NCBI GenBank assembly: GCA_965216875.1
Contig: OZ244207.1
Coordinates: forward strand, 544,001-608,000
Direction of reading: 5' to 3'
Source: Rubripirellula sp.
Lineage (GTDB): Bacteria > Planctomycetota > Planctomycetia > Pirellulales > Pirellulaceae
Length of the DNA stretch: 64,000 nt
A program made the position numbers and the translations under genes. Shown here piece after piece: positions 1 to 64,000 of this stretch. The notes beneath the pieces are model-generated. The model had not been told where the DNA came from. It saw only the letters and a program-made list of their open reading frames with translations, and ran no database searches. Each line of letters opens with the position of its first letter. Within the stretch, counting starts at the first letter, position 1.

Positions 1-2173
1 CTTTCGAAACAAAAGCACCGGTGGCGGTTACATCTTTGACCCACACTCGTTGAAGATCGAACACTACCGCACGCCCGGTTACGGAAACCCTTGGTGCCTC
101 GTTTTCGATCGTTGGGGTAACGGCATCGTTGGTGACGGAACCAACGCTCGACAACACTGGCTCGTTCCGCTCGCCGGAAAGGAAGTCAGCTCGCGGCGCA
201 CGATGGAGCCTGTTTTTGACAACGAAAACATGCGGCCGGCCGTTGGCAACGAGTTTCTCTATTCGCGTCACTTGCCTGACGATGTTCAAGGTCAATTCAT
301 CTACGCATGTGTGATCAACATGCACGGACTGACTCGCTTCAATGTTCGCGACGAAGAAGCCGGCGCTGGTTTCGAAGGCGAACGCATCAAAAACTTGCTC
401 GATTCGACCGACATGATCTTCCGTCCGGTCGATCCCAAGATCGGCCCCGATGGTGCGGTTTGGTTTGGGGATTGGTGCAACGCATTGATCGGCCACATGC
501 AGTATTCGCAGCGTGACCCCAATCGCGACCATTCGCACGGTCGGATCTACCGCTTGGTGTATGAAAAGAAGGATCTGCTCGAAACGCTTACCCTTGATGA
601 CAAGTCGGTTCCTGAGTTGCTCGAACACCTCAGTTCGACCTACGAGCTTCGTACTCGGTACCGTATTCGTCGTGAGATTCGCGATCGCGAAAAATCGGAA
701 GTGTACGCCGCGGTCAAAAAGTGGATTGAAGGTGTTGACGACCCAATGCGCCTCTGCGAGGCGATGTGGATTCAGGAGAGTTTCCGTGATCTCGATGCGA
801 GCCTGCTCGACAAGATTCTGGATTCGGATGAATACCGCGCCCGGGCTGCGGCGATTCATACAATCACGAATGAACGCGACCGCGTGTCCGACTTCAAAGC
901 ACGCTTAAAGACCGCCATCAACGATTCGCACCCACGCGTTCGGCTCGAAGCGGCTCGTGGTGTTAGTTTCCTTGACGACCCCGAAGCGACCGCTTTGGCG
1001 CTCGCGATTGCGAATCATCCCACCGACTACTGGATTGACTACACGCTCGAGCACACGCTCCACGCCTTGAAAGGCCAATGGCAGGATGCGGACCTCGACA
1101 AACTGTTGGCCGGTTCCTCCGAGCGTGCAAAGACGTACCTCGAATTGCACAAGCGGATGACGGGCCCTGGCGGCGCGGCGGTCAAGCCTCTGAAGATCGC
1201 CGAGGACGTTGACCGTTCGAAAGCGGAACGATTGTCGGCCGTCCAGCAGTTGCTGCGTGTGCGTGGCGGTCGGGCTCATCGCGGAGCTCCCGTATTCAAA
1301 CAAGTCTGTTCGGCTTGCCACAAACTTGGCGATGTCGGCAAGGCGTTCGGTCCCGATTTGACAGGGGTCGCTGGGCGATTGAGCAAGGAAGAAATCGTGC
1401 GCAGCATCTTGCTGCCCAACGACAAAATTGCCAAAGGGTTCGAAACGGTCCAGATCTTGGACTTTGACGGCGAGACTCACCGTGGTTTCGTGATCAAAGA
1501 AGACGACGAAACGGTTTCGCTAGGCATTGCAAACGGCAAGCAAGTTGACATTGCAACGGACGACATCGAGGTGCGCCGTGACATGAAGGCCAGCTCGATG
1601 CCCGAAGGCTTGATGGCGCAGATTGCCCCGATCGAATTCCTTGATTTGATCGCGTTCCTTGAGCGTCAAAAAGAGATCACGATGCAGGTTCGACCTGACG
1701 GATGGATCACGGCACGCTCGACAAAGGAGCCAAAGCTTCGTGCGTTCAATGGCTTTGCCGAAATCTCGCGTGATGCTGACATCCAACTTGGTCCGACCAT
1801 GACGAACTCGTCATGGAACGATCGGGTTCATCTGTTGCTTACCGATGTCAAACCATCAGGTTTGGGATTTGTGTTCCATTCGGCCGACGGAGCGGAAGAG
1901 CCGGCGATTACGATTCGCTTGGCAAAGGAATCGGACATCCGACACATCTGGCTGCAGAATCGACTCGAGTCACAGTTCTTCTCGCGTGCAGAAGGACTGA
2001 CGATTTGGGTCAGCAATGATGGAAAGGATTTCAAGGAAGTTTGGCATGCCGAGAAACCGAAAGCCGAATGGACTGCCGATCTGCCCGCAGGCGTTCGAGC
2101 CAAGTACATTCGCATCGGACTCGTCGGACGCGGCATCTTCCACCTCAACCGAGTCGCCGTCTTCGGCGAGTAG
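1..2173 (+). CDS. PVC-type heme-binding CxxCH protein (dehydrogenase-like propeller, HEAT repeats, cytochrome c, C-terminal discoidin-like domain); 5'-truncated by window
   Basis: FRPVDPKIGPDGAVWFGDW propeller motif, HEAT-like HPRVRLEA, CSACH heme motif, GPDL and SSMPEGL. Confidence 0.85.
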   Translation, partial: FRNKSTGGGYIFDPHSLKIEHYRTPGYGNPWCLVFDRWGNGIVGDGTNARQHWLVPLAGKEVSSRRTMEPVFDNENMRPAVGNEFLYSRHLPDDVQGQFIYACVINMHGLTRFNVRDEEAGAGFEGERIKNLLDSTDMIFRPVDPKIGPDGAVWFGDWCNALIGHMQYSQRDPNRDHSHGRIYRLVYEKKDLLETLTLDDKSVPELLEHLSSTYELRTRYRIRREIRDREKSEVYAAVKKWIEGVDDPMRLCEAMWIQESFRDLDASLLDKILDSDEYRARAAAIHTITNERDRVSDFKARLKTAINDSHPRVRLEAARGVSFLDDPEATALALAIANHPTDYWIDYTLEHTLHALKGQWQDADLDKLLAGSSERAKTYLELHKRMTGPGGAAVKPLKIAEDVDRSKAERLSAVQQLLRVRGGRAHRGAPVFKQVCSACHKLGDVGKAFGPDLTGVAGRLSKEEIVRSILLPNDKIAKGFETVQILDFDGETHRGFVIKEDDETVSLGIANGKQVDIATDDIEVRRDMKASSMPEGLMAQIAPIEFLDLIAFLERQKEITMQVRPDGWITARSTKEPKLRAFNGFAEISRDADIQLGPTMTNSSWNDRVHLLLTDVKPSGLGFVFHSADGAEEPAITIRLAKESDIRHIWLQNRLESQFFSRAEGLTIWVSNDGKDFKEVWHAEKPKAEWTADLPAGVRAKYIRIGLVGRGIFHLNRVAVFGE

Positions 2174-2420
2174 ATTTCGGTTGGCCTTGATGCATCTCGC
2201 TACGCCCACGCTGGCGTAGCGAATGGGTCAGGCCGTCGCTGCGCTCGCCAGAGCGTGGGGGCAATGGAGGTCGCATTCCAACTTCTAGCGATGATCGCTT
2301 CGACCAGGGGGGGCGCCGAATGGCATCGCTCATTCACCCCCGGGTTGCGGAGACGGATAAGATTCGGCGCAATACTGGTCGAAATGAAAACAGCACACGA
2401 CCGACCCTGCCCGAAATCAA

Positions 2421-3026
2421 ATGCAAGAAGCCCTCACCACCTTTGTATTGCTTTGGACGGTAATCGATCCGATCGGAACGATCCCCGTTTTTCTTTCGGC
2501 AACTGCCGATCAAACGGCCGAAGAACGCCGGCGGACTGCGTACATTGCCGCGTTTGCCGCAGCCGGGATGTTGCTGTTTTTCATCGCCGTGGGCGAACCG
2601 CTGTTGTTGGCGATGGGCGTTCCGCTGCTCGCGTTTCAAATCGCGGGCGGGATCGTCCTGTTCCTATTTGCTTTGACAATGATCTTTGGCGAAAGCAAGC
2701 CGGAAGCCGAAACGAAGATGCTGCGCAGCGTCAGCGACACGGCGATCTTTCCGTTAGCGACCCCTTCGATCGCGTCACCCGGTGCAATGATGGCCGTCGT
2801 GTTGCTTACCGAAAACCAGACGCACACGCTGGTCGATCAAGCGTCGACCGCTGTGTTGACGTTGTTGGTGGTTGGATGCGCGCTGCTTCTGATGCTGACC
2901 GCAACAAAGGTATCGCGGTTCATCGGTCCTGGAATCGCTGGCGTCATTTCGCGAGTGATGGGTTTGATTCTCGCGTCGGTCGCCGCCACCAATGTCCTCG
3001 AAGGGGCAAAGGGATACTTCCAGTAG
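2421..3026 (+). CDS. MarC family inner-membrane protein
   Basis: VIDPIGTIPVF, FQIAGGIVLF, IFPLATPSIASPGAM, SRVMGLILA motifs. Confidence 0.9.
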   Translation: MQEALTTFVLLWTVIDPIGTIPVFLSATADQTAEERRRTAYIAAFAAAGMLLFFIAVGEPLLLAMGVPLLAFQIAGGIVLFLFALTMIFGESKPEAETKMLRSVSDTAIFPLATPSIASPGAMMAVVLLTENQTHTLVDQASTAVLTLLVVGCALLLMLTATKVSRFIGPGIAGVISRVMGLILASVAATNVLEGAKGYFQ

Positions 3027-3027
3027 G

Positions 3028-3396
3028 CTATGGCTTGCCGGTCGTCTGACACGACAGCTCAACGGTGTGTCCGTCAAAGTCTTTGACCACGGCACGTCGA
3101 CCCCAGGGCGAGTCCTTTGTGGGGGAAACGATCGTGGCGCCCTGCTCGGCAAGTTGAGCGACCAGCGAATCGACCTCCGCGACGGCAAAGCCCATTCGGA
3201 CACTTGTGGTCGCGCTTGCCGCGTCGCGTTGAGGATAGATCTCGAACACGAAACCGGTGCTCTCAGCCGCCAAATGCTCGGGGCCGGTTCCGTGACGGTG
3301 TCTTGAGAAAGTGAGCCCCAGTATTTCGTAAAACGTCTTCGCCCGATCCATGTCGGGCGAACGAATGACGATCAAGTTTACAGACGGAGTTTGCAT
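3028..3396 (-). CDS. VOC/glyoxalase family protein
   Basis: NLIVIRSPDMDRAKTFYEILG...DSPWGRRAVVKDFDGHTVEL; start set at ATG 3396. Confidence 0.85.
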   Translation of the reverse strand: MQTPSVNLIVIRSPDMDRAKTFYEILGLTFSRHRHGTGPEHLAAESTGFVFEIYPQRDAASATTSVRMGFAVAEVDSLVAQLAEQGATIVSPTKDSPWGRRAVVKDFDGHTVELSCQTTGKP

Positions 3397-3409
3397 GTTT
3401 TGCCAGACG

Positions 3410-3673
3410 TGAGCCGAACGCGATAGCGTCGGGCCCTCCGAGATGGATAACCGTGTAAGGCCCGAAGCTAGCGCGTTCGGCTCACAATAGCATCTCTCGT
3501 TACCCCGCTCCGCGTGGTAACGCACCTATTGGACGCTCCGCGTCCTTCACACTCCCGTAGCTACCTTCGCCAGAAGGTGGTGCCAGCAGCAGCCAGCTTT
3601 CCATAGTCACCACGCTCTGGCGAGCGTAGCTACCAATGGATGTTAGGGCCCGACGCTAGCGCGTTCGGCTCAC
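3410..3673. repeat. Cluster of REP/REPIN-like palindromes (two families)
   Basis: GTGAGCCGAACGCG..AGCGTCGGGCCC inverted copies; GTAGCTACCTTCGCCAGAAGGTGG / CCACGCTCTGGCGAGCGTAGCTAC pair at 3557-3633. Confidence 0.8.
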
Positions 3674-3690
3674 GAGAATATGACAACCCG

Positions 3691-5193
3691 CTACGGCGCT
3701 AGTGAGCTGAGGTCGAGGCTGTCATTCATTTCCTTTTGCAGCTTCTGCAATCCTGCGAACAGGTCTTTCAATACCGGTTTCATCCCGGCCTGATCCGCCA
3801 GATCCTTCATTTCTAACGGGTCATTCTTGATGTCGTAAAGCCGCAGCACGTTTGCATTCGGGTAGGCGATCAACTTGTATTGATCGGTTCGAATGGAGCG
3901 TTGCTTTTCGAGGTAGGCTCCGTAAATCGCCTTGTACGGACTCTTGCCACCTTCGAGGAGCGGCAGGACGCTGTTGAATTCAACGTGCTGAGGCTTGTCG
4001 ACTTTGGCCAGTTCCAACGAAGTGGGCATGATGTCCTGCAAGTAGACCGGCTCCGAAATCTTGCGTCCCGATTTCACGCCGGGACCGACAACGATGAACG
4101 GAACGCGGACGCTGTGGTCGTAGAGGTTTTGCTTGCCCAGCAAGCCATGTTGGCCGACGGCAAGACCGTGGTCAGCAGTGAAGAAGATCCAAGTGTTGTC
4201 GGCTTTTCCCGTCTTTTCCAATGCGTCGAGCATCCGACCGATCATCGTGTCCATGTGAGTGATGATGGCGTAGTACTCTTGTCGGTGAACCTTGACGGCA
4301 TGAGGAGTGCGAGGAAACGGCGCCAACTTTTCGTCACGCAGTTTCTTGCCGGCGCCGATCTCTTCGGCGTAAGGGTAAAGTGGCTGGAAGTTCTGGGGCA
4401 CTTGCACGTCGTCAACGGGATAGCGATTCACATACTCGGCCGGCGACTGCCGAGGATCATGGGGAGCGTTGAAGGCCAGGTACATGAAAAAGGGTTCGTT
4501 CCGCTCGCCAGCTTCGGCCATGAAGTCGTCGGTGTGATTGGCAACCACTTCGCTCCAGTGCGTGCCCCCTGCCCAGAACCCGCCAAACTTCGGATCCGAT
4601 GGTGACCAAGGATCGTTTCCGTCGGCAAGCGGTCGGTTGTAGCCCGCTTTGGTGTCTTTGGGCATGCCAGGACGAACATCACGAACAACATCGAACGATT
4701 TGTCCGCGCTCGCTCGGCAGTGCCACTTGCCCGTCATGTAGGTGCGGTAGCCCGCTCGCTTCATGATCTCGCCCCACCAACGCCCTTGCTGACGTTCCTG
4801 GTCCGACGTTGCATGGATTGCATTGGCGTTCCAAACGAACCGACCCGAGTTGAGCATCGTGCGACTAGCGACACAAACCGCTCCACTCCAGGAACCCATG
4901 TTGTAGGCATGGGTGAAAGTCGTGCCCCGTTTGGCGAGACGATCGAGGTTCGGCGTTTCCACCTCTTCATTGCCAAGTGCATTGATGGTGTCAAAGCATT
5001 GGTCGTCCGCAAAGATAAAGACGATGTTTGGACGTGTTTCCTCGGCCGACACTGTGGTTGTGAAAAGGATGGCGGCAAACGCAAGGCAAGCAAGCCGACC
5101 AAGAATCTGTACAGGACGCATGAGATGGAACATTGGGTAGATGTGGTGTGATTTCGAGTGTGCGAATAGTGATTGTCGCCTTTTGCTCCGCAA
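3691..5193 (-). CDS. Sulfatase (formylglycine-dependent); true start probably ~5121-5133
   Basis: PNIVFIFADD, CVASR, GKWH, ADHG...GKQNLY. Confidence 0.92.
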   Translation of the reverse strand: MRSKRRQSLFAHSKSHHIYPMFHLMRPVQILGRLACLAFAAILFTTTVSAEETRPNIVFIFADDQCFDTINALGNEEVETPNLDRLAKRGTTFTHAYNMGSWSGAVCVASRTMLNSGRFVWNANAIHATSDQERQQGRWWGEIMKRAGYRTYMTGKWHCRASADKSFDVVRDVRPGMPKDTKAGYNRPLADGNDPWSPSDPKFGGFWAGGTHWSEVVANHTDDFMAEAGERNEPFFMYLAFNAPHDPRQSPAEYVNRYPVDDVQVPQNFQPLYPYAEEIGAGKKLRDEKLAPFPRTPHAVKVHRQEYYAIITHMDTMIGRMLDALEKTGKADNTWIFFTADHGLAVGQHGLLGKQNLYDHSVRVPFIVVGPGVKSGRKISEPVYLQDIMPTSLELAKVDKPQHVEFNSVLPLLEGGKSPYKAIYGAYLEKQRSIRTDQYKLIAYPNANVLRLYDIKNDPLEMKDLADQAGMKPVLKDLFAGLQKLQKEMNDSLDLSSLAP

Positions 5194-5239
5194 AAGTTGC
5201 GTTCACGGACGCTACTTTCGCGGAGCGAAAGGCGACAAT
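5174..5239. repeat. REP-like palindromic element
   Basis: TGTCGCCTTTTGCTCCGCAAAAG...CTTTCGCGGAGCGAAAGGCGACA; second copy at ~47265-47328. Confidence 0.75.
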
Positions 5240-5373
5240 CAAGAAAACACAGCCCAGCGGCGGCCGCCGGTCGGCCCGATTCTAACTCAATCGAACACGC
5301 CATGCGTTGGAGATCGCTTGACGGTGGCACCCGCTTGTTCCGGAATCGGAATGCGTCTCCACGCGAAGCCGCT

Positions 5374-6066
5374 CTAGGAACGCGGCAGGTAGATATCGAC
5401 CAAATTGGGCCGAAAGACTCTGTATTTCACGCCGTGTCGCCAGAGCTTGAAGTAGGCTTCGAGAGGATCGTTCAGGCCACTTCGCTCGGCATAGATCGGC
5501 CACATCAGGTAGTCGCGTAGCATCGCGTCACAAGCAGTGAAGTAAAACGCTGGCCGCAATGCCTTGGCAAATCCAGCCTCGTCTTCGAGCTTGCTGACGA
5601 GCGCCGATCCATTGTTTTGAATCGCCAGCAGCAACTCGCTCTTTTCGGCGTCGTCTTTGGGATGCTTGGGAGCAGTGCCTTCGAGTACTCGGATCTCCGG
5701 AACGGGATCGAGTTGACTCGACAAGGTTTCATCGCCCACCTTATCCGAGATAGATCGTAATCCTGTCAGCCATTGGATTGCTGTCTGCTCGGCATCATCG
5801 GGATCAAGCTTGGGGGGATTGCGAACAACGAAGTAGGCATCGCGCCCACCTTGAGGGCGACGGTCTTCACCAGCGGCCGAAAAGAGCAGATCGAGACGCT
5901 CTTCGATCGCTTTCCCTTCCGGCACCGGATCGAGGATTCCCGGTATTTGTTTTCCGTCTGGACGAAACGCCTGGAAAATGCCAATCAGCGAATCGGAGTC
6001 GACCGCATCACCATCGCCGGTTCCCGCATGATGATGAACGTGGCGGATCAGGGCCTCAACAGACAT
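5374..6066 (-). CDS. Hypothetical protein
   Basis: 230 aa ORF with protein-like composition between two sulfatases; no motif recognised. Confidence 0.7.
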   Translation of the reverse strand: MSVEALIRHVHHHAGTGDGDAVDSDSLIGIFQAFRPDGKQIPGILDPVPEGKAIEERLDLLFSAAGEDRRPQGGRDAYFVVRNPPKLDPDDAEQTAIQWLTGLRSISDKVGDETLSSQLDPVPEIRVLEGTAPKHPKDDAEKSELLLAIQNNGSALVSKLEDEAGFAKALRPAFYFTACDAMLRDYLMWPIYAERSGLNDPLEAYFKLWRHGVKYRVFRPNLVDIYLPRS

Positions 6067-6161
6067 GGAAGCAATCGATTCAAAGCGTGGAAGTTGGCTT
6101 TCGTTTTCCCGGCAAACGCGGAATATACCGTGAACCGATCAAACGTGTCAGTCGTTAACAT

Positions 6162-7547
6162 TCACTGCACCCCCGAATACTCTTCGACGCCCATGCGTTT
6201 CTCCCAGGTCCTGAGTTCTTCGACCAAGGAGGTGACGATTTGGGGCTTATCCTTCGCGATGTCGTGTTGCTCGGCGCGGTCGCTGTCCATGTCGTAAAGA
6301 CTCACCTTGCCACTTCGGTACGCCAGCAACTTCCAATGATCCTTTCGCACCGAGACATAAAGATCTTCGTAGGCTCGGTAGGCAAAAAGCGGTTCGTTGC
6401 GAACGAGTTCACCGTTCGACTTCAGCGTCGGCAACAACGAGATTCCATCAAGTCGATCGAAATCCGATGGATCGCCTCCTGCAACTTCGACGAGTGTCGG
6501 AAAGAGGTCGGTGGTTTGCACGATGCTTGAATTCGTTTGGCCGCCATCGATCACATTTGGCCAGCGGACAATCAGGGGCACTCGAGAGCCCCCTTCACAC
6601 AGCGTGTCGGATCGTTTGCAACCGCGGTAGGGTGACCACTCAAACAAACTGCCCTGATCGGAAGTGAAGATGATCATGGTGTTCTCGGCAATCTTCTTGT
6701 CGGCGATTGCCTGAAGAATCCTGCCGACCGATTCGTCTACCGCCGCCACTTGCGCGGCATAGTCAGCACGTTTCCCTTCCAGGCCTGGTGTGCCAACCAC
6801 TCTCTCTTTGAGGTCCTTCCGGCCGATATTTGGGGAATGCACGTTGTAATACCAAAGCGAAATCATGAACGGCTGGTCTCGCCGATACTCTTTGATAAAT
6901 CGAACCGTTTCGTCCGTGAGTCGGTCGGTCAGGTATTCGTCTTTTGCGTCAGGAAAGACTTCACCGTGGGGCGAGAACGGTGGGTAGTAACTCTTGGGGT
7001 GCCCGAAGTTGCTGGTCCCAATTTGACGGTCGAACCCTTGATGGATCGGATGATACGGTTCATGTCCGAGGTGCCACTTGCCCACAAAGAGGTTGTAGTA
7101 ACCACGTTCCCGAAGCGCTTCGGCATAAGTGATGTGTTCGAGCGGAAGCCAATTGCGACATGGGAATTGTGCCGGATCGGTTTTCCACAAATTGAACTCC
7201 ACGTCCGTGCGACCGTATTGATCAAAATCTGGATGCTTGGGACCGGTCGGAATATGACGGACCATCTCTAGCCGAACAGGGTGCAAACCGGTTAGCAGTG
7301 TTGCTCGACTGGGACTGCACGTGGGGCTGGCAACGTAACACTGTTGAAAGTCCATTCCCTCGTCAGCGAGCTGGTCGATATTCGGCGTTTCGAATCGTTC
7401 AGGATCGCGATAGCCCAGATTGTTCCAGCCAAGATCGTCAACGAACAGAAGTACCACATTGGGTGGATCGCCAGCGCGAGCAAGTATTGGATCGCCAACA
7501 AAGAACGCCAGAAGCAGGAGTGAGGGGACAGATCGCGCGACCATCAT
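6162..7547 (-). CDS. Sulfatase
   Basis: Signal peptide, PNVVLLFVDDLG, CSPSR, GKWHLG. Confidence 0.93.
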   Translation of the reverse strand: MMVARSVPSLLLLAFFVGDPILARAGDPPNVVLLFVDDLGWNNLGYRDPERFETPNIDQLADEGMDFQQCYVASPTCSPSRATLLTGLHPVRLEMVRHIPTGPKHPDFDQYGRTDVEFNLWKTDPAQFPCRNWLPLEHITYAEALRERGYYNLFVGKWHLGHEPYHPIHQGFDRQIGTSNFGHPKSYYPPFSPHGEVFPDAKDEYLTDRLTDETVRFIKEYRRDQPFMISLWYYNVHSPNIGRKDLKERVVGTPGLEGKRADYAAQVAAVDESVGRILQAIADKKIAENTMIIFTSDQGSLFEWSPYRGCKRSDTLCEGGSRVPLIVRWPNVIDGGQTNSSIVQTTDLFPTLVEVAGGDPSDFDRLDGISLLPTLKSNGELVRNEPLFAYRAYEDLYVSVRKDHWKLLAYRSGKVSLYDMDSDRAEQHDIAKDKPQIVTSLVEELRTWEKRMGVEEYSGVQ

Positions 7548-8098
7548 GCGTGTCCTTTGTGCCTATTCCATTGGTGGAAGGTGCCGGGTGTCGAACGAAC
7601 CCGGGGTGTCTAACGTGCCGAGATTATGGGCGTCACAAACGTTTGACATGCTAAGGTCCGTTGATTCGCCCACGCGTCTTTATCTCGGGCGCGCAGGCAA
7701 CCTGCCGCTCCGACTTGGCCACGAAACCACCGAGGAGCATCGCACCGCACAAGATTTTTGGATTACTGCCTGGGGATCGTCCTCCGATTCGCCCTAAAAT
7801 GCGGCACGAAACCGGAGAAAAACTCAGCCGTGTTCCGATGTGTCGACTGACAAACACGGGGCGACGAATCTCGAGCAAAATGCTAAGATTCGGGCAAATC
7901 GTTGGTTCGGTTGGCGGCCGAATCGGCTCGCTAAGGCGGCTCACTCGAGCGACCCAGGCTGTCGCTTCCTTCCCGCTGAGTCCACCGAAGCTACGACCAC
8001 TTTGCAAACAGCAAAACTGAAAGAACCAGGTGAGTCGACGACGCAATCGATGCGTTTCGATTACGACCTGAGAACCTGCAAATCACCAATCACGTTGT

Positions 8099-10909
<2,811 letters not shown>

Positions 10910-10925
10910 CCAGCGATTCCTATCG

Positions 10926-11005
10926 TACGGTGTGTGCTTGCCCGCACCGCTGCAGACTATTTCCTTTGCGAAGTTGGATTTGGTGCGTGCAAGCACGCAC
11001 CCTAC
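10926..11005. repeat. REPIN-like inverted pair downstream of acnB (may also terminate transcription)
   Basis: GTACGGTGTGTGCTTGCCCGCACC ... GGTGCGTGCAAGCACGCACCCTAC followed by a T-run. Confidence 0.65.
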
Positions 11006-11192
11006 CTTTTTTGCTCGCGGGAATGCAGTTTCTCCTCTCTGGCCTGCCTGAATCCTGTTCGCGATTCCCACGGCGACGATCTCGGTTGCAGCCTCGCGCA
11101 ATTCCGTTTTTTTCGGGTTTGGTTGTTAACGCTTTTCGTTGTGGTTCGGCATACTTTGAGACAGGAAAAACTGCCTTGCGCCGGACGCATGA

Positions 11193-11717
11193 ATGGACGA
11201 AAAGCGAAAACGCGAAGAATTCACACAATGCTGGTTGGAAGCTGAACCTTCGGTTTCAGCTTATGTCTTTGCGTCCGTTTCCAGCGTTCACGATGCCGAG
11301 GACGTCACCCAGCGAATTGCCCAGGAGTTGGCGCGTCGATTCGATGAGTACGATGCCGGTCGCCCCTTCGTCGCATGGGCGCTTTGGATCGCAAAGTCGC
11401 GTGTGATCGACTTCTACCGCACGCAAGGACGCAGTCGGCTCGTTTTTTCGGACGAACTGCTTCTTCGACTTGCCGAGACGATTGCCGACCAGCAAGAAGG
11501 ACGAAGCGAACGGCGCGAAGCGCTCGAGGATTGTCTTGACGAGTTGCCAAAGAAGTCTCGCCGCTTGTTGGATCTTCGCTACGTCGATGACCTCTCCGCC
11601 GATCAGGTCGCTCGAGAAATCGCCTCGACCAGCGGATCCGTGCGTGTCCTGCTAACACGCATTCGAACGGCACTGGCCAACTGCGTTCAGCGTCGTCTCG
11701 AGATGGAGAATGCATGA
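11193..11717 (+). CDS. ECF sigma-70 factor
   Basis: DAEDVTQ, FVAWALWIA region 2; SRRLLDLRY...VRVLLTRIR region 4. Confidence 0.92.
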   Translation: MDEKRKREEFTQCWLEAEPSVSAYVFASVSSVHDAEDVTQRIAQELARRFDEYDAGRPFVAWALWIAKSRVIDFYRTQGRSRLVFSDELLLRLAETIADQQEGRSERREALEDCLDELPKKSRRLLDLRYVDDLSADQVAREIASTSGSVRVLLTRIRTALANCVQRRLEMENA

Positions 11718-13234
11718 TGGAAGTTCACGATGAACTTATTGACCGCATGCTCGAGGGTGATGTCTCGGAAGAAGAAGCAGCGGAATTCGAAACGTGGTTG
11801 GAAGATCCTGCCAATCTCCGCTACTTCGCTCGCCGAGCAGAGTTGCATGTCGACCTGCGACGTTCTTTGAACCGAAGGAATATCCAGGCGGTCGCGCTGG
11901 ATCGTTGTGGCGAATCAGAACAGTCGTCACCCCAATCGAGCACCGCGACCGTCGCAAGATTGCCTCGACATCGTGTCGCGATGCTTGTCGGTCTTGCGGT
12001 GGCGGCCAGTCTCTTGTTTGCCTTCCTTCCACGAGGCGGACAAGATGCCCTTCCATCAGCGATCATTGTAAAACGAGTCGATGCGTTGTTGACAAGAGAC
12101 GACCAGCTTTGGAACGCCGGAGAGCTATCGACGGGCCGTTATGAACTGAAGCGGGGGTTGATGAACTTGAGGTTTGGCGGGAACGTTTTGGTTTACGTCG
12201 AAGCGCCCGCGCGGTTCGATGCGGTCACCGACTCACGGGTCGTTTTGCACGCGGGCCGTCTGTCGGCCAAGGTGCCTCCCGAGGGTGTCGGGTTCACGGT
12301 CGAAACACCTGAGGCTGAAGTGGTTGACTTTGGCACCGAGTTTTCCGTTGATGTCGAATCGGGAGCCAGCGAGGTGCACGTCTTCGATGGACTCGTCCGC
12401 GTTCAGCCCAGGTCGTTGGCGGAGAAGGAAAGCAAAGCGGTTGATTTGAAAACGTCTCAGGCGGTTCGCATTGCGGAATCGGCAACCACACCGGTCGACA
12501 TCCCGATTGCACGCGACCGTTTCATACGCGACTTTGACGAACGGAAAGGCCAGTACCCTCGACTCGTTCGCAAGAAACAACCGCTCGCCTACTATCGAAT
12601 GCCCATTCGTGACCGAGGGCTCGTCTGTGAACCGCCCGATTACTCGGGTGTGGTTCTTACGGGAGAAGGTAACCGACCACCGCATGCGCGCGGTGTGCTT
12701 CGGGGCGGATCGCTTCGAGTCAAAGCCGACTCAGCGGGACGCGGCGGACGCGTCGATACGTCGGCGCAGCTGGAAACCGGGCAGATGACGCTTGTCGTGT
12801 TTGTTTACTTGGAAGAGCAATCGGCGTCTGACGCAATCGTCGCGACCAACCTCAGTCGTGCCCACGGCAATTTCGAATTGTCCGTGGATTCGGATGGATT
12901 GATTCGTGCAACCATTCGCGGCGCTGACGGTGAACTCACAACCGTTCGCGGCACCACTTCGCTGTCACCCAAGACATGGCTACACGTTGTCATGACCACC
13001 AATGGAAACTCGCTGGCTCTTTATGAGGATGGTCAAGCCGTGGCGTCCGCTCCCTGCGACTCTTTGGCCGACAGTTTGTCAAAGCAACCGACTTGGTTTG
13101 GAACTGATGGCAACTCCACGCATTTGTGGAATGGGCGGCTCGACGAAGTGGCGATATTCGATAGAGCATTGACGCAACAAGACGTCAGCGAACTGTTCCA
13201 AAACGCGAGTGATGAGATAGCCGGGCTACGGTAA
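11714..13234 (+). CDS. FecR-domain anti-sigma factor with C-terminal LamG-like domain
   Basis: Overlaps sigma stop; TM helix; GFTVETPEAEVVDFGTEFSV (FecR); WNGRLDEVAIFDRAL (LamG). Confidence 0.88.
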   Translation: MMEVHDELIDRMLEGDVSEEEAAEFETWLEDPANLRYFARRAELHVDLRRSLNRRNIQAVALDRCGESEQSSPQSSTATVARLPRHRVAMLVGLAVAASLLFAFLPRGGQDALPSAIIVKRVDALLTRDDQLWNAGELSTGRYELKRGLMNLRFGGNVLVYVEAPARFDAVTDSRVVLHAGRLSAKVPPEGVGFTVETPEAEVVDFGTEFSVDVESGASEVHVFDGLVRVQPRSLAEKESKAVDLKTSQAVRIAESATTPVDIPIARDRFIRDFDERKGQYPRLVRKKQPLAYYRMPIRDRGLVCEPPDYSGVVLTGEGNRPPHARGVLRGGSLRVKADSAGRGGRVDTSAQLETGQMTLVVFVYLEEQSASDAIVATNLSRAHGNFELSVDSDGLIRATIRGADGELTTVRGTTSLSPKTWLHVVMTTNGNSLALYEDGQAVASAPCDSLADSLSKQPTWFGTDGNSTHLWNGRLDEVAIFDRALTQQDVSELFQNASDEIAGLR

Positions 13235-13237
13235 CTC

Positions 13238-14854
13238 ATGTTCGCACCCCACCTCGATTCCCTCCCCATTCCCCACCTATCAAAGTGTCTCGCAATGACT
13301 CAAAGATTGTTCTCCTCTCTTCTGCTCGCCTTTCTGTGTCTGAACGTAATCGTTGCGACGGTTCGCGCTGAAGGTTCAAGGCCAAACGTGCTTTTCTTGG
13401 CCGTTGACGACATGAACGATTGGATTGGGTGTCTCGAAACGACGCCACACGCACTGACTCCCAATATCGATCGTTTGGCCGCGCGGGGAACCAACTTCAC
13501 CAACGGGCACACCGCCGGCGTGTTTTGTGCACCGAGTCGAGCGGCAATCTTTTCCGGTCAATATGCTTCGACAACCGGATGCTACAGCACGCCGAACTAT
13601 TTCGTTTCGCATCCCGAGATCGAGTCGCTGCAGACGAGCTTCAGCAAAGCCGGTTACACAACGCTGGGCGCGGGCAAGCTCTTTCACCATCCCGAGGGAG
13701 CGATCGATCAAAGAGGCTGGACCGAGTTCTTCCTCCGCAGCCAGATTCAGCGACAAACAGGTTGGCCAATGGATTCATGGAGTAGCGATACGCCTGTGCC
13801 GCAGCCTTTTCCTGCGAGCGTCTACAACAGAGGCCAGAAGTTCAAAGCAGGACTCTTCTTGGAGTGGGGCGCGATTCCCAACGAAAAAGAAGAAGAGATG
13901 GCCGACACGATTCGCGCCAACTGGGCGGCCAAACAATTGAAAAAGAAACACGACAAGCCATTCTTTTTGGCTTGCGGTTTGTACGCACCCCACTTTCCGA
14001 ATTACTGCCCGCAAAAGTATTTCGATCTTTACGATCCGGCTAAGATCGCGATGCCACCGATGCGCGATGATGACTTGGAAGACCTGCCCGCAAAGATTCG
14101 CCGACAACGAGAGAACCGCAAGCGCCTACATCACGAAAAACTTGTCAAGATGGAAGCGATGGACGACGCCATTCACGGCTACCTCGCGTGCATCAGCTAT
14201 GCCGACGCCATGTTGGGCCGGATTCTTGATGCGTTGGACGCAAGTCCCTATGCCGACAATACGATCGTGGTGTTGTGGAGTGATCACGGCTACCACCACG
14301 GTGAAAAAGGACAATGGGGAAAGCACACGCTCTGGGAGCGTACATCAAACGTGCCCTATATTTGGGCTGGGCCTGGCGTTGCGCGGAGTTCAAAGACGGA
14401 CGTGACGGCAAGCTTGATCGATATCTATCCAACTCTGGTCGAGATGTGCGGGCTCGAACAACCACACCAATCTCTTGAGGGCGTCTCACTCGCGTCGACG
14501 TTGAAGAATCCCTCCGCCGCAAAAGACCGAAACGTCTTTCTGCCATACATGTCACCCGGTGAGTACGCGATCATCAATCGCGACTGGCGGTACATCCGGT
14601 ACGGAGACGATGGCGAAGAGTTGTACAACCTGACCGAGGACCCACACGAGTGGACGAATGTCGTCGACCAACCCCAATACGCAAGTGTGATCGAAGAACT
14701 GAAGAAATCGGCACCGAGCCACTTCGCGCAGCCTGAAGTGAAACTGAACGCGCGACGTGATTTGGTGGTCGAAGGTGATTCCTTCCGTTGGGAAAAGGGC
14801 AAAGGGAACTACAAGCCTCGGCCCAAATTCCGCCCGTACACTTCCGCAAAATAG
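13238..14854 (+). CDS. Sulfatase (iduronate/choline sulfatase-like); start may be 13295
   Basis: [30 protein letters not shown]. Confidence 0.93.
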
Positions 14855-14947
14855 AACGGTTCCCGGCGCCGATACATTGGCCAGCAGGTTTTCTTGGGAC
14901 GATCCACGCTCACGCGAGCGTAGCGATGGCGATCACTCGCATTTTGC

Positions 14948-16459
14948 GTGCACAAACCACTGTTAGGATATCACTTGATGCAACGTATTCGATTAGCGAT
15001 TTCGTTCGTCGCTTTTGCGATCATCACACTCGCAACCTCGGCATCGGTCACCGCATCGGGGGACGACAAGCCGATGAATGTGTTGCTGTTGATCGTTGAT
15101 GATCTCAACACCTGGTTGCTCGAAGACCCCGTTCGCTACACGGGTAAAGTCGTTGCGCCGAACATCCAGCGATTGGCCAGCCAGGGTGTGGTATTTCACA
15201 ACGCCCAAACGGCGAGCCCGGTCTGTTCTCCATCCCGGACTGCGTTCCTTTCTGGAGTGGCACCCTGGAAATCAGGTGTTTCGCGGAACGGGGTCAAAGT
15301 TGGCGACAGTGCCATTCTGAAAAACGTACCGTCGCTTTTCAGAACGTTTCAGGACGAAGGTTACTGGATCGCAAAGTTTGGCAAAGTGTCGCACGGCTAC
15401 GACACGGGCGTCACGTTTGATGCTTCGATGAATCACAAACGGACGCCGCCGCCACCCGGTGCACCACTCAACGGGATCGCAAAGAGCGCAAGTGGTAAGG
15501 TGACCGAACGTGATTGGGGGCCCACTCACCTTGATGAAAATGAGATGAGTGACAAGCTCCTGGCTGATGCAACGATCGAAGCCATCGAGCAAGCCACTGA
15601 ACAGCCGAATGGTAAGCCGTTCTTCATTTCATGTGGGCTCTTTCATCCACACTACCCCTGGTACGTTCCGCAAAAGTACCTCGATCTCTACCCACTCGAC
15701 GAGATCGAGTTGCCAGCGATCAAGGCCGATGATCTCGACGACGTTCCAGCCTACGGTAAGAGACTCGTGAATCGAGGTTGGGATGAGAAGATTCATGCCA
15801 GTGGCATGATTCGCGAGGCGATTCGGGGATACCTAGCGAGCGTGTCGTTTGCCGACGCGCACATCGGGCGGATCCTCGAGGCTCTCGACAGGAGTTCGCA
15901 TCGTGAAAACACATTGGTCGTTCTGATCAGTGACCATGGCTTTCATCTTGGCGAGAAGCAGAACTGGACCAAGGCGACGCTTTGGGAAGAAGCGACTGAC
16001 AGCGTGATGATGTTTCGCGTTCCCGGCGTGACGCAACCCAATCAAGTGTGCGCACGCCCCGTGTCTCTACTCGACCTCTATCCGACACTTGTCGATTTGG
16101 TCGGCGCAGCAAAGCCCAGACACCTCGATGGACATTCGCTCCTGCCGCAGCTCAGGGACGTCTCGGCCCCACGGAGCCATCCTGCAATTACGGTCTACGA
16201 TGGGCACATGGCTGTGCGCACCGAGAACGAGCGGTTCATTCGCTACTGGGATGGCACCACCGAACTTTATGATCGAAAGAATGATCCGCACGAGTGGGTG
16301 AACCAAACAGACAATCCAGCGATGGCAAGCCTGAAAAAGATCCTTGCAAGTCATCTGCCCACCCCCGACGAAATCGTCACCCCACTCCCGAGCCGCCAAG
16401 CGGGCGCCATTAACTTTGCCCCGCGCACGCCGAAGCCAACCAAGTCCAAACACAAGTGA
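14948..16459 (+). CDS. Sulfatase; start probably ATG 14978
   Basis: NVLLLIVDDLN, CSPSR, SDHGFHLGEK. Confidence 0.93.
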   Translation: MHKPLLGYHLMQRIRLAISFVAFAIITLATSASVTASGDDKPMNVLLLIVDDLNTWLLEDPVRYTGKVVAPNIQRLASQGVVFHNAQTASPVCSPSRTAFLSGVAPWKSGVSRNGVKVGDSAILKNVPSLFRTFQDEGYWIAKFGKVSHGYDTGVTFDASMNHKRTPPPPGAPLNGIAKSASGKVTERDWGPTHLDENEMSDKLLADATIEAIEQATEQPNGKPFFISCGLFHPHYPWYVPQKYLDLYPLDEIELPAIKADDLDDVPAYGKRLVNRGWDEKIHASGMIREAIRGYLASVSFADAHIGRILEALDRSSHRENTLVVLISDHGFHLGEKQNWTKATLWEEATDSVMMFRVPGVTQPNQVCARPVSLLDLYPTLVDLVGAAKPRHLDGHSLLPQLRDVSAPRSHPAITVYDGHMAVRTENERFIRYWDGTTELYDRKNDPHEWVNQTDNPAMASLKKILASHLPTPDEIVTPLPSRQAGAINFAPRTPKPTKSKHK

Positions 16460-16506
16460 AAAGAGCCACGAGAATCTGACCGTGAAACCTTTGCGGCGTG
16501 TGCCGC

Positions 16507-17295
16507 TTAGAACTCACCTCTACAGATCGCAACCTGTGTGAACAATTCCTTTGCGTTCAGGAATGCTGCCTGTCTCGCTTGATCGCTATCGAGCCCAGCA
16601 CTTTTTGCAAAGGCTGCTGCCTGGTTTGGGCCGTTTGACTCAAGCGTTTCGAAATGATGTCGTAGCAGCGTGTAGGCTTCTTCGCCCGTTGTCGTTTCAG
16701 TGATCGGAGCCATCCGGGCGGCAAGTTCATTCAGGCTTTTGTGATGTTGGAGGACAAAGGCAATGTCGTAAGCGTCTTTGGCTTTGTTCCGGCGGTCGAG
16801 AGGAAACGATTTGATCAGAATGAACGCTTCGGGGCGAACGACCTTGATGGAAAGCGTTCGCGAATGTTCGCCGCTACGATCAACATCAATCTCAACGAGG
16901 TCGTGATGATTGTGTGCGAGGTCGAGTCCAGGAAGACTTTCAATCTTCAAGCCTCCGATTTCGAGACTGCGGACGCGTTTTCCTAAGTACTGCGGAGTGG
17001 TTAGCAGGTCGACAGCGACTTCAAGCTGAATGTCGGGAACCTGCCGCACATATTGCGTTGGTGTGTCACGTTCAGAGCGGTGAAAATGGTGGCGGCAAAG
17101 GTGTTGGTGTAGGTCAATGCCGCTTTGGATGCTTTCCGGCTGCAGGAATAAGTCAACGTCCAGCGAACCGACATGTTGCTTGTTGGGATAGAGCACTTCG
17201 GGGACCCAGCCACCGATGAGTACGAAGTCGCCACACTTTGTAAGTACTTCTGCCGCTTCGATAAGAACTTTGTAGACCGCTTCTTCTCGTCTCAT
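16507..17295 (-). CDS. AbiEii-like nucleotidyltransferase toxin (type IV TA)
   Basis: VLIGGW, GSLDVDL (polbeta-like DxD), ILIK, KDAYDI; overlaps upstream gene by 4 nt. Confidence 0.75.
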   Translation of the reverse strand: MRREEAVYKVLIEAAEVLTKCGDFVLIGGWVPEVLYPNKQHVGSLDVDLFLQPESIQSGIDLHQHLCRHHFHRSERDTPTQYVRQVPDIQLEVAVDLLTTPQYLGKRVRSLEIGGLKIESLPGLDLAHNHHDLVEIDVDRSGEHSRTLSIKVVRPEAFILIKSFPLDRRNKAKDAYDIAFVLQHHKSLNELAARMAPITETTTGEEAYTLLRHHFETLESNGPNQAAAFAKSAGLDSDQARQAAFLNAKELFTQVAICRGEF

Positions 17296-18380
17296 GATCG
17301 AATCCTTAGTTGATCGATCGCTTGACGAAAAGATTCGGCGAGGTGTTTTTCAAAGATCGCTTCAGCGGCTTCCTCGCCTCGCCCCGGCATCGCCATCAGG
17401 TCGAGATACGTTTGTAGTGGGGAAGTGGTCATGATTGGATCAGCCGACCTGCCTTGGAAGTGGCTTTCATCTTCCGGAATGAATAGCAGCAGGTTGGCGC
17501 CCGATTCGACGCGTTGCACGCCGCATGCATTGCGAAACTCATCAAGGGACTTGTCATGGAACGCTTCGGCCGAGACCAAAAACATTGCCGTTGTATATCG
17601 GACGACAGGTGCCAATCGCCAAGCAGCTGACAAGTGGGAAAGAGCATGTTCTAGGTTTTGTTCGGTAAACCATCCTGCAACTTCGTTTTCGACCTGCTCG
17701 AGATCACCACGTAGATAGAATCCGGCTTGGTGAGGAGTTGAACGACGGTAGTGCTGCACCCAATCATCCAGTAACTCTTTGGGACGCTTTAGGTAGAGAT
17801 GGTGGTCCGAGATCATCGCGTACCCTTCGTCGATCATCGCCTTTTTGATCCGTGACATCAGTCCTGGACTAACCCTGACAGCGTCATTGCGCGCCAACTC
17901 ATTTGACTGCCAGCCACGCGATGGTTCTTCCAGCATTGCACGGACGACTCGGCTTGACTTTGCCGAAAAGATGTTCAGGTTCCTGGACATCGTCTTGCCG
18001 TAGGGATTCGGTGTCCCTGTACGACTCATGAAGATGCCGTGGTTGGGAAAGACAAGTTTGCAGTTGCCCGCGAAGTCGATCCAGGAAACATTGTGCGCGG
18101 CAGCAATGTCAGCAGTACGCTCGGAAATGACGGCCGCATACAGCAAAGGCTCGACACCGAGTGAGTTGGCTTGGCGTTGCAGGTCCGCACAAACCGATTC
18201 TGCCACGGCAGGCGTGATTCGCTTGTAGGTCGCCGCCAAGATCGGGATTTCTGTCGTCTTTGGATTCGAGGCTTTGTACAGAGGCGGCTGCGAATCGGCG
18301 TCGTATTGCACGTCAAATTCGGCGATATTCGAGAGCACCTCTCGCAGAGTTTGCTCAAGTTTTGGTTCAGGGACGCTCAT
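17292..18380 (-). CDS. AbiEi-like (DUF2186-type) antitoxin / transcriptional regulator
   Basis: WIDFAGNC, IFSAKSSRVVRAML, wHTH-like segment, SGANL, TSPLQTYLDL...GRGEEAAE; start set at ATG 18380. Confidence 0.75.
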   Translation of the reverse strand: MSVPEPKLEQTLREVLSNIAEFDVQYDADSQPPLYKASNPKTTEIPILAATYKRITPAVAESVCADLQRQANSLGVEPLLYAAVISERTADIAAAHNVSWIDFAGNCKLVFPNHGIFMSRTGTPNPYGKTMSRNLNIFSAKSSRVVRAMLEEPSRGWQSNELARNDAVRVSPGLMSRIKKAMIDEGYAMISDHHLYLKRPKELLDDWVQHYRRSTPHQAGFYLRGDLEQVENEVAGWFTEQNLEHALSHLSAAWRLAPVVRYTTAMFLVSAEAFHDKSLDEFRNACGVQRVESGANLLLFIPEDESHFQGRSADPIMTTSPLQTYLDLMAMPGRGEEAAEAIFEKHLAESFRQAIDQLRIRS

Positions 18381-18383
18381 GGG

Positions 18384-18501
18384 TTTACCGTTATCCGTGC
18401 ATTTACTACGTAGTAAATATAGCTGATCCGGTAAATTTAGCCGCTCGAATTTACCAAAAAACCACAGTTTACTACGTAGTGAATTCTGCTCTAGCGGTAA
18501 A
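18384..18501. promoter_or_regulatory. Two tandem 52-bp dyad-symmetric operators upstream of the AbiE-like operon
   Basis: TTTACC...TTTACTACGTAGT(A/G)AA...GGTAAA centred at 18409/10 and 18475/76. Confidence 0.7.
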
Positions 18502-18557
18502 TATCGCTGCTTTTCCCTGTAAAACGATAGAAAAACTAACCGCCACGAGTCCACGCC

Positions 18558-19541
18558 TTGAACTCCTTCACTGACATCGTCGCCAACATCACGGGCGCCC
18601 AATCCATCGAGCTTGGTGAGACGATCCAGAGCCTGTGGAGCGGTTATGGGGTCATTCAGCGTGCGGAGCTTGGCGGCGTGACGCCTTCTCGTGTCGTCAT
18701 CAAACACATCGATCTCTCGCATGCTCGAGAGAATCGTCGTGGTTGGGGTGGCGACCTTTCACACCAGCGCAAGGTGCGATCGTATCAGGTTGAGAAGACT
18801 TTCTACGAATCGTTTTCGAATGCATGTCGCGCGAGATGCCGAGTTCCAGGATTCGTCGCCGCTCAGGAACTCGACGGCGAGAGCGGATGGGTGATCGTTC
18901 TCGAAGACTTGGACGCCGCCGGATTTGGTCAACGAAAGAGCAGCGTCGGTAGGCGGGACGTGAACGCGTGCCTTGATTGGCTTGCCAGTTTCCACGCCAC
19001 CTTCATGAACTATGCTGCAGAGGGTTTGTGGCCGGTCGGAACTTATTGGCATTTGGGAACGCGGCCCGATGAATTCGATGCGATGCCGGCCGGACCGCTC
19101 AAGCGGGCAGCCAAGACGATCGATGCCCGCTTAAACGCCGCTAAGTTTCAAACGCTCGTGCATGGTGATGCAAAGGTCGCCAACTTTTGCTTTTCTGACA
19201 CAGGCGAAGACGCGGTGGCAGCGGTCGACTTTCAATACGTCGGTCGCGGCTGCGGGATGAAAGATGTTGCCTACTTCATCAGTAGTTGCTTGAGTGAGGA
19301 CGAAGCCGCCGAGCAGCAACAGGAGTTACTGGCCTATTACTTTCGGCAGCTGCAAGCTGCTCTGTTGCCACTACGCATCGAGCTCGAATTCTCGGCACTC
19401 GAAACCGAATGGCGTGAGCTCTACCCCTATGCATGGGCTGACTTTTGCCGATTCCTCTCCGGCTGGTCGCCCGGCCACTGGAAACTTAACACGTACAGTG
19501 ACCAGATCACACAATCGCTGCTCGATCAGCTCGACGCCTAG
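18558..19541 (+). CDS. APH/choline-kinase-like phosphotransferase (DUF1679-like)
   Basis: [39 protein letters not shown]. Confidence 0.85.
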
Positions 19542-19696
19542 GTCCCGCGTCGTATGTACTTGTGTCATGCGAAGAATGACCAACGAATGCCCACATCGCG
19601 GATGTGCTTGTGTCATGCGGAGCATGACGTAGAGTTAAAAGGAGTGATTCCCGGTGGTGGTTGTCGCCATGTTCCCTCAACGTCTTGGAGCGCATT

Positions 19697-20278
19697 TTGG
19701 ATTCGACGTCGGCAACGCTATTGATGAGAGCCAGCCGGGGGGATGATGAGCAGTCTTGGCAGCGTCTTCACGACATTTACGCGCCATTGATTCGAGGGTG
19801 GTTGTCGCGCCAGGCTGTCGTCGGAAGTGATGCCGATGATCTGACTCAGGATGTCTTGGTGGTCGTTCTACGGAAACTGCCCACGTTTAAGCACAACGGT
19901 CGGCCCGGCGCGTTTCGACGTTGGCTGCGATTGATCGTCGTCAATTGCGTTCGCGATTCGATCAAACGCAAACGCTTTGCTGCGGACTCGCAGACCGGTA
20001 TCTCGGAACTTCTTCAGCAGCTTGAAGACGAGTCGAGTTAGATTAGCCAGCAGTGGGATCAGGAACATGACTTGGAGGTCGCCCGGCGCCTGCTCGCTCA
20101 AATCGAGTCCTCGTTCGACCCGCAAACGTGGGAAGCTTTCCAGCTTCTGACCCGCGAGGAGCTGTCGGCGCAGCAGGTTGCCGAGCAGTTGGACATGCCG
20201 ATTGCGAGCGTTTATCAGGCAAAATCCCGAGTTTTGGCAAAGCTTCGTGAGTCGGCTGGTGGGTTGATCGACGATTGA
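19697..20278 (+). pseudogene. ECF sigma factor interrupted by an in-frame TAG (20039-20041)
   Basis: Region 2 (DADDLTQDV, GAFRRWL) and region 4 (TWEAFQL, SVYQAKSRVL) are in the same frame on either side of one TAG. Confidence 0.8.
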
Positions 20279-20298
20279 CCTAAAAAGTTCTGTTTTTC

Positions 20299-21138
20299 GT
20301 GTCAACCGCGCCGCTTGAAACCAATGCGGTCCGAGTCGCAATCACCGACGCACTCGCACAAGCTTCTCTCCCGATCGCAACCGAGGCACAATTCTGGACG
20401 GAGGTGTCGGACGTGGTTGGACGCGTGATCGATTCACTCGAGATTTCCGAGCAGCAAGGAACCTCCGTTTGGGATGCTCACGAGCAGCTTGGGGCGCAGT
20501 GGGCGTCGCGTCTGGCACCGACCAACACCGTCGATGACGACGCGATCGCCTATCCGGCGGCAAGCGAGCCGATTCGCGGGTACCTGGTTGGGCTTGAAGA
20601 AGAGATTGCTCACGAAACAGGCTTGGACGCGCAAGTGGTCCGTGACGCGCTTAGCGACTCACTGGCGCAAGCCAACTTGCCAATTCGAGATGAAACGCAA
20701 TTTTGGAATGAGATGGCCGAGGTCGTGGGCACCACGATCGACGCGCTCCAGCTATCCGAAGTGCAAGGTGAATCGATTTGGAATGCACACGAGACGCTCG
20801 GTCATGAATTGTACGCCGCGGACTCGAGTCCACTCTCACCGCCAGAGAGTCCGACGGAGTTCGACGTCAACCAAGATGGGGTGATGACTGCGCTCGACGC
20901 ACTAGTCATCCTCAACCACCTGGGAGAGTCGGGCGGTTTCGACGAAGGCCAGTCGGTTGCCGATTTTGGAGCCCGCTTTGACGTCAACGGCGATGGAAAG
21001 GTATCGGCGCTAGATGTTTTGCACATCATCAACACGCTCGGCAGGACGGAACCGTCGAGTCCACAGAACGAGGCTCAAGTCGATTCGTTTTTTGAACTCA
21101 TCGGTAGCGATCAAGGGTGGGACGACGAAAGACCCTGA
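20299..21138 (+). CDS. Dockerin type I domain protein with a duplicated ~56 aa helical repeat
   Basis: DVNQDGVMTALDALVILN and DVNGDGKVSALDVLHIIN; internal repeat DAL...LPI..E.QFW.E...VVG..ID.L..SE.QG.S.W.AHE.LG. Confidence 0.75.
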   Translation: MSTAPLETNAVRVAITDALAQASLPIATEAQFWTEVSDVVGRVIDSLEISEQQGTSVWDAHEQLGAQWASRLAPTNTVDDDAIAYPAASEPIRGYLVGLEEEIAHETGLDAQVVRDALSDSLAQANLPIRDETQFWNEMAEVVGTTIDALQLSEVQGESIWNAHETLGHELYAADSSPLSPPESPTEFDVNQDGVMTALDALVILNHLGESGGFDEGQSVADFGARFDVNGDGKVSALDVLHIINTLGRTEPSSPQNEAQVDSFFELIGSDQGWDDERP

Positions 21139-21160
21139 GCCAGGTCCGAAACTGCCGTTT

Positions 21161-21215
21161 GTAGTGCCGTCTTGGGTCGGAATGCGTGAAGATTCCGGCT
21201 AAAGCTCGGTACTAC
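21161..21215. repeat. REPIN-like inverted pair
   Basis: GTAGTGCCGTCTTGGGTCGGAAT...ATTCCGGCTAAAGCTCGGTACTAC; related copy at 44665-44720. Confidence 0.65.
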
Positions 21216-21249
21216 AAACGGGGCACTGCAGACTACAATCAGCCGGACA

Positions 21250-23355
21250 ATGAGTTCTGATTCGAAGTTGTCCGACGCGCCGCCCGCAAGCCTGCCTTGG
21301 TATCGCAAACTGATCTATTCGATGATCGTGACGGCGGTCTTCTTTGTTCTGGTTGAAACGCTGCTTGCCGCCTTCGGAGTCGGTCGAGTGCTCGACACCG
21401 AAGACCCTTACGTCGGGTTCGACAAACGCATTCCATTAATGACTGTCGAGGTGGACGAGGAGGGCAATAAAGTCGTCCGAACCGCCGACAACAAAACGGT
21501 CTGGTTTAACTCTCAGTCATTTCCGCTGGAAAAAGGTGCGAGCACCAAACGCATCTTCTGTCTTGGCGGGTCTACGACCTATGGTCGACCATACAACGAT
21601 TTGACTTCGTTTTGCGGTTGGCTGCGCGAAATGTTGCCGGTGGCCGTCCCCGATACGGATTGGCAAGTGATCAATGCGGGCGGCATCAGCTATGCCAGTT
21701 ACCGAGTTGCGTCGGTGATGGAGGAGCTTGCGGAGTATGAGCCTGATCTGTTCATCGTTTACACGGGGCACAACGAATTCCTCGAGAGTCGAACCTACGC
21801 CGACATGATGGACGGCCAGGGCGGATGGGTCCGATCCGCAACGACGGCCCTGGGGCGAACAAGGACATGGTCGGCCATTCGCAAAATCGTCAAAACGAAA
21901 AGTCAGGCGGCAACACCCACCGATGTTTTGCCGGGCGAGGTTGATGAAATCATGAACCACACCGTTGGCCCGGCAGACTATGTCCGCGATGTTCAATGGC
22001 GCGGCAAGGTGGTCCATCATTTCGGCGTGAACCTGAACCGAATGGTCGCGATCGCCGACAAAGCCAATGCCAAATTGATTTTTGTGGTGCCGGCATCGAA
22101 TGAAAAGGATTGTTCCCCGTTCAAGAGCGTTTGGCGAGACGATCTAGGCGAGGCAGAGATCGCAAGGGCGGAGGCTCATTTGGATCGAGCGGCTGAGCTT
22201 TTGAATGAAGCAGCAATCGAGCCTGCGATGGAGGAACTTGAGGCGGTGCTTGGGATCGATCCCGATCATGCGTACGCCAATTATCAACTTGGACGTCTTC
22301 TCCTGGGCGCCGGCCGACATGTCGAAGCTCGTGCGCATCTTGATTCCGCGATCGACCAAGACATCTGTCCGCTTCGGGCGGTCGACGAGATCAAGGCTGC
22401 GATCTCGAAGGTTGCCGAGGAAAACGATGTTCCACTTCTCGATTTTGAATCGCTCCTCAAGCAGGCGGCCGTCATCGAGCGGGGGCATGACTTCTTGGGA
22501 GCGGAAGAGTTCCTCGATCACGTGCATCCGACGATCGAAGCGCATCAAGACTTGGCGAGAGCACTGGTGGACACGATGGTCGAGCAGCAGTTTTTGGACG
22601 ATTGCAGGCGTCTAAGCGAGAGTGCTGTCGCCAAAATCGACGACCATGTTCGATCGCAAATCGATCGCCATTCGCAAGGCGTCTCCCTTCGCAATCTCGC
22701 TAAAGTATTGCACTGGGCGGGCAAGTTCGAGGAAGCGGCGCCTCTCGCTGCTGATGCTCTCGAGCTCATCGAGGGTGATCTGGAAAGCCAGTTCGTGCTC
22801 GCGGATTCGCTGATCCAACTTGGAAGAGTCGACGAAGGGATGCGACGTTATGAATCGCTGTTTCGAGAAGGCGAATTCACGCGAGCCTATTTGCCGTTTG
22901 GCCAACTGCTGATCGAATACGGCGATCTGGAAAAGGCCGAGTCGTACTTGTCGATGGCGGTCGTTGTCGACAGAGATGCCAATCGCCGTGCCGCTGCGCA
23001 TGTCAGTTTGGCGGAGCTTTTCCTTGATCGGAACGATTATGAACAAGCTCGGGAATCACTGGAAATCGCCGAGCGAATTCGTCCGGGCAACGTCACCACG
23101 GGGATGATGCTTGCCGAAGCCCAGCAAGGCCTTGGCGAAGATGAAGCGGCAATGAATTCTCTCTACCACGTCCTCGAAACTGCGAACCCGACCAGACCGG
23201 ATGTGTCCGTCGTGCATTATCGCCTCGGATTGCTGCTGATGAAGTCGAAGGACTACGTTGCTGCAATCAACGAATTTGACAACGCCATCGCCGCCGACCC
23301 TAACAACGCTCAGGCCATCGCAAGCAAAACGATTGCGGAACGTCTTGCGGAGTGA
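21250..23355 (+). CDS. SGNH/GDSL hydrolase with TPR repeats
   Basis: TM anchor, CLGGSTTYG, INAGGISYAS, YTGHNEF, DHVHP, C-terminal TPRs. Confidence 0.85.
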   Translation: MSSDSKLSDAPPASLPWYRKLIYSMIVTAVFFVLVETLLAAFGVGRVLDTEDPYVGFDKRIPLMTVEVDEEGNKVVRTADNKTVWFNSQSFPLEKGASTKRIFCLGGSTTYGRPYNDLTSFCGWLREMLPVAVPDTDWQVINAGGISYASYRVASVMEELAEYEPDLFIVYTGHNEFLESRTYADMMDGQGGWVRSATTALGRTRTWSAIRKIVKTKSQAATPTDVLPGEVDEIMNHTVGPADYVRDVQWRGKVVHHFGVNLNRMVAIADKANAKLIFVVPASNEKDCSPFKSVWRDDLGEAEIARAEAHLDRAAELLNEAAIEPAMEELEAVLGIDPDHAYANYQLGRLLLGAGRHVEARAHLDSAIDQDICPLRAVDEIKAAISKVAEENDVPLLDFESLLKQAAVIERGHDFLGAEEFLDHVHPTIEAHQDLARALVDTMVEQQFLDDCRRLSESAVAKIDDHVRSQIDRHSQGVSLRNLAKVLHWAGKFEEAAPLAADALELIEGDLESQFVLADSLIQLGRVDEGMRRYESLFREGEFTRAYLPFGQLLIEYGDLEKAESYLSMAVVVDRDANRRAAAHVSLAELFLDRNDYEQARESLEIAERIRPGNVTTGMMLAEAQQGLGEDEAAMNSLYHVLETANPTRPDVSVVHYRLGLLLMKSKDYVAAINEFDNAIAADPNNAQAIASKTIAERLAE

Positions 23356-23519
23356 TCAATGAGTCCTCTTTTTGGGTCGAAACGGTTCGTCCCGGCAATC
23401 GACTTCCACCAGGCGGTCTTTGTGGGCGGCGAAACACGCGACTCGTTGACACCACTGCGGTGGTGGGCATGTCGACAAACACTACCAATTCATCTGCAGC
23501 GATTGACCAATAGCAAAGC

Positions 23520-24713
23520 ATGAGCAGTACGTCACCTTTTCGCGGTCACTGGCAACTCGATCAAGAGATCGACTTCCTAAATCACGGTTCGTTTGGTGCA
23601 ACACCAACAGTCGTGCTTGAACACCAACGTCAACAGCAAGACGCGCTCGAGAGCCAGCCGGTTCGGTTTCTCGCTCACGAACGGGAACTCGAGCCCAAAT
23701 TGGATCGGGTGCGTCAAGCCATTGGTGAACTTGTGAATGCCAGCTCTGGTGATCTCGTGTTTGTTCGCAATGCAACCGACGGAGTGAACGCAGTACTTCG
23801 TTCAATGCGACTGTCACAGGGTGACGAAATCGTGATCACGGATCACGGCTACAACGCCTGCAACAATGTCGCGCACTTTGTTGCCGAGAGAGCGGGGGCG
23901 ACCGTCAAAGTTGCGGAACTGCCGTTTCCAGTCGAATCGGACGAGCAAATCTTGCAGCAGATTCTCAATTCATTTTCTTCGCGAACCAAGGTTTTGCTGG
24001 TTGACCATGTCACCAGTGGCAGCGGGCTGGTGTTGCCAATCAAAAAGATCGTTGCCGCCGCGCATCAACAAGGCGTTCGTGTTCTTGTCGATGGAGCCCA
24101 TGCGCCGGGCATGGTCGACGTCGATCTCCAAGACCTTTGCGCCGAGTACTACACGGCCAACCATCACAAATGGTTGTGCGGCCCCAAGGTCTCGGCGTTC
24201 TTGTACGTGCGACCTGATTTGCAAGAAGAAGTGCGTCCCACGATCATCAGCCACGGGGCAAACACGTTGCGTCCAGGACGCGGGCGGTTTCATTCCGAAT
24301 TCGATTGGACCGGAACTCAAGATCCCACGCCGCTACTGGCCACGGTGCGTTCGCTCGAGTTCCTAAGAAGCTTGCGAGGTGGTTGGCAGGAACACCGCGC
24401 TGCTAATCGTCAGCTTGCGCTTGCGGCCCGGGACATCCTGATGGACAGCTTGCAGATTTCGAGGCCAGCACCCGACCACATGATTGGCAGTATGGCCAGT
24501 CTTCCTCTTCCTGCTGGCGACTCGCTGGAACCGGGAAAAGTCGATCCACTTCAAGTTTGTTTGTATCAGCAGCACCAGATTGAGGTGCCGGTTTTTCGGG
24601 TAACATGTGCCCAAACCCGTGTCGTTCGTGTGTCATGCCAAGCCTACAACAGTCTCGATCAATACCAGCGGCTTGCCGATGCCTTGAAGGCTGAGCGAGC
24701 GGTTGGATGTTGA
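23520..24713 (+). CDS. Class V PLP aminotransferase (isopenicillin N epimerase-like)
   Basis: LNHGSFGA, NATDGVN, LVDGAHAPG, ANHHKWLCGP. Confidence 0.9.
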   Translation: MSSTSPFRGHWQLDQEIDFLNHGSFGATPTVVLEHQRQQQDALESQPVRFLAHERELEPKLDRVRQAIGELVNASSGDLVFVRNATDGVNAVLRSMRLSQGDEIVITDHGYNACNNVAHFVAERAGATVKVAELPFPVESDEQILQQILNSFSSRTKVLLVDHVTSGSGLVLPIKKIVAAAHQQGVRVLVDGAHAPGMVDVDLQDLCAEYYTANHHKWLCGPKVSAFLYVRPDLQEEVRPTIISHGANTLRPGRGRFHSEFDWTGTQDPTPLLATVRSLEFLRSLRGGWQEHRAANRQLALAARDILMDSLQISRPAPDHMIGSMASLPLPAGDSLEPGKVDPLQVCLYQQHQIEVPVFRVTCAQTRVVRVSCQAYNSLDQYQRLADALKAERAVGC

Positions 24714-25091
24714 TCGCGCCATAGCGTGGTGGCGGTCGACGCGGTTTGCGATGGAGAAGTCTGCCCGCAGGAGGTTTCCGGCTCATTGCCCGGCAACCCG
24801 CTGAATAGAAACAAAAATGGCCAATGCCGTTCCACGTCTGCCCTCCCTGCATTGTACTTTATCTGTGCTGCGTCCTGCAGCACCAGAGTTACATGGTTCG
24901 GCATTGGCCTATTCCAAAGCAAGGCTGATGATCAGTCCGTTGTTCCTGCTGCCGTCCATGGCTTGGTAAGCTTCATCAAACTTGCCTCGGAATACCCACA
25001 TGTTAACGTTTCTCCAAATACGCAAAACCATCATAAACGTGCAAAGCAATGCGGGTTGCCGCGGTAGCCACGCGATCACGTTCGGAGTCGC

Positions 25092-26135
25092 TTGGTGTTA
25101 GGAATCTGCTTTGAGGAAGTGCGCAGTGTTGCACTTGCGCATGTCGATGATCCAACGATTGAGTCATCACGCGATGCGATCGTCAAGGTTGACCTAGCGG
25201 GACTTTGCGGAAGCGACCTGCATCCTTTCTTTGGACGTGAAGTTGGGATTGATGTTGGCACGGTGATGGGACACGAGTTCGTTGGGACGGTTGTCGAAAC
25301 CGGAAGTGACGTTCGCAAGGTTTGCCAAGGCGATCGCGTCTGCGCACCCTTCACAACGAATTGTGGCGAGTGCTTCTACTGTCGCGCAGGACTCACAGCG
25401 CGATGTGTGGAAGGTCAGTTGTTTGGCTGGCGACAACAGAGCGTGGGATTGCATGGCGGTCAGTCACAACTGGTTCGCGTCCCGCTTGCCGATGGGACGT
25501 TGTTGAAAATCCCCGACGCGGTTTCCAGTGAAGATGCCTTGTTGCTTGGAGACAACTTGAGCACCGGCGAATATGCCGCCGAACTTGCTGAGGTTTCACC
25601 TGGAAACACGTATGCCGTTGTTGGCTGTGGGACAGTAGGACTGTTGGCAGTGATGTCGTCGGTCGCGCGTGGCGCAAATGTGGTTGCGATTGATCCCAAT
25701 CCGTCACGCGCTGCACTGGCAACAAAGCTCGGCGCGCACGCTTTCACCGATGCGGACGAAGCCGCAGAAATAATTGCGTCGCAGACCGACGGGCGTGGGG
25801 CCGACGGCGTGATGGAGCTTGTAGGCCTTCCTGATGCTCAATCGCTCGCCTATCGCTTGCTTCGTCCGGGCGGAATTTTGTCGGTCATCGGGTGTCACTG
25901 TACCCCCAATTTTGCCTTCAGCCCGGCCGATGCTTACGACAAGAACTTGACCTACCGAACGGGGCGTTGCCCTGCTCGACATCAAATGAGCACGCTTGTC
26001 GATTCGCTTTCGCGGGGCCAACTTGACCTGTCCTGGTGCATCACTCATCAGTTCTCGATCGAGCAAGCGGTGGAAGCGTACGATACGTTCGCTTACGGAA
26101 AAGATGGCTGCATCAAGGCGGTTGTTCGTTTTTAG
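25092..26135 (+). CDS. Zinc-dependent alcohol dehydrogenase family protein
   Basis: CGSDLH, GHEFVG, CGECFYC...C, GCGTVG. Confidence 0.92.
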   Translation: MVLGICFEEVRSVALAHVDDPTIESSRDAIVKVDLAGLCGSDLHPFFGREVGIDVGTVMGHEFVGTVVETGSDVRKVCQGDRVCAPFTTNCGECFYCRAGLTARCVEGQLFGWRQQSVGLHGGQSQLVRVPLADGTLLKIPDAVSSEDALLLGDNLSTGEYAAELAEVSPGNTYAVVGCGTVGLLAVMSSVARGANVVAIDPNPSRAALATKLGAHAFTDADEAAEIIASQTDGRGADGVMELVGLPDAQSLAYRLLRPGGILSVIGCHCTPNFAFSPADAYDKNLTYRTGRCPARHQMSTLVDSLSRGQLDLSWCITHQFSIEQAVEAYDTFAYGKDGCIKAVVRF

Positions 26136-26215
26136 GTTCAACATTGCCAGCTCGCCGTCAGGTATCATGCGTGACGCCTTTTCCATCGCCATTGGTCATC
26201 GATTGAGGTCTCGCC

Positions 26216-27589
26216 GTGCTCTGCCTGCCTTCTTTGCGTTGCCTTCCGAAGCAACGTCTCGCTGTTTGGAACTTCGTCGTGATAGCCGCTTTGGGTGGCT
26301 TCGTTTCGTCTGTCGCCAACGCACAATCGCGTGAAGAGAAAGTACGCGAGGATCGAAAACGTGTCGTTGCCGATGGTTTTTGGATGTACAACGACATCTC
26401 CGGCGCGATGTCCAAAGCGAAAGCGAGCGGCAAGCCTGTCCTTGTCGTGTTGCGATGTATCCCTTGTGAAGAATGCGTCAAGCTTGATGATGACTTGGTC
26501 GACAAGGATCCCGTCATTCGCCCGCTGCTCGAGCAATACGTTTGTGTTCGACAGGTTTCGACCAACGGATTGGACCTCGACCTTTTTCAATACGACACAG
26601 ATCAATCGTTTGCTGTCTTCATGCTCAACGCCGACGGAACGATCTACGGTCGCTTCGGAACACGGTCGCATCAAACGGAGTGGTTTGGCGACGTCTCACT
26701 GAAGGGACTCGCAGCGAGTTTGAAAGGTGGCTTGGAATTGCACGCCAAGTACGATTCGGTGAAAGCGTCTCTGGCCGGCAAACGTGGCGAACCGCTCGAA
26801 TTCAAGTCGCCCGAGAAGTACCCCTCGCTTAAAGACAAGTTTACCGATGCCTTGAATTACAAAGGCAACGTGGTCAAGAGCTGCATTCATTGCCACCAGA
26901 TTGGCGACGCGCGCCGAGAGTATTACCTCGGTCAGGGCAAACCGATTCCCGACGACCTGTTCTTTCCTTACCCGCATCCCAAAGCGATCGGCTTGATCAT
27001 GGACGCCGACACCAAAGCGACTGTGAAGTCGGTTCGCAGCGGATCGATCGCCGAAACGGGAGGATTCCAGCCCGGCGACCAAATCGCGTCGCTCGATGGC
27101 CAGCCCATCCTATCGATCGCCGATGTCCAATGGGTGCTCAATGGCAAGAATCCCGAGGGTGATTCGGTAAAGGTTGTGATTTCTCGTGACGACGTTTTGG
27201 CCGACTTCGAGATTCGGTTGCCAAACGGTTGGCGACGTGCGGATGACATTTCATGGCGTGTTTCGACTTGGCCGTACCGTCGCATGGTGACTGGCGGCAT
27301 GCTGCTTGTCCCCGTCGACGACGAGCAGCGTCGCGAGCTGGGGCTGTCACAAACGGCAATGGCGCTGCGAGTGAAACACCTTGGGCAATACGGTGCCCAC
27401 GCAGCGGCCAAACGAGCTGGCTTCAAGAAAGAGGACGTGCTGGTTTCCTTTGACGGTCGCAGTGATCTGGAAAGCGAGCCAGCTTTGATGCACTACGCAT
27501 TGAGTAACCGAAAGCCCGGCCAACGAGTCGACGTGGTTGTGCGTCGTGGCCGCGAATCAAAAACGCTGCGGTTGCCGATTCAGAAATAG
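26216..27589 (+). CDS. Thioredoxin-like (Trx7)/PDZ domain protein
   Basis: [14 protein letters not shown], two PDZ-like segments. Confidence 0.8.
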
Positions 27590-27674
27590 CAGCAAGGCGT
27601 CCGAACCTTTTGCGTGTGGTCGATGTCCACTCATACGATTGGACATTTCATTTCGCGCAAAAGTGAGGGCCTGT

Positions 27675-27896
27675 TTGGCAAAGCAAGAAGAACCTTTCAT
27701 CGTCAGCGGCGTCGTGACCGACGCGTTGGCCAACGCACGATTTCAAGTGCAACTCGAAACAGGCGCCATCGTCTTGGCCCATCTCTCGGGCAACATTCGC
27801 CGCTTCCACATCAAAGTCGTTCCGGGCGACAACGTCGACGTCGAACTGTCACCCTATGACCTGGAACGTGGACGCATCGTCTATCGAAAACGTTAA
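27675..27896 (+). CDS. infA: Translation initiation factor IF-1
   Basis: TTG start; [13 protein letters not shown]...[38 protein letters not shown]. Confidence 0.93.
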
Positions 27897-27919
27897 GGCA
27901 AGGTCGTTGAATGTGCTGC

Positions 27920-28654
27920 TTAGGCTTGGGCCTGGATTGCCCGATGTTCGCGCCACATGATCCATGCCGTTAGTCCGACGGCAGCAAACGCGGCTTGGGG
28001 CGTCCAGCAAATGAAGATGCCCAGCAACACCTTGTCAAATTCGATGTCAAGGACGCTGCCAAGCGTAATGGCGACGGCGATCATCACAATGGTTGCCGGT
28101 GTAATGATGGCAACGCGCTGTTGCCAGGTGAGTCGCTTGGGCAAGTAGGCAAACAAGACCAATGCGAGTGGTCCAAAAAGGTAGATTCCCGCAAGGACTT
28201 CGACCCTCGGTGTGAAGGATCGTACCAGTGCAGCCGAGACTGCCGCGAGAACGGTGGTGATCAACAGGCCGCGCAGAGAGAATTGCAGTTTGACTTGCTG
28301 TTTTGATTGGCCGCGGAACCTCTCCATGATGCGATTCAGCTCGGGACGCTTCCAAATCGCCAACGCTCCGATTGCAAGTCCCGCTGCAATGCCGATCGCA
28401 ATGTTGGTCACAAAAGGACCGACCAACAAAGGGTGAGATCCATAACCGAAACCTTCTTCCCAAACCGTTAGCGGGAATCCGATCGCTTCATCGTTGGGCT
28501 CGCGGCTGCCCAGTAGACTGCCCCAACCGCTCGAGCGAAAGAAAAACGACAACGCATTGAGCGATCCAAGGATTAACGCCCCAACGACGACGCCGCGGAA
28601 CATCCAAGCGACCGCACTGTCGGGATCTCGCTTTTTTGACGCCATCGAAACCAC
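27920..28654 (-). CDS. Hypothetical membrane protein
   Basis: Several TM helices; LQFSLRGLLI motif common in planctomycete membrane proteins. Confidence 0.75.
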   Translation of the reverse strand: MVSMASKKRDPDSAVAWMFRGVVVGALILGSLNALSFFFRSSGWGSLLGSREPNDEAIGFPLTVWEEGFGYGSHPLLVGPFVTNIAIGIAAGLAIGALAIWKRPELNRIMERFRGQSKQQVKLQFSLRGLLITTVLAAVSAALVRSFTPRVEVLAGIYLFGPLALVLFAYLPKRLTWQQRVAIITPATIVMIAVAITLGSVLDIEFDKVLLGIFICWTPQAAFAAVGLTAWIMWREHRAIQAQA

Positions 28655-28989
28655 GCCCCAAGAAAAGAAAGAGGAGATGGTGGTTCTACGGTTTGTAACC
28701 AGAATGGTTCACTGCCGAGCAGTTGGTGTCTCCGTGCCATAGTGCTGTGGATTGCAACCTTGCTGCCACCAGAGCAACTTCTTACGCAGTTTGCCGGTGC
28801 CCGTGAGCCGTCAGGCCTCGGGCCCTTGCCGACGCGCAGCGAGCGTGAAGGCGATTAAGGCCCGGCCGCCTACGCGATCGCGGCTCAGTTGTGTGTGAAA
28901 TCCGTAGCCCTAGCCGGAGTCTTGCCCCATTCAGCCAAAGTGCGGGACCACGAACGGTGGTGATCGCCTATTCGTGCGAATAGGTCGGG

Positions 28990-30414
28990 CTATGCCAACA
29001 CGCCTTGCACGGGTGCGGCCGGTTCGACTCCGGTCAAACGCATGTCGAGGCCTTGGTATTTGTAGGCGAATCGTTGGTGGTCGATGCCCAATAGATGAAG
29101 CATCGTTGCATGCAGGTCGCGCACGTGCACGACATCTTCGCTTGCGTGGTATCCAAGCTCGTCGGTCGCACCATGGCTGTGCCCCGCTTTGACGCCGCCA
29201 CCAGCCATCCACATTGAGAATCCTTTGATGTGGTGGTCCCGTCCGGCGCCGCCCTTGCCTTGGAACATCGGCGTGCGCCCGAATTCACCACCCCAAATGA
29301 TCAGCGTATCCTTGAGCATGTCGCGTTGCTTAAGGTCTTGGATCAGCGCGTAGGTTGGCTTGTCGGTCAATCCACAGCAGACGTCCATGTATTGTTTGAG
29401 TCCGCCGTGATGATCCCACCCGCGATGGTAGAGATGAATGAAGCGGACACCACGTTCGGCAAGACGTCGTGCCAGCAAGCAGTTTGATGCGTACGAGCCA
29501 TCACCGGGCTTTGCACCATACATGTCAAGGATGTGTTGTGGCTCGTCCGAAACATCGGCCAATTCAGGAACGGACGCTTGCATGCGAAACGCCATTTCGT
29601 ACGTCGACAGGCGCGTGTCGATCTCGGGGTCACCTGTGGTGGATTGGCGATGTTGGTTCAGTTTTCCGATCGTGTCGATCAATCGGCGTTGTTGGTCTCG
29701 CGAAACACCGTGCGGCAGGTCGACGTAATTGACGGGGCTTCCGCTGCTATTGAACTCGACGCCCTGGTAACGGCTCGGCAAGAAACCGGCGCCCCATTGT
29801 CGCGAAGCGATCGGTTGCGGGTTGCGACCACCGACGCTGGTGAGCACCACAAAGCCGGGCAAGTTTTCGCTTTCACTTCCCAGGCCATAGGTGATCCACG
29901 ATCCCATCGAAGGTCGACCGCTGATGGCCGTGCCCGTGTTCATGAAGGTGTGTGCGGGATCGTGATTGATCTGTTCGGTCACCATCGACTTCACGATGCA
30001 CAGATCGTCGGCCATCTTTTGATGCCACGGCAAAAAATCGCTAATCGTCTGACCGCTTTGCCCATACTGGCCAAATTTGGTCAGCGGACCTTGGCACTTG
30101 AGTTGTTGGCCCTGCAGCTGGGCGATCGGTTGCCCTTTGGTGTACGACTCGGGCATCGGTTGGCCATCGAGCTTTTCCAAAGCCGGCTTGTAGTCAAACG
30201 TTTCGAGGTGTGACGGGCCGCCGGCCATACACAGGAAGATGACCCGTTTGACCTTTGGAGTGAGATGTGGCAACCCGTCGCGGCCAGGACGATTGGCATC
30301 GCTAAACGACGCACTCGACTCTTTTGCAAGAAGCGAGGCGAGGGCGGCGCTGCCGAGCCCGACACCCGTGCGAGACAGGAATGTACGACGATTTGCGTGA
30401 TCAAAATTTTGCAT
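28990..30414 (-). CDS. DUF1501 domain protein
   Basis: Tat-like NRRTFL, MAGGPSHLETFD, WDHH, WGGEFGRTP. Confidence 0.92.
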   Translation of the reverse strand: MQNFDHANRRTFLSRTGVGLGSAALASLLAKESSASFSDANRPGRDGLPHLTPKVKRVIFLCMAGGPSHLETFDYKPALEKLDGQPMPESYTKGQPIAQLQGQQLKCQGPLTKFGQYGQSGQTISDFLPWHQKMADDLCIVKSMVTEQINHDPAHTFMNTGTAISGRPSMGSWITYGLGSESENLPGFVVLTSVGGRNPQPIASRQWGAGFLPSRYQGVEFNSSGSPVNYVDLPHGVSRDQQRRLIDTIGKLNQHRQSTTGDPEIDTRLSTYEMAFRMQASVPELADVSDEPQHILDMYGAKPGDGSYASNCLLARRLAERGVRFIHLYHRGWDHHGGLKQYMDVCCGLTDKPTYALIQDLKQRDMLKDTLIIWGGEFGRTPMFQGKGGAGRDHHIKGFSMWMAGGGVKAGHSHGATDELGYHASEDVVHVRDLHATMLHLLGIDHQRFAYKYQGLDMRLTGVEPAAPVQGVLA

Positions 30415-30425
30415 GGCTATTGCGT

Positions 30426-32780
30426 TTAGTTCCGTGTCACGGTTTCGTACATGTTCAGCAGCGCCCGGCAAACGCTTGTCCAGGCGGCAAGTTCAATCGT
30501 TGCGTTTGGGTCATCGTCGACATCAATAGTTGATGATCGAGTGAGCTTGGTCGCTTCGTCAGTGTGCTCGCGATAGAAGCTTCGTTCTTTGGCAAGCAGC
30601 GTGGCAAGCGTTTCTCGTTCAACCGCATCGGGCGTTCGCGATGTTGCCTGCTGGAACAGATGCGAAAGCCGAGCGTCGTCATTGTGGTTTGCACTGGTCG
30701 AGGCCATCGCAATCGCGGCTTCGATCATCGTTGGGTCATTGAGCAGAACGAGTGCTTCGAGCGGCGTGTTGGACCGAGGTCGCTGGGCAGTGCACTCCTC
30801 GCGGCTTGGTGCGTCCATTGCTTTGAGCATTGGGTGCAGGAATTGACGTTGCCAGTGCACATAGACGCCGCGGCGCCATTGACGCTGGTCCGCGTGCGGT
30901 GCGTAAACACGTTTGGGAAAGTTCAGGTGTCGATAATAGCGAGCGGGTTGATATGGTTTGACGCTCGCCCCGCCCACTTCGCGAACAAGCAGACCGCTGA
31001 TGTCGATCGCGTTGTCACGCACCATTTCGGCGGGCATGCGAAACCGCGACTGTCGAGCAAACCATTGGTTTTCAGGGTCCGACTCAAGTTGCTGCTGCGG
31101 CGCAATCGACGATTGTTGATACGTTCTTGAAAGGACGAGCCGACGCAGCATGCGTTTGATGTCCCAGCCGCTATCGATAAAGTCGATGGCAAGTTGGTCG
31201 AGCAGTTCGGGATGCGTGGGCGGTTGGCCCTGGCCACCAAAATCAGCAAGTGACGTGGAGAGGCCGCGGCCGAAGGTCAAGTACCAAAGACGGTTCACAA
31301 AGACGCGAGCGGTCAATCCGCCGACGCCCTCTTCGGCATCAGTCAACCACTTGGCCAAGTCCATGCGATTTGCACGTCGGTCGAGCGGTGGAAGCCCTTT
31401 CATGAACGCCGGTACCGACGGCAGCATCACGGGGCCACTGTCATCAAGCCAATTGCCTCGCGGCAGGAATCGAATCTCACGCGGCTCGACCGGTTGGCTG
31501 ATCATCACCATCCGTTTTGATTTTTCAATACGGTCGCGTTCGGCTTTCCAGTCGCCAAGCTGATCTCGAATCGCTTGGTCATCCGCTTTCTTGAGTTCCG
31601 CCTCGGCATCGGCGATCTTCGCGTCGAGTGTTTCGGCGAGTTCGCGTTGCCATCGACTCAATACGGCGATTTCTGGAGGACGCTTGGTCGGCAACGCGTT
31701 GGTGCCAACTTTGAAGTGCTTTGCTTCGTCGATGTCTGCGAAAAAGGCAGCCATCGAATAAAAGTCTTCGGAAGTGTAGGGGTCGTACTTGTGGTCGTGG
31801 CATTGACTGCAACCGAGCGTTGCCCCCATCCAAACTTCCGAAAGGTTGCGAATCCGATCGGCCGAATAGATCGCAAGGTACTCTTTGGCTTGCACGCCAC
31901 CTTCATGCGACGTTTGCAGCAGTCGGTTGTAGCCGCTGGCGATCAGTTGATCCGTCGTCGCGTCATCGTGCAAATCACCAGCAAGTTGTTCGCGAGTGAA
32001 TTGATCCAGACGCATGTTGGCATTGAACGCATCGATCACATAGTCACGATAGGGCGACACGTTGTGGTCTTGGTCACCGTGATAGCCAACGGTGTCGGCG
32101 AACCGAACCAAATCCAACCAATAGATTGCCATCCGTTCGCCGTAGGCTGACGATGCAAGGAGTTGATCGACAATTCGACGATAGTTGCGTTGTGACGGGT
32201 CGTTCACGAAACGCTCAACCATGTCCTGGCTTGGCGGCAGGCCGGTCAGGTCGAAAGCGACACGTCGGATGAGCGTCACCGGGTCGGCATCATCGGCAGG
32301 TGAAAGACCCTCGCTGTCGATCGCACGCAGAATAAAATGATCGAGCGGATCACGTGGCCAAGTTGGATCGGCGACTTCAGGGATGGCGTGATGTTTTGGT
32401 TCCGCGTAGGCCCAGTAGGGTTCGTAGCGAGCGCCCTCGGATACCCAACGACGTAACAAACTGATTTGTTCTTCGGTAAGTTTCTTACCCGTGTGCGGGG
32501 GCGGCATGATCAGATCATGGTCGCTTGAAGTGATCCGTGCGATCACTTCACTTTCATCGACCTCGCCGGGAACAATCGCATATTCCTTGGCGTCCTCTTC
32601 GACGTCCAATCGCAGATCGGCTTCACGGTGAGACGGGTCGGGACCGTGGCAATAGAAACAGGCGTCGGAAAGGATCGGACGAATGTCTCGGTTGAACGAG
32701 AGTTCGTCTGCCTGAATGTTTTGAGTTGAGAGCGTGCACCACAGCAATGCGGTAGCAACTAGGAACAGGCGTTTCATCAA
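30426..32780 (-). CDS. PSD1/planctomycete cytochrome C (DUF1549/DUF1553) protein
   Basis: FNRDIRPILSDACFYCHGPD, CSQCHDHKYDP, PTHPELLD. Confidence 0.92.
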   Translation of the reverse strand: MMKRLFLVATALLWCTLSTQNIQADELSFNRDIRPILSDACFYCHGPDPSHREADLRLDVEEDAKEYAIVPGEVDESEVIARITSSDHDLIMPPPHTGKKLTEEQISLLRRWVSEGARYEPYWAYAEPKHHAIPEVADPTWPRDPLDHFILRAIDSEGLSPADDADPVTLIRRVAFDLTGLPPSQDMVERFVNDPSQRNYRRIVDQLLASSAYGERMAIYWLDLVRFADTVGYHGDQDHNVSPYRDYVIDAFNANMRLDQFTREQLAGDLHDDATTDQLIASGYNRLLQTSHEGGVQAKEYLAIYSADRIRNLSEVWMGATLGCSQCHDHKYDPYTSEDFYSMAAFFADIDEAKHFKVGTNALPTKRPPEIAVLSRWQRELAETLDAKIADAEAELKKADDQAIRDQLGDWKAERDRIEKSKRMVMISQPVEPREIRFLPRGNWLDDSGPVMLPSVPAFMKGLPPLDRRANRMDLAKWLTDAEEGVGGLTARVFVNRLWYLTFGRGLSTSLADFGGQGQPPTHPELLDQLAIDFIDSGWDIKRMLRRLVLSRTYQQSSIAPQQQLESDPENQWFARQSRFRMPAEMVRDNAIDISGLLVREVGGASVKPYQPARYYRHLNFPKRVYAPHADQRQWRRGVYVHWQRQFLHPMLKAMDAPSREECTAQRPRSNTPLEALVLLNDPTMIEAAIAMASTSANHNDDARLSHLFQQATSRTPDAVERETLATLLAKERSFYREHTDEATKLTRSSTIDVDDDPNATIELAAWTSVCRALLNMYETVTRN

Positions 32781-32870
32781 TCGTGACGATGGTTGGTTGG
32801 TGGCCAGGGACTCGTTAGCACTTTCGCAGCTGGGGCTTCGTGCGGCGCGCCGCCCGTTCGAGCAATCGGA

Positions 32871-34259
32871 TCAAGCAATCAGTTCTTCGATCGCTTTGCC
32901 CCCAAACTGGCTCAATTGTTTGAACCGCCCTGCATGGTAGTACGTCAGCTTATTGTCGTCCAAACCTAAAAGACGCAACAAGGTGACGTGAAAGTCTCGA
33001 ATGTGATGAACGTTTTCGACGGCCTTTTCGCCAATTTCGTCGGTTGCACCGATCGTATGCCCCGCGTTGCACCCCCCGCCAGCCATCCAAACGGTCATGG
33101 CGTCGGGGTTGTGGTCGCGTCCGTAGGCAACGCCGCCCGCCCGCACGCCGTTGTCGGGGGTGCGTCCAAATTCGCCCATCCACACGATCAGCGTCTCGTC
33201 CAGAAGGCCACGGCTGCGCAGATCCTTGATCAATGCAGCGATGGGGCGGTCGACGCGTGGGATCAACGCCCCATGAGCCTTTTCGATGTAGTCATGTGAA
33301 TCCCATGTGCTGGCGTAGAGCTGAACAAACCGTACACCTTTTTCGACAAGTTTGCGGGCGAGCAAACAGCGCCGCGCGAAATTGTCCGTCGGCTCGACGC
33401 CAACGCCATAGGCATCAAGCGTTTCCTTGGTTTCATCAGCGATGCTCAGCGTGTCGGGTACTTCCATTTGCATTCGAAACGCAAGTTCATAATTTTGCAT
33501 TCTCGCTGCCAGATCGTCGTGATCGGGGTGCCGCTGGGCATGTTGCCGGTTGAGTTGTTGAAGGAAGTCCAGGTTCTTGCGTTGATGTTCGCGCGTGATG
33601 CCTTTGGGTGGTTGAATGTCAAGGATCGGTGATCCTTTGGAACGCAGTGGTGTGCCTTGTAACGCGGTTGGCAAAAAGCCGTTTGACCAGTTTGCGGCGC
33701 CACCCTGTGGGTAGGCCAGTTCAGGCAGCACGATGAATCCGGGCAAGTCTTCGTTTTCGCTGCCGAGGCCATAGTTGACCCACGCGCCGATGGAGGGATC
33801 GCCCCCAAAACGATTCCCTGTATTGACGTGATAGTTGGCTGTCGGATGGTTGACCGATTCGACTTGGCAACCGCGATAAAAGCAAAGTTCGTCAGCAACG
33901 CCCGCGAGGTGTTCCCACAGGACGCACATGTCGGCACCACTTTCGCCCGCTTTGCGAAAATCGAAAGGGCTCTGTACGTAGTAACGACTACCGCTACTCA
34001 TCGCCGACTGTTTGTCACCAGAACGTTGGAACTTCTTGAGGTGCTGTCGTTTGAGTTCTGGCTTGGGATCAAAGGTGTCGATGTGCGACGGTCCACCTTC
34101 CATGTATAAGAAGATGCAGTGCTTGGCCTTCGCTTTCGGAAAGTGGGCAACCCGGGGCGCATGCTCGTCGGCAGCGGCCAGCATCGATGTGAATGCCGTC
34201 GCGCCCAAACTCGATCCAAGTCCGTACAAAAAGTCTCGGCGAAGCATCTCTTGGCCCAA
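32871..34259 (-). CDS. DUF1501 domain protein
   Basis: RRDFL, MEGGPSHIDTFDPKP, WDSH, GEFGRTP. Confidence 0.92.
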   Translation of the reverse strand: MGQEMLRRDFLYGLGSSLGATAFTSMLAAADEHAPRVAHFPKAKAKHCIFLYMEGGPSHIDTFDPKPELKRQHLKKFQRSGDKQSAMSSGSRYYVQSPFDFRKAGESGADMCVLWEHLAGVADELCFYRGCQVESVNHPTANYHVNTGNRFGGDPSIGAWVNYGLGSENEDLPGFIVLPELAYPQGGAANWSNGFLPTALQGTPLRSKGSPILDIQPPKGITREHQRKNLDFLQQLNRQHAQRHPDHDDLAARMQNYELAFRMQMEVPDTLSIADETKETLDAYGVGVEPTDNFARRCLLARKLVEKGVRFVQLYASTWDSHDYIEKAHGALIPRVDRPIAALIKDLRSRGLLDETLIVWMGEFGRTPDNGVRAGGVAYGRDHNPDAMTVWMAGGGCNAGHTIGATDEIGEKAVENVHHIRDFHVTLLRLLGLDDNKLTYYHAGRFKQLSQFGGKAIEELIA

Positions 34260-37064
34260 CTAGTAGATGTAGATGAATTCGTTGCTGTTCAAAATTGCCA
34301 AGCAGACATCGCCCAACGCGCGAGTCCGAGCGTCGACTTGATGAGCTTGTAGGTCGCTTTCGTAGTCCTCGTAGGCGACAAGGTGTTCGGTGAAGTCGAA
34401 TGGCTTTCCTGTGTTTTCGTCGATCGCTTCGCGAACAACGGTCGTCGGCGGCTCGTTCGGTGTCGGCTCGAGTCGTGTGTGGACATCGGTCATCGCATTC
34501 CAGTGCGCGAGCGTGGCCGAAACTTCGTCAGCGGTCGGTGCGCGTCCGAGTGTCACGGCAAAAAGCCGCTCAATCGCAGCGCTGTCGTCCTTGGTACTTT
34601 TCAAAACGCGGTCCGCGAGTGCGAGTGCGCGATCGCTCGTTTCTTGACCGTTCAGCAAAGTAAACACTTGCGGCGTGATATTCGATTGGTCACGCAGTTC
34701 ACATGACTTTTCGCTTCCGGGTTGATTGAATGTTTCCATAAAAGGCAGTCGATGACCACGCAAGTTGTGGATATAGATCGAACGCCGGTTGCGATCCGCA
34801 GGTTTGGGATTGGGGACGTAGCTCGGGGCAAAGGTGCCCATGATCATCCGCGGCTGTAGAGCGGCTTCGAGGTTCATGTCCGGGCGCACGGGGATGCCGC
34901 CGACGGTTCGATTCAGTTCCCCGGAGACGGTCAGCATTGCGTCCCGCAGTTCTTCCGCTTCAAGACGTCGCGGACGGAAGACCGCGTAGGAATCGCCCGT
35001 CGGGTCGGCTTGTTTGAGTGATTTGGGATCGGAGTGCTGTGTGCTACGACGATACGCATCACTGTTCATGATCGTGCGGTGCAGCTGTTTGATCGACCAA
35101 TCGTTGCGGACGAAGTCGACTGCTAGCCAATCGAGCAGTTCTGGGTGGGTTGGTTTCTTGCCAGTGGCACCAAAATTATTGGCGTTGCCGGCGATCCCCC
35201 GGCCGAAATGAAATCCCCAAATGCGGTTGACCAACACGCGCGCTGTGAGGGCGTTGTCGGGAGAGGTGATCCAGTTGGCCAACGCAGTGCGACGACCGTT
35301 GACCTTGTCGGTCAGCGTCACATCGAGCGCGCCGGGCACGGCTGAAATCACGCCGGGCTTGACTTTTTCACCCGGTGAAAACGGGTCGCCACCTGACAAG
35401 ATCGCCGTTTCTTCGAGTACACCGCGGCCCATCGGGTTGTCAGGCATCTTTGTTCGAGACGAGCCGGTCGAAGGTGTTTTCGTCTTGCCGTTGTAGACTG
35501 CCATCGCGATCGGTTTGTACCGATCGAACTCCCAATTGAAACGTCCCTGCCATTTACGACCGATTCGTTCGCGTCCGAATTCTTCGGGCAACTTGAACAT
35601 GCTTCCCACGGGCAAGTCATCTTTGTTCACACCCGCCTTGATCGCTTCGGCACGCGTCTTGTAGGGCATGTCGCGTTCTTTGAAATAGTCCTCTTCGTAT
35701 TGGCGACGTTTGGCTGTGAGTTTGTCGAGCATCGCTTTGGTGGAAGCTCGCTTCTTTTGGTGGTAACTCCGATCGTCCTTCATGCCTGAGAGGTTCTCGC
35801 CATCAATCCAAACGGTATCGACGTCGGCAAACTGAGTCGTCGCGAATGCGGCTTGAACCGCGTAGTAGTCTCGCGTCGGAATGGGATCAAACTTGTGGTC
35901 GTGGCATCGACAGCACTGCAACGCTTGTCCCAAAAAGACTTGGCCGACCGAATCGGTGATGTCGTCGAGAAAGAGTTGACGCGTGATTTTCGCGACGCTC
36001 ATTGATGTGTGTTCCCAAGGACCCATCCTCAGGAAACCGGTCGCAACCAAGAGTTCGGCACGTTGCTTTTCAGTGAGCTTCTTGTCGCCTTTGGCGATTT
36101 CGTCACCGGCAATCTGTTCGAGCGTGAACCTGTTGAAGGGTTTATCGTCATTGAAACTGCGAACCACATAGTCGCGATAACGCCATGCATTTGGACGTTC
36201 CCAGTCGTTCGCAAATCCCGCGCTGTCGCTGTAACGGACAACGTCAAGCCAATGCCTGGCCCATTGCTCGCCGTAATGCGGGCTTTCGAGCAAGCGGTCG
36301 ACGAGTGCCGCGAAGGCTTCTTTGTCGCTTCGGGGGTCAGCCACAAAGTTACGAATCTCTATGGGGGTGGGTGGCAAACCGATCAGATCGAATGTTGCGC
36401 GACGGATCAGCGTGATGCGATTGGCGGACGGCGCGGGCGTGACATCGACGCGTTGCATTCTCGCGTCGATAAACGCATCGACCGGATTGTCGTGGCTTGA
36501 CAGATCAACGTCGAACTCTTTTCGGATCGGTTGAAATGCCCACAGGTCTTCTGCTTTGTACTTGCGTCGTGTCCATGACTCGTCAAGCCCGCCGCTGGTC
36601 ATCACCGTGACGCCCTCGGCATAGTCGTCGTAGATCTTGGCAACGGTCGCAGCGTCGGGCCAAGCCGCGCCCGCGTTGATCCAATCACGCACTGCCCAGA
36701 TTTCTTCTTGCGTGAGCTTCTCGGCTTCTTTGGGCGGCATCTCATAGCCGGCTTCTTCGCGGCTGATCATTCCCATCAACAGGCTCGATTCGGCATCACC
36801 CGGTGTCACGACCGAATCGCCGTACGCGTCACCCCCTTCGAGCAATTTTGCACGCGATTCAATACTGAAGGCGCCCTCAAGCTCGTCCGCTTCACTGCTG
36901 TGGCAACCGAAGCACTTTTCTTTCAGGAGAGGTTGGACCTTGAGCGCAAAGAGCTTTTCACCAGCGGTCGGTTCGTCACCAACGACGATTTCGGGGGCCG
37001 CGAAGAAACAGACGCACAGGAGCGCAGCGGTGGATTGCCGAATCTTCCAATTCTTCAGCGGCAT
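34260..37064 (-). CDS. PSD1/planctomycete cytochrome C (DUF1549/DUF1553) protein
   Basis: CFGCH, YGEQWARHWLDVVRY, CCRCHDHKFDP, PTHPELLDWLA. Confidence 0.92.
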   Translation of the reverse strand: MPLKNWKIRQSTAALLCVCFFAAPEIVVGDEPTAGEKLFALKVQPLLKEKCFGCHSSEADELEGAFSIESRAKLLEGGDAYGDSVVTPGDAESSLLMGMISREEAGYEMPPKEAEKLTQEEIWAVRDWINAGAAWPDAATVAKIYDDYAEGVTVMTSGGLDESWTRRKYKAEDLWAFQPIRKEFDVDLSSHDNPVDAFIDARMQRVDVTPAPSANRITLIRRATFDLIGLPPTPIEIRNFVADPRSDKEAFAALVDRLLESPHYGEQWARHWLDVVRYSDSAGFANDWERPNAWRYRDYVVRSFNDDKPFNRFTLEQIAGDEIAKGDKKLTEKQRAELLVATGFLRMGPWEHTSMSVAKITRQLFLDDITDSVGQVFLGQALQCCRCHDHKFDPIPTRDYYAVQAAFATTQFADVDTVWIDGENLSGMKDDRSYHQKKRASTKAMLDKLTAKRRQYEEDYFKERDMPYKTRAEAIKAGVNKDDLPVGSMFKLPEEFGRERIGRKWQGRFNWEFDRYKPIAMAVYNGKTKTPSTGSSRTKMPDNPMGRGVLEETAILSGGDPFSPGEKVKPGVISAVPGALDVTLTDKVNGRRTALANWITSPDNALTARVLVNRIWGFHFGRGIAGNANNFGATGKKPTHPELLDWLAVDFVRNDWSIKQLHRTIMNSDAYRRSTQHSDPKSLKQADPTGDSYAVFRPRRLEAEELRDAMLTVSGELNRTVGGIPVRPDMNLEAALQPRMIMGTFAPSYVPNPKPADRNRRSIYIHNLRGHRLPFMETFNQPGSEKSCELRDQSNITPQVFTLLNGQETSDRALALADRVLKSTKDDSAAIERLFAVTLGRAPTADEVSATLAHWNAMTDVHTRLEPTPNEPPTTVVREAIDENTGKPFDFTEHLVAYEDYESDLQAHQVDARTRALGDVCLAILNSNEFIYIY

Positions 37065-37208
37065 GGTGGCGTGGCGGGCTTTGGAGGAGAGAAGTGGGCG
37101 GGATCAAAGTATCAACCCATTTTGATGGGTTTCGGCCCGCGAGGCCAGCAAATTGTGGGGAGGTTGAGGCTAATTGTGGGCGGAGTCGCGCGCACGTTCT
37201 TGTTCAAT

Positions 37209-37283
37209 GTAGCTACGCTCGCCAGAGCGTGGTGTGCTGGAAAGCGGTTAGCCATGCGTCCACCTTCTGGCGAAGGTAGCTAC
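37209..37283. repeat. REPIN (same family as 3557-3633)
   Basis: GTAGCTACGCTCGCCAGAGCGTGG...CCACCTTCTGGCGAAGGTAGCTAC. Confidence 0.8.
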
Positions 37284-37332
37284 GGCTTGGTAGCGACGGC
37301 TTGGTAGGCGGGTGTGTCATGCGGAGCATGAC

Positions 37333-38409
37333 CTACAACTCGAGATCCTCAACCTCTTGTCCGCCGGCGTCGCGGCGTAGCAACAGATAGCCTCCGCCAA
37401 CCATCGCCCAAAACAGAGTGATGACGATGATCCAAGGAAGCTGCATCACCATGCGATGACTTGTGTTCGCCATGCCGGCGCTCGCTCCGGACCAATAACA
37501 TGCTGTTGCAACGATCGATGCGGCAGCGTTGGCGACGCCGATCGCGAGCACTCCAATGATCATCATCAACACGACACCAACGACTACATAGAGCACCAGA
37601 TGGATCGGGCGACGCAAAAGGTACTCGTAGCCGCGACTGAGTGAATCGAGTGCATCGCACTCCTTTTCGATCCCAATCGCTGCCCAGCCGAGCGGCAATG
37701 CAAAGCTGGCTCCGAAAGCGAGCAAACCGCAAGGGATTGAGATCAACACAACGATGATCGCGCACAGAAACTCAAGGACTCGCACTCCATCGAAGATTTT
37801 AGAAACCAGTCCAAGGCCCCAAATCGAAGCGGCGATCAAGAGCACGCACGCCAGTGGGACTACCGCCGCAAGCAGGGCCTTGGGAAGCGATCGCAAACTG
37901 TGGATGAGCGTTGTCAGGAAACCTTGCAGAGGACGGCCAGCGGTGAGCAATGAACCCTGGCGCGAAACCGTTAGCGCGGTGGGCAGCCAAGTCAGCAGTG
38001 ACCAAAGGATCAACAGCATCGACTTCGCGTAACCTGGTCCCCGGTTGGCAGGCAAATTGCGAACGTCCACCACCGCGGTCGGCATCATCCGTTGCTCAAA
38101 ACTAGAGAGTGCCTCAAACAACGCGGTGGGTGACCTGAGTGTACCTTGCTCGAACACCGTTGCCCTGCCGGGGCCATGAAACGCAAAGAATGCTTTCTCA
38201 CCAAAGAGAAACGTGATGCCGAGCCACCAAATCAGAAAGGTGATTGCAACGAGAAACAACAGCGGTGGCGACGCGGCGGTTCGCAAAACTCGTACGAGGC
38301 GTAGCCAGGGAAAAAGATCCGTCCACTCACGCGCTCGGGCAACCATCCCGGTTTCGAGATCGTGGCCGTGGTGAAAGTCATTGTGAGAAGAATCGTCGGA
38401 CTGCATCAT
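37333..38409 (-). CDS. Hypothetical multi-pass membrane protein
   Basis: Hydrophobic helices; DALDSLSRGYEYL and YLLLRRD segments. Confidence 0.78.
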   Translation of the reverse strand: MMQSDDSSHNDFHHGHDLETGMVARAREWTDLFPWLRLVRVLRTAASPPLLFLVAITFLIWWLGITFLFGEKAFFAFHGPGRATVFEQGTLRSPTALFEALSSFEQRMMPTAVVDVRNLPANRGPGYAKSMLLILWSLLTWLPTALTVSRQGSLLTAGRPLQGFLTTLIHSLRSLPKALLAAVVPLACVLLIAASIWGLGLVSKIFDGVRVLEFLCAIIVVLISIPCGLLAFGASFALPLGWAAIGIEKECDALDSLSRGYEYLLRRPIHLVLYVVVGVVLMMIIGVLAIGVANAAASIVATACYWSGASAGMANTSHRMVMQLPWIIVITLFWAMVGGGYLLLRRDAGGQEVEDLEL

Positions 38410-38451
38410 GTTGCTCGTCGAGAATAGCCGCCAGTGGGATCAGACCCTTTT

Positions 38452-41007
38452 CTAACGGAAGACCACACGGTGCCAGCGGGCCGCATCCGTCATCGGCGGC
38501 GCCGCGATTCCACTGTCCGCTTTGCGAATGAGTGACTGAACGAACCAGCTTTGCCCGCGATGGATCGGAAGGTCGGTGACATCGCGGCGTAGAACGGCTG
38601 CTTCGATCGTGACGGTCTCGTCCGTTTCGCGAATTTGCAGGTACCACTCTGGATCCCAGGCGGTAAAACCGTCGATGCAATCGTGGGTGCGTTTGGCGCG
38701 AGAGAGCGAGAGTTGCATCGACGTCAGAAGATCGAGGTCGGTGTCGAGTTTGAGTTGCCAGCGGTCCACGGATCTTAAATCGTGATCTCGATTTCGTCGC
38801 GTCGGCTCGATCGTCGTCGTGTCTGTGCCAAAGTCGCTGGCTTTCAATTGCACGGCGACGTAAAGGTATTCGTCATCGTAGGACATCTGTAACGACCGAG
38901 ATTGGTTGGGGCGACGCAATGCCGTTTCCCAGCAGGCATCATCAAGGACGCCGTCAAGTCGCGGTGGTGATGATGTTTGGTGGGCGACGATGATGTCGGT
39001 CGAGTCGTTGCGAAGCAATGCACGCCAACTGGGAAGTTCACGAGATTCGATCAACCGTGCAATGTTCGCTGAACCGGTCCCGGTTTCTTGTAGTGGGCCT
39101 TCATCGCCACGATGCCTTGCCGCCTCGCGGGACACCAGGATCAACGGGTGAAACTCCCAGCTCAAATCAACCACGGCTCCAGTCTCTTTGCCCTTGGTCA
39201 GTTCGTATTGTTTGACTTCAGGCACGACGATCGGAGAAACGGCGCCGACTTGTTCCACTTCGATTTGGAAGGGCGAAACCGCAACCGATTGAGCACCGGA
39301 GTTGCTGATTCGGTTTTGGAGATGTTGACCGAGTGCCGAACGCAACATGTGCCATTCGGTGCTGTTTTGAACGGCGTCCAAACGCATCGCGGCCCATTTA
39401 CCCAATGAGTTCGCGGCAAACCTTTCGGCGATGACTTTCAATGCCGCTTGATGCAGCACCGCTGGCGTCAATGACAGTCGACGGTCCTGGGAACCTTCGA
39501 GTTCTGCGATTGAGAGCAGCACTGACCATGCAAGTCGGGGGCGATCTTCTTTTGCGGTTTGGTCCAGCATGGTTTCCAACGCGAGCGCAAAATCGGCTGC
39601 CGACTCGCTGCGGAGAAACAGTTGCTGGAGCAGCTTCGGGCGGCTCATCCGTCCCTGCACGACTTGCAACTGTCGCCGAGTGGCTTGGCGCGGTTCGGCC
39701 GTCAACTTCGCTCCCGCTGGAACTCGCAATCCGCTCGCAATCGATTCGCCTTGGATCCAAACACCCGTGGCGTCGTAAAGACGTTGGATGCCAATCGATT
39801 GAGGTGGCGTTTTTTCGGGGCACAAGAGCATCAAGGCGTCGTCCGACAGGTCACTCATCAGCACTCCACGTTTTGGCAAGATCGCGGCGCGATGAATCAT
39901 CGATTCACCACCGGAGTCAAACGAGTAGCTGAGCACACGTTGAACGCCCGATTGGATCGCAGCCTCTTGGAACGCGTTCTTTGTGGTCTCGCTGAGTTGA
40001 TCGTCAAGCAAAACGACAACTGGTTTTTGTAACGCTAACCAATCGGAAGGTGCTTGCGGGTCACGGCCAATGCGGTCGGCGCCTGCGCCACCGAGCATCA
40101 CCACGGCTTGGCGGACGAGGTCGAGAGGAACTTTGTCTTGGTCGCTGACCAAGACGCTCACACGGTTTCGGTGTTCGAACGCCTCGGCACCGACGAGTGG
40201 GAAAGCGATGCGATCTGCTGCGCTGGAAACCATCAATACGGCGCAATGTCGATCATTGCCTCGCCTTGTTTTCCAAGTGGTTCCGCGATCAGCGCTGTGC
40301 ACAATGACCCCGTGGTCGCCCACAGCCCACCAATTTTGCGGTTGGTCCAGCACGATCGCCGTGTCACGCAGGACCAACGACTTGCCGGTAGCGTCAACAA
40401 AGTCGCGCAGATCGTCGGGGAACGGATGTGTGATCGTCAACTGTTTGCGCGCCGGATCATGATTGCCTTGCCAAGCCGATCCCTTGCCCGCGGAGATAAA
40501 GTCGGACGCGAGCGCTGAATAAGAGAAATCACCAGTGGCCGAGAGTTCGTGTGGGCCGTCTCGGTGACTCTGCTTCCTGGTGGTGAACTTCTTGAGCATC
40601 GGCAGCTCTTGGTCACCTGCACGCTGCCAGGTTTCGCCAGCGTCCTCACTCTTGAGAACAACGCCGCGACTGATTTGCGTCACTCGATCGTAGCGTCCGC
40701 CAATCGCAAAGACTTTGTTGCGGTTCATGAAACGCACATCGAGCAAACGGCACGTTACACCGCTTGGCATCACTTTCCATGTCGCGCCGCCGTCGGTCGT
40801 TCGTACGATCGTGCCCCGATCACCGACCGCGATGCCTGTGTTCACATCAACGAATTCGACAGCATGCAACGAAGAGTCTTCGCGAAGCGATTTCGCATCG
40901 GCATAGGCTGGCAGCGGTTCGACGTGGTCGCCTGACGCCGGGTTGCCAGCGAGAATCAAAGCAAGGAACGCAACTGGAGCAATAACTAGACATCGATGTC
41001 GCTTCAT
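38452..41007 (-). CDS. YCF48/BNR-repeat secreted protein with C-terminal sugar-binding-like domain
   Basis: AVGDRGTIVRTTDGGATW, SEDAGETW, PPRLDGVLDDACW; start set at ATG 41007. Confidence 0.8.
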   Translation of the reverse strand: MKRHRCLVIAPVAFLALILAGNPASGDHVEPLPAYADAKSLREDSSLHAVEFVDVNTGIAVGDRGTIVRTTDGGATWKVMPSGVTCRLLDVRFMNRNKVFAIGGRYDRVTQISRGVVLKSEDAGETWQRAGDQELPMLKKFTTRKQSHRDGPHELSATGDFSYSALASDFISAGKGSAWQGNHDPARKQLTITHPFPDDLRDFVDATGKSLVLRDTAIVLDQPQNWWAVGDHGVIVHSADRGTTWKTRRGNDRHCAVLMVSSAADRIAFPLVGAEAFEHRNRVSVLVSDQDKVPLDLVRQAVVMLGGAGADRIGRDPQAPSDWLALQKPVVVLLDDQLSETTKNAFQEAAIQSGVQRVLSYSFDSGGESMIHRAAILPKRGVLMSDLSDDALMLLCPEKTPPQSIGIQRLYDATGVWIQGESIASGLRVPAGAKLTAEPRQATRRQLQVVQGRMSRPKLLQQLFLRSESAADFALALETMLDQTAKEDRPRLAWSVLLSIAELEGSQDRRLSLTPAVLHQAALKVIAERFAANSLGKWAAMRLDAVQNSTEWHMLRSALGQHLQNRISNSGAQSVAVSPFQIEVEQVGAVSPIVVPEVKQYELTKGKETGAVVDLSWEFHPLILVSREAARHRGDEGPLQETGTGSANIARLIESRELPSWRALLRNDSTDIIVAHQTSSPPRLDGVLDDACWETALRRPNQSRSLQMSYDDEYLYVAVQLKASDFGTDTTTIEPTRRNRDHDLRSVDRWQLKLDTDLDLLTSMQLSLSRAKRTHDCIDGFTAWDPEWYLQIRETDETVTIEAAVLRRDVTDLPIHRGQSWFVQSLIRKADSGIAAPPMTDAARWHRVVFR

Positions 41008-41393
41008 GAGATCCATCCTTTGGTGATCGCTGCACCTGCCATCAACGCGGCCCAGCCAACGATAAGATTTGCACCAACGTACAGCGTGGCACTTCCCCAG
41101 CGCGACGTCCCAGCAAGCATCGCCGATTCGGCCGCAAAGGTTGAAAAGGTCGTCAGACTGCCGAGGAAACCGACTCGAATCGCAAGCTTCGCTCGCTCTG
41201 ACAGGGCACCGTCGACGAGTGCGTATTCCCCGATCGCTCCAATCGCCAAGCAGCCGAGGATGTTGGCGATGGTTGTGCCCAGCATGGTGGATCCGCCCGG
41301 GATGGCGGCAGACCCCACTGTCAGCAAATAGCGGCATACCGACCCGACCGCACCACCCAATGCGACGACGGTCAGATTGAGCCAAGTTGACAT
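41004..41393 (-). CDS. crcB: Fluoride efflux channel Fluc/CrcB
   Basis: VALGGAVGSVCRY, GTTIANILGC, GFLGSLTTFSTF. Confidence 0.93.
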   Translation of the reverse strand: MSTWLNLTVVALGGAVGSVCRYLLTVGSAAIPGGSTMLGTTIANILGCLAIGAIGEYALVDGALSERAKLAIRVGFLGSLTTFSTFAAESAMLAGTSRWGSATLYVGANLIVGWAALMAGAAITKGWIS

Positions 41394-41803
41394 TCGGAGG
41401 CTTTTTGCGGTTGGACGAGAAAGAAGGGCGGAAAAAGCCGAAAACAGTCGTCCCACTTTTGCGAGCGTGACAGGACCTTTAGGCGGGAGATCGGGCCGTT
41501 AAGCCGGAAAAGCGGTACAAAGTCCGTACTCGGCACCCAAACGGGGGCGACTCCCGCTGGGAAGACCTGATTTAACCATTGCCTAAGTTTCGACGTGAAC
41601 TTACGTTAGCGAGTAGGTTCGAGGTTTCTTCCGCCCACGTAAATGTCAGTTTCTGGCGTGGACGCCTTATTTGTGGCCCCAAACTGCCCATCCGAACCTT
41701 TTTCCCCACAATTGCGTCCGTGGGGAATCACCATCGTTGCCGACTGGGCTCTCGCCCAACCCGGATTCTCCTTCCGTACCAGATTTCCACCCTTTCCAAG
41801 CAA

Positions 41804-43585
41804 ATGAGTACTGCGAAAGCTGCTTCGACCCCCACCGATACCCGTGCCATGACCGGAGCTGATGTTTTGGTCAAATCTTTGGTGGATCACGGCGTCGAGG
41901 TCCTTTTCGCATACCCCGGCGGCTGCAGCATGCCCATGCACCAGTCGCTAACGAAATATGGTGCGTCGCTGCGGACGATTTTGCCCCGCCACGAACAAGG
42001 TGGTGCGTTTGCCGCACAAGGCTACTCACGCAGTACCGGCAAAGTCGGTGTTGTGATGGCAACCAGTGGTCCCGGTGCGACCAATCTCGTGACCGCCATC
42101 GCCGACGCCAAGCTCGACAGCATTCCAATGGTTTGCATCACCGGCCAAGTTCCGACCAAAGCGATCGGAAGCGATGCGTTCCAAGAAACACCGATGGTCG
42201 AAGTTTGCCGCGGCATCACCAAGCATCATTACTTGGTCACCGATATCGCTGACCTGCCGCGCATCATGAAGGAAGCGTTCCACATCGCAGCCAGCGGCCG
42301 TCCTGGTCCTGTTTTGGTTGACATGCCGAAAGACGTTCAACTGAGCGACGTCGAAATCGACATGGACCCTGCAATGGACTTGCCCGGTTACGATCCAACA
42401 CCACCAGGTGTGCCTAGCGAAACGATTCGCCAAATCGCAGCCGCCATCAAACTTGCTCGTCGTCCGATCATCTATGCAGGTGGCGGTATCATCGCTGGCG
42501 ATGCGAGCGAAGAATTGCGTGAGCTCGCTCGCAAGACGGGGATTCCCGTGACGTCGACCGTGATGGGCCTTGGTGCTTATCCCGCAAGCGGCGATCTCTC
42601 GCTTGATATGTTGGGCATGCACGGTTCGGCCTATGCGAACTATGCCGTTCGAGATTGCGACCTGTTGATTGCACTGGGTGTTCGCTTTGACGATCGCGTG
42701 ACCGGCAAAGTTGAAGCGTTCGCAAAGGAAGCCAAGATCATCCACGTCGACATCGACGCTTCGGAACTGAACAAGAACAAGCAAGCACATATTCCTGTTC
42801 GCGGCGACGTCAAGCAAGTTTTGACCGCGCTCAACAAGGTGGTTCAAAAGCCAGAAATCGAAGAGTGGCAAAAGCACTGTGACGATTTGAAGTCGCAGTA
42901 CCCGTTCCACTATGACGATAACTTTGACGGCATCCTGCAACAGCACGCCATCAAGACCCTGAGCGACATCACCGCGGACATGGACACCTACATCACGGTT
43001 GGCGTTGGCCAACACCAGATGTGGGCCGCCCAGTTCTACAAGTTCAATCGTCCTCGTCGCTGGCACTCCAGCAGCGGACTCGGCACGATGGGCTTTGGTC
43101 TGCCTGCGGCAATGGGCGTTCAAGCTGCCCATCCAAACTCGCTGGTTGTCGACATCGATGGCGACGGCAGTTTCCAAATGAACATCCAAGAACTGGCAAC
43201 CTGCTTCTGTGAAGAGTTGCCCGTGAAGGTGCTTTTGTTGAACAACCAACACCTCGGGATGGTTGTTCAGTGGGAAGACCGTTTCATGGATCGCAACCGA
43301 GCTCACACCTACCTTGGCCCCATTCATCACGAGGAAGCCAAGGGACGCAGTGACGCCGATCGATTCACCTACGCCGACAAGCGATACCCCGACTTTGTGT
43401 CGATCGCAAAAGGCTACGGATGTGGTGCCGCAACGATCAAACGCAAGGGAGACCTTGAAGGTGCTCTGCGAGAAATGATCGAATACAAAGGCCCTTACCT
43501 GCTTGACGTTGAAGTGCCTTACCAAGAGCACGTGTTGCCGATGATTCCTGGCAACCACACTGTCGACGACATGATCCTAGAATAG
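41804..43585 (+). CDS. ilvB: Acetolactate synthase large subunit
   Basis: [37 protein letters not shown]. Confidence 0.95.
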
Positions 43586-43610
43586 GATCAAAGTCGCATT
43601 TATTCGGCGA

Positions 43611-44627
43611 TTGGCCGCTCGCTATGATGTCAGGAACAAGATTCCTGACGACGCGCGGATGAACCAGATGATGGGATTCCCTATACGGCCAATTGCGATC
43701 GCCACCCTGCTGGCCACCGTTTGCGCTGTTCCTTGCTTTGCGGACGAAGCCGATGAGGCTTCACTCAAGTCGACGGTCACCGAAACGAAGGCGGCTGACG
43801 CAAAGCCATCGAAGGCCGTCGTTGAGGTCACGGCCAAAAAGAACCAGCGGTTCAGCGATTCAGCCGGCAAAGCAGGTTTATGCGATATCTACTCTCCCGA
43901 TGGTGACGCTCCGCAGGGAGGGTTTCCCGTCGTGCTGGTTGTGCATGGCGGTGCATGGATCAGCGGCGACAAATGGACGCTCGAAGGATACTCGCGGCTA
44001 TTGGCAAGCCACGGGATCGTCGCGGTGACGATGAACTATCGACTCGCACCGGCGCACCCATTCCCGGCTCAGGCCGATGATGTGCGAGAGGCGTTGTTGT
44101 GGATCGTCGACCATGCGGGCGACCTGTCGGTCAATGTCGAAAAGCTGGGACTGTTTGGCTATTCGGCTGGCGGTCACTTATCAGCGCTGATCGCTGCGCT
44201 TGCCGACGAACCGGTCGAGATTCAGGCGGCCGCGAGCAATTGGAATGAAGAAGATGTACGCTGGGCGAAGCTGCCAGGTATCCGAGCGATTTGCGTGGGC
44301 GGACCGCCTTGCGATTTTCGCGAAGTGCCGATCGACAATCGAGCCTTTTCCTTTTTCCTTGGAGGATCACGACGCGAACGGCCTGACCTCTACGTCGCTG
44401 CATCGCCGACGGCGCACGTTTCGGCCGACGACCCCGTGACACAGATCATTCATGGTGAGACGGATGTGATGGTTCCAATCGCAGGCAGCCGCGCCTTCCA
44501 CGCGGCCCAACAAATGGCCGGAGTCGATACGCGGTTTAAGTTGATGCCAAAGCAAGGCCACATGGTGACCTTTCTGAATCCAAAAACGCGCCAAACCATG
44601 CTCGCGTTTTTCAAAGAAGTGCTCTAA
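43611..44627 (+). CDS. Alpha/beta hydrolase (esterase); true start probably ~43659-43671
   Basis: VHGGAW, GYSAGGHL, HGETDVMVP, GH. Confidence 0.88.
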   Translation: MAARYDVRNKIPDDARMNQMMGFPIRPIAIATLLATVCAVPCFADEADEASLKSTVTETKAADAKPSKAVVEVTAKKNQRFSDSAGKAGLCDIYSPDGDAPQGGFPVVLVVHGGAWISGDKWTLEGYSRLLASHGIVAVTMNYRLAPAHPFPAQADDVREALLWIVDHAGDLSVNVEKLGLFGYSAGGHLSALIAALADEPVEIQAAASNWNEEDVRWAKLPGIRAICVGGPPCDFREVPIDNRAFSFFLGGSRRERPDLYVAASPTAHVSADDPVTQIIHGETDVMVPIAGSRAFHAAQQMAGVDTRFKLMPKQGHMVTFLNPKTRQTMLAFFKEVL

Positions 44628-44664
44628 GCATTCCCTCTCCGAAGCGACGCTCGCCGGAGAGTTT

Positions 44665-44812
44665 GTAGTACCGAGCTTTAGCCGGAATCTTCCTGTCTCT
44701 TCCCCTAAAAACGGTACTGCGAACCCGTGAGCCGCACGCGCTAGCGTCGGGCCTCACAAGTAGGTCATGCTGTGCATGACACACGCGGGCTGTCATGCGG
44801 AGCATGACCTAC
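44665..44812. repeat. Cluster of three REP families
   Basis: GTAGTACCGAGCTTTAGCCGG; CGTGAGCCGCACGCGCTAGCGTCGGGCC; GTAGGTCATGCTGTGCATGAC...GTCATGCGGAGCATGACCTAC (related copies ~19560-19630 and ~37315-37335). Confidence 0.75.
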
Positions 44813-44993
44813 GGAAACACCGGCATTCCCCCACGTAGGCCGCATCAAGGAGCGACAGCGACGCAAATCCGGCATGGTTACTGAGAATCCCTTGTTGGCA
44901 ATGGGAGAAACCACTGTGGCGGAAGGCGTTGGTGGATTTGGTGAGCTAGACTCGACATGTCGCCCGGCTTTCTCGTTTGCTCGCAGGTCTCTC

Positions 44994-45566
44994 ATGAAGT
45001 GTTTGCTCGTTTGTTTGGTAGGGGTTGCGCTGTTTCTTAGCCCCGCCAACGCGGATGATTGGCATCCTGACGACGATACGTTTGATCCAAACATCACGTC
45101 CGTTGTGATCGGCGACCGCTCTTGGATCGGTGACCCTTCGCCGTTCTTGCACACGGGCACTCCACGAGTCGGTTACACCCACGTCAACGCGGTTGCATAC
45201 CAAGGGTTTGACCCGTCGGTTCAGATTTCATTGATGGTCCCGTTGGAGCCGGGTGAGAAGACTCCGCCTGCTGGCGGCATGATGATGCTGAACAAAGCTC
45301 AGGCATCGACACTGATCCAAGCGTTCGAAGCTGGTTTGAAAGCTGAGCCAAAGAACAAAGACCAGCGAATCAAAATCGAAACCGGCTTCAAAGAGGCTGA
45401 CTGGGCGTTGACGTTTGCTTCCGAAGATGGCCAACGTTTTCTTCAGCTCGAAAACAAGACCAAGGACAAAACGGACACTTACCGATTGACCCTCAATGCG
45501 ACAAAGAAACTGATCGGCGCGCTTCAGCACTCTTTGGAAAAGCTCGAAGCGAAAACCAAGCAGTAG
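44994..45566 (+). CDS. Hypothetical secreted protein
   Basis: Signal peptide MKCLLVCLVGVALFLSPANA. Confidence 0.72.
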   Translation: MKCLLVCLVGVALFLSPANADDWHPDDDTFDPNITSVVIGDRSWIGDPSPFLHTGTPRVGYTHVNAVAYQGFDPSVQISLMVPLEPGEKTPPAGGMMMLNKAQASTLIQAFEAGLKAEPKNKDQRIKIETGFKEADWALTFASEDGQRFLQLENKTKDKTDTYRLTLNATKKLIGALQHSLEKLEAKTKQ

Positions 45567-45745
45567 TTTCGATGCGCACAGCCGAACCGACGCGGCGTGC
45601 CGGTTCGTGAGTTTGTTGGCGGAATGCGATCCCCGGTGAGAAGGGACCTGAGGCGCGCTACGGGTGATGGCTGCCTTTTCACAGCCGCCAGCAGCACGCC
45701 TCGAGCCATTGACGTTGAAGTGTTCTCATTTCTGAGTTTCCAGCT

Positions 45746-46624
45746 TCACTCGTCGAACTTTAGACTTCCGTTGAGGTACAGTCGGGCGTTACCGTTCTGG
45801 GCGAGTTCACGAAGCGTTTCGAGTTCGGCCAGTCGCAGCAGGGCCGGGTGACCTTCCAGCGCCTCGGCTGCCTTGACGCGGAGAGCGTATGCTTGCGTTT
45901 CGGCTTCCGCCTTCGCTTGCGTCGCTTCTGCTTCGGCCTGCTCACGCAGTCGTCGTGCTTCGGCGTCCGCCTCAGCATCGCGCCGCGTGATTTCGGCTCG
46001 CGACTCCGCCTCGATCTGCTCGACTTCCGCTCGCGTTCGCGCTTCGACCAGTTGAGCCTGGCTGTGTCGCTCGGCTGCCAATACGCGGTTCATGATCTCC
46101 TGCAGGTTTCCTGGGAAGATCAAGTCCTTCACGTCGGCTCGCCGAATCGTCACGCCGTAGCTGCCAGCCGATTCCGTGACGTCCGAGAGGATATCTTCAC
46201 TCAGCCGGTTGCGGTTGGTCAGAATCTCCTCCAGCGTCATCGACGCCAGTGACCGTCGCGCGGCCAGCTGCACGTCGCTGTAAAGTCGGTCCTCGAAATT
46301 GTCGACCGTGTGGATCGCCGCCTTCGGGTCGGTCACGCGGAATTGAACGAGGATACTTACCCGAATCGCGACCTTGTCGGCCGTCAAGATTTCCTGCCCC
46401 TTAATCGTCAGCTCTCGCTCACGAACGTCGACCAGCATGCACTCGACGGTCGGCAGCTTCTTGAACCAACGCTTTCGCGGGGGAATCTTGTAGTGACCTG
46501 CTTCCAGGATTCTCGACAGCTTACCGTCTTCGTAGTACAAGCCGCGGTGAGTGTCCTTGATGATGAACTCGCGTCCTGCACCGGCAATCATAAGAGAAGG
46601 CATTGGGCTATCGACTTTGGGCAT
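45746..46624 (-). CDS. Slipin / SPFH (band 7) family protein
   Basis: VDVRERELTIKGQEILTADKVAIRV, DVKDLIFPG, PALLRLAELETL; start set at ATG 46624. Confidence 0.88.
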   Translation of the reverse strand: MPKVDSPMPSLMIAGAGREFIIKDTHRGLYYEDGKLSRILEAGHYKIPPRKRWFKKLPTVECMLVDVRERELTIKGQEILTADKVAIRVSILVQFRVTDPKAAIHTVDNFEDRLYSDVQLAARRSLASMTLEEILTNRNRLSEDILSDVTESAGSYGVTIRRADVKDLIFPGNLQEIMNRVLAAERHSQAQLVEARTRAEVEQIEAESRAEITRRDAEADAEARRLREQAEAEATQAKAEAETQAYALRVKAAEALEGHPALLRLAELETLRELAQNGNARLYLNGSLKFDE

Positions 46625-46752
46625 TGGGTACTCGGATGAATCGATCCTGTACTCGGTTGTGATGCAAGTTTGGTTGAGAGGATTTGTTCGCTTGAGTCTG
46701 GCGACCAAGCGTCTGAGGACCAAGCGTCTGAGGACCAAGTCTCGTGAACGGA

Positions 46753-46868
46753 GCCTCGGAGCGGAGCTGATCTGGAGTACGAGCTTTCAGATTTGGCAAG
46801 TCTGAGCGTTCATTCCGAAAGGTGAACGCAGCAACCATGTGGCCACTCGCTCCTAGCACCGCCGAGGC
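46753..46868 (-). ncRNA. Candidate ~116 nt structured RNA upstream of slipin
   Basis: Closing stem GCCUCGG/CCGAGGC, nested GGAG/CUCC and CGAGU/GCUCG helices, three internal hairpins. Confidence 0.45.
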
Positions 46869-47000
46869 ATTTTTGTTGATAGGCGTTTGGCTCTAGGCTT
46901 TAGGCTTTAGGCTTTAGGGAGAAGTTCGCAGGGTGAAGTGTGAAAAATCAGTGCGGGCGGTTTCTTTCACACTCCAAACTTCACCCTTCACAATTCAAAG

Positions 47001-47072
47001 TAGCTCGACCAGGATTCGAACCTGGAACACCTCGTTCGAAGCGAGACATGATGTCCGTTTCACCATCGAGCC
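47001..47072 (-). tRNA. tRNA-Arg(UCG)
   Basis: GGCTCGA/TCGAGCT acceptor, loop CTTCGAA, T-loop TTCGAAT. Confidence 0.85.
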
Positions 47073-47083
47073 GTGTTGCAGAG

Positions 47084-47170
47084 CGGAAGGCATGGGATTT
47101 GAACCCACATGACTCAGGAAGTCGCACGGTTTAGCAAACCGGCCCGGCAAGCCGTATCCGGCTACCTTCC
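47084..47170 (-). tRNA. tRNA-Ser(GCU)
   Basis: GGAAGGT/GCCTTCC, loop TTGCTAA, long variable arm, G73. Confidence 0.85.
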
Positions 47171-47180
47171 GAAACTTGAG

Positions 47181-47259
47181 TGGACCGCAAGGGAATCGAA
47201 CCCACAAACATGTAACGGAGGTTTGAGCTCCGCCGCTTTTCCGGTTTGCGTACCACGCC
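47181..47259 (-). pseudogene. Chimeric tRNA: 5' part Leu(CAA), 3' part from another tRNA
   Basis: Good D and anticodon arms (CGGAG CTCAAAC CTCCG), but 5' GGCGTGG does not pair with 3' GCGGTCC and the T-stem is mismatched. Confidence 0.65.
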
Positions 47260-47331
47260 GATCGTTGCCTTTCGCTCCGCGAAAGTAGCATTCAGTAACG
47301 TTGCTTTCGCGGAGCGAAAGACGACATTAAG

Positions 47332-47421
47332 CGTCCCCGATCGGATTTGAAGCGACAGGGACCTGCTTGGCTCTTGCGTAACAATGCCTGGCAAGCGAGC
47401 ACTCCGCTGCTCCACGAGAAC
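47332..47421 (-). pseudogene. Degenerate tRNA-Asp-like gene with disrupted anticodon/variable region
   Basis: Acceptor GTTCTCG/CGGGGAC-G and D arm intact; 13-nt anticodon loop, extra insert, broken T-stem. Confidence 0.6.
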
Positions 47422-47493
47422 TTTGGAAGTTTGAAGTTGGAAGGGGGAAGTGTGAAATTTCAAACTTCGAACTTCACCCTTTAAACTTCCGAG

Positions 47494-47567
47494 TAGCTCA
47501 GGTGGGACTCGAACCCACAGCATCTCTGGTTCTAAGCCAAAGTGGTCTACCAATTGCCTACCGAGCC
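47494..47567 (-). tRNA. tRNA-Leu(UAG), short variable loop
   Basis: GGCTCGG/CTGAGCT, loop CTTAGAA, GTGGG TTCGAGT CCCAC. Confidence 0.8.
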
Positions 47568-47584
47568 ATGTTGATTGAACGGAG

Positions 47585-47655
47585 TGGAGCGCCGGGGAAT
47601 CGAACCCCGATTTTCTGCGTGCAAAACAGATGTCTTCCCGTTGGACGAGCACCCC
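47585..47655 (-). tRNA. tRNA-Ala(UGC)
   Basis: GGGGTGC/GCGCTCC with G3:U70, loop TTTGCAC. Confidence 0.88.
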
Positions 47656-47744
47656 ATTTGAAGTTGGAAGTAAGAAGGGTGAAGTGTCAAAGAGGTTCGC
47701 GTTCCGTTTTCAACCTTTGCACTTCACCATTCAAACTTCTCAAG

Positions 47745-47835
47745 TGCCCAGGTCACGAGTCGAACCGGCAAACACTCGGACCCAGTATTCAAGGAATACT
47801 GGGCCGAGTCGCTCTGCCAGTTGGCGTAACTGGGC
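47745..47835 (-). pseudogene. tRNA-Leu-like gene with anticodon loop replaced by a 10-bp hairpin
   Basis: GCCCAG/CTGGGC-A acceptor and Leu-type D arm; CTCGG-[CCCAGTATTC CTT GAATACTGGG T]-CCGAG; T-stem mismatched. Confidence 0.65.
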
Positions 47836-47896
47836 GTCCGATGCTCACCGACCGATGCAAGTTTCTTGCACCGCCCGGCAAGCTGTTTTATAGCGA

Positions 47897-48163
47897 TCAT
47901 TTCAATCGCGGTTGGCTGTCGCCTGTTGCGTTGCGGTGATTGCGAATCGCTTTCCGATAGTCGGGAGTATCCGCGGCATCAACGACCTCATGGCCGACGC
48001 ACTCAACCACCCATCCATCAACCCAGCGATCGAGGTCGTCTTTCAGTTTCAGGACACGACCCAGCTTCGCAAACTGCTGAGGGATGTATGACGTTGTCTG
48101 CACCGAGCCACCGGCGACCGCACGTTTCATCGCACACTGCACGTATTTGACTTGTTTGGCCAT
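47897..48163 (-). CDS. Small hypothetical protein inside the tRNA array
   Basis: MAKQVKYVQCAMKR...TSYIPQQFAKLGRVLKLKD; GGAG RBS; co-oriented with tRNAs. Confidence 0.65.
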   Translation of the reverse strand: MAKQVKYVQCAMKRAVAGGSVQTTSYIPQQFAKLGRVLKLKDDLDRWVDGWVVECVGHEVVDAADTPDYRKAIRNHRNATGDSQPRLK

Positions 48164-48211
48164 CGTCATTCTCCAAGGTTGGCATGAAGCAGCGTCACCG
48201 TGACGCGTGAG

Positions 48212-48259
48212 TAGTCCTGGATGGAATCGAACCATCGTTTCCTGTTTGTAAGACAGGTG
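48212..48259 (-). pseudogene. 3' half of tRNA-Val(UAC)
   Basis: CCTGT CTTACAA ACAGG, GATGG TTCGATT CCATC, CAGGACT-A; D arm and 5' acceptor strand missing. Confidence 0.75.
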
Positions 48260-48262
48260 AAT

Positions 48263-48698
48263 GAAGTTTGAAGCGTGAAGTTCGAAGTTTGAAACGAAGT
48301 TCGGTAGATTGTTGGCATGAAAAGTGACTTGCCTGACCGGACATTTGCGTTTTCCGAGCGAATCGTGCGACTCTGTCTGGCACTGGAGGATGAAAGCGAT
48401 GTCGCTTCAACTCTGATGAGGCAATTGCTTCGGTCGGGTACATCTATCGGCGCGAATGTGGAGGAAGCTCAGGCAAGTGAAAGCAAGCGTGACTTCGTTC
48501 ACAAGTATTCGATTGCAGCTAAAGAGGCTCGCGAAACACATTACTGGCTGCGACTGCTAGCCAAGACCGAGGTCATTCCGCCATCTCGCCTTGAACCACT
48601 CACTGCTGAAGCCAACGAACTGGTCGCAATCCTGACGACAATCTGCAAGAAGAACCGGTGACAATCTTTCAAACTTCGAACTTCACCCTTCAAACATC
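48263..48698 (+). mobile_element. Heptamer inverted-repeat cassette carrying four-helix-bundle gene 1
   Basis: 32-bp IR 48263-48294 / 48667-48698 (30/32 match) around ORF 48317-48661. Confidence 0.6.
48317..48661 (+). CDS. Four-helix bundle protein (23S rRNA IVS protein/TIGR02436 family)
   Basis: DLPDRTFAF, QLLRSGTSIGANVEEA, SKRDFVHKYSIAAKEARETHYWLRLL. Confidence 0.92.
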   Translation: MKSDLPDRTFAFSERIVRLCLALEDESDVASTLMRQLLRSGTSIGANVEEAQASESKRDFVHKYSIAAKEARETHYWLRLLAKTEVIPPSRLEPLTAEANELVAILTTICKKNR

Positions 48699-48702
48699 CA
48701 AG

Positions 48703-48773
48703 CACGTCCCCAAGGATTTGAACCCTGACTTACTGGTTTGGAATCAGCAGTGCTACCGTTACACCAAGGACGC
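48703..48773 (-). tRNA. tRNA-Trp(CCA)
   Basis: GCGTCCT/GGGACGT-G, loop TTCCAAA, T-loop TTCAAAT. Confidence 0.8.
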
Positions 48774-48981
48774 GGGTAAAGTTTGAATTGAGAAGGGTGA
48801 AGTTAGAAGGCGAAGTATCTTCCGCTCATTTCACACTTCAAAATTCCTACGTCGAACTTCCAAGCGCCTCCCGTGTGGAAACGCTCCCAGAATAGGCTTT
48901 AGGTATTAGGTGATTAGACTCTAGGTAAAAGCTGCCTTCTTGCCTGCAGCCTAAACCGCTATGGTCTAAACACCTTCCAAG

Positions 48982-49026
48982 TGACGTGAGCGGGAATCGA
49001 ACCCGCGAACTCCTGGCTGAGAACCA
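48982..49026 (-). pseudogene. 3' half of tRNA-Glu(CUC)
   Basis: TGG TTCTCAG CCA, GCGGG TTCGATT CCCGC; 5' half replaced by a heptamer hairpin. Confidence 0.65.
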
Positions 49027-49131
49027 TAGTGAGACTTCAGGGATCAGGATTCAGACTTCAGAAGTGACCTATTGTCCGACCTGAAGCCTGAAGCCTGAAG
49101 CCTGAAGCCTGAAACCTGCAGCCTGAATCAG

Positions 49132-49203
49132 TACCGCATGGGAGTTTCGATCTCCCTCCTGCTGTTAGAAAGACAGCCGACCTAGCCAGTAGTCGAATGC
49201 GGC
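49132..49203 (-). tRNA. tRNA-Glu(UUC)
   Basis: GCCGCAT/ATGCGGT, GCTGT CTTTCTA ACAGC, atypical T-loop ATCGAAA. Confidence 0.75.
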
Positions 49204-49308
49204 GAAGAAAGGCTTTGGGCTCTAGACCATAGGAAAGACGATCAGGTTCGAGCTAGAGCCTAGAGCCTAGAGCCTAGAGCCTGAGGACTAAAGCCTGCGA
49301 AGCCGAAG

Positions 49309-49383
49309 CGCCGAGGACAGGAATCGAACCTGTGTTTGCCTGGTTCAGAGCCAGGTGCAACGACCAACAGTTGCCGCCTCGGT
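49309..49383 (-). tRNA. tRNA-Gln(CUG)
   Basis: CCGAGG/CCTCGG, CCTGG CTCTGAA CCAGG, ACAGG TTCGATT CCTGT. Confidence 0.8.
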
Positions 49384-49421
49384 GTACGGAAGTTTGAAGT
49401 CGGAAGTTCGAAGTTTGAAAG

Positions 49422-49493
49422 CACGGGTGGCAGGATTCGAACCTGCATACCACTGCTTCAAAGGCAGCTGGCTTACCGTTAGCCAACACCCGA
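49422..49493 (-). tRNA. tRNA-Gln(UUG)
   Basis: CGGGTG/CACCCG, loop CTTTGAA, GCAGG TTCGAAT CCTGC. Confidence 0.85.
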
Positions 49494-49548
49494 GTGTCTG
49501 CGTTGAACGTTTCAAACTTCTAGCTTCCCACTTCTAACTTCCGAAAGG

Positions 49549-49621
49549 CTCCGGCGGATGGGCTCGAACCATCAATCGTCTCCTTAACAGGGAGCCGCCC
49601 TACCGATTGGGCCACACCGGA
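49549..49621 (-). tRNA. tRNA-Asn(GUU)
   Basis: TCCGGTG/CGCCGGA-G, loop CTGTTAA. Confidence 0.87.
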
Positions 49622-49627
49622 GTATCA

Positions 49628-50048
49628 TCAGGCTTCAGGGATCAGGTTTCAGACTTCAGGATCTAGGGGCGAAGATGAGAGACTACAGAAAACTGCGTGC
49701 GTTCGAATTGGCGGATCAGCTTGCAATCGCTGTCTACAAGTGCACGTCATCTTTCCCGAAAGAGGAAATGTTCGGACTGACATCTCAACTTCGACGCGCC
49801 GCTGTCTCCGCACCATCCAACATCGTCGAAGGAAGTGCAAAGTCATCACAAGCTGACTATGTTCGATTCCTCGAAATCTCCTACGGCTCTGTTTGCGAGG
49901 TTGAATATCAGCTGTCACTCGCACAACGCCTGTCGTATCTCGATGAACAAACAGCAACGGAGGTGATCGGCGTCGCCAATGAAGCCGGACGAGTACTCAA
50001 CGGCCTTCTTCGCTCACTGAAGTCTGACTCCTGAAGCCTGAAGTCTGA
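49628..50048 (+). mobile_element. Heptamer inverted-repeat cassette carrying four-helix-bundle gene 2
   Basis: TCAGRCT-type IR 49628-49659 / 50017-50048 (27/32 match); right arm overlaps the gene's stop codon. Confidence 0.6.
49675..50034 (+). CDS. Four-helix bundle protein (23S rRNA IVS protein family)
   Basis: MRDYRKLRAF, FPKEEMFGLTSQLRRAAVSAPSNIVEG, FLEISYGSVCEVEYQL. Confidence 0.93.
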   Translation: MRDYRKLRAFELADQLAIAVYKCTSSFPKEEMFGLTSQLRRAAVSAPSNIVEGSAKSSQADYVRFLEISYGSVCEVEYQLSLAQRLSYLDEQTATEVIGVANEAGRVLNGLLRSLKSDS

Positions 50049-50051
50049 CCA

Positions 50052-50122
50052 AGCGCCCAGCGAGAATTGAACTCGCGTCTTCTGCATGGCAAGCAGATGG
50101 GTTACCACTACACCATGGGCGC
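50052..50122 (-). tRNA. tRNA-Gly(GCC)
   Basis: GCGCCCA/TGGGCGC-T, TCTGC TTGCCAT GCAGA. Confidence 0.88.
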
Positions 50123-50212
50123 AAAATGCATCACAACCAGATTGTCAAAGATCGGATCAGGCTTCAGGTCTCAGTCTTCAGACTTCAGTTTTCTTGCTGA
50201 AGTCTGACAAAG

Positions 50213-50283
50213 AGCACCGAGTCGGATTCGAACCGACGTCCCCTCGTTACGACGGAGGGATCTTCCCACTAGACGATCAGTGC
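50213..50283 (-). tRNA. tRNA-Thr(CGU)
   Basis: GCACTGA/TCGGTGC, loop GTCGTAA (31:39 mismatch), GTCGG TTCGAAT CCGAC. Confidence 0.72.
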
Positions 50284-50427
50284 TGGAGTCAGGTGTCAGG
50301 CTCCAGGCTCCAGGTTCCAGGTACTAGGCTTCAGGTTTGAGGTTTCTGTTCCTTGCTGAAGTCTGAAGTCTGAAGTCTGAAGTCTGAAGCCTGAAGCCTG
50401 AAGCCTGAAGCCTAAAGTCTGCCCAAG

Positions 50428-50500
50428 TGGGACCGGTGAGAATCGAACTCACATGAGTCGGTTTAAGAGACCGGTGCATTACCTTGTCTGCCACAATCCC
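50428..50500 (-). tRNA. tRNA-Lys(CUU)
   Basis: GGGATTG/CGGTCCC-A, loop CTCTTAA. Confidence 0.85.
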
Positions 50501-50531
50501 AAATTGTGTTTTTGTCGTTGATTCGTTTCAG

Positions 50532-50604
50532 TCGGCGTGGCGGGAATTGAACCCGCGACCGTCGCCTTATAAGGACGCCGCTCTCACCCCTGAGCTACAC
50601 GCCG
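50532..50604 (-). tRNA. tRNA-Ile(UAU)
   Basis: CGGCGTG/CACGCCG-A, canonical D arm, loop CTTATAA. Confidence 0.82.
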
Positions 50605-50616
50605 ATGTGTAGCAAG

Positions 50617-50637
50617 TGGGGCCGGAGAGATTCGAAC
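50617..50637 (-). pseudogene. Displaced 3' end of the split tRNA-Lys(UUU) (att junction)
   Basis: Minus strand GTTCGAATCTCTCCGGCCCCA completes the T-stem (GAGAG) and acceptor (GGGGTTG) of the 5' part at 62716-62773. Confidence 0.85.
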
Positions 50638-50676
50638 CTGTCTCGTTGCCAACGGAACTTCTCACTGACTCTGGAG

Positions 50677-50748
50677 TAGGATTGCAGGGACTCGAACCCC
50701 GACCCAACCGGTTAAAAGCCGGTGATGCTGCCGTAACACCTCAATCCC
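50677..50748 (-). tRNA. tRNA-Lys(UUU) carried by the element
   Basis: GGGATTG/CAATCCT-A, ACCGG CTTTTAA CCGGT, CGGGG TTCGAGT CCCTG. Confidence 0.85.
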
Positions 50749-50788
50749 AAATAAAAAACCCAGTGCCGTCGTGTGACACCGGGTTTTG
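50749..50788 (-). terminator. Intrinsic terminator-like hairpin immediately upstream of the element tRNA-Lys
   Basis: Minus strand AAAACCCGGTGTC-ACACGAC-GGCACTGGGTTTTTTATTT. Confidence 0.55.
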
Positions 50789-51086
50789 TTGTTTCCAGCA
50801 ACAAAACGCCAACGTCACCGACGAAGCGGATACCAATCCAATCCATTCGCACCGCAACTGCGGGCGAGCGAATCGCTATTCAGATTCTGTTGTGTCGATT
50901 GCATTGGTATTGACCGCTACTTCTCTCGGTTTAGTGATTTTCGTTTGTCGTCCAATCTCAGGCCGACGGAACAATAGACCAGCGAGCGAAAAGAAGGTTC
51001 GCGTCGCTGACAGGAATAGAGATGCTTGGGGCGATATGGTTATTTCACGGTTTTCTGAAAACCGGGCAAAGTCACTTGGTAGCTGC

Positions 51087-52061
51087 TCATTCAGCCTCAT
51101 CATTCGGATCGTAGTCCAGCGATTGGAGATTCATCCCTTCAAGCAATGGTCGCGGATACCAAGCAGCGATACCAAACGCGTTTCCGTCGGTGTCAAAGCA
51201 TCCAGGACCGCCTAGCTTGTAGCCTGACTCGAAGTCTGGGTCGGCTTCAAATCGGCTAAGTATCACCCCAAGAAAAAAAGGCATGTGGGGGACTTCCATG
51301 ATCCGAAGGTCGAATCGAAAACTAAACTCACCCTGAAACGGGAGTTCGCGTCGAAGGATGTAGTTGCCGTTTGTTGTCGTTGCCGACACCAACTCAGACA
51401 CGGGGAACATAAAGAATTCCAGATTGTATGCCGTTGACGTTGGCAACCCGGCATACAAGGGATGATGCCAGAGGTCACCGGGTCGAAACGTCTCAGCGTG
51501 TTTGCCTCCGCGTTCGACGAATTTATCAAGCCCTTGAAATATCAATCCGCAAAGCGGTCCAGAGGTGACGTTCACAGAAGTGGGGGCTTTCAGGCCAACA
51601 CCCCTTATTTGCTCAAGTTCCCGGTTGTACCCAGACACAATCGGTCGACCGGAACTCGAAAACTGAACAAAGCCGCCCATGTGAAGGCTTAGCTTGACCC
51701 GGTCGCTGACAGTAAAAGTGGCGGATTCGTGTAGCTTCTGTATCGACTGCTTCTGCGAATAGTCGTAGGGGATTCTTAGGACCAGTCCATCGGTTACCGG
51801 ATGATATGGGACAGACAAATGAAATCCGTCCCTCAAGAATCCGATACGCGCAATAAGCCGCTCACGACCGTCTTCGCCTTCAACGGCAACACGGTAGCCT
51901 TCCCCAATGTGCTTTCTCACTTTTCGAGAACTTTGACCGACCGCCTCTACAGCGCGGCGCAGGCGAGATTTGGATACTCCGATCGCACCCGCGTAATACT
52001 GCAAAAGCCAATCCTCATTGGGATCGATATTGTCTGGGATATCCGAAATGATCATGCGCAC
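51087..52061 (-). CDS. Hypothetical protein with N-terminal DUF3606-like domain
   Basis: IDPNEDWLLQYYAGAIGVSKSRLRRAVEAVG resembles DUF3606; the rest is unrecognised. Confidence 0.65.
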   Translation of the reverse strand: MRMIISDIPDNIDPNEDWLLQYYAGAIGVSKSRLRRAVEAVGQSSRKVRKHIGEGYRVAVEGEDGRERLIARIGFLRDGFHLSVPYHPVTDGLVLRIPYDYSQKQSIQKLHESATFTVSDRVKLSLHMGGFVQFSSSGRPIVSGYNRELEQIRGVGLKAPTSVNVTSGPLCGLIFQGLDKFVERGGKHAETFRPGDLWHHPLYAGLPTSTAYNLEFFMFPVSELVSATTTNGNYILRRELPFQGEFSFRFDLRIMEVPHMPFFLGVILSRFEADPDFESGYKLGGPGCFDTDGNAFGIAAWYPRPLLEGMNLQSLDYDPNDEAE

Positions 52062-52081
52062 GAACCAAATAACTCAGAGTA

Positions 52082-52672
52082 CTAGAGACCGACCATGCGA
52101 TTCCAGTCAGCAACATACATCTCGATCCGATGAAACTCACCAGGCAACAGCAGTCGGTTGTGAGCCATAAAGTTCCGGGCCTTTTCAAGCTCGTCAAATC
52201 GTTGCTTCAACCAATGCTGCGTCGGAATCAGGTCTGAGAAATCCTCCCAGTTGTTGAGGATGATGTCGGCAAGGTGTCCAAATTGCACGAATCCCAGAAC
52301 GTCACGCTTCTGGCCTTCGAGCCACGAGTTGGTGTTCGCGTCTTCCTGACGTGCTTCCGCAAACTCACGGATCTTCTTTGTCACCTTATTGTCCCACCAA
52401 TCATCTCCATACTGCTCTTGGAGGCGTTGCGTGATAAGGGATCGCACAGAATTCTCGAAGCAGTAGACCAAGGAATAGAGTCGTCCCATTTGTAACGCTT
52501 CATTGCGAAGGTCAATGCTAAAGGGATCCAGTGTTTCGTTGAGCAACGCGCGCTCGGATTCAGTCGTGTCGGCCCCAACACGGATGCCGGCAGATCGAAA
52601 GTGTTCCGCGTCCGCTTCGAACATCAGACCTCGAAACATCCAGTCCCTAACTTCCTTTCGTTCAATCTTCAA
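52082..52672 (-). CDS. Swt1-like HEPN domain protein (putative RNase)
   Basis: YCFENSVRSLI, YGDDWW, LEKARNFMAHN (Rx4H). Confidence 0.85.
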   Translation of the reverse strand: MKIERKEVRDWMFRGLMFEADAEHFRSAGIRVGADTTESERALLNETLDPFSIDLRNEALQMGRLYSLVYCFENSVRSLITQRLQEQYGDDWWDNKVTKKIREFAEARQEDANTNSWLEGQKRDVLGFVQFGHLADIILNNWEDFSDLIPTQHWLKQRFDELEKARNFMAHNRLLLPGEFHRIEMYVADWNRMVGL

Positions 52673-53297
52673 TTAAGTGCTCCTTCAGTGATTTAAAGAT
52701 GGCATTATAGACTTCGATATCTTTGGTAGGCGGAAGGTGTATTTCGATGTTGTATCGAAGTCCACCAAACGCCGGCATTTGAACTTGGCTTGTGTCCGCC
52801 TTTGCTTCCTTGTCTGGCGATTCCCCGCGGTCTTCAGTTCCTTGATTCTCATCACCCGTTGGTGCCCCATTTCGTCTTGCGGCATCAAGGTCTGCGAGGT
52901 CGAGCAAAGCAAAAAACGTTTTTGCTTGCTCTTTCGCGACCCTATCGGATGCGTTGTGAAATGACTTAAATTTTCCCTCAATCGAAGCGCGATCCGCTTC
53001 CGTAGGGTTCTCATTGACGTGGAACACCTCTTCGTACGCTTCGTGGAGTGCTTCTGCCATCACCTCACGTGATCGCGATTTGTCGCGGTAGTCATGGTAG
53101 CGCTGCGTTGGACTGCCATCGCCGGTCAAAAACCCGAGGTCCTTAAGCACAGGGATGATCCCCATGTCATTGCTGCTCTTGAAGCCAATCCCCTTGAGAT
53201 GTGCCTGGGAGAATTTCTCTGGCGCGGTACCCTCGATGATCTTTTGCATGATCGCGTGCAGGTTTTTGGTGCTGGTCATGTAGCGTGAAGTCAACAA
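52662..53297 (-). CDS. DUF5343-like protein
   Basis: PEKFSQAHLKGIGFKSSND, LGFLTGDGSPTQRY, C-terminal YNIEIHLPPTKDIEVYNAIFKSLKEHL; overlaps HEPN gene. Confidence 0.75.
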   Translation of the reverse strand: MLTSRYMTSTKNLHAIMQKIIEGTAPEKFSQAHLKGIGFKSSNDMGIIPVLKDLGFLTGDGSPTQRYHDYRDKSRSREVMAEALHEAYEEVFHVNENPTEADRASIEGKFKSFHNASDRVAKEQAKTFFALLDLADLDAARRNGAPTGDENQGTEDRGESPDKEAKADTSQVQMPAFGGLRYNIEIHLPPTKDIEVYNAIFKSLKEHLIED

Positions 53298-53576
53298 TTT
53301 GATCTCCCTTCTCGTTCTCGTGGTATGGAGGGATTGAATAACTATTCAGCGAGTACAGACCCAGTCTACATTTATCTGGTTCGCGCCCGCAATCGACCGC
53401 GTATGGCGGGAGATGGCCCGGATATCGACCACTCCCCGTCAATGGATTTAGAACGAGCGTCGATTCTAAATCGTCGGGTTAGGTAGCGGCGGCTGCCGTG
53501 ATGGATCGACGTTCGGCATTGGCTTTCTGCTGGGCGTCGATGCATCGGCCCATTCCCCAGCCGGAAAGCCATTCTG

Positions 53577-54953
53577 ATGATCGAAAACCCATTCTTGCGT
53601 GACATGGAATCCTATCTCTACACCGTAGGCTTTCCGCCGCCTGACTTCCTTGACTTCGCGGATGCGATGGTGCTGCCCAGAATCGACCTGCCTTTCAAGC
53701 AAGCCAGCAAGATCAAGGAAAAGCGATGGGAAGCGACCTGCTGCGCCCACAACCTGATCTACGCGGGGCTCGTCAATCGGACGGTTGCGGACTCCCGTGA
53801 TGGCAAAGGCAAATCACGAGCTCGCGTCTGGGACGCGATCATCAAGGCCGGATTCGCTGATAGATGTACTGGGAGCGAGCAATCCGGCAAAGTGACACGC
53901 TATTACCCTCGTGCCAAACTGCTGCGGCTTCGGAAGCAGTGGAAATTGGATTTGCTGATCGACCTTCAGCTAGAACGCAACACTGAACGTCCACACGATC
54001 CAACGAAGCAAGCGTTGGTCCTCCTGCATAGCAGCAAGGTCGATCCAGTCACAGGGCTGAAGTTGGACGAGTTGGATCAAAAGCAACCGCTGTCTTTTCA
54101 CGACTGGGCAAAGAACGAAGCCGGACCACGGGGGATGCAGAGCGGACTTGAGTACGTACAAGCGATGGAGGATCTGATCGAACGAATCAACCGATCCAAC
54201 CTGCGGCATTCCTGGCAGGCATTTCACGTCAATCCCATGAGCAGCAAGGAAACGGCATTTCAACCCAATTCATGTGTCAGACAGATTCACGTCGGTGAGA
54301 TGTTTCGGGGCACGCGACTCTACTCGTGGTCACTGCTGTCCGGCCAGAGCCTACCGAAAGAAGATCGCAAGCGAATGCTGATCGATGGCGAGCCGGTAGC
54401 CGAGTTTGACTATTCAGGTATGGCGACGCGGATGCTTTACCACCGAACACGTCTGAGAGGGCCCAAGGGCGACGTGTACAAGCCGGACGAATTGTTCCCA
54501 AGGTTTTACGCGTTCGAACCTAGCCCCGAAACGGCCGAGATCGTGCGTGAATTCGGGAAACGGGCCACGAACATCTGCTGGAACGTTTCCAGCCGAGCCA
54601 ATGCAAATTCGGCGATCAGCAAACTGATTACCGATCATCCCGATCGCGACCTGATCGAATCCGTTTTGAAATCGGAGGGGATGAAACGCACCGATGTCGT
54701 GACACGCATCCAAGCAGCCCATCCGAAACTGGCCGAGGATTTCTTTTCAGGAGTCGGAATCGAACTGATGACCGTTGACGGCAGCATTATGCTCCGCATT
54801 CTCGAAACGTTTGCCGACGCCGATAAGCCAGTGCTGGGCATTCACGATTCCATCGTGGTACGCGAATCAGACCGCAGGTTTGCCAGGCGAACGATGAAAG
54901 ACGCTTACCGCCGATTCATGCTTTTTGAGCCCGTGATCAAACGTGTCTATTAG
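53577..54953 (+). CDS. Stand-alone PolA-superfamily polymerase (TV-Pol-like)
   Basis: RLY...QSLPKEDRKRMLIDGEPVAEFDYS (motif A), LMTVDGSIM, VLGIHDSIVV (motif C); no exonuclease domains evident. Confidence 0.65.
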   Translation: MIENPFLRDMESYLYTVGFPPPDFLDFADAMVLPRIDLPFKQASKIKEKRWEATCCAHNLIYAGLVNRTVADSRDGKGKSRARVWDAIIKAGFADRCTGSEQSGKVTRYYPRAKLLRLRKQWKLDLLIDLQLERNTERPHDPTKQALVLLHSSKVDPVTGLKLDELDQKQPLSFHDWAKNEAGPRGMQSGLEYVQAMEDLIERINRSNLRHSWQAFHVNPMSSKETAFQPNSCVRQIHVGEMFRGTRLYSWSLLSGQSLPKEDRKRMLIDGEPVAEFDYSGMATRMLYHRTRLRGPKGDVYKPDELFPRFYAFEPSPETAEIVREFGKRATNICWNVSSRANANSAISKLITDHPDRDLIESVLKSEGMKRTDVVTRIQAAHPKLAEDFFSGVGIELMTVDGSIMLRILETFADADKPVLGIHDSIVVRESDRRFARRTMKDAYRRFMLFEPVIKRVY

Positions 54954-55472
54954 GGTCTTCGTAACTCGTTGCAAAAGCCCGAGTTACGAGTTTTTGGCGG
55001 GGTAATATAGGAATAGAAATCCCGAATAGAAAACCCAACCGCCCCCCGCCCCTCCCTCCGCCCTCCCCAAAGGAGGGCGGAAAGGGAGGAAGCGGAACGC
55101 GGAAACGGATGAATAAGAAACGAACCCAACGTTAGACGTGTTACGGTTGCACGGTAGACGTCATCAGCACGTGGCACGTCCTAGACGCTGTCGGAAGTCG
55201 TAGACCCAACGTCCTGCGTCGGTACGCCTTTTGGTGCCTTATTGGGCGTTCGTGCGTAAAAAAAGATGAACTTTTTTAAGTTGTGCCGCAGCAAGCGTTT
55301 GCGTCAACGCAATATGCGCAATTGACGCGTTTCTGAGCGCATCAACGTGTTTTTCTGGGCGCATAACTCAGGGTATCCAGCGATATAGATGTGCACGGGA
55401 TGATTCATCGTCGAATTGCCCATACACGAACTCGGATCGTGTAGAGCTCTACACGCTAAGACTGAGAGCATC

Positions 55473-56144
55473 ATGCCAAGGTATCGAACGCCCCATTGGA
55501 CCGACGGACGAATCGCGAAGCTGCATGGAAGTGCACTAACCAGACGGTTCGCCAATCTTGCCGAGGTCGCGAATAAGTACCACAGGATATGCGCTGAGAA
55601 TGAGCAGTCAGCTTTGGATTGCGCCAAAAAAGTAGGTGATGCTCTGACCGAGGCCAAGCGTCGGTGTGGTCATCGCAAGAAGTGGTCGAAGTGGCGCAGC
55701 GACAACTTCGCTGGATCAAAAGAGACTTCATGCCACTACATGCGAATCGCTCGTGAATGGAACAATCCCAAAATCCGCGAGGCGATGGCACGCGGTGAGA
55801 TCAAGAGTATCAACCAGTTTCTCGCGGTGCTTCGCAGAAAGGGAAATCCCAAATCGCAAACGACAGCGGAACAACGACACGTAATCAGGCTATTCACGAA
55901 ACTTGCCAAAGATCTGAACTGGGCCGACCAAAACCGTTTGGCAATGCATAGCACGGCCCAGGACGTAATGCCCAAATTGAGTGATTTTTTGCTAGAAGTA
56001 CTGAAGGGGTATCCAGTTCCACATCTGGTCGAGGTTTACCCAGGAGAGTACGAGATCAACTACTACGATGACGGCGATCAAGCTGAGGTGACCATGCCTC
56101 CTGGTATCAAACCACGCACCCAAAAAAGAGCCAAAAACCGGTAA
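55473..56144 (+). CDS. DUF3102-like phage/MGE DNA-binding protein
   Basis: ALDCAKKVGDALTEAKRRCGHRKKWSKW...SKETSCHYMRIA. Confidence 0.65.
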   Translation: MPRYRTPHWTDGRIAKLHGSALTRRFANLAEVANKYHRICAENEQSALDCAKKVGDALTEAKRRCGHRKKWSKWRSDNFAGSKETSCHYMRIAREWNNPKIREAMARGEIKSINQFLAVLRRKGNPKSQTTAEQRHVIRLFTKLAKDLNWADQNRLAMHSTAQDVMPKLSDFLLEVLKGYPVPHLVEVYPGEYEINYYDDGDQAEVTMPPGIKPRTQKRAKNR

Positions 56145-56208
56145 TGGCTAAGGCTACCTATCAGCCGGATTCCTTTTCCATGATTGGTCCTGTGTCTTGG
56201 AATGTGGA

Positions 56209-57279
56209 TCAGGAGTTCTGATAAACTGCACGGCCAACCTTCAGCACATCGCGGCGATAGTCGCGATCCCACCTTGAAAAGCGCTCCATAGTTCTTTCGT
56301 CTTGGTGTGCAGCGAGAACAAGAACAGCACACCAATGGTCGACATCACCCATCGCATGTTTATGTGAATCAGCGAACATCTCGAAAACTTCTTTTGCGCG
56401 AGGCACGGATTTTCTCAATACCGCGTCCAACTCGCCGAGGGTCGAGATTTCGGTTGCTTTGCACGCTGCAAGCAGATCTTCAGAGTCAGGCTGGGCTCTT
56501 GCCGCTTTGAGCTTACTCTTGGACACCGCGTCCATAACATCACGCACAATGCTCGCTTCTTCGCAGTACTGCTCGATCGAAATCGCGTTAATTTCAATCT
56601 TCAGTGTTTTGTCCGCCAACTGCTCGGACACTTCCTTAGCAAGTGATTCTTGCTGCGCCTTTAAGCTCGTAAACTCGTCGTCGGCTAACTCAAACAACCC
56701 TGCAAGTCTCATGAGACGTCGCCGAAACTTGGATGGAACGTCAGATTCGCGCTTGTATTGCAAATGATGGGAAATTGCCGCCCATGCGTGCTGAAGAACT
56801 GTCCTTACCTGAATTTCGCACACCAATCCCACGAACGCATCCCATTCTGGCAACTTCGCCCGAGCATCGTTGAGCGATACGACTAGGTGGACGGACAGAT
56901 ACCCAAACTGATCTGCATCCAATTCCGACGATTTATCAATGCTGCGTGCGTCATCAACCTCGAACTCGTTCCGCAGAATCTTGGTAACTTCATCTACGTC
57001 CTCTTGGTAGTACAGAATCACGCGAGCGCCTGCGAGGTCGGGCAACTCATCAAGCGGGTTCGTGTAGGATTTGCCGGGTCGCTGAATCTTTTCCGCAAAA
57101 CTCTCAATACTCTTTGCACGTGATTCAGTGGTGTGGTGCGGGATCGAGTGTTTCTTTATCAGTTGGAGAATCAGCAATTCGATGCGGCGAGCAAATTCTT
57201 GAATTCGAGGTTGCATCATGCCATAGTCGGCGACCAATTGATCATGATCCGTTGCATTTCTCCGGCGTTTTTTTCCCAT
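56209..57279 (-). CDS. RelA/SpoT-domain (small alarmone synthetase-like) protein
   Basis: SRAKSIESFAEK, DLAGARVI, GYLSVHLVV, EIQVRTVLQHAWAAISHHLQYK. Confidence 0.88.
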   Translation of the reverse strand: MGKKRRRNATDHDQLVADYGMMQPRIQEFARRIELLILQLIKKHSIPHHTTESRAKSIESFAEKIQRPGKSYTNPLDELPDLAGARVILYYQEDVDEVTKILRNEFEVDDARSIDKSSELDADQFGYLSVHLVVSLNDARAKLPEWDAFVGLVCEIQVRTVLQHAWAAISHHLQYKRESDVPSKFRRRLMRLAGLFELADDEFTSLKAQQESLAKEVSEQLADKTLKIEINAISIEQYCEEASIVRDVMDAVSKSKLKAARAQPDSEDLLAACKATEISTLGELDAVLRKSVPRAKEVFEMFADSHKHAMGDVDHWCAVLVLAAHQDERTMERFSRWDRDYRRDVLKVGRAVYQNS

Positions 57280-57698
57280 AGATCCTTTGCTCAACAAGAG
57301 ACTGCAGTTAGGCCCACGGCGGGGATACCAATACTTGTTCCGCTGATGGTCGTAATGTAACAGGGTGCGGCTATAGATGCGAAAGCGCTACGCTGGGGTA
57401 GGGATCGCAGTGGCTCAGTATCAGTATCCGGCAGCGGCACCGCATTCCGCACCGTGATTCACGGGGTCAGCGTCATCCGTGATCCGCTCACGACGATCTA
57501 TAGATGAAACTGGCCATCGGTTCGGAGCTGCGCTAGAAAACGGGTCCAGGTACGCGAGAGATATTCGCGGCCAACGGGAGCGACGCCTAACGCTTTGCCT
57601 TCCGTATTCGCCCGAAGCGTCGCATAGGAAATGCAAACGCCGTAGAGCGCGATTTAGAACGCCTACGCGACGTGTTCTCCAACGAAAGGAGCCAACCG

Positions 57699-58322
57699 AT
57701 GCCGAAACAGAAACCCGTTGCGATCTATGCCCGTGTCAGCTCGCAGAAGCAGGACACCGCCAGCCAGTTGCCGGACCTGAAACGCTGGGCCGATGCCCAA
57801 GACGCGGACGTGCTGTGGTTCGAGGACGAAGTTAGCGGCACGACGATGGACCGACCGCAATGGTCTGAGGTCGCCAAGCTGATTAGCGCTCGAAGGATCT
57901 CAGCCGTTGTTGTTTGGCGGTTGGATCGTCTTGGACGTAACGTCAGCGGGCTTTCCAGTTTGTTCGATGAGATGCGGGCCAAGGGCGTTGATCTGGTCAG
58001 CCTGAAAGACGGTCTGACGTTATCGACGCCAGCCGGACGATTGATGGCTAACGTCCTCGCCAGCGTTGCACAGTTTGAAACGGAGATCAGAGCCGAGCGC
58101 GTGTTGGCTGGTCAGGCGAAGGCGAAAGCGAACGGCAAGACGTGGGGCGGAAGCAAGCCAGGTGTGCGGAAGAAAGTAACGCAGGAACAGATCGATGCGA
58201 TTGAGATGCTGTACGACGAGGAGATGTCTACTGCCGCCATCGCACGAACGGTGAAGCTCGGACGAAACACCGTAGCCAGCGTTATTCGCGAGATTCGAGA
58301 AAACTCCCCTTTTCGTAAATGA
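57699..58322 (+). CDS. Small serine resolvase/invertase with C-terminal HTH
   Basis: IYARVSS, VWRLDRLGRN, TPAGRLMANVLASVAQFE. Confidence 0.92.
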   Translation: MPKQKPVAIYARVSSQKQDTASQLPDLKRWADAQDADVLWFEDEVSGTTMDRPQWSEVAKLISARRISAVVVWRLDRLGRNVSGLSSLFDEMRAKGVDLVSLKDGLTLSTPAGRLMANVLASVAQFETEIRAERVLAGQAKAKANGKTWGGSKPGVRKKVTQEQIDAIEMLYDEEMSTAAIARTVKLGRNTVASVIREIRENSPFRK

Positions 58323-58362
58323 ATGGTGGTTGGCGGCCTGATGCTTGTCATACGTTCCGCGT

Positions 58363-58737
58363 ATGACGAGAGCCAAGAGCCACCGAAACGAACTACCTTC
58401 CAAATACGAGCGGGGATTCCTGAAAGGACTGGACCGACGTACGCAAATCTACGCGCGGCTGACTGCGATACACGATGAAATCGTGGACGATCTGGGCGGC
58501 AAGGATGGGCTATCGCATACGAAGCTCGCATTGATCGAACGCTTCGTATTTCTTGAAGCCGTGATCCAGAAGATGGAACTGGACATGGCCAAGTCCAAGA
58601 CGCTCAATGGCGAGGAGCTTAATCGCTGGATCCAAGGCCTGAACTCAATGACGGGTCTGGCCAAAACGATCGGCTTGGAACGCCGCCAACGAGCGGTCAA
58701 CGTTCGCGACTACGCCAAGAAAAGGGCCGCGTCATGA
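58363..58737 (+). CDS. Putative terminase small subunit
   Basis: Small helical protein overlapping the TerL start (ATGA); call rests mainly on position. Confidence 0.5.
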   Translation: MTRAKSHRNELPSKYERGFLKGLDRRTQIYARLTAIHDEIVDDLGGKDGLSHTKLALIERFVFLEAVIQKMELDMAKSKTLNGEELNRWIQGLNSMTGLAKTIGLERRQRAVNVRDYAKKRAAS

Positions 58738-60137
58738 ATATCGTCCAAGCGATTAAGGATGAAAACCTGATCCAGCCTTTCTTGGGCGATGACTTGAGTT
58801 CTTGGCGTCCATGGGTATCGGCCCTCCGTGTGATGTATGGGTTGCCGTTGTCACGGTCCGATCGCATCCGAGCGAGGAAATGCACCGGACGCGATCCGGC
58901 AGGGATGCCGGCGGAGGGCTTTGATACTGCTCTTTTCCTGACCGGCAGACGTAGCGGCAAGTCGCGTATTGCATCGGTGATCGGTGCATACGAGGCGATC
59001 CTGGCGGGTCACGAGGATCGGCTGTCCAAGGGTGAACAAGGCGTCGTGGCGGTCTGCGCTCCAACGAAACACCAAGCCCAGATCGTGAAAAGCTATCTGC
59101 GTGCGGTGTTTGATTGCGGCTTCCTTCGCCACGAGGTGAGCAGCGATACCAGCGACGGGTTCAGCCTGAACAACGGCAACCGCATCACGATTCTCGCTGG
59201 CGACTGGCGAACGATTCGCGGGTTCACGTTGATCGCCGCCATCATCGATGAAGCTTGCTTTTTCGGATACGACGCAGAGTCAAAAGTCCGCAGTGATACG
59301 GAGCTCGTGCGGGCGATCAAACCGGCACTGGCAACGGTGGGCGGCAAGCTGATCTGTATCAGTAGCCCATACGCCAAGCAAGGCTATTGCTTCCAGCAGA
59401 CGAAGAAGCAGCACGGCAACGACAAAGGCAAAAACCTTGTCTGGTGGGCCCCATCGCAAACGATGAACCCCACGCTTCCGCAAAAGGCAATCGATGACGC
59501 CTTGGCGGAGGATTACGCAGCGGCACGTTCTGAGTATTTCGCCGAATTCCGTGATGACGTGGCCGCGTACATTTCCCGCGAAGTCGTGGAACGGTTGGTC
59601 GTGTCAGGTCGCACGCGACTATTGCCCAGACCAGATACGCGTTACTTCGCTTTCGCTGATATGAGCGGTGGGCGTGGTGACGCATCCGTGTTGGCGATTG
59701 CCCATCGCGAGGACGGCAAGATTGTCCTCGATTCCATCGTTGAATTCAAACCGCCATTTAACCCGATCGACGTGATTGAAACGTTCTGCGACGAGCTTCG
59801 GCGTTACCGATGCGGCAGGGTGATGGGCGACAACTACGCGGCTGAATTCGTCTGCCGGACCTTCAATGGTTTCGGCGTGCGCTACATCAAATGCGAGAAG
59901 CCCAAAAGCGTCCTGTACGCCGAGCTTCTGCCTCACTTATGCGCCGACGGTCTGAGTCTTCTGGATCACCCTCCGATACTAGATCAGATAGCCGGTTTAG
60001 AACGCCGTACACGAAGCGGAGGGCGTGACATTATCGACCACCGACCGGGAGCCCATGACGACGTTGCCAACGCGGTAGCGGGCGTGGTCGTGGCGGCCAC
60101 CAAACGCGGTCGCAAATTCGGAGCCATTTGCAATTAG
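58734..60137 (+). CDS. Terminase large subunit-like protein
   Basis: Walker A GRRSGKS, Walker B AIIDE, ISSP, nuclease DMSGGRGD and HDDVANA. Confidence 0.82.
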   Translation: MNIVQAIKDENLIQPFLGDDLSSWRPWVSALRVMYGLPLSRSDRIRARKCTGRDPAGMPAEGFDTALFLTGRRSGKSRIASVIGAYEAILAGHEDRLSKGEQGVVAVCAPTKHQAQIVKSYLRAVFDCGFLRHEVSSDTSDGFSLNNGNRITILAGDWRTIRGFTLIAAIIDEACFFGYDAESKVRSDTELVRAIKPALATVGGKLICISSPYAKQGYCFQQTKKQHGNDKGKNLVWWAPSQTMNPTLPQKAIDDALAEDYAAARSEYFAEFRDDVAAYISREVVERLVVSGRTRLLPRPDTRYFAFADMSGGRGDASVLAIAHREDGKIVLDSIVEFKPPFNPIDVIETFCDELRRYRCGRVMGDNYAAEFVCRTFNGFGVRYIKCEKPKSVLYAELLPHLCADGLSLLDHPPILDQIAGLERRTRSGGRDIIDHRPGAHDDVANAVAGVVVAATKRGRKFGAICN

Positions 60138-60146
60138 GAGCATGGA

Positions 60147-60659
60147 ATGAACGACAACGAGTTTCGCCGACAGAAGCTTGCCGATTACGAAGCGAGGCAC
60201 AGCAAGCCGGATCATCCGCCCCTGCTCGTCGGTGGCTGGGTGTATTACCCGGATGGAGCCGCACGTGAAAAGAATCCTTGGGCTGGTGCTTGGTGTGAGC
60301 CTGATCCTGATCCGCTAAGTCGAGCGAAAACGATTTTGTTCTATCACGAGAAGCGGTTGGAGTTCGCGGTTACGGAATTCCAGTATCTCAAGAGCAGCCT
60401 GAAAGCTCAGGCCAAGTCCGAATACCTGGGCCGTCCCTGTCCGCCGAATAGCCTGGTTCAACGCGAAGGCATGCGGAAGCTCAAAGACATGAAAAGCAGT
60501 ATCGAGGTCCTTCAACGGCGATTTGAAAAGGCCGAGCAGGAGCTGAAAGAGATCGAAGACAACCACCCATCGTCGAGACGGCATCAACAGCGACGTGATG
60601 CCGAACACCGACAGACTGCCGAGGAGTTCGTCGCTGAAATCAACGACATCGAGATTTGA
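60147..60659 (+). CDS. Hypothetical coiled-coil protein
   Basis: AGGAG upstream; follows TerL in an operon. Confidence 0.65.
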   Translation: MNDNEFRRQKLADYEARHSKPDHPPLLVGGWVYYPDGAAREKNPWAGAWCEPDPDPLSRAKTILFYHEKRLEFAVTEFQYLKSSLKAQAKSEYLGRPCPPNSLVQREGMRKLKDMKSSIEVLQRRFEKAEQELKEIEDNHPSSRRHQQRRDAEHRQTAEEFVAEINDIEI

Positions 60660-61092
60660 AAGGATCGATCCAATGACGTACGTACGCAACGTTAGACAAT
60701 CGCCGAAACCTTTGGAGCGCCCACCGGCTTTGTTTATTGATGAGACCATCTGTGGACCCCGTGCTTCAGGTCGGGAACTGTCTCGCCCATCGCTTCAGTC
60801 GGGACGGCAAGCGACCGGGAGTATCGGGATCGCCATGAATCAGCTTTCGCCTCCCGCGAGGCTTCCCAGTGCCCCGAGGTTTTTCAGTTAGATGCGATCA
60901 CGGCTGCGCATTCGGGGGTGTCCTCTGTGGTTCGTCTCATCTACCCGGAAGTGCCACGCCGCGAGGTGTGCGCTAGCGTAGCCGTAGGGCGGCAAGGTTG
61001 GAGCTTGATCACTCCGATCGGACCAACTAACTGCACGACGGTTGGTCAGCCGCCCTTTTCTCTCCCTGTGTCGTGCGAAAGGTCGTGCAACT

Positions 61093-62739
61093 ATGTCCAA
61101 GAAGCGCAAACGCCTTATCAAGGCTGTTGCTTACCTCCGTCGCTCTACCACAGACCAAGAGGCGAGCCTCGACGAGCAACGTGCAACCATCATCGCCTAC
61201 GCCAAAGCGAACGGATACAGAATCATCCGTTGGTACGAAGACGACGGCATAAGCGGCGATGATACGGAAAAGCGTGTCGGTTTCCTTCGCATGATCGACG
61301 ATGCCACGTCTGGCGAATTCAAATTCATTCTGTGCTGGGACCAGGATCGCTTTGGGCGGTTCGACAGTTTAGAAGCCGGTTACTACATCACACCAATCCG
61401 AAACGCCGGAGTTCAACTGGTAACGGTGAACGAAGGGCCGATTGACTGGAACAACTTTGCCGACCGTTTGACCTACAGCATCAAACAGGAAGGCAAACAC
61501 CAGTTCCTCCGCGACCTATCACGCAATGTCCTGCGAGGGCAAAGCGAGGCGGCGAAGCAAGGAAGTTGGATCGGAAGCCCGCCGTACGGTTATCTCCTAG
61601 AGGGCAACTGCAAGAACAAACGACTGGTCGTTGACGAGCCCAGAATGGCGATCGTGCGACGGTTGTTCAAAGAATACGTAGACGATGGACGTTCGCTTTC
61701 AGAGATTGCCAAACGCCTCACGGACGAAGGCGAGCCAACGCCTAAAGGTAAAAGGCAATGGCGTGGTGACACCGTGAGATTCCTTTTGGCGAATCCGGCC
61801 TACATCGGCACGTTCCGGTACAACACTGCCGGGAGCTCCAAGTACCACAGTTTCAGGCGTGGAGCAATTGCACAAGGCGGTTACCGAGGACGCAAGCCAG
61901 TAGAGGATTGGGTCGTGATTCCGAATCACCACCCAGCCGAGATCGACAAGGACGCCTTCGATCGTGCTCAAGCGATGATCGCAAAGAACCGAAACGGGCA
62001 GACCAATTATCCAGCAGGCGACAATCCGTACATCTTCAGCGGCGTGTTGCGTTGTGGTCGATGCGGTGCGTTGATGATTGGCGACGATGGGAACCGCTAT
62101 CGATGCGGCAATCGTCGAGCGAAGAAACGGTGTTTGGGAACGGTCGTGCGTGAGGACCATCTGCTGGAACATCTGACGCGTACGCTCAACAAGCATTTGA
62201 TCGACGATGATCCTGAAATGCTGGCCGCTGAATGGTCTGCCGATAGATGGGAACTGCGGCCAGAGGATGTCCCAAAGACGTTCGAGCGAATGCGTCGAAT
62301 CATGAAAGGAAACGACGGCAGGGATTTCGCGAGGGACGCGAAGCGACTGCGGGCCAAGATTGCAAAGATTGATACACAGCTCGCAAAGCTGCGTCGCAAC
62401 ATCGGGTACGTCGATGATCCGGCAACCATTACCGTCATCTCAGAGGAGATTGAGAAGCACGAAGAAGAACGCGGTACATTGCAGCGGCAGATCGAATCGC
62501 AGCCAACGGAGATCAACGTCAACTACGCGGTGCTGGACCTGATCGGGGACATGATGCACCTGCATTCCGGCAACAAGGCCGTAGTGCGTCGCGTGGTCCG
62601 AGAGGTCGATCGGATCACCGTTCACACGCATCGACGCGGAAAGGGGAATGGCACGCGACACCGCCTCAAGTCGATAGAAATCACGTGGCTAGGAGTGGGG
62701 CCGACTGCGAGTAAGTCGAACTCTCGCCGAACGGATTAA
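61093..62739 (+). CDS. Large serine recombinase (integrase)
   Basis: AYLRRST catalytic Ser, DRFGR, recombinase domain (PPYGY, NPAYIG), zinc ribbon CGRCG...C...C, coiled coil; C-terminus crosses the att core. Confidence 0.93.
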   Translation: MSKKRKRLIKAVAYLRRSTTDQEASLDEQRATIIAYAKANGYRIIRWYEDDGISGDDTEKRVGFLRMIDDATSGEFKFILCWDQDRFGRFDSLEAGYYITPIRNAGVQLVTVNEGPIDWNNFADRLTYSIKQEGKHQFLRDLSRNVLRGQSEAAKQGSWIGSPPYGYLLEGNCKNKRLVVDEPRMAIVRRLFKEYVDDGRSLSEIAKRLTDEGEPTPKGKRQWRGDTVRFLLANPAYIGTFRYNTAGSSKYHSFRRGAIAQGGYRGRKPVEDWVVIPNHHPAEIDKDAFDRAQAMIAKNRNGQTNYPAGDNPYIFSGVLRCGRCGALMIGDDGNRYRCGNRRAKKRCLGTVVREDHLLEHLTRTLNKHLIDDDPEMLAAEWSADRWELRPEDVPKTFERMRRIMKGNDGRDFARDAKRLRAKIAKIDTQLAKLRRNIGYVDDPATITVISEEIEKHEEERGTLQRQIESQPTEINVNYAVLDLIGDMMHLHSGNKAVVRRVVREVDRITVHTHRRGKGNGTRHRLKSIEITWLGVGPTASKSNSRRTD

Positions 62740-62773
62740 AAGTCCGTCATGCTGCCAGTTACACCACAACCCC
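62696..62773 (-). pseudogene. 5' part of host tRNA-Lys(UUU) fused to an element-derived 3' end
   Basis: GGGGTTG...ACGGA CTTTTAA TCCGT...GAGAG TTCGACT, then TACTCGCAGT CGGCCCC-A. Confidence 0.8.
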
Positions 62774-62881
62774 AAAGTAGGCTTTAGGTATGAGGCGTTT
62801 AGAATTTAGGCATGACAGCTGGACGCTTCGCATCGTTTCTCTCCTTTCAAACTTCACTCTTCCAGCTTCAAACTTCCGCAG

Positions 62882-62953
62882 TGGTAGCCCTGGGAATTGA
62901 ACTCAGCGCGACTCGGTTATCAGCCGAGTTTGGGCAACCAGCCCTCGACTACC
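62882..62953 (-). tRNA. tRNA-Ile(GAU)
   Basis: GGTAGTC/GGCTACC-A, CTCGG CTGATAA CCGAG; atypical D arm. Confidence 0.75.
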
Positions 62954-63064
62954 GTTTGTCAGGCGTCAGGAATCAGGCCTCCGACTTCAGGAGAACTTCC
63001 TGAATCCTGAATCCTGAATCCTGAATCCTGACGCCTGACGCCTGAAGTCTGACTCCTGCATTAG

Positions 63065-63137
63065 TCGGGTGTGTCGGAATCGAACCGCTCTCCATCGTCC
63101 CAAACGAAGTGTGCACAACCATTACACTTCACGCCCG
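63065..63137 (-). tRNA. tRNA-Pro(UGG), partly degenerate
   Basis: CGGG../..CCCG-A, loop TTTGGGA; mismatches in T and acceptor stems. Confidence 0.6.
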
Positions 63138-63186
63138 ATCGTCGACTTCTGACGCCTGATACCTGAAGCCTGAAGTCTGTATAAAT

Positions 63187-63822
63187 GAGTCGGCTTTAGC
63201 GCAAGCTCTATTCCGACTCGGTGATGGCCCTCGAATCAACGCCATTGGCTCCTCGAGGTCTGCACACGCGCGTGTTAAACGCTTCATCACCTTCACCCCT
63301 GTCGTTGATGTCTCCATCGCCCAACAGCAGGCAGTAGTGCAACGAGTCTTCTGGGTTAGGTCCCGAGCCTCCCGTCGGAGACTCGCACCTCGCTCGATCA
63401 GCTTTCTACGTCGGGACGTAGTCCACTGATCCCCTTTCGGGCAGCTCGACCACCTTTCGGCGACCGATGTAGGCACTTCGACTCTGTTACACGTATGACT
63501 TGCTGCCACCTCCCGAAGGAGTCGGCAACTTCCCGAACACTTTATGTGTCATTCAACCCTGACAAGGTTGCGACTGGAACGTTCCACGATAGCCATACAA
63601 ATCCGTGGTCTTTCAGGCAGCACTCCGCTGGTGGGCCAGCGACTCACGCCCTCAGTTACTTGACAGCTTCCAGTACCCACGCGGTTACCTACCGGCTTCA
63701 TCGCCAAGGCTACGACGGATGAACGCCGCTCCTAGGTCAGCCTTTCGTTTATCTCTCTTGCGAGAGCCGGCCACCCGTTCCAGGGCAAACCGGTTTTACG
63801 TCCGAACGACATCACGGACCTA
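63187..63822 (-). ncRNA. Large ornate structured ncRNA, possibly GOLLD-like
   Basis: No credible ORF; many minus-strand stems capped by GAAA, GCAA, GAGA and UUCG tetraloops; long-range closing helices. Confidence 0.7.
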
Positions 63823-63940
63823 TGATTTTAGAAGTGGGAAGCTAGAGGTATGAAAACCTCGCTCGCCCAACTTCAATTGTTCTGTCAATGCATTTTCCTG
63901 CTTTCAAACTTCACCCTTCACTCTTCGAACTTCCGAAAGG

Positions 63941-64000
63941 TGGGCCAGGAGGAACTCGAATCCCCGTCTGCGGTGCTTCAAACCGCCGCTAAACCATCTC
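63941..64000 (-). tRNA. tRNA-Phe(GAA), 5' end outside window
   Basis: GCGGT TTGAAGC ACCGC; 3' CTGGCCC-A. Confidence 0.75.

Follow-up and report, generated by a model that had tools for sequence, protein, structure and literature searches.

The locus considered here raises the question of what kind of gene occupies a stretch of roughly 635 nt within a tRNA gene array of Rubripirellula sp., and whether it belongs to one of the large RNAs already known from such surroundings. GOLLD and ROOL, two of the most elaborate bacterial RNAs of unknown function, are typically phage or prophage RNAs, and GOLLD combines a variable 5′ domain with a conserved 3′ domain, between which a tRNA may lie. Both are located in tRNA arrays and assemble into cages made of RNA alone (PMC12286853, PMC12990946). 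Planctomycetes are among the phyla listed as carrying long tRNA arrays, which spread horizontally (PMC8421152, PMC4758250). For the 64,000-nt stretch of DNA analyzed here (the window), a first-pass annotation had placed a non-coding RNA at 63187-63822 on the minus strand and had considered it either a GOLLD-like variant of Planctomycetes or a large RNA of a new class.

Our analysis confirms a new family of large, highly structured non-coding RNA genes, whose member in the window spans 63188-63819 on the minus strand (about 632 nt). The edges of conservation are sharp in three alignments: homologue conservation starts with GUCCGUG (63819) and ends with the 3′ strand of the terminal hairpin (63188), and the extent annotated initially was thus essentially correct. 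The hairpin is followed by a U-rich tail (63181-63187, minus strand), which reads AUUUAUA in the window and consists of U-runs in most homologues (alignment columns 703-710). We collected 60 full-length copies from Planctomycetota genomes and metagenomes, 48 of them distinct, with lengths of 621-660 nt and pairwise identities of 63-99% (median 80%). Whole-genome searches found a single copy per carrier, both in the genome of the window and in each of the 12 positives among 401 genomes of the order. No description of this RNA was found in open-access papers or on bioRxiv.

The single-sequence minimum free energy of the window copy is -263.9 kcal/mol, compared with -236.05 ± 7.34 kcal/mol for shuffled sequences (z = -3.79), and none of 20 shuffles was as low. 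The curated consensus of the 48 distinct sequences comprises 184 pairs in 32 helices, of which 97.3% are canonical. Covariation in a homologue alignment, which the first-pass annotation had named as a check, is clearly present: 106 of the 184 pairs carry compensatory changes, against 47.6 ± 3.9 in shuffles (0 of 500 reach the observed number) and 25-38 in slid-partner controls, where the shuffle control ignores relatedness among sequences that include close-relative clusters, and the slid controls and pair-type counts are less affected. Since such clusters are present among the 48 sequences, cell counts overstate the number of independent events. In an independent RNAalifold run, 13 sequences yielded a structure of 166 pairs, with compensatory changes at 61. 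RNAalifold with RIBOSUM scoring also proposed a pairing of GUCCGUG with CACGGAU, which was dropped for two local hairpins with compensatory changes.

Conservation is uniform across the whole length of the RNA, and the fold contains several GNRA-capped hairpins, invariant single-stranded stretches of 15-30 nt, and five long-range or pseudoknotted helices. The 5′ domain is closed by a long-range helix (63576-63781) between GGAAC (63781-63777), which sits within the loop of the hairpin at 63793-63767, and GUUCC (63580-63576); four of its five pairs are compensatory, and 99.6% of cells are paired. Inside this domain, pseudoknot PK1 (63704-63736) joins 63736-63733 to 63707-63704 with compensatory changes at all four pairs, and crosses helix P4 (63727-63718 with 63702-63694; 5 of 9 pairs compensatory). 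A kissing helix, PK4 (63631-63680), links two hairpin loops through GUGGGU (63680-63675) and GCCCAC (63636-63631), with five of six pairs compensatory. In PK2 (63493-63598), GUAUGGCU in the loop of hairpin P7 (63598-63591) pairs with AGUCAUAC (63500-63493); compensatory changes are seen at 4 of its 8 pairs, and pairing holds in 97.7% of cells. The candidate pseudoknot PK3 (63411-63536) would join UCGGGAA (63536-63530) to the hairpin loop at 63417-63411. Its consensus strands, UCCGGGAA and UUCCCGGA, are almost invariant, and its support is weak: one of seven pairs is compensatory (C-G to U-A in three related sequences, including the window) and three are invariant. The central domain (63337-63492) is closed by a 12-bp helix (63492-63480 with 63348-63337) and encloses four hairpins, of which two have GNRA loops. 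The 3′ domain (63188-63332) includes, according to the alignment and covariance model R1, both the stretch with the least variation (GCCUGCUGUUGGGCG...) and the terminal hairpin, whose loop GAUAGAGCUUGCGCUAAA is conserved. All of these elements lie on the minus strand.

Eight of the nine helices that had been picked out by eye from the window sequence fall within the covariation-supported fold. These are CUCUC/GAGAG, CUCC/GGAG, CGCC/GGUG, the invariant CCC/GGG, GAUG/CAUC, GAGUCUCC/GGAGGCUC, GGUGAUG/CAUCACC and the terminal hairpin, as AGUCGG/CCGACU. The ninth, a long-range pairing of UAGGUC with GACCUA (63817-63822 / 63733-63738), lacks conservation: of the six pairs, three are canonical in just 6, 13 and 29 of the 48 sequences, and both strands are engaged in other, covarying helices.

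As to its genomic position, the RNA occupies a fixed slot close to the start of long tRNA gene arrays that are scattered horizontally. The initial description of the element as embedded in a tRNA array is correct and turns out to be a rule for the family, with a co-oriented tRNA within 250 nt in 39 of the 48 loci. A tRNA-Phe(GAA) lies upstream within 250 nt in 28 loci (27 and the window itself), and in 28 loci a tRNA starts no more than 30 nt from the aligned 3′ end of the RNA. The usual order is tRNA-Phe, the RNA, tRNA-Glu or tRNA-Pro, tRNA-Ile, tRNA-Lys and so on. In the longest arrays the RNA comes after the first tRNA and is followed by up to 35 others (35 in locus L019, 32 in L023, 23 each in L020 and L021). 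In the remaining 9 of the 48 loci, no tRNA lies within 250 nt of the RNA, which there is full-length and well conserved and in some cases flanked on both sides by ordinary chromosomal genes; the link between the RNA and tRNAs is therefore not obligatory. Genomes with such stand-alone copies show clusters of tRNA matches elsewhere, which are matches and not copy numbers. Among 56 flanking ORFs from 12 loci, no protein family recurs beside the RNA from locus to locus.

In the window, the neighbors on both sides share the strand of the RNA, and the earlier statement that it is co-oriented with tRNA-Phe and tRNA-Pro stands. The tRNA-Phe(GAA) gene (63939-64000, minus strand; 55.5 bits with the Rfam model) is cut by the window end; ARAGORN finds the whole gene at 7939-8012 of locus L002. 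It is separated from the RNA by a spacer at 63820-63938. About 45 nt past the tail of the RNA lies a weak tRNA (63066-63136, minus strand) that scores 32.8 bits with the Rfam tRNA model and is missed by ARAGORN; its UGG (Pro) anticodon was read off the Rfam model alignment. ARAGORN shows the array continuing on the minus strand with tRNA-Ile(GAT) at 62881-62953 and tRNA-Lys(TTT) at 62699-62772. Between the weak tRNA and tRNA-Ile, a long imperfect hairpin with AGGATTC-type heptad repeats (62956-63042, minus strand) is apparent from the sequence and from chance alignments to miRNA models. The distal part of the same array (47000-50748) holds 14 tRNA genes, all on the minus strand, and a plus-strand ORF for a 23S-rRNA-IVS protein (48317-48661). 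In total, ARAGORN finds 16 tRNAs in the window and Rfam adds two. An SPFH gene is found at the distal array end both in the window and in L021, the two proteins being just 29% identical.

The array of the window is split by a block of about 12 kb (50749-62698) between two tRNA-Lys(TTT) genes, and the uninterrupted array order is seen in other genomes. The block carries a large serine integrase (61042-62739), a terminase large subunit (58734-60137), a small resolvase (57672-58322), a RelA/SpoT-domain protein (56209-57297), an HEPN protein (52082-52672) and a DUF5343 protein (52662-53297), and the two tRNA-Lys copies bordering it have a mean column identity of 75%. These phage-like genes beside the RNA are a secondary, separate insertion into the array and not the home of the RNA. 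No match to the RNA was found in 50,697 phage records, nor in viral contigs by three pattern scans, and the flanks of the RNA in 12 loci are ordinary chromosomal genes.

The assignment of the element to a Planctomycete agrees with our searches, as 24 of the 26 named carrier records are labelled Planctomycetota or subgroups of it. As far as searched, the family appears to be confined to this phylum, mainly to Pirellulales with one genome from another order of the same class. Its presence is patchy, with 0 of 2 genomes of the same genus, 2 of 36 of the same family and 12 of 401 of the same order, and the closest copies (92% and 91% identical) come from unrelated MAGs. Covariance model R1, which covers the 3′ 172 positions, was searched against 151 genomes of other Planctomycetota, and the sole real remote homologue was the one in another order of the class (G435; 194.8 bits). 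Two weaker hits were set aside: one of 24.6 bits (G439) lies inside a 217-codon ORF whose translation runs through a CxxxCxxC motif, and one of 23.2 bits (G510) has just two short conserved strings in common with the RNA and was treated as chance. Two short BLAST matches (24 and 29 nt, E about 0.003-0.005) were treated in the same way.

Sequences around the array suggest how the RNA might be made. In the leader, the motif AAGGCYCGGTGTC occurs in 40 of 88 loci, and tRNA-Phe is closely preceded by a conserved terminator-like hairpin with compensatory C-G to U-A changes in its stem. A short ORF stops at the TGA within TGAC[AG]C, 25-35 nt before this hairpin, in 21 of 24 loci, a set that includes many close relatives, and in most array loci this short conserved ORF ends inside sequence able to pair with the 5′ arm of the hairpin. 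This looks like the layout of a translation-coupled attenuator, implying that the whole unit is probably expressed conditionally; alternatively, the short ORF could encode a small protein and have a terminator to itself. No conserved promoter for the RNA was found among the homologues. The spacer between tRNA-Phe and the RNA in the window has one promoter-like site (TTCATA, 18 nt, TAAAAT; 63854-63825), which is at chance level (1 versus 1.0 ± 1.2 expected) and not conserved in homologues.

Because the next tRNA is often only 0-30 nt past the tail of the RNA, which leaves no room for a promoter, we infer that the RNA and the tRNAs are transcribed as one precursor. The RNA would then be freed by the tRNA-processing enzymes, with RNase P cutting the downstream tRNA at its 5′ end and the upstream tRNA-Phe undergoing 3′-end processing, and expression of the unit would probably be conditional through the leader attenuator. 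In the nine loci where no tRNA is nearby, a separate promoter must drive the RNA. Its terminal hairpin and U-tail together resemble a weak terminator, which, if working, would count against read-through to the downstream tRNAs. As a separate observation, six metatranscriptome runs hold 12-15% of the sampled words and four "organism A" runs hold all of them; small shares of this kind are not evidence of expression.

Taken as a whole, the best explanation is a new large-RNA family that is co-transcribed with tRNAs, excised, trans-acting and conditionally expressed, a combination that we regard as probable by a modest measure. The excised RNA would act in trans, as a folded RNA or an RNA-protein particle, in a role tied to the supernumerary tRNAs or to translation. 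Action in trans is suggested because the RNA survives without neighboring tRNAs in 9 of the 48 loci, and our best guess is that the gene specifies a trans-acting RNA made alongside supernumerary tRNAs. A bolder form of this proposal, which we consider rather unlikely, sees in the RNA either a new natural ribozyme or the third class of tRNA-array RNA to have evolved independently, one that assembles by itself into a particle of RNA alone. A leader-peptide attenuator would turn it on along with the spare tRNAs when translation falters, and it would act on the tRNA pool or the ribosome, e.g. by sheltering, sequestering or repairing tRNAs attacked by tRNA-targeting toxins. If this were true, Planctomycete tRNA arrays would be chromosomal, stress-induced translation-rescue modules headed by an RNA machine.

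The choice between the two initial readings was left to a search of Rfam. In the window copy, only tRNAs pass the gathering thresholds and there is no full-length family match. Even at E ≤ 10 with lax filters, Rfam 15 gave no family for the RNA within 62600-64000, including GOLLD, ROOL, OLE, RNase P and the group I and II introns; the best scores inside the RNA were 16.4 and 15.4 bits, where the cut-offs are 50 and 45. The RNA regions of 10 diverse members likewise gave nothing at E ≤ 5. In the absence of any Rfam 15 match, the reading as a new class is favored over that as a GOLLD-like variant.

One alternative is that the RNA is a ribozyme, processing itself or acting on the tRNA precursors of the array, which would explain its invariant junctions and pseudoknotted core. 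Its size and architecture, with the five long-range helices, GNRA tetraloops and invariant stretches described above, are like those of large ribozymes, and it sits among substrates of RNA processing. Moreover, the near-invariant pairing of PK3 is reminiscent of the P4 helix of RNase P. However, there is no match to the Rfam ribozyme families (RNase P, group I and II introns, small self-cleavers) for the RNA. The host has an intact RNase P RNA elsewhere (RF00010; G000:C1:2295064-2295534, 264.6 bits), and the best nhmmer alignment to it covers 22 nt with E = 1.5, so that an RNase P-like identity was rejected. Nor do the flanks resemble the exons of a split gene: the intron models give no match in the window copy or the 10 members, and the RNA is bordered by spacers between complete tRNA genes. 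We therefore give the ribozyme a small chance of being correct.

It is slightly harder to accept that the RNA is a cis-acting part of the array precursor, i.e. a scaffold for folding, stability or processing that is functionless once excised. Such a role would agree with the constant position of the RNA behind the array's first tRNA and the orientation that it shares with the tRNAs, in 39 of the 48 loci, and with the close abutment of the next tRNA in 28. The nine loci that keep a full-length conserved copy with no tRNA within 250 nt argue against it, and the conservation and structural complexity of the RNA far exceed those of known spacer elements. The cis-acting role appears improbable.

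A very divergent but true homologue of GOLLD or ROOL, for which the Rfam models would be too narrow, might share their function and RNA-only nanocage architecture. This idea gains from the common niche of large ornate RNAs within tRNA arrays, the linkage to tRNA-Phe (PMC12990946), the many pseudoknots, and a length of 621-660 nt, near that of the 659-nt ROOL solved by cryo-EM (PMC12286853). Against it, the GOLLD model (RF02032; threshold 150 bits) gave 0 matches at E ≤ 10 over the whole genome, and the ROOL model (RF03087; threshold 99.1 bits) gave none in the window copy or the 10 diverse members. A whole-genome ROOL search at E ≤ 10 likewise returned nothing; since none of its 14 control genomes gave a match either, it means little when taken alone. 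Since the searches of the window copy and of the 10 members, and the whole-genome GOLLD search, were all empty, the RNA is not a detectable member of either family. We also considered a GOLLD-style 5′ domain upstream of tRNA-Phe, and rejected it: the 650-700 nt or so in this region hold the short ORF, the terminator-like hairpin and poorly conserved sequence, not a structured domain. The absence of the RNA from the phage records and, by three patterns, from the viral contigs is likewise unlike typical GOLLD and ROOL. Divergent homology is accordingly very improbable in our judgment, and we liken the RNA to GOLLD and ROOL in niche and complexity while placing it, from the model searches, in neither family.

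Finally, the idea that the locus is protein-coding sequence, decayed or overlooked, or else GC-rich DNA whose good folding is due to chance, has been refuted to the extent that sequence analysis allows and has a negligible probability: high GC does yield long stop-free stretches (median of the longest 159.5 codons among the 48 copies, one of which is open over its full length), but these vary in frame and strand between copies, so that the original remark of no credible ORF stands, while period-3 variability is absent in three ungapped alignment blocks (shuffle fractions 0.66-0.98), four local ORFs have no match in Pfam, and the compensatory pairs lie well beyond both controls.

Next to GOLLD and ROOL, this is a third RNA, apparently unrelated to them and equally ornate, in the same niche but in the chromosomal arrays of a different phylum. 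A third unrelated array RNA suggests that a large folded RNA beside extra tRNAs is a recurrent solution and not a curiosity. The RNA is compact (about 635 nt) and, because it is very well conserved, makes a good target for cryo-EM; since the named carriers include cultured strains, among them Roseiconus nitratireducens JC645 and Aeoliella straminimaris ICT_H6.2, genetics and Northern blots are feasible. The apparent leader-ORF attenuator would provide a handle on the timing of RNA synthesis, and ties to the induction of a long tRNA array by translational stress in Anabaena, the one functional result on such arrays (PMC8421152).

Among well-characterized RNAs, type A RNase P RNA (RF00010) is comparable in being large, having long-range helices and GNRA loops, and being tied to tRNA precursors, but the region described here has no match to its model and no sequence similarity to it, and the canonical gene is found at another place in the genome. 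OLE acts together with dedicated proteins from nearby genes, whereas the RNA described here has no conserved protein neighbor. The two resemble each other in length (about 600 nt), ornate structure and high conservation (PMC9723947, PMC12054373); OLE belongs to another phylum, Bacillota, and the present RNA lacks any Rfam match.

The host loci resemble the L-arrays (PMC8421152), closely spaced runs of some 20 or more tRNA genes in one orientation, in that homologous loci carry 23-35 co-oriented tRNA genes and are patchy among relatives, a likeness that holds for the arrays and not for the nine loci with no tRNA within 250 nt. The Anabaena array is reported to be regulated through promoter repeats (PMC8421152), whereas the upstream element here looks like a leader-ORF attenuator. 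The terms "ncRNA" and "unknown RNA" are absent from the text of PMC8421152, and "ncRNA" and "non-coding" from PMC4758250.

ROOL is close in length (659 nt; PMC12286853), has multiple pseudoknots, lacks a known protein partner and is often near tRNA islands; the present RNA differs in giving no model match, in being found in Planctomycetota, and in a phage context not being found. From GOLLD it differs in being shorter, at about 635 nt where many GOLLD members are described as "exceeding 800" nt (PMC12286853), in being conserved end to end instead of combining a variable 5′ domain with a conserved 3′ domain, and in residing on Planctomycetota chromosomal islands, with none found in the phage records or viral contigs. 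GOLLD and the present RNA are both large, pseudoknot-rich non-coding RNAs inside tRNA gene arrays, and tRNA-Phe, which is linked to GOLLD or even embedded in it in some Mycolicibacterium arrays (PMC12990946), directly precedes the RNA here. Judged from sequence and predicted structure, the RNA thus appears to be a new relative in kind of GOLLD and ROOL that belongs to no catalogued RNA family.

The conserved unit spans window positions 63188-63819 on the minus strand, as delimited by sharp conservation boundaries in the homologue alignments. Its 5' boundary is GUCCGUG, and at the 3' boundary stands a 6-bp hairpin whose 19-nt loop is conserved; a U-rich tail comes next. The RNA is present once in the host genome, a single contig of 8,264,643 bp. 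BLAST searches of 61 related genomes recovered the RNA at full length in two, with 83% and 75% identity, and in neither of the two other genomes of the genus; order-wide, 12 of 401 genomes carry the RNA, each a single copy that is 74-78% identical to the one in the window. Scanning 185,579 species, each represented by one genome, for an exact pattern detected 26 loci; 24 of these bear the label Planctomycetota or that of a subgroup (Pirellulaceae, Aeoliella, Bythopirellula, Roseiconus, Mariniblastus and Rhodopirellula among them), and two, both short contigs, are labelled Gemmatimonad MAGs. With 29 metagenome loci from an independent two-block pattern, a profile search over these loci gave 60 full-length matches, 48 of them distinct, with lengths of 621-660 nt and pairwise identities of 63-99% (median 80%). 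A covariance model built on the 3' 172 positions and run over 151 genomes of the phylum yielded one strong additional match (194.8 bits) in another order of the same class; two weak matches were rejected or doubted as members. Neither phage GenBank records nor 2.9 million viral contigs, the latter scanned with three patterns, gave a match.

The minimum free energy of the window copy is -263.9 kcal/mol versus -236.05±7.34 kcal/mol for shuffled sequences (z = -3.79), and none of 20 shuffles is as low. A 13-sequence RNAalifold run predicted 166 pairs, of which 61 show compensatory changes. The curated consensus on the 48-sequence alignment, which combines two RNAalifold runs with an exhaustive search for covarying helices, comprises 184 pairs in 32 helices. 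Canonical cells make up 97.3%, although cell counts overstate independent events because the sequences include clusters of close relatives; safer measures are the counts of pairs and a slid-partner control. Both-side changes occur in 106 pairs versus 47.6±3.9 with shuffled partners (0 of 500 shuffles reach 106), and sliding the partners by 1-3 columns lowers the count to 25-38. Among the helices, five are long-range or crossing: the long-range helix closing the 5' domain (4/5 pairs compensatory), the crossing helix PK1 (4/4), the loop-loop helix PK4 (5/6), PK2, which links the 5' domain with the beginning of the central domain (4/8), and the nearly invariant PK3 (1/7), which we treat as a candidate pseudoknot. 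GNRA loops are found on several hairpins, and stretches of 15-30 nt are invariant across all 48 copies. Eight of the nine helices named in the first-pass annotation are present in this covariation-supported fold; its long-range UAGGUC/GACCUA pairing is not conserved among homologues.

The open stretches of the RNA vary in frame and strand from copy to copy and provide no shared ORF, the alignment lacks period-three variability, and local ORFs gave zero matches to Pfam. The Rfam comparison proposed in the first-pass annotation (Rfam 15, 4227 families, whole window, gathering thresholds) returned tRNAs only. At E<=10 over window 62600-64000, the only matches inside the RNA were sR40 at 16.4 bits (cut-off 50) and gyrA RNA at 15.4 bits (cut-off 45), and ten diverse members searched at E<=5 gave nothing in the RNA region. 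Zero matches were obtained across the whole genome at E<=10 with the models of GOLLD (RF02032) and ROOL (RF03087), large ornate RNAs of tRNA arrays; for the latter, control genomes were equally silent. An identity with RNase P RNA was rejected, as the RNA has no similarity to the host's own RNase P RNA, which lies at a separate locus (264.6 bits). The covariation, the lack of a coding signal and the lack of an Rfam family confirm the initial observation of a structured non-coding RNA and support the suggestion of a new large RNA class. We conclude that the RNA is very probably real, structured and non-coding and belongs to a family that Rfam lacks; no prior description was found in searches of the open-access literature and bioRxiv.

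ARAGORN predicts 16 tRNAs in the window, all on the minus strand, and the Rfam search contributes two more, a weak one at 63066-63136 and a tRNA-Phe cut by the window end. In seven of 11 homologous 20-kb loci the RNA lies close to where a long array begins, the usual order being tRNA-Phe(GAA), the RNA, tRNA-Glu(UUC), Pro, Ile, Lys, Ile, Lys, Thr, Gly and onward. Homologous arrays contain 35, 32, 23, 23, 14 and 9 tRNAs, the array of nine lying at a contig end. Among the 48 distinct loci, a co-oriented tRNA lies within 250 nt in 39, tRNA-Phe is upstream in 28 (this window included), a tRNA starts no more than 30 nt past the aligned 3' end in 28, and nine are without any tRNA within 250 nt; one of these nine (L014) retains a decayed tRNA-Phe (22.3 bits) and the upstream hairpin. 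The 56 flanking ORFs from 12 loci (SelO, sulfatase, DUF1559, NAPRTase, catalase-peroxidase and others) include no recurrent family; therefore, no protein partner of the RNA is conserved in cis, and the unit behaves like an island. The arrays fit the description of L-arrays, which published accounts place in several phyla including Planctomycetes, with horizontal transfer, and report as induced by translational stress in Anabaena (PMC8421152, PMC4758250).

Many array tRNAs (62699-62772, 63066-63136 and several in 47000-50748) score 24.8-45 bits against ~55-80 typical in the same searches, and one of them was missed by ARAGORN; the low scores are consistent with supernumerary, drifting copies. 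The tRNA-Phe upstream of the RNA in a metagenome locus (L075), also missed by ARAGORN, has, in the alignment, an insertion of ~20 nt in its D-arm region. Odd short repeats make up tRNA spacers of this genome (window 62956-63042, 63140-63185, 62830-62875 and 63885-63935). One type consists of AGGATTC/AGGCGTC heptads forming a long hairpin, and the other is a GAAGAGTGAAG...GTTTGAAAG motif repeated 3' of tRNA-Phe and of tRNA-Ile; most other arrays instead have a small GCGCAC-CCGG-TGCGCGC hairpin 3' of tRNA-Phe, whose place these repeats take. Past the distal array end, an SPFH/Band-7 gene lies in the array's orientation in two genomes (window 45746-46738, minus strand; locus L021 15245-16507, plus strand; proteins 29% identical). 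A 23S-rRNA-intervening-sequence protein (PF05635) is encoded inside the window array at 48317-48661 (plus strand), and homologous arrays contain small protein genes (minus strand; loci L019 7400-8059, L023 7392-7895 and L025 7642-8148), with a DUF4291 protein in one array and a Methyltransf_23-domain protein in two.

The window's array is split and runs Pro-like, Ile(GAT), Lys(UUU) at 62699-62772, a ~12-kb block at 50749-62698, and a second Lys(UUU) at 50676-50748, beyond which the usual Ile(UAU), Lys(CUU), Thr, Gly and onward follow. The block encodes a large serine integrase, whose ORF extends into tRNA-Lys, a terminase large subunit, a small resolvase, a RelA/SpoT-domain protein, a Swt1-like HEPN protein and DUF5343; when the two tRNA-Lys copies are aligned, mean column identity is 75%. 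We interpret the block as an integrative element that entered the array; it resembles a small integrative, satellite-like or defence element with an array tRNA gene as its target. On this reading, the phage-like genes beside the RNA are incidental.

Upstream of tRNA-Phe, most array loci carry a sequence-conserved, terminator-like hairpin (AAGGCCCGGUGUC, loop, GACACCGGGCC, U-run) in which compensatory changes are seen. It occurs at 40 of 88 loci examined, 40-130 nt 5' of that gene. At the window's own locus (L002) it lies beyond the window end, at 8112-8145 (genome 608112-608145), as AAGGCYCGGTGTC, loop, complementary arm and T-run; Rfam gave zero matches at the hairpin or leader. The sequence TGAC[AG]C, located 25-35 nt before the hairpin, can pair with its 5' arm, and the TGA closes a short conserved ORF (31-71 codons from the first ATG) at 21 of 24 loci examined, many of them close relatives. 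The leader peptides fall into a few related groups sharing ...RL/RLL at the C-terminus. This arrangement looks like a translation-coupled, leader-peptide attenuator controlling the tRNA array. On reaching the leader stop codon, a ribosome would cover the antiterminator and promote termination, and a stalled one would permit read-through into tRNA-Phe, the RNA and the array. Such a putative attenuator would fit the translational-stress induction described for Anabaena in PMC8421152.

A search for a conserved promoter 5' of the RNA found none. Because of this, and because the next tRNA lies 0-30 nt past the tail in 28 of 48 loci, one precursor transcript is the simplest reading. The RNA and tRNAs would share that precursor, and RNase P cleavage at the downstream tRNA together with 3' processing of tRNA-Phe would release the RNA. 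Since the RNA is kept without tRNAs in nine loci, a role in trans is favoured over that of a mere spacer. The fuller account, in which the RNA is co-transcribed with tRNAs, excised by tRNA processing and trans-acting, linked to tRNAs or translation, seems rather probable to us. By analogy with GOLLD and ROOL, the RNA may form a higher-order RNA particle after release, and a ribozyme would be just as compatible with its architecture; taken together, these two possibilities, a GOLLD/ROOL-like assembly and a ribozyme, appear fairly unlikely.

The RNA shares its niche, size class and complexity with GOLLD and ROOL, the former of which the first-pass annotation had suggested as a relative. It differs from them, however, in matching neither family's model and in showing no phage association among the phage records and viral contigs searched. 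In contrast to both, it is hosted by Planctomycetota and is uniformly conserved.
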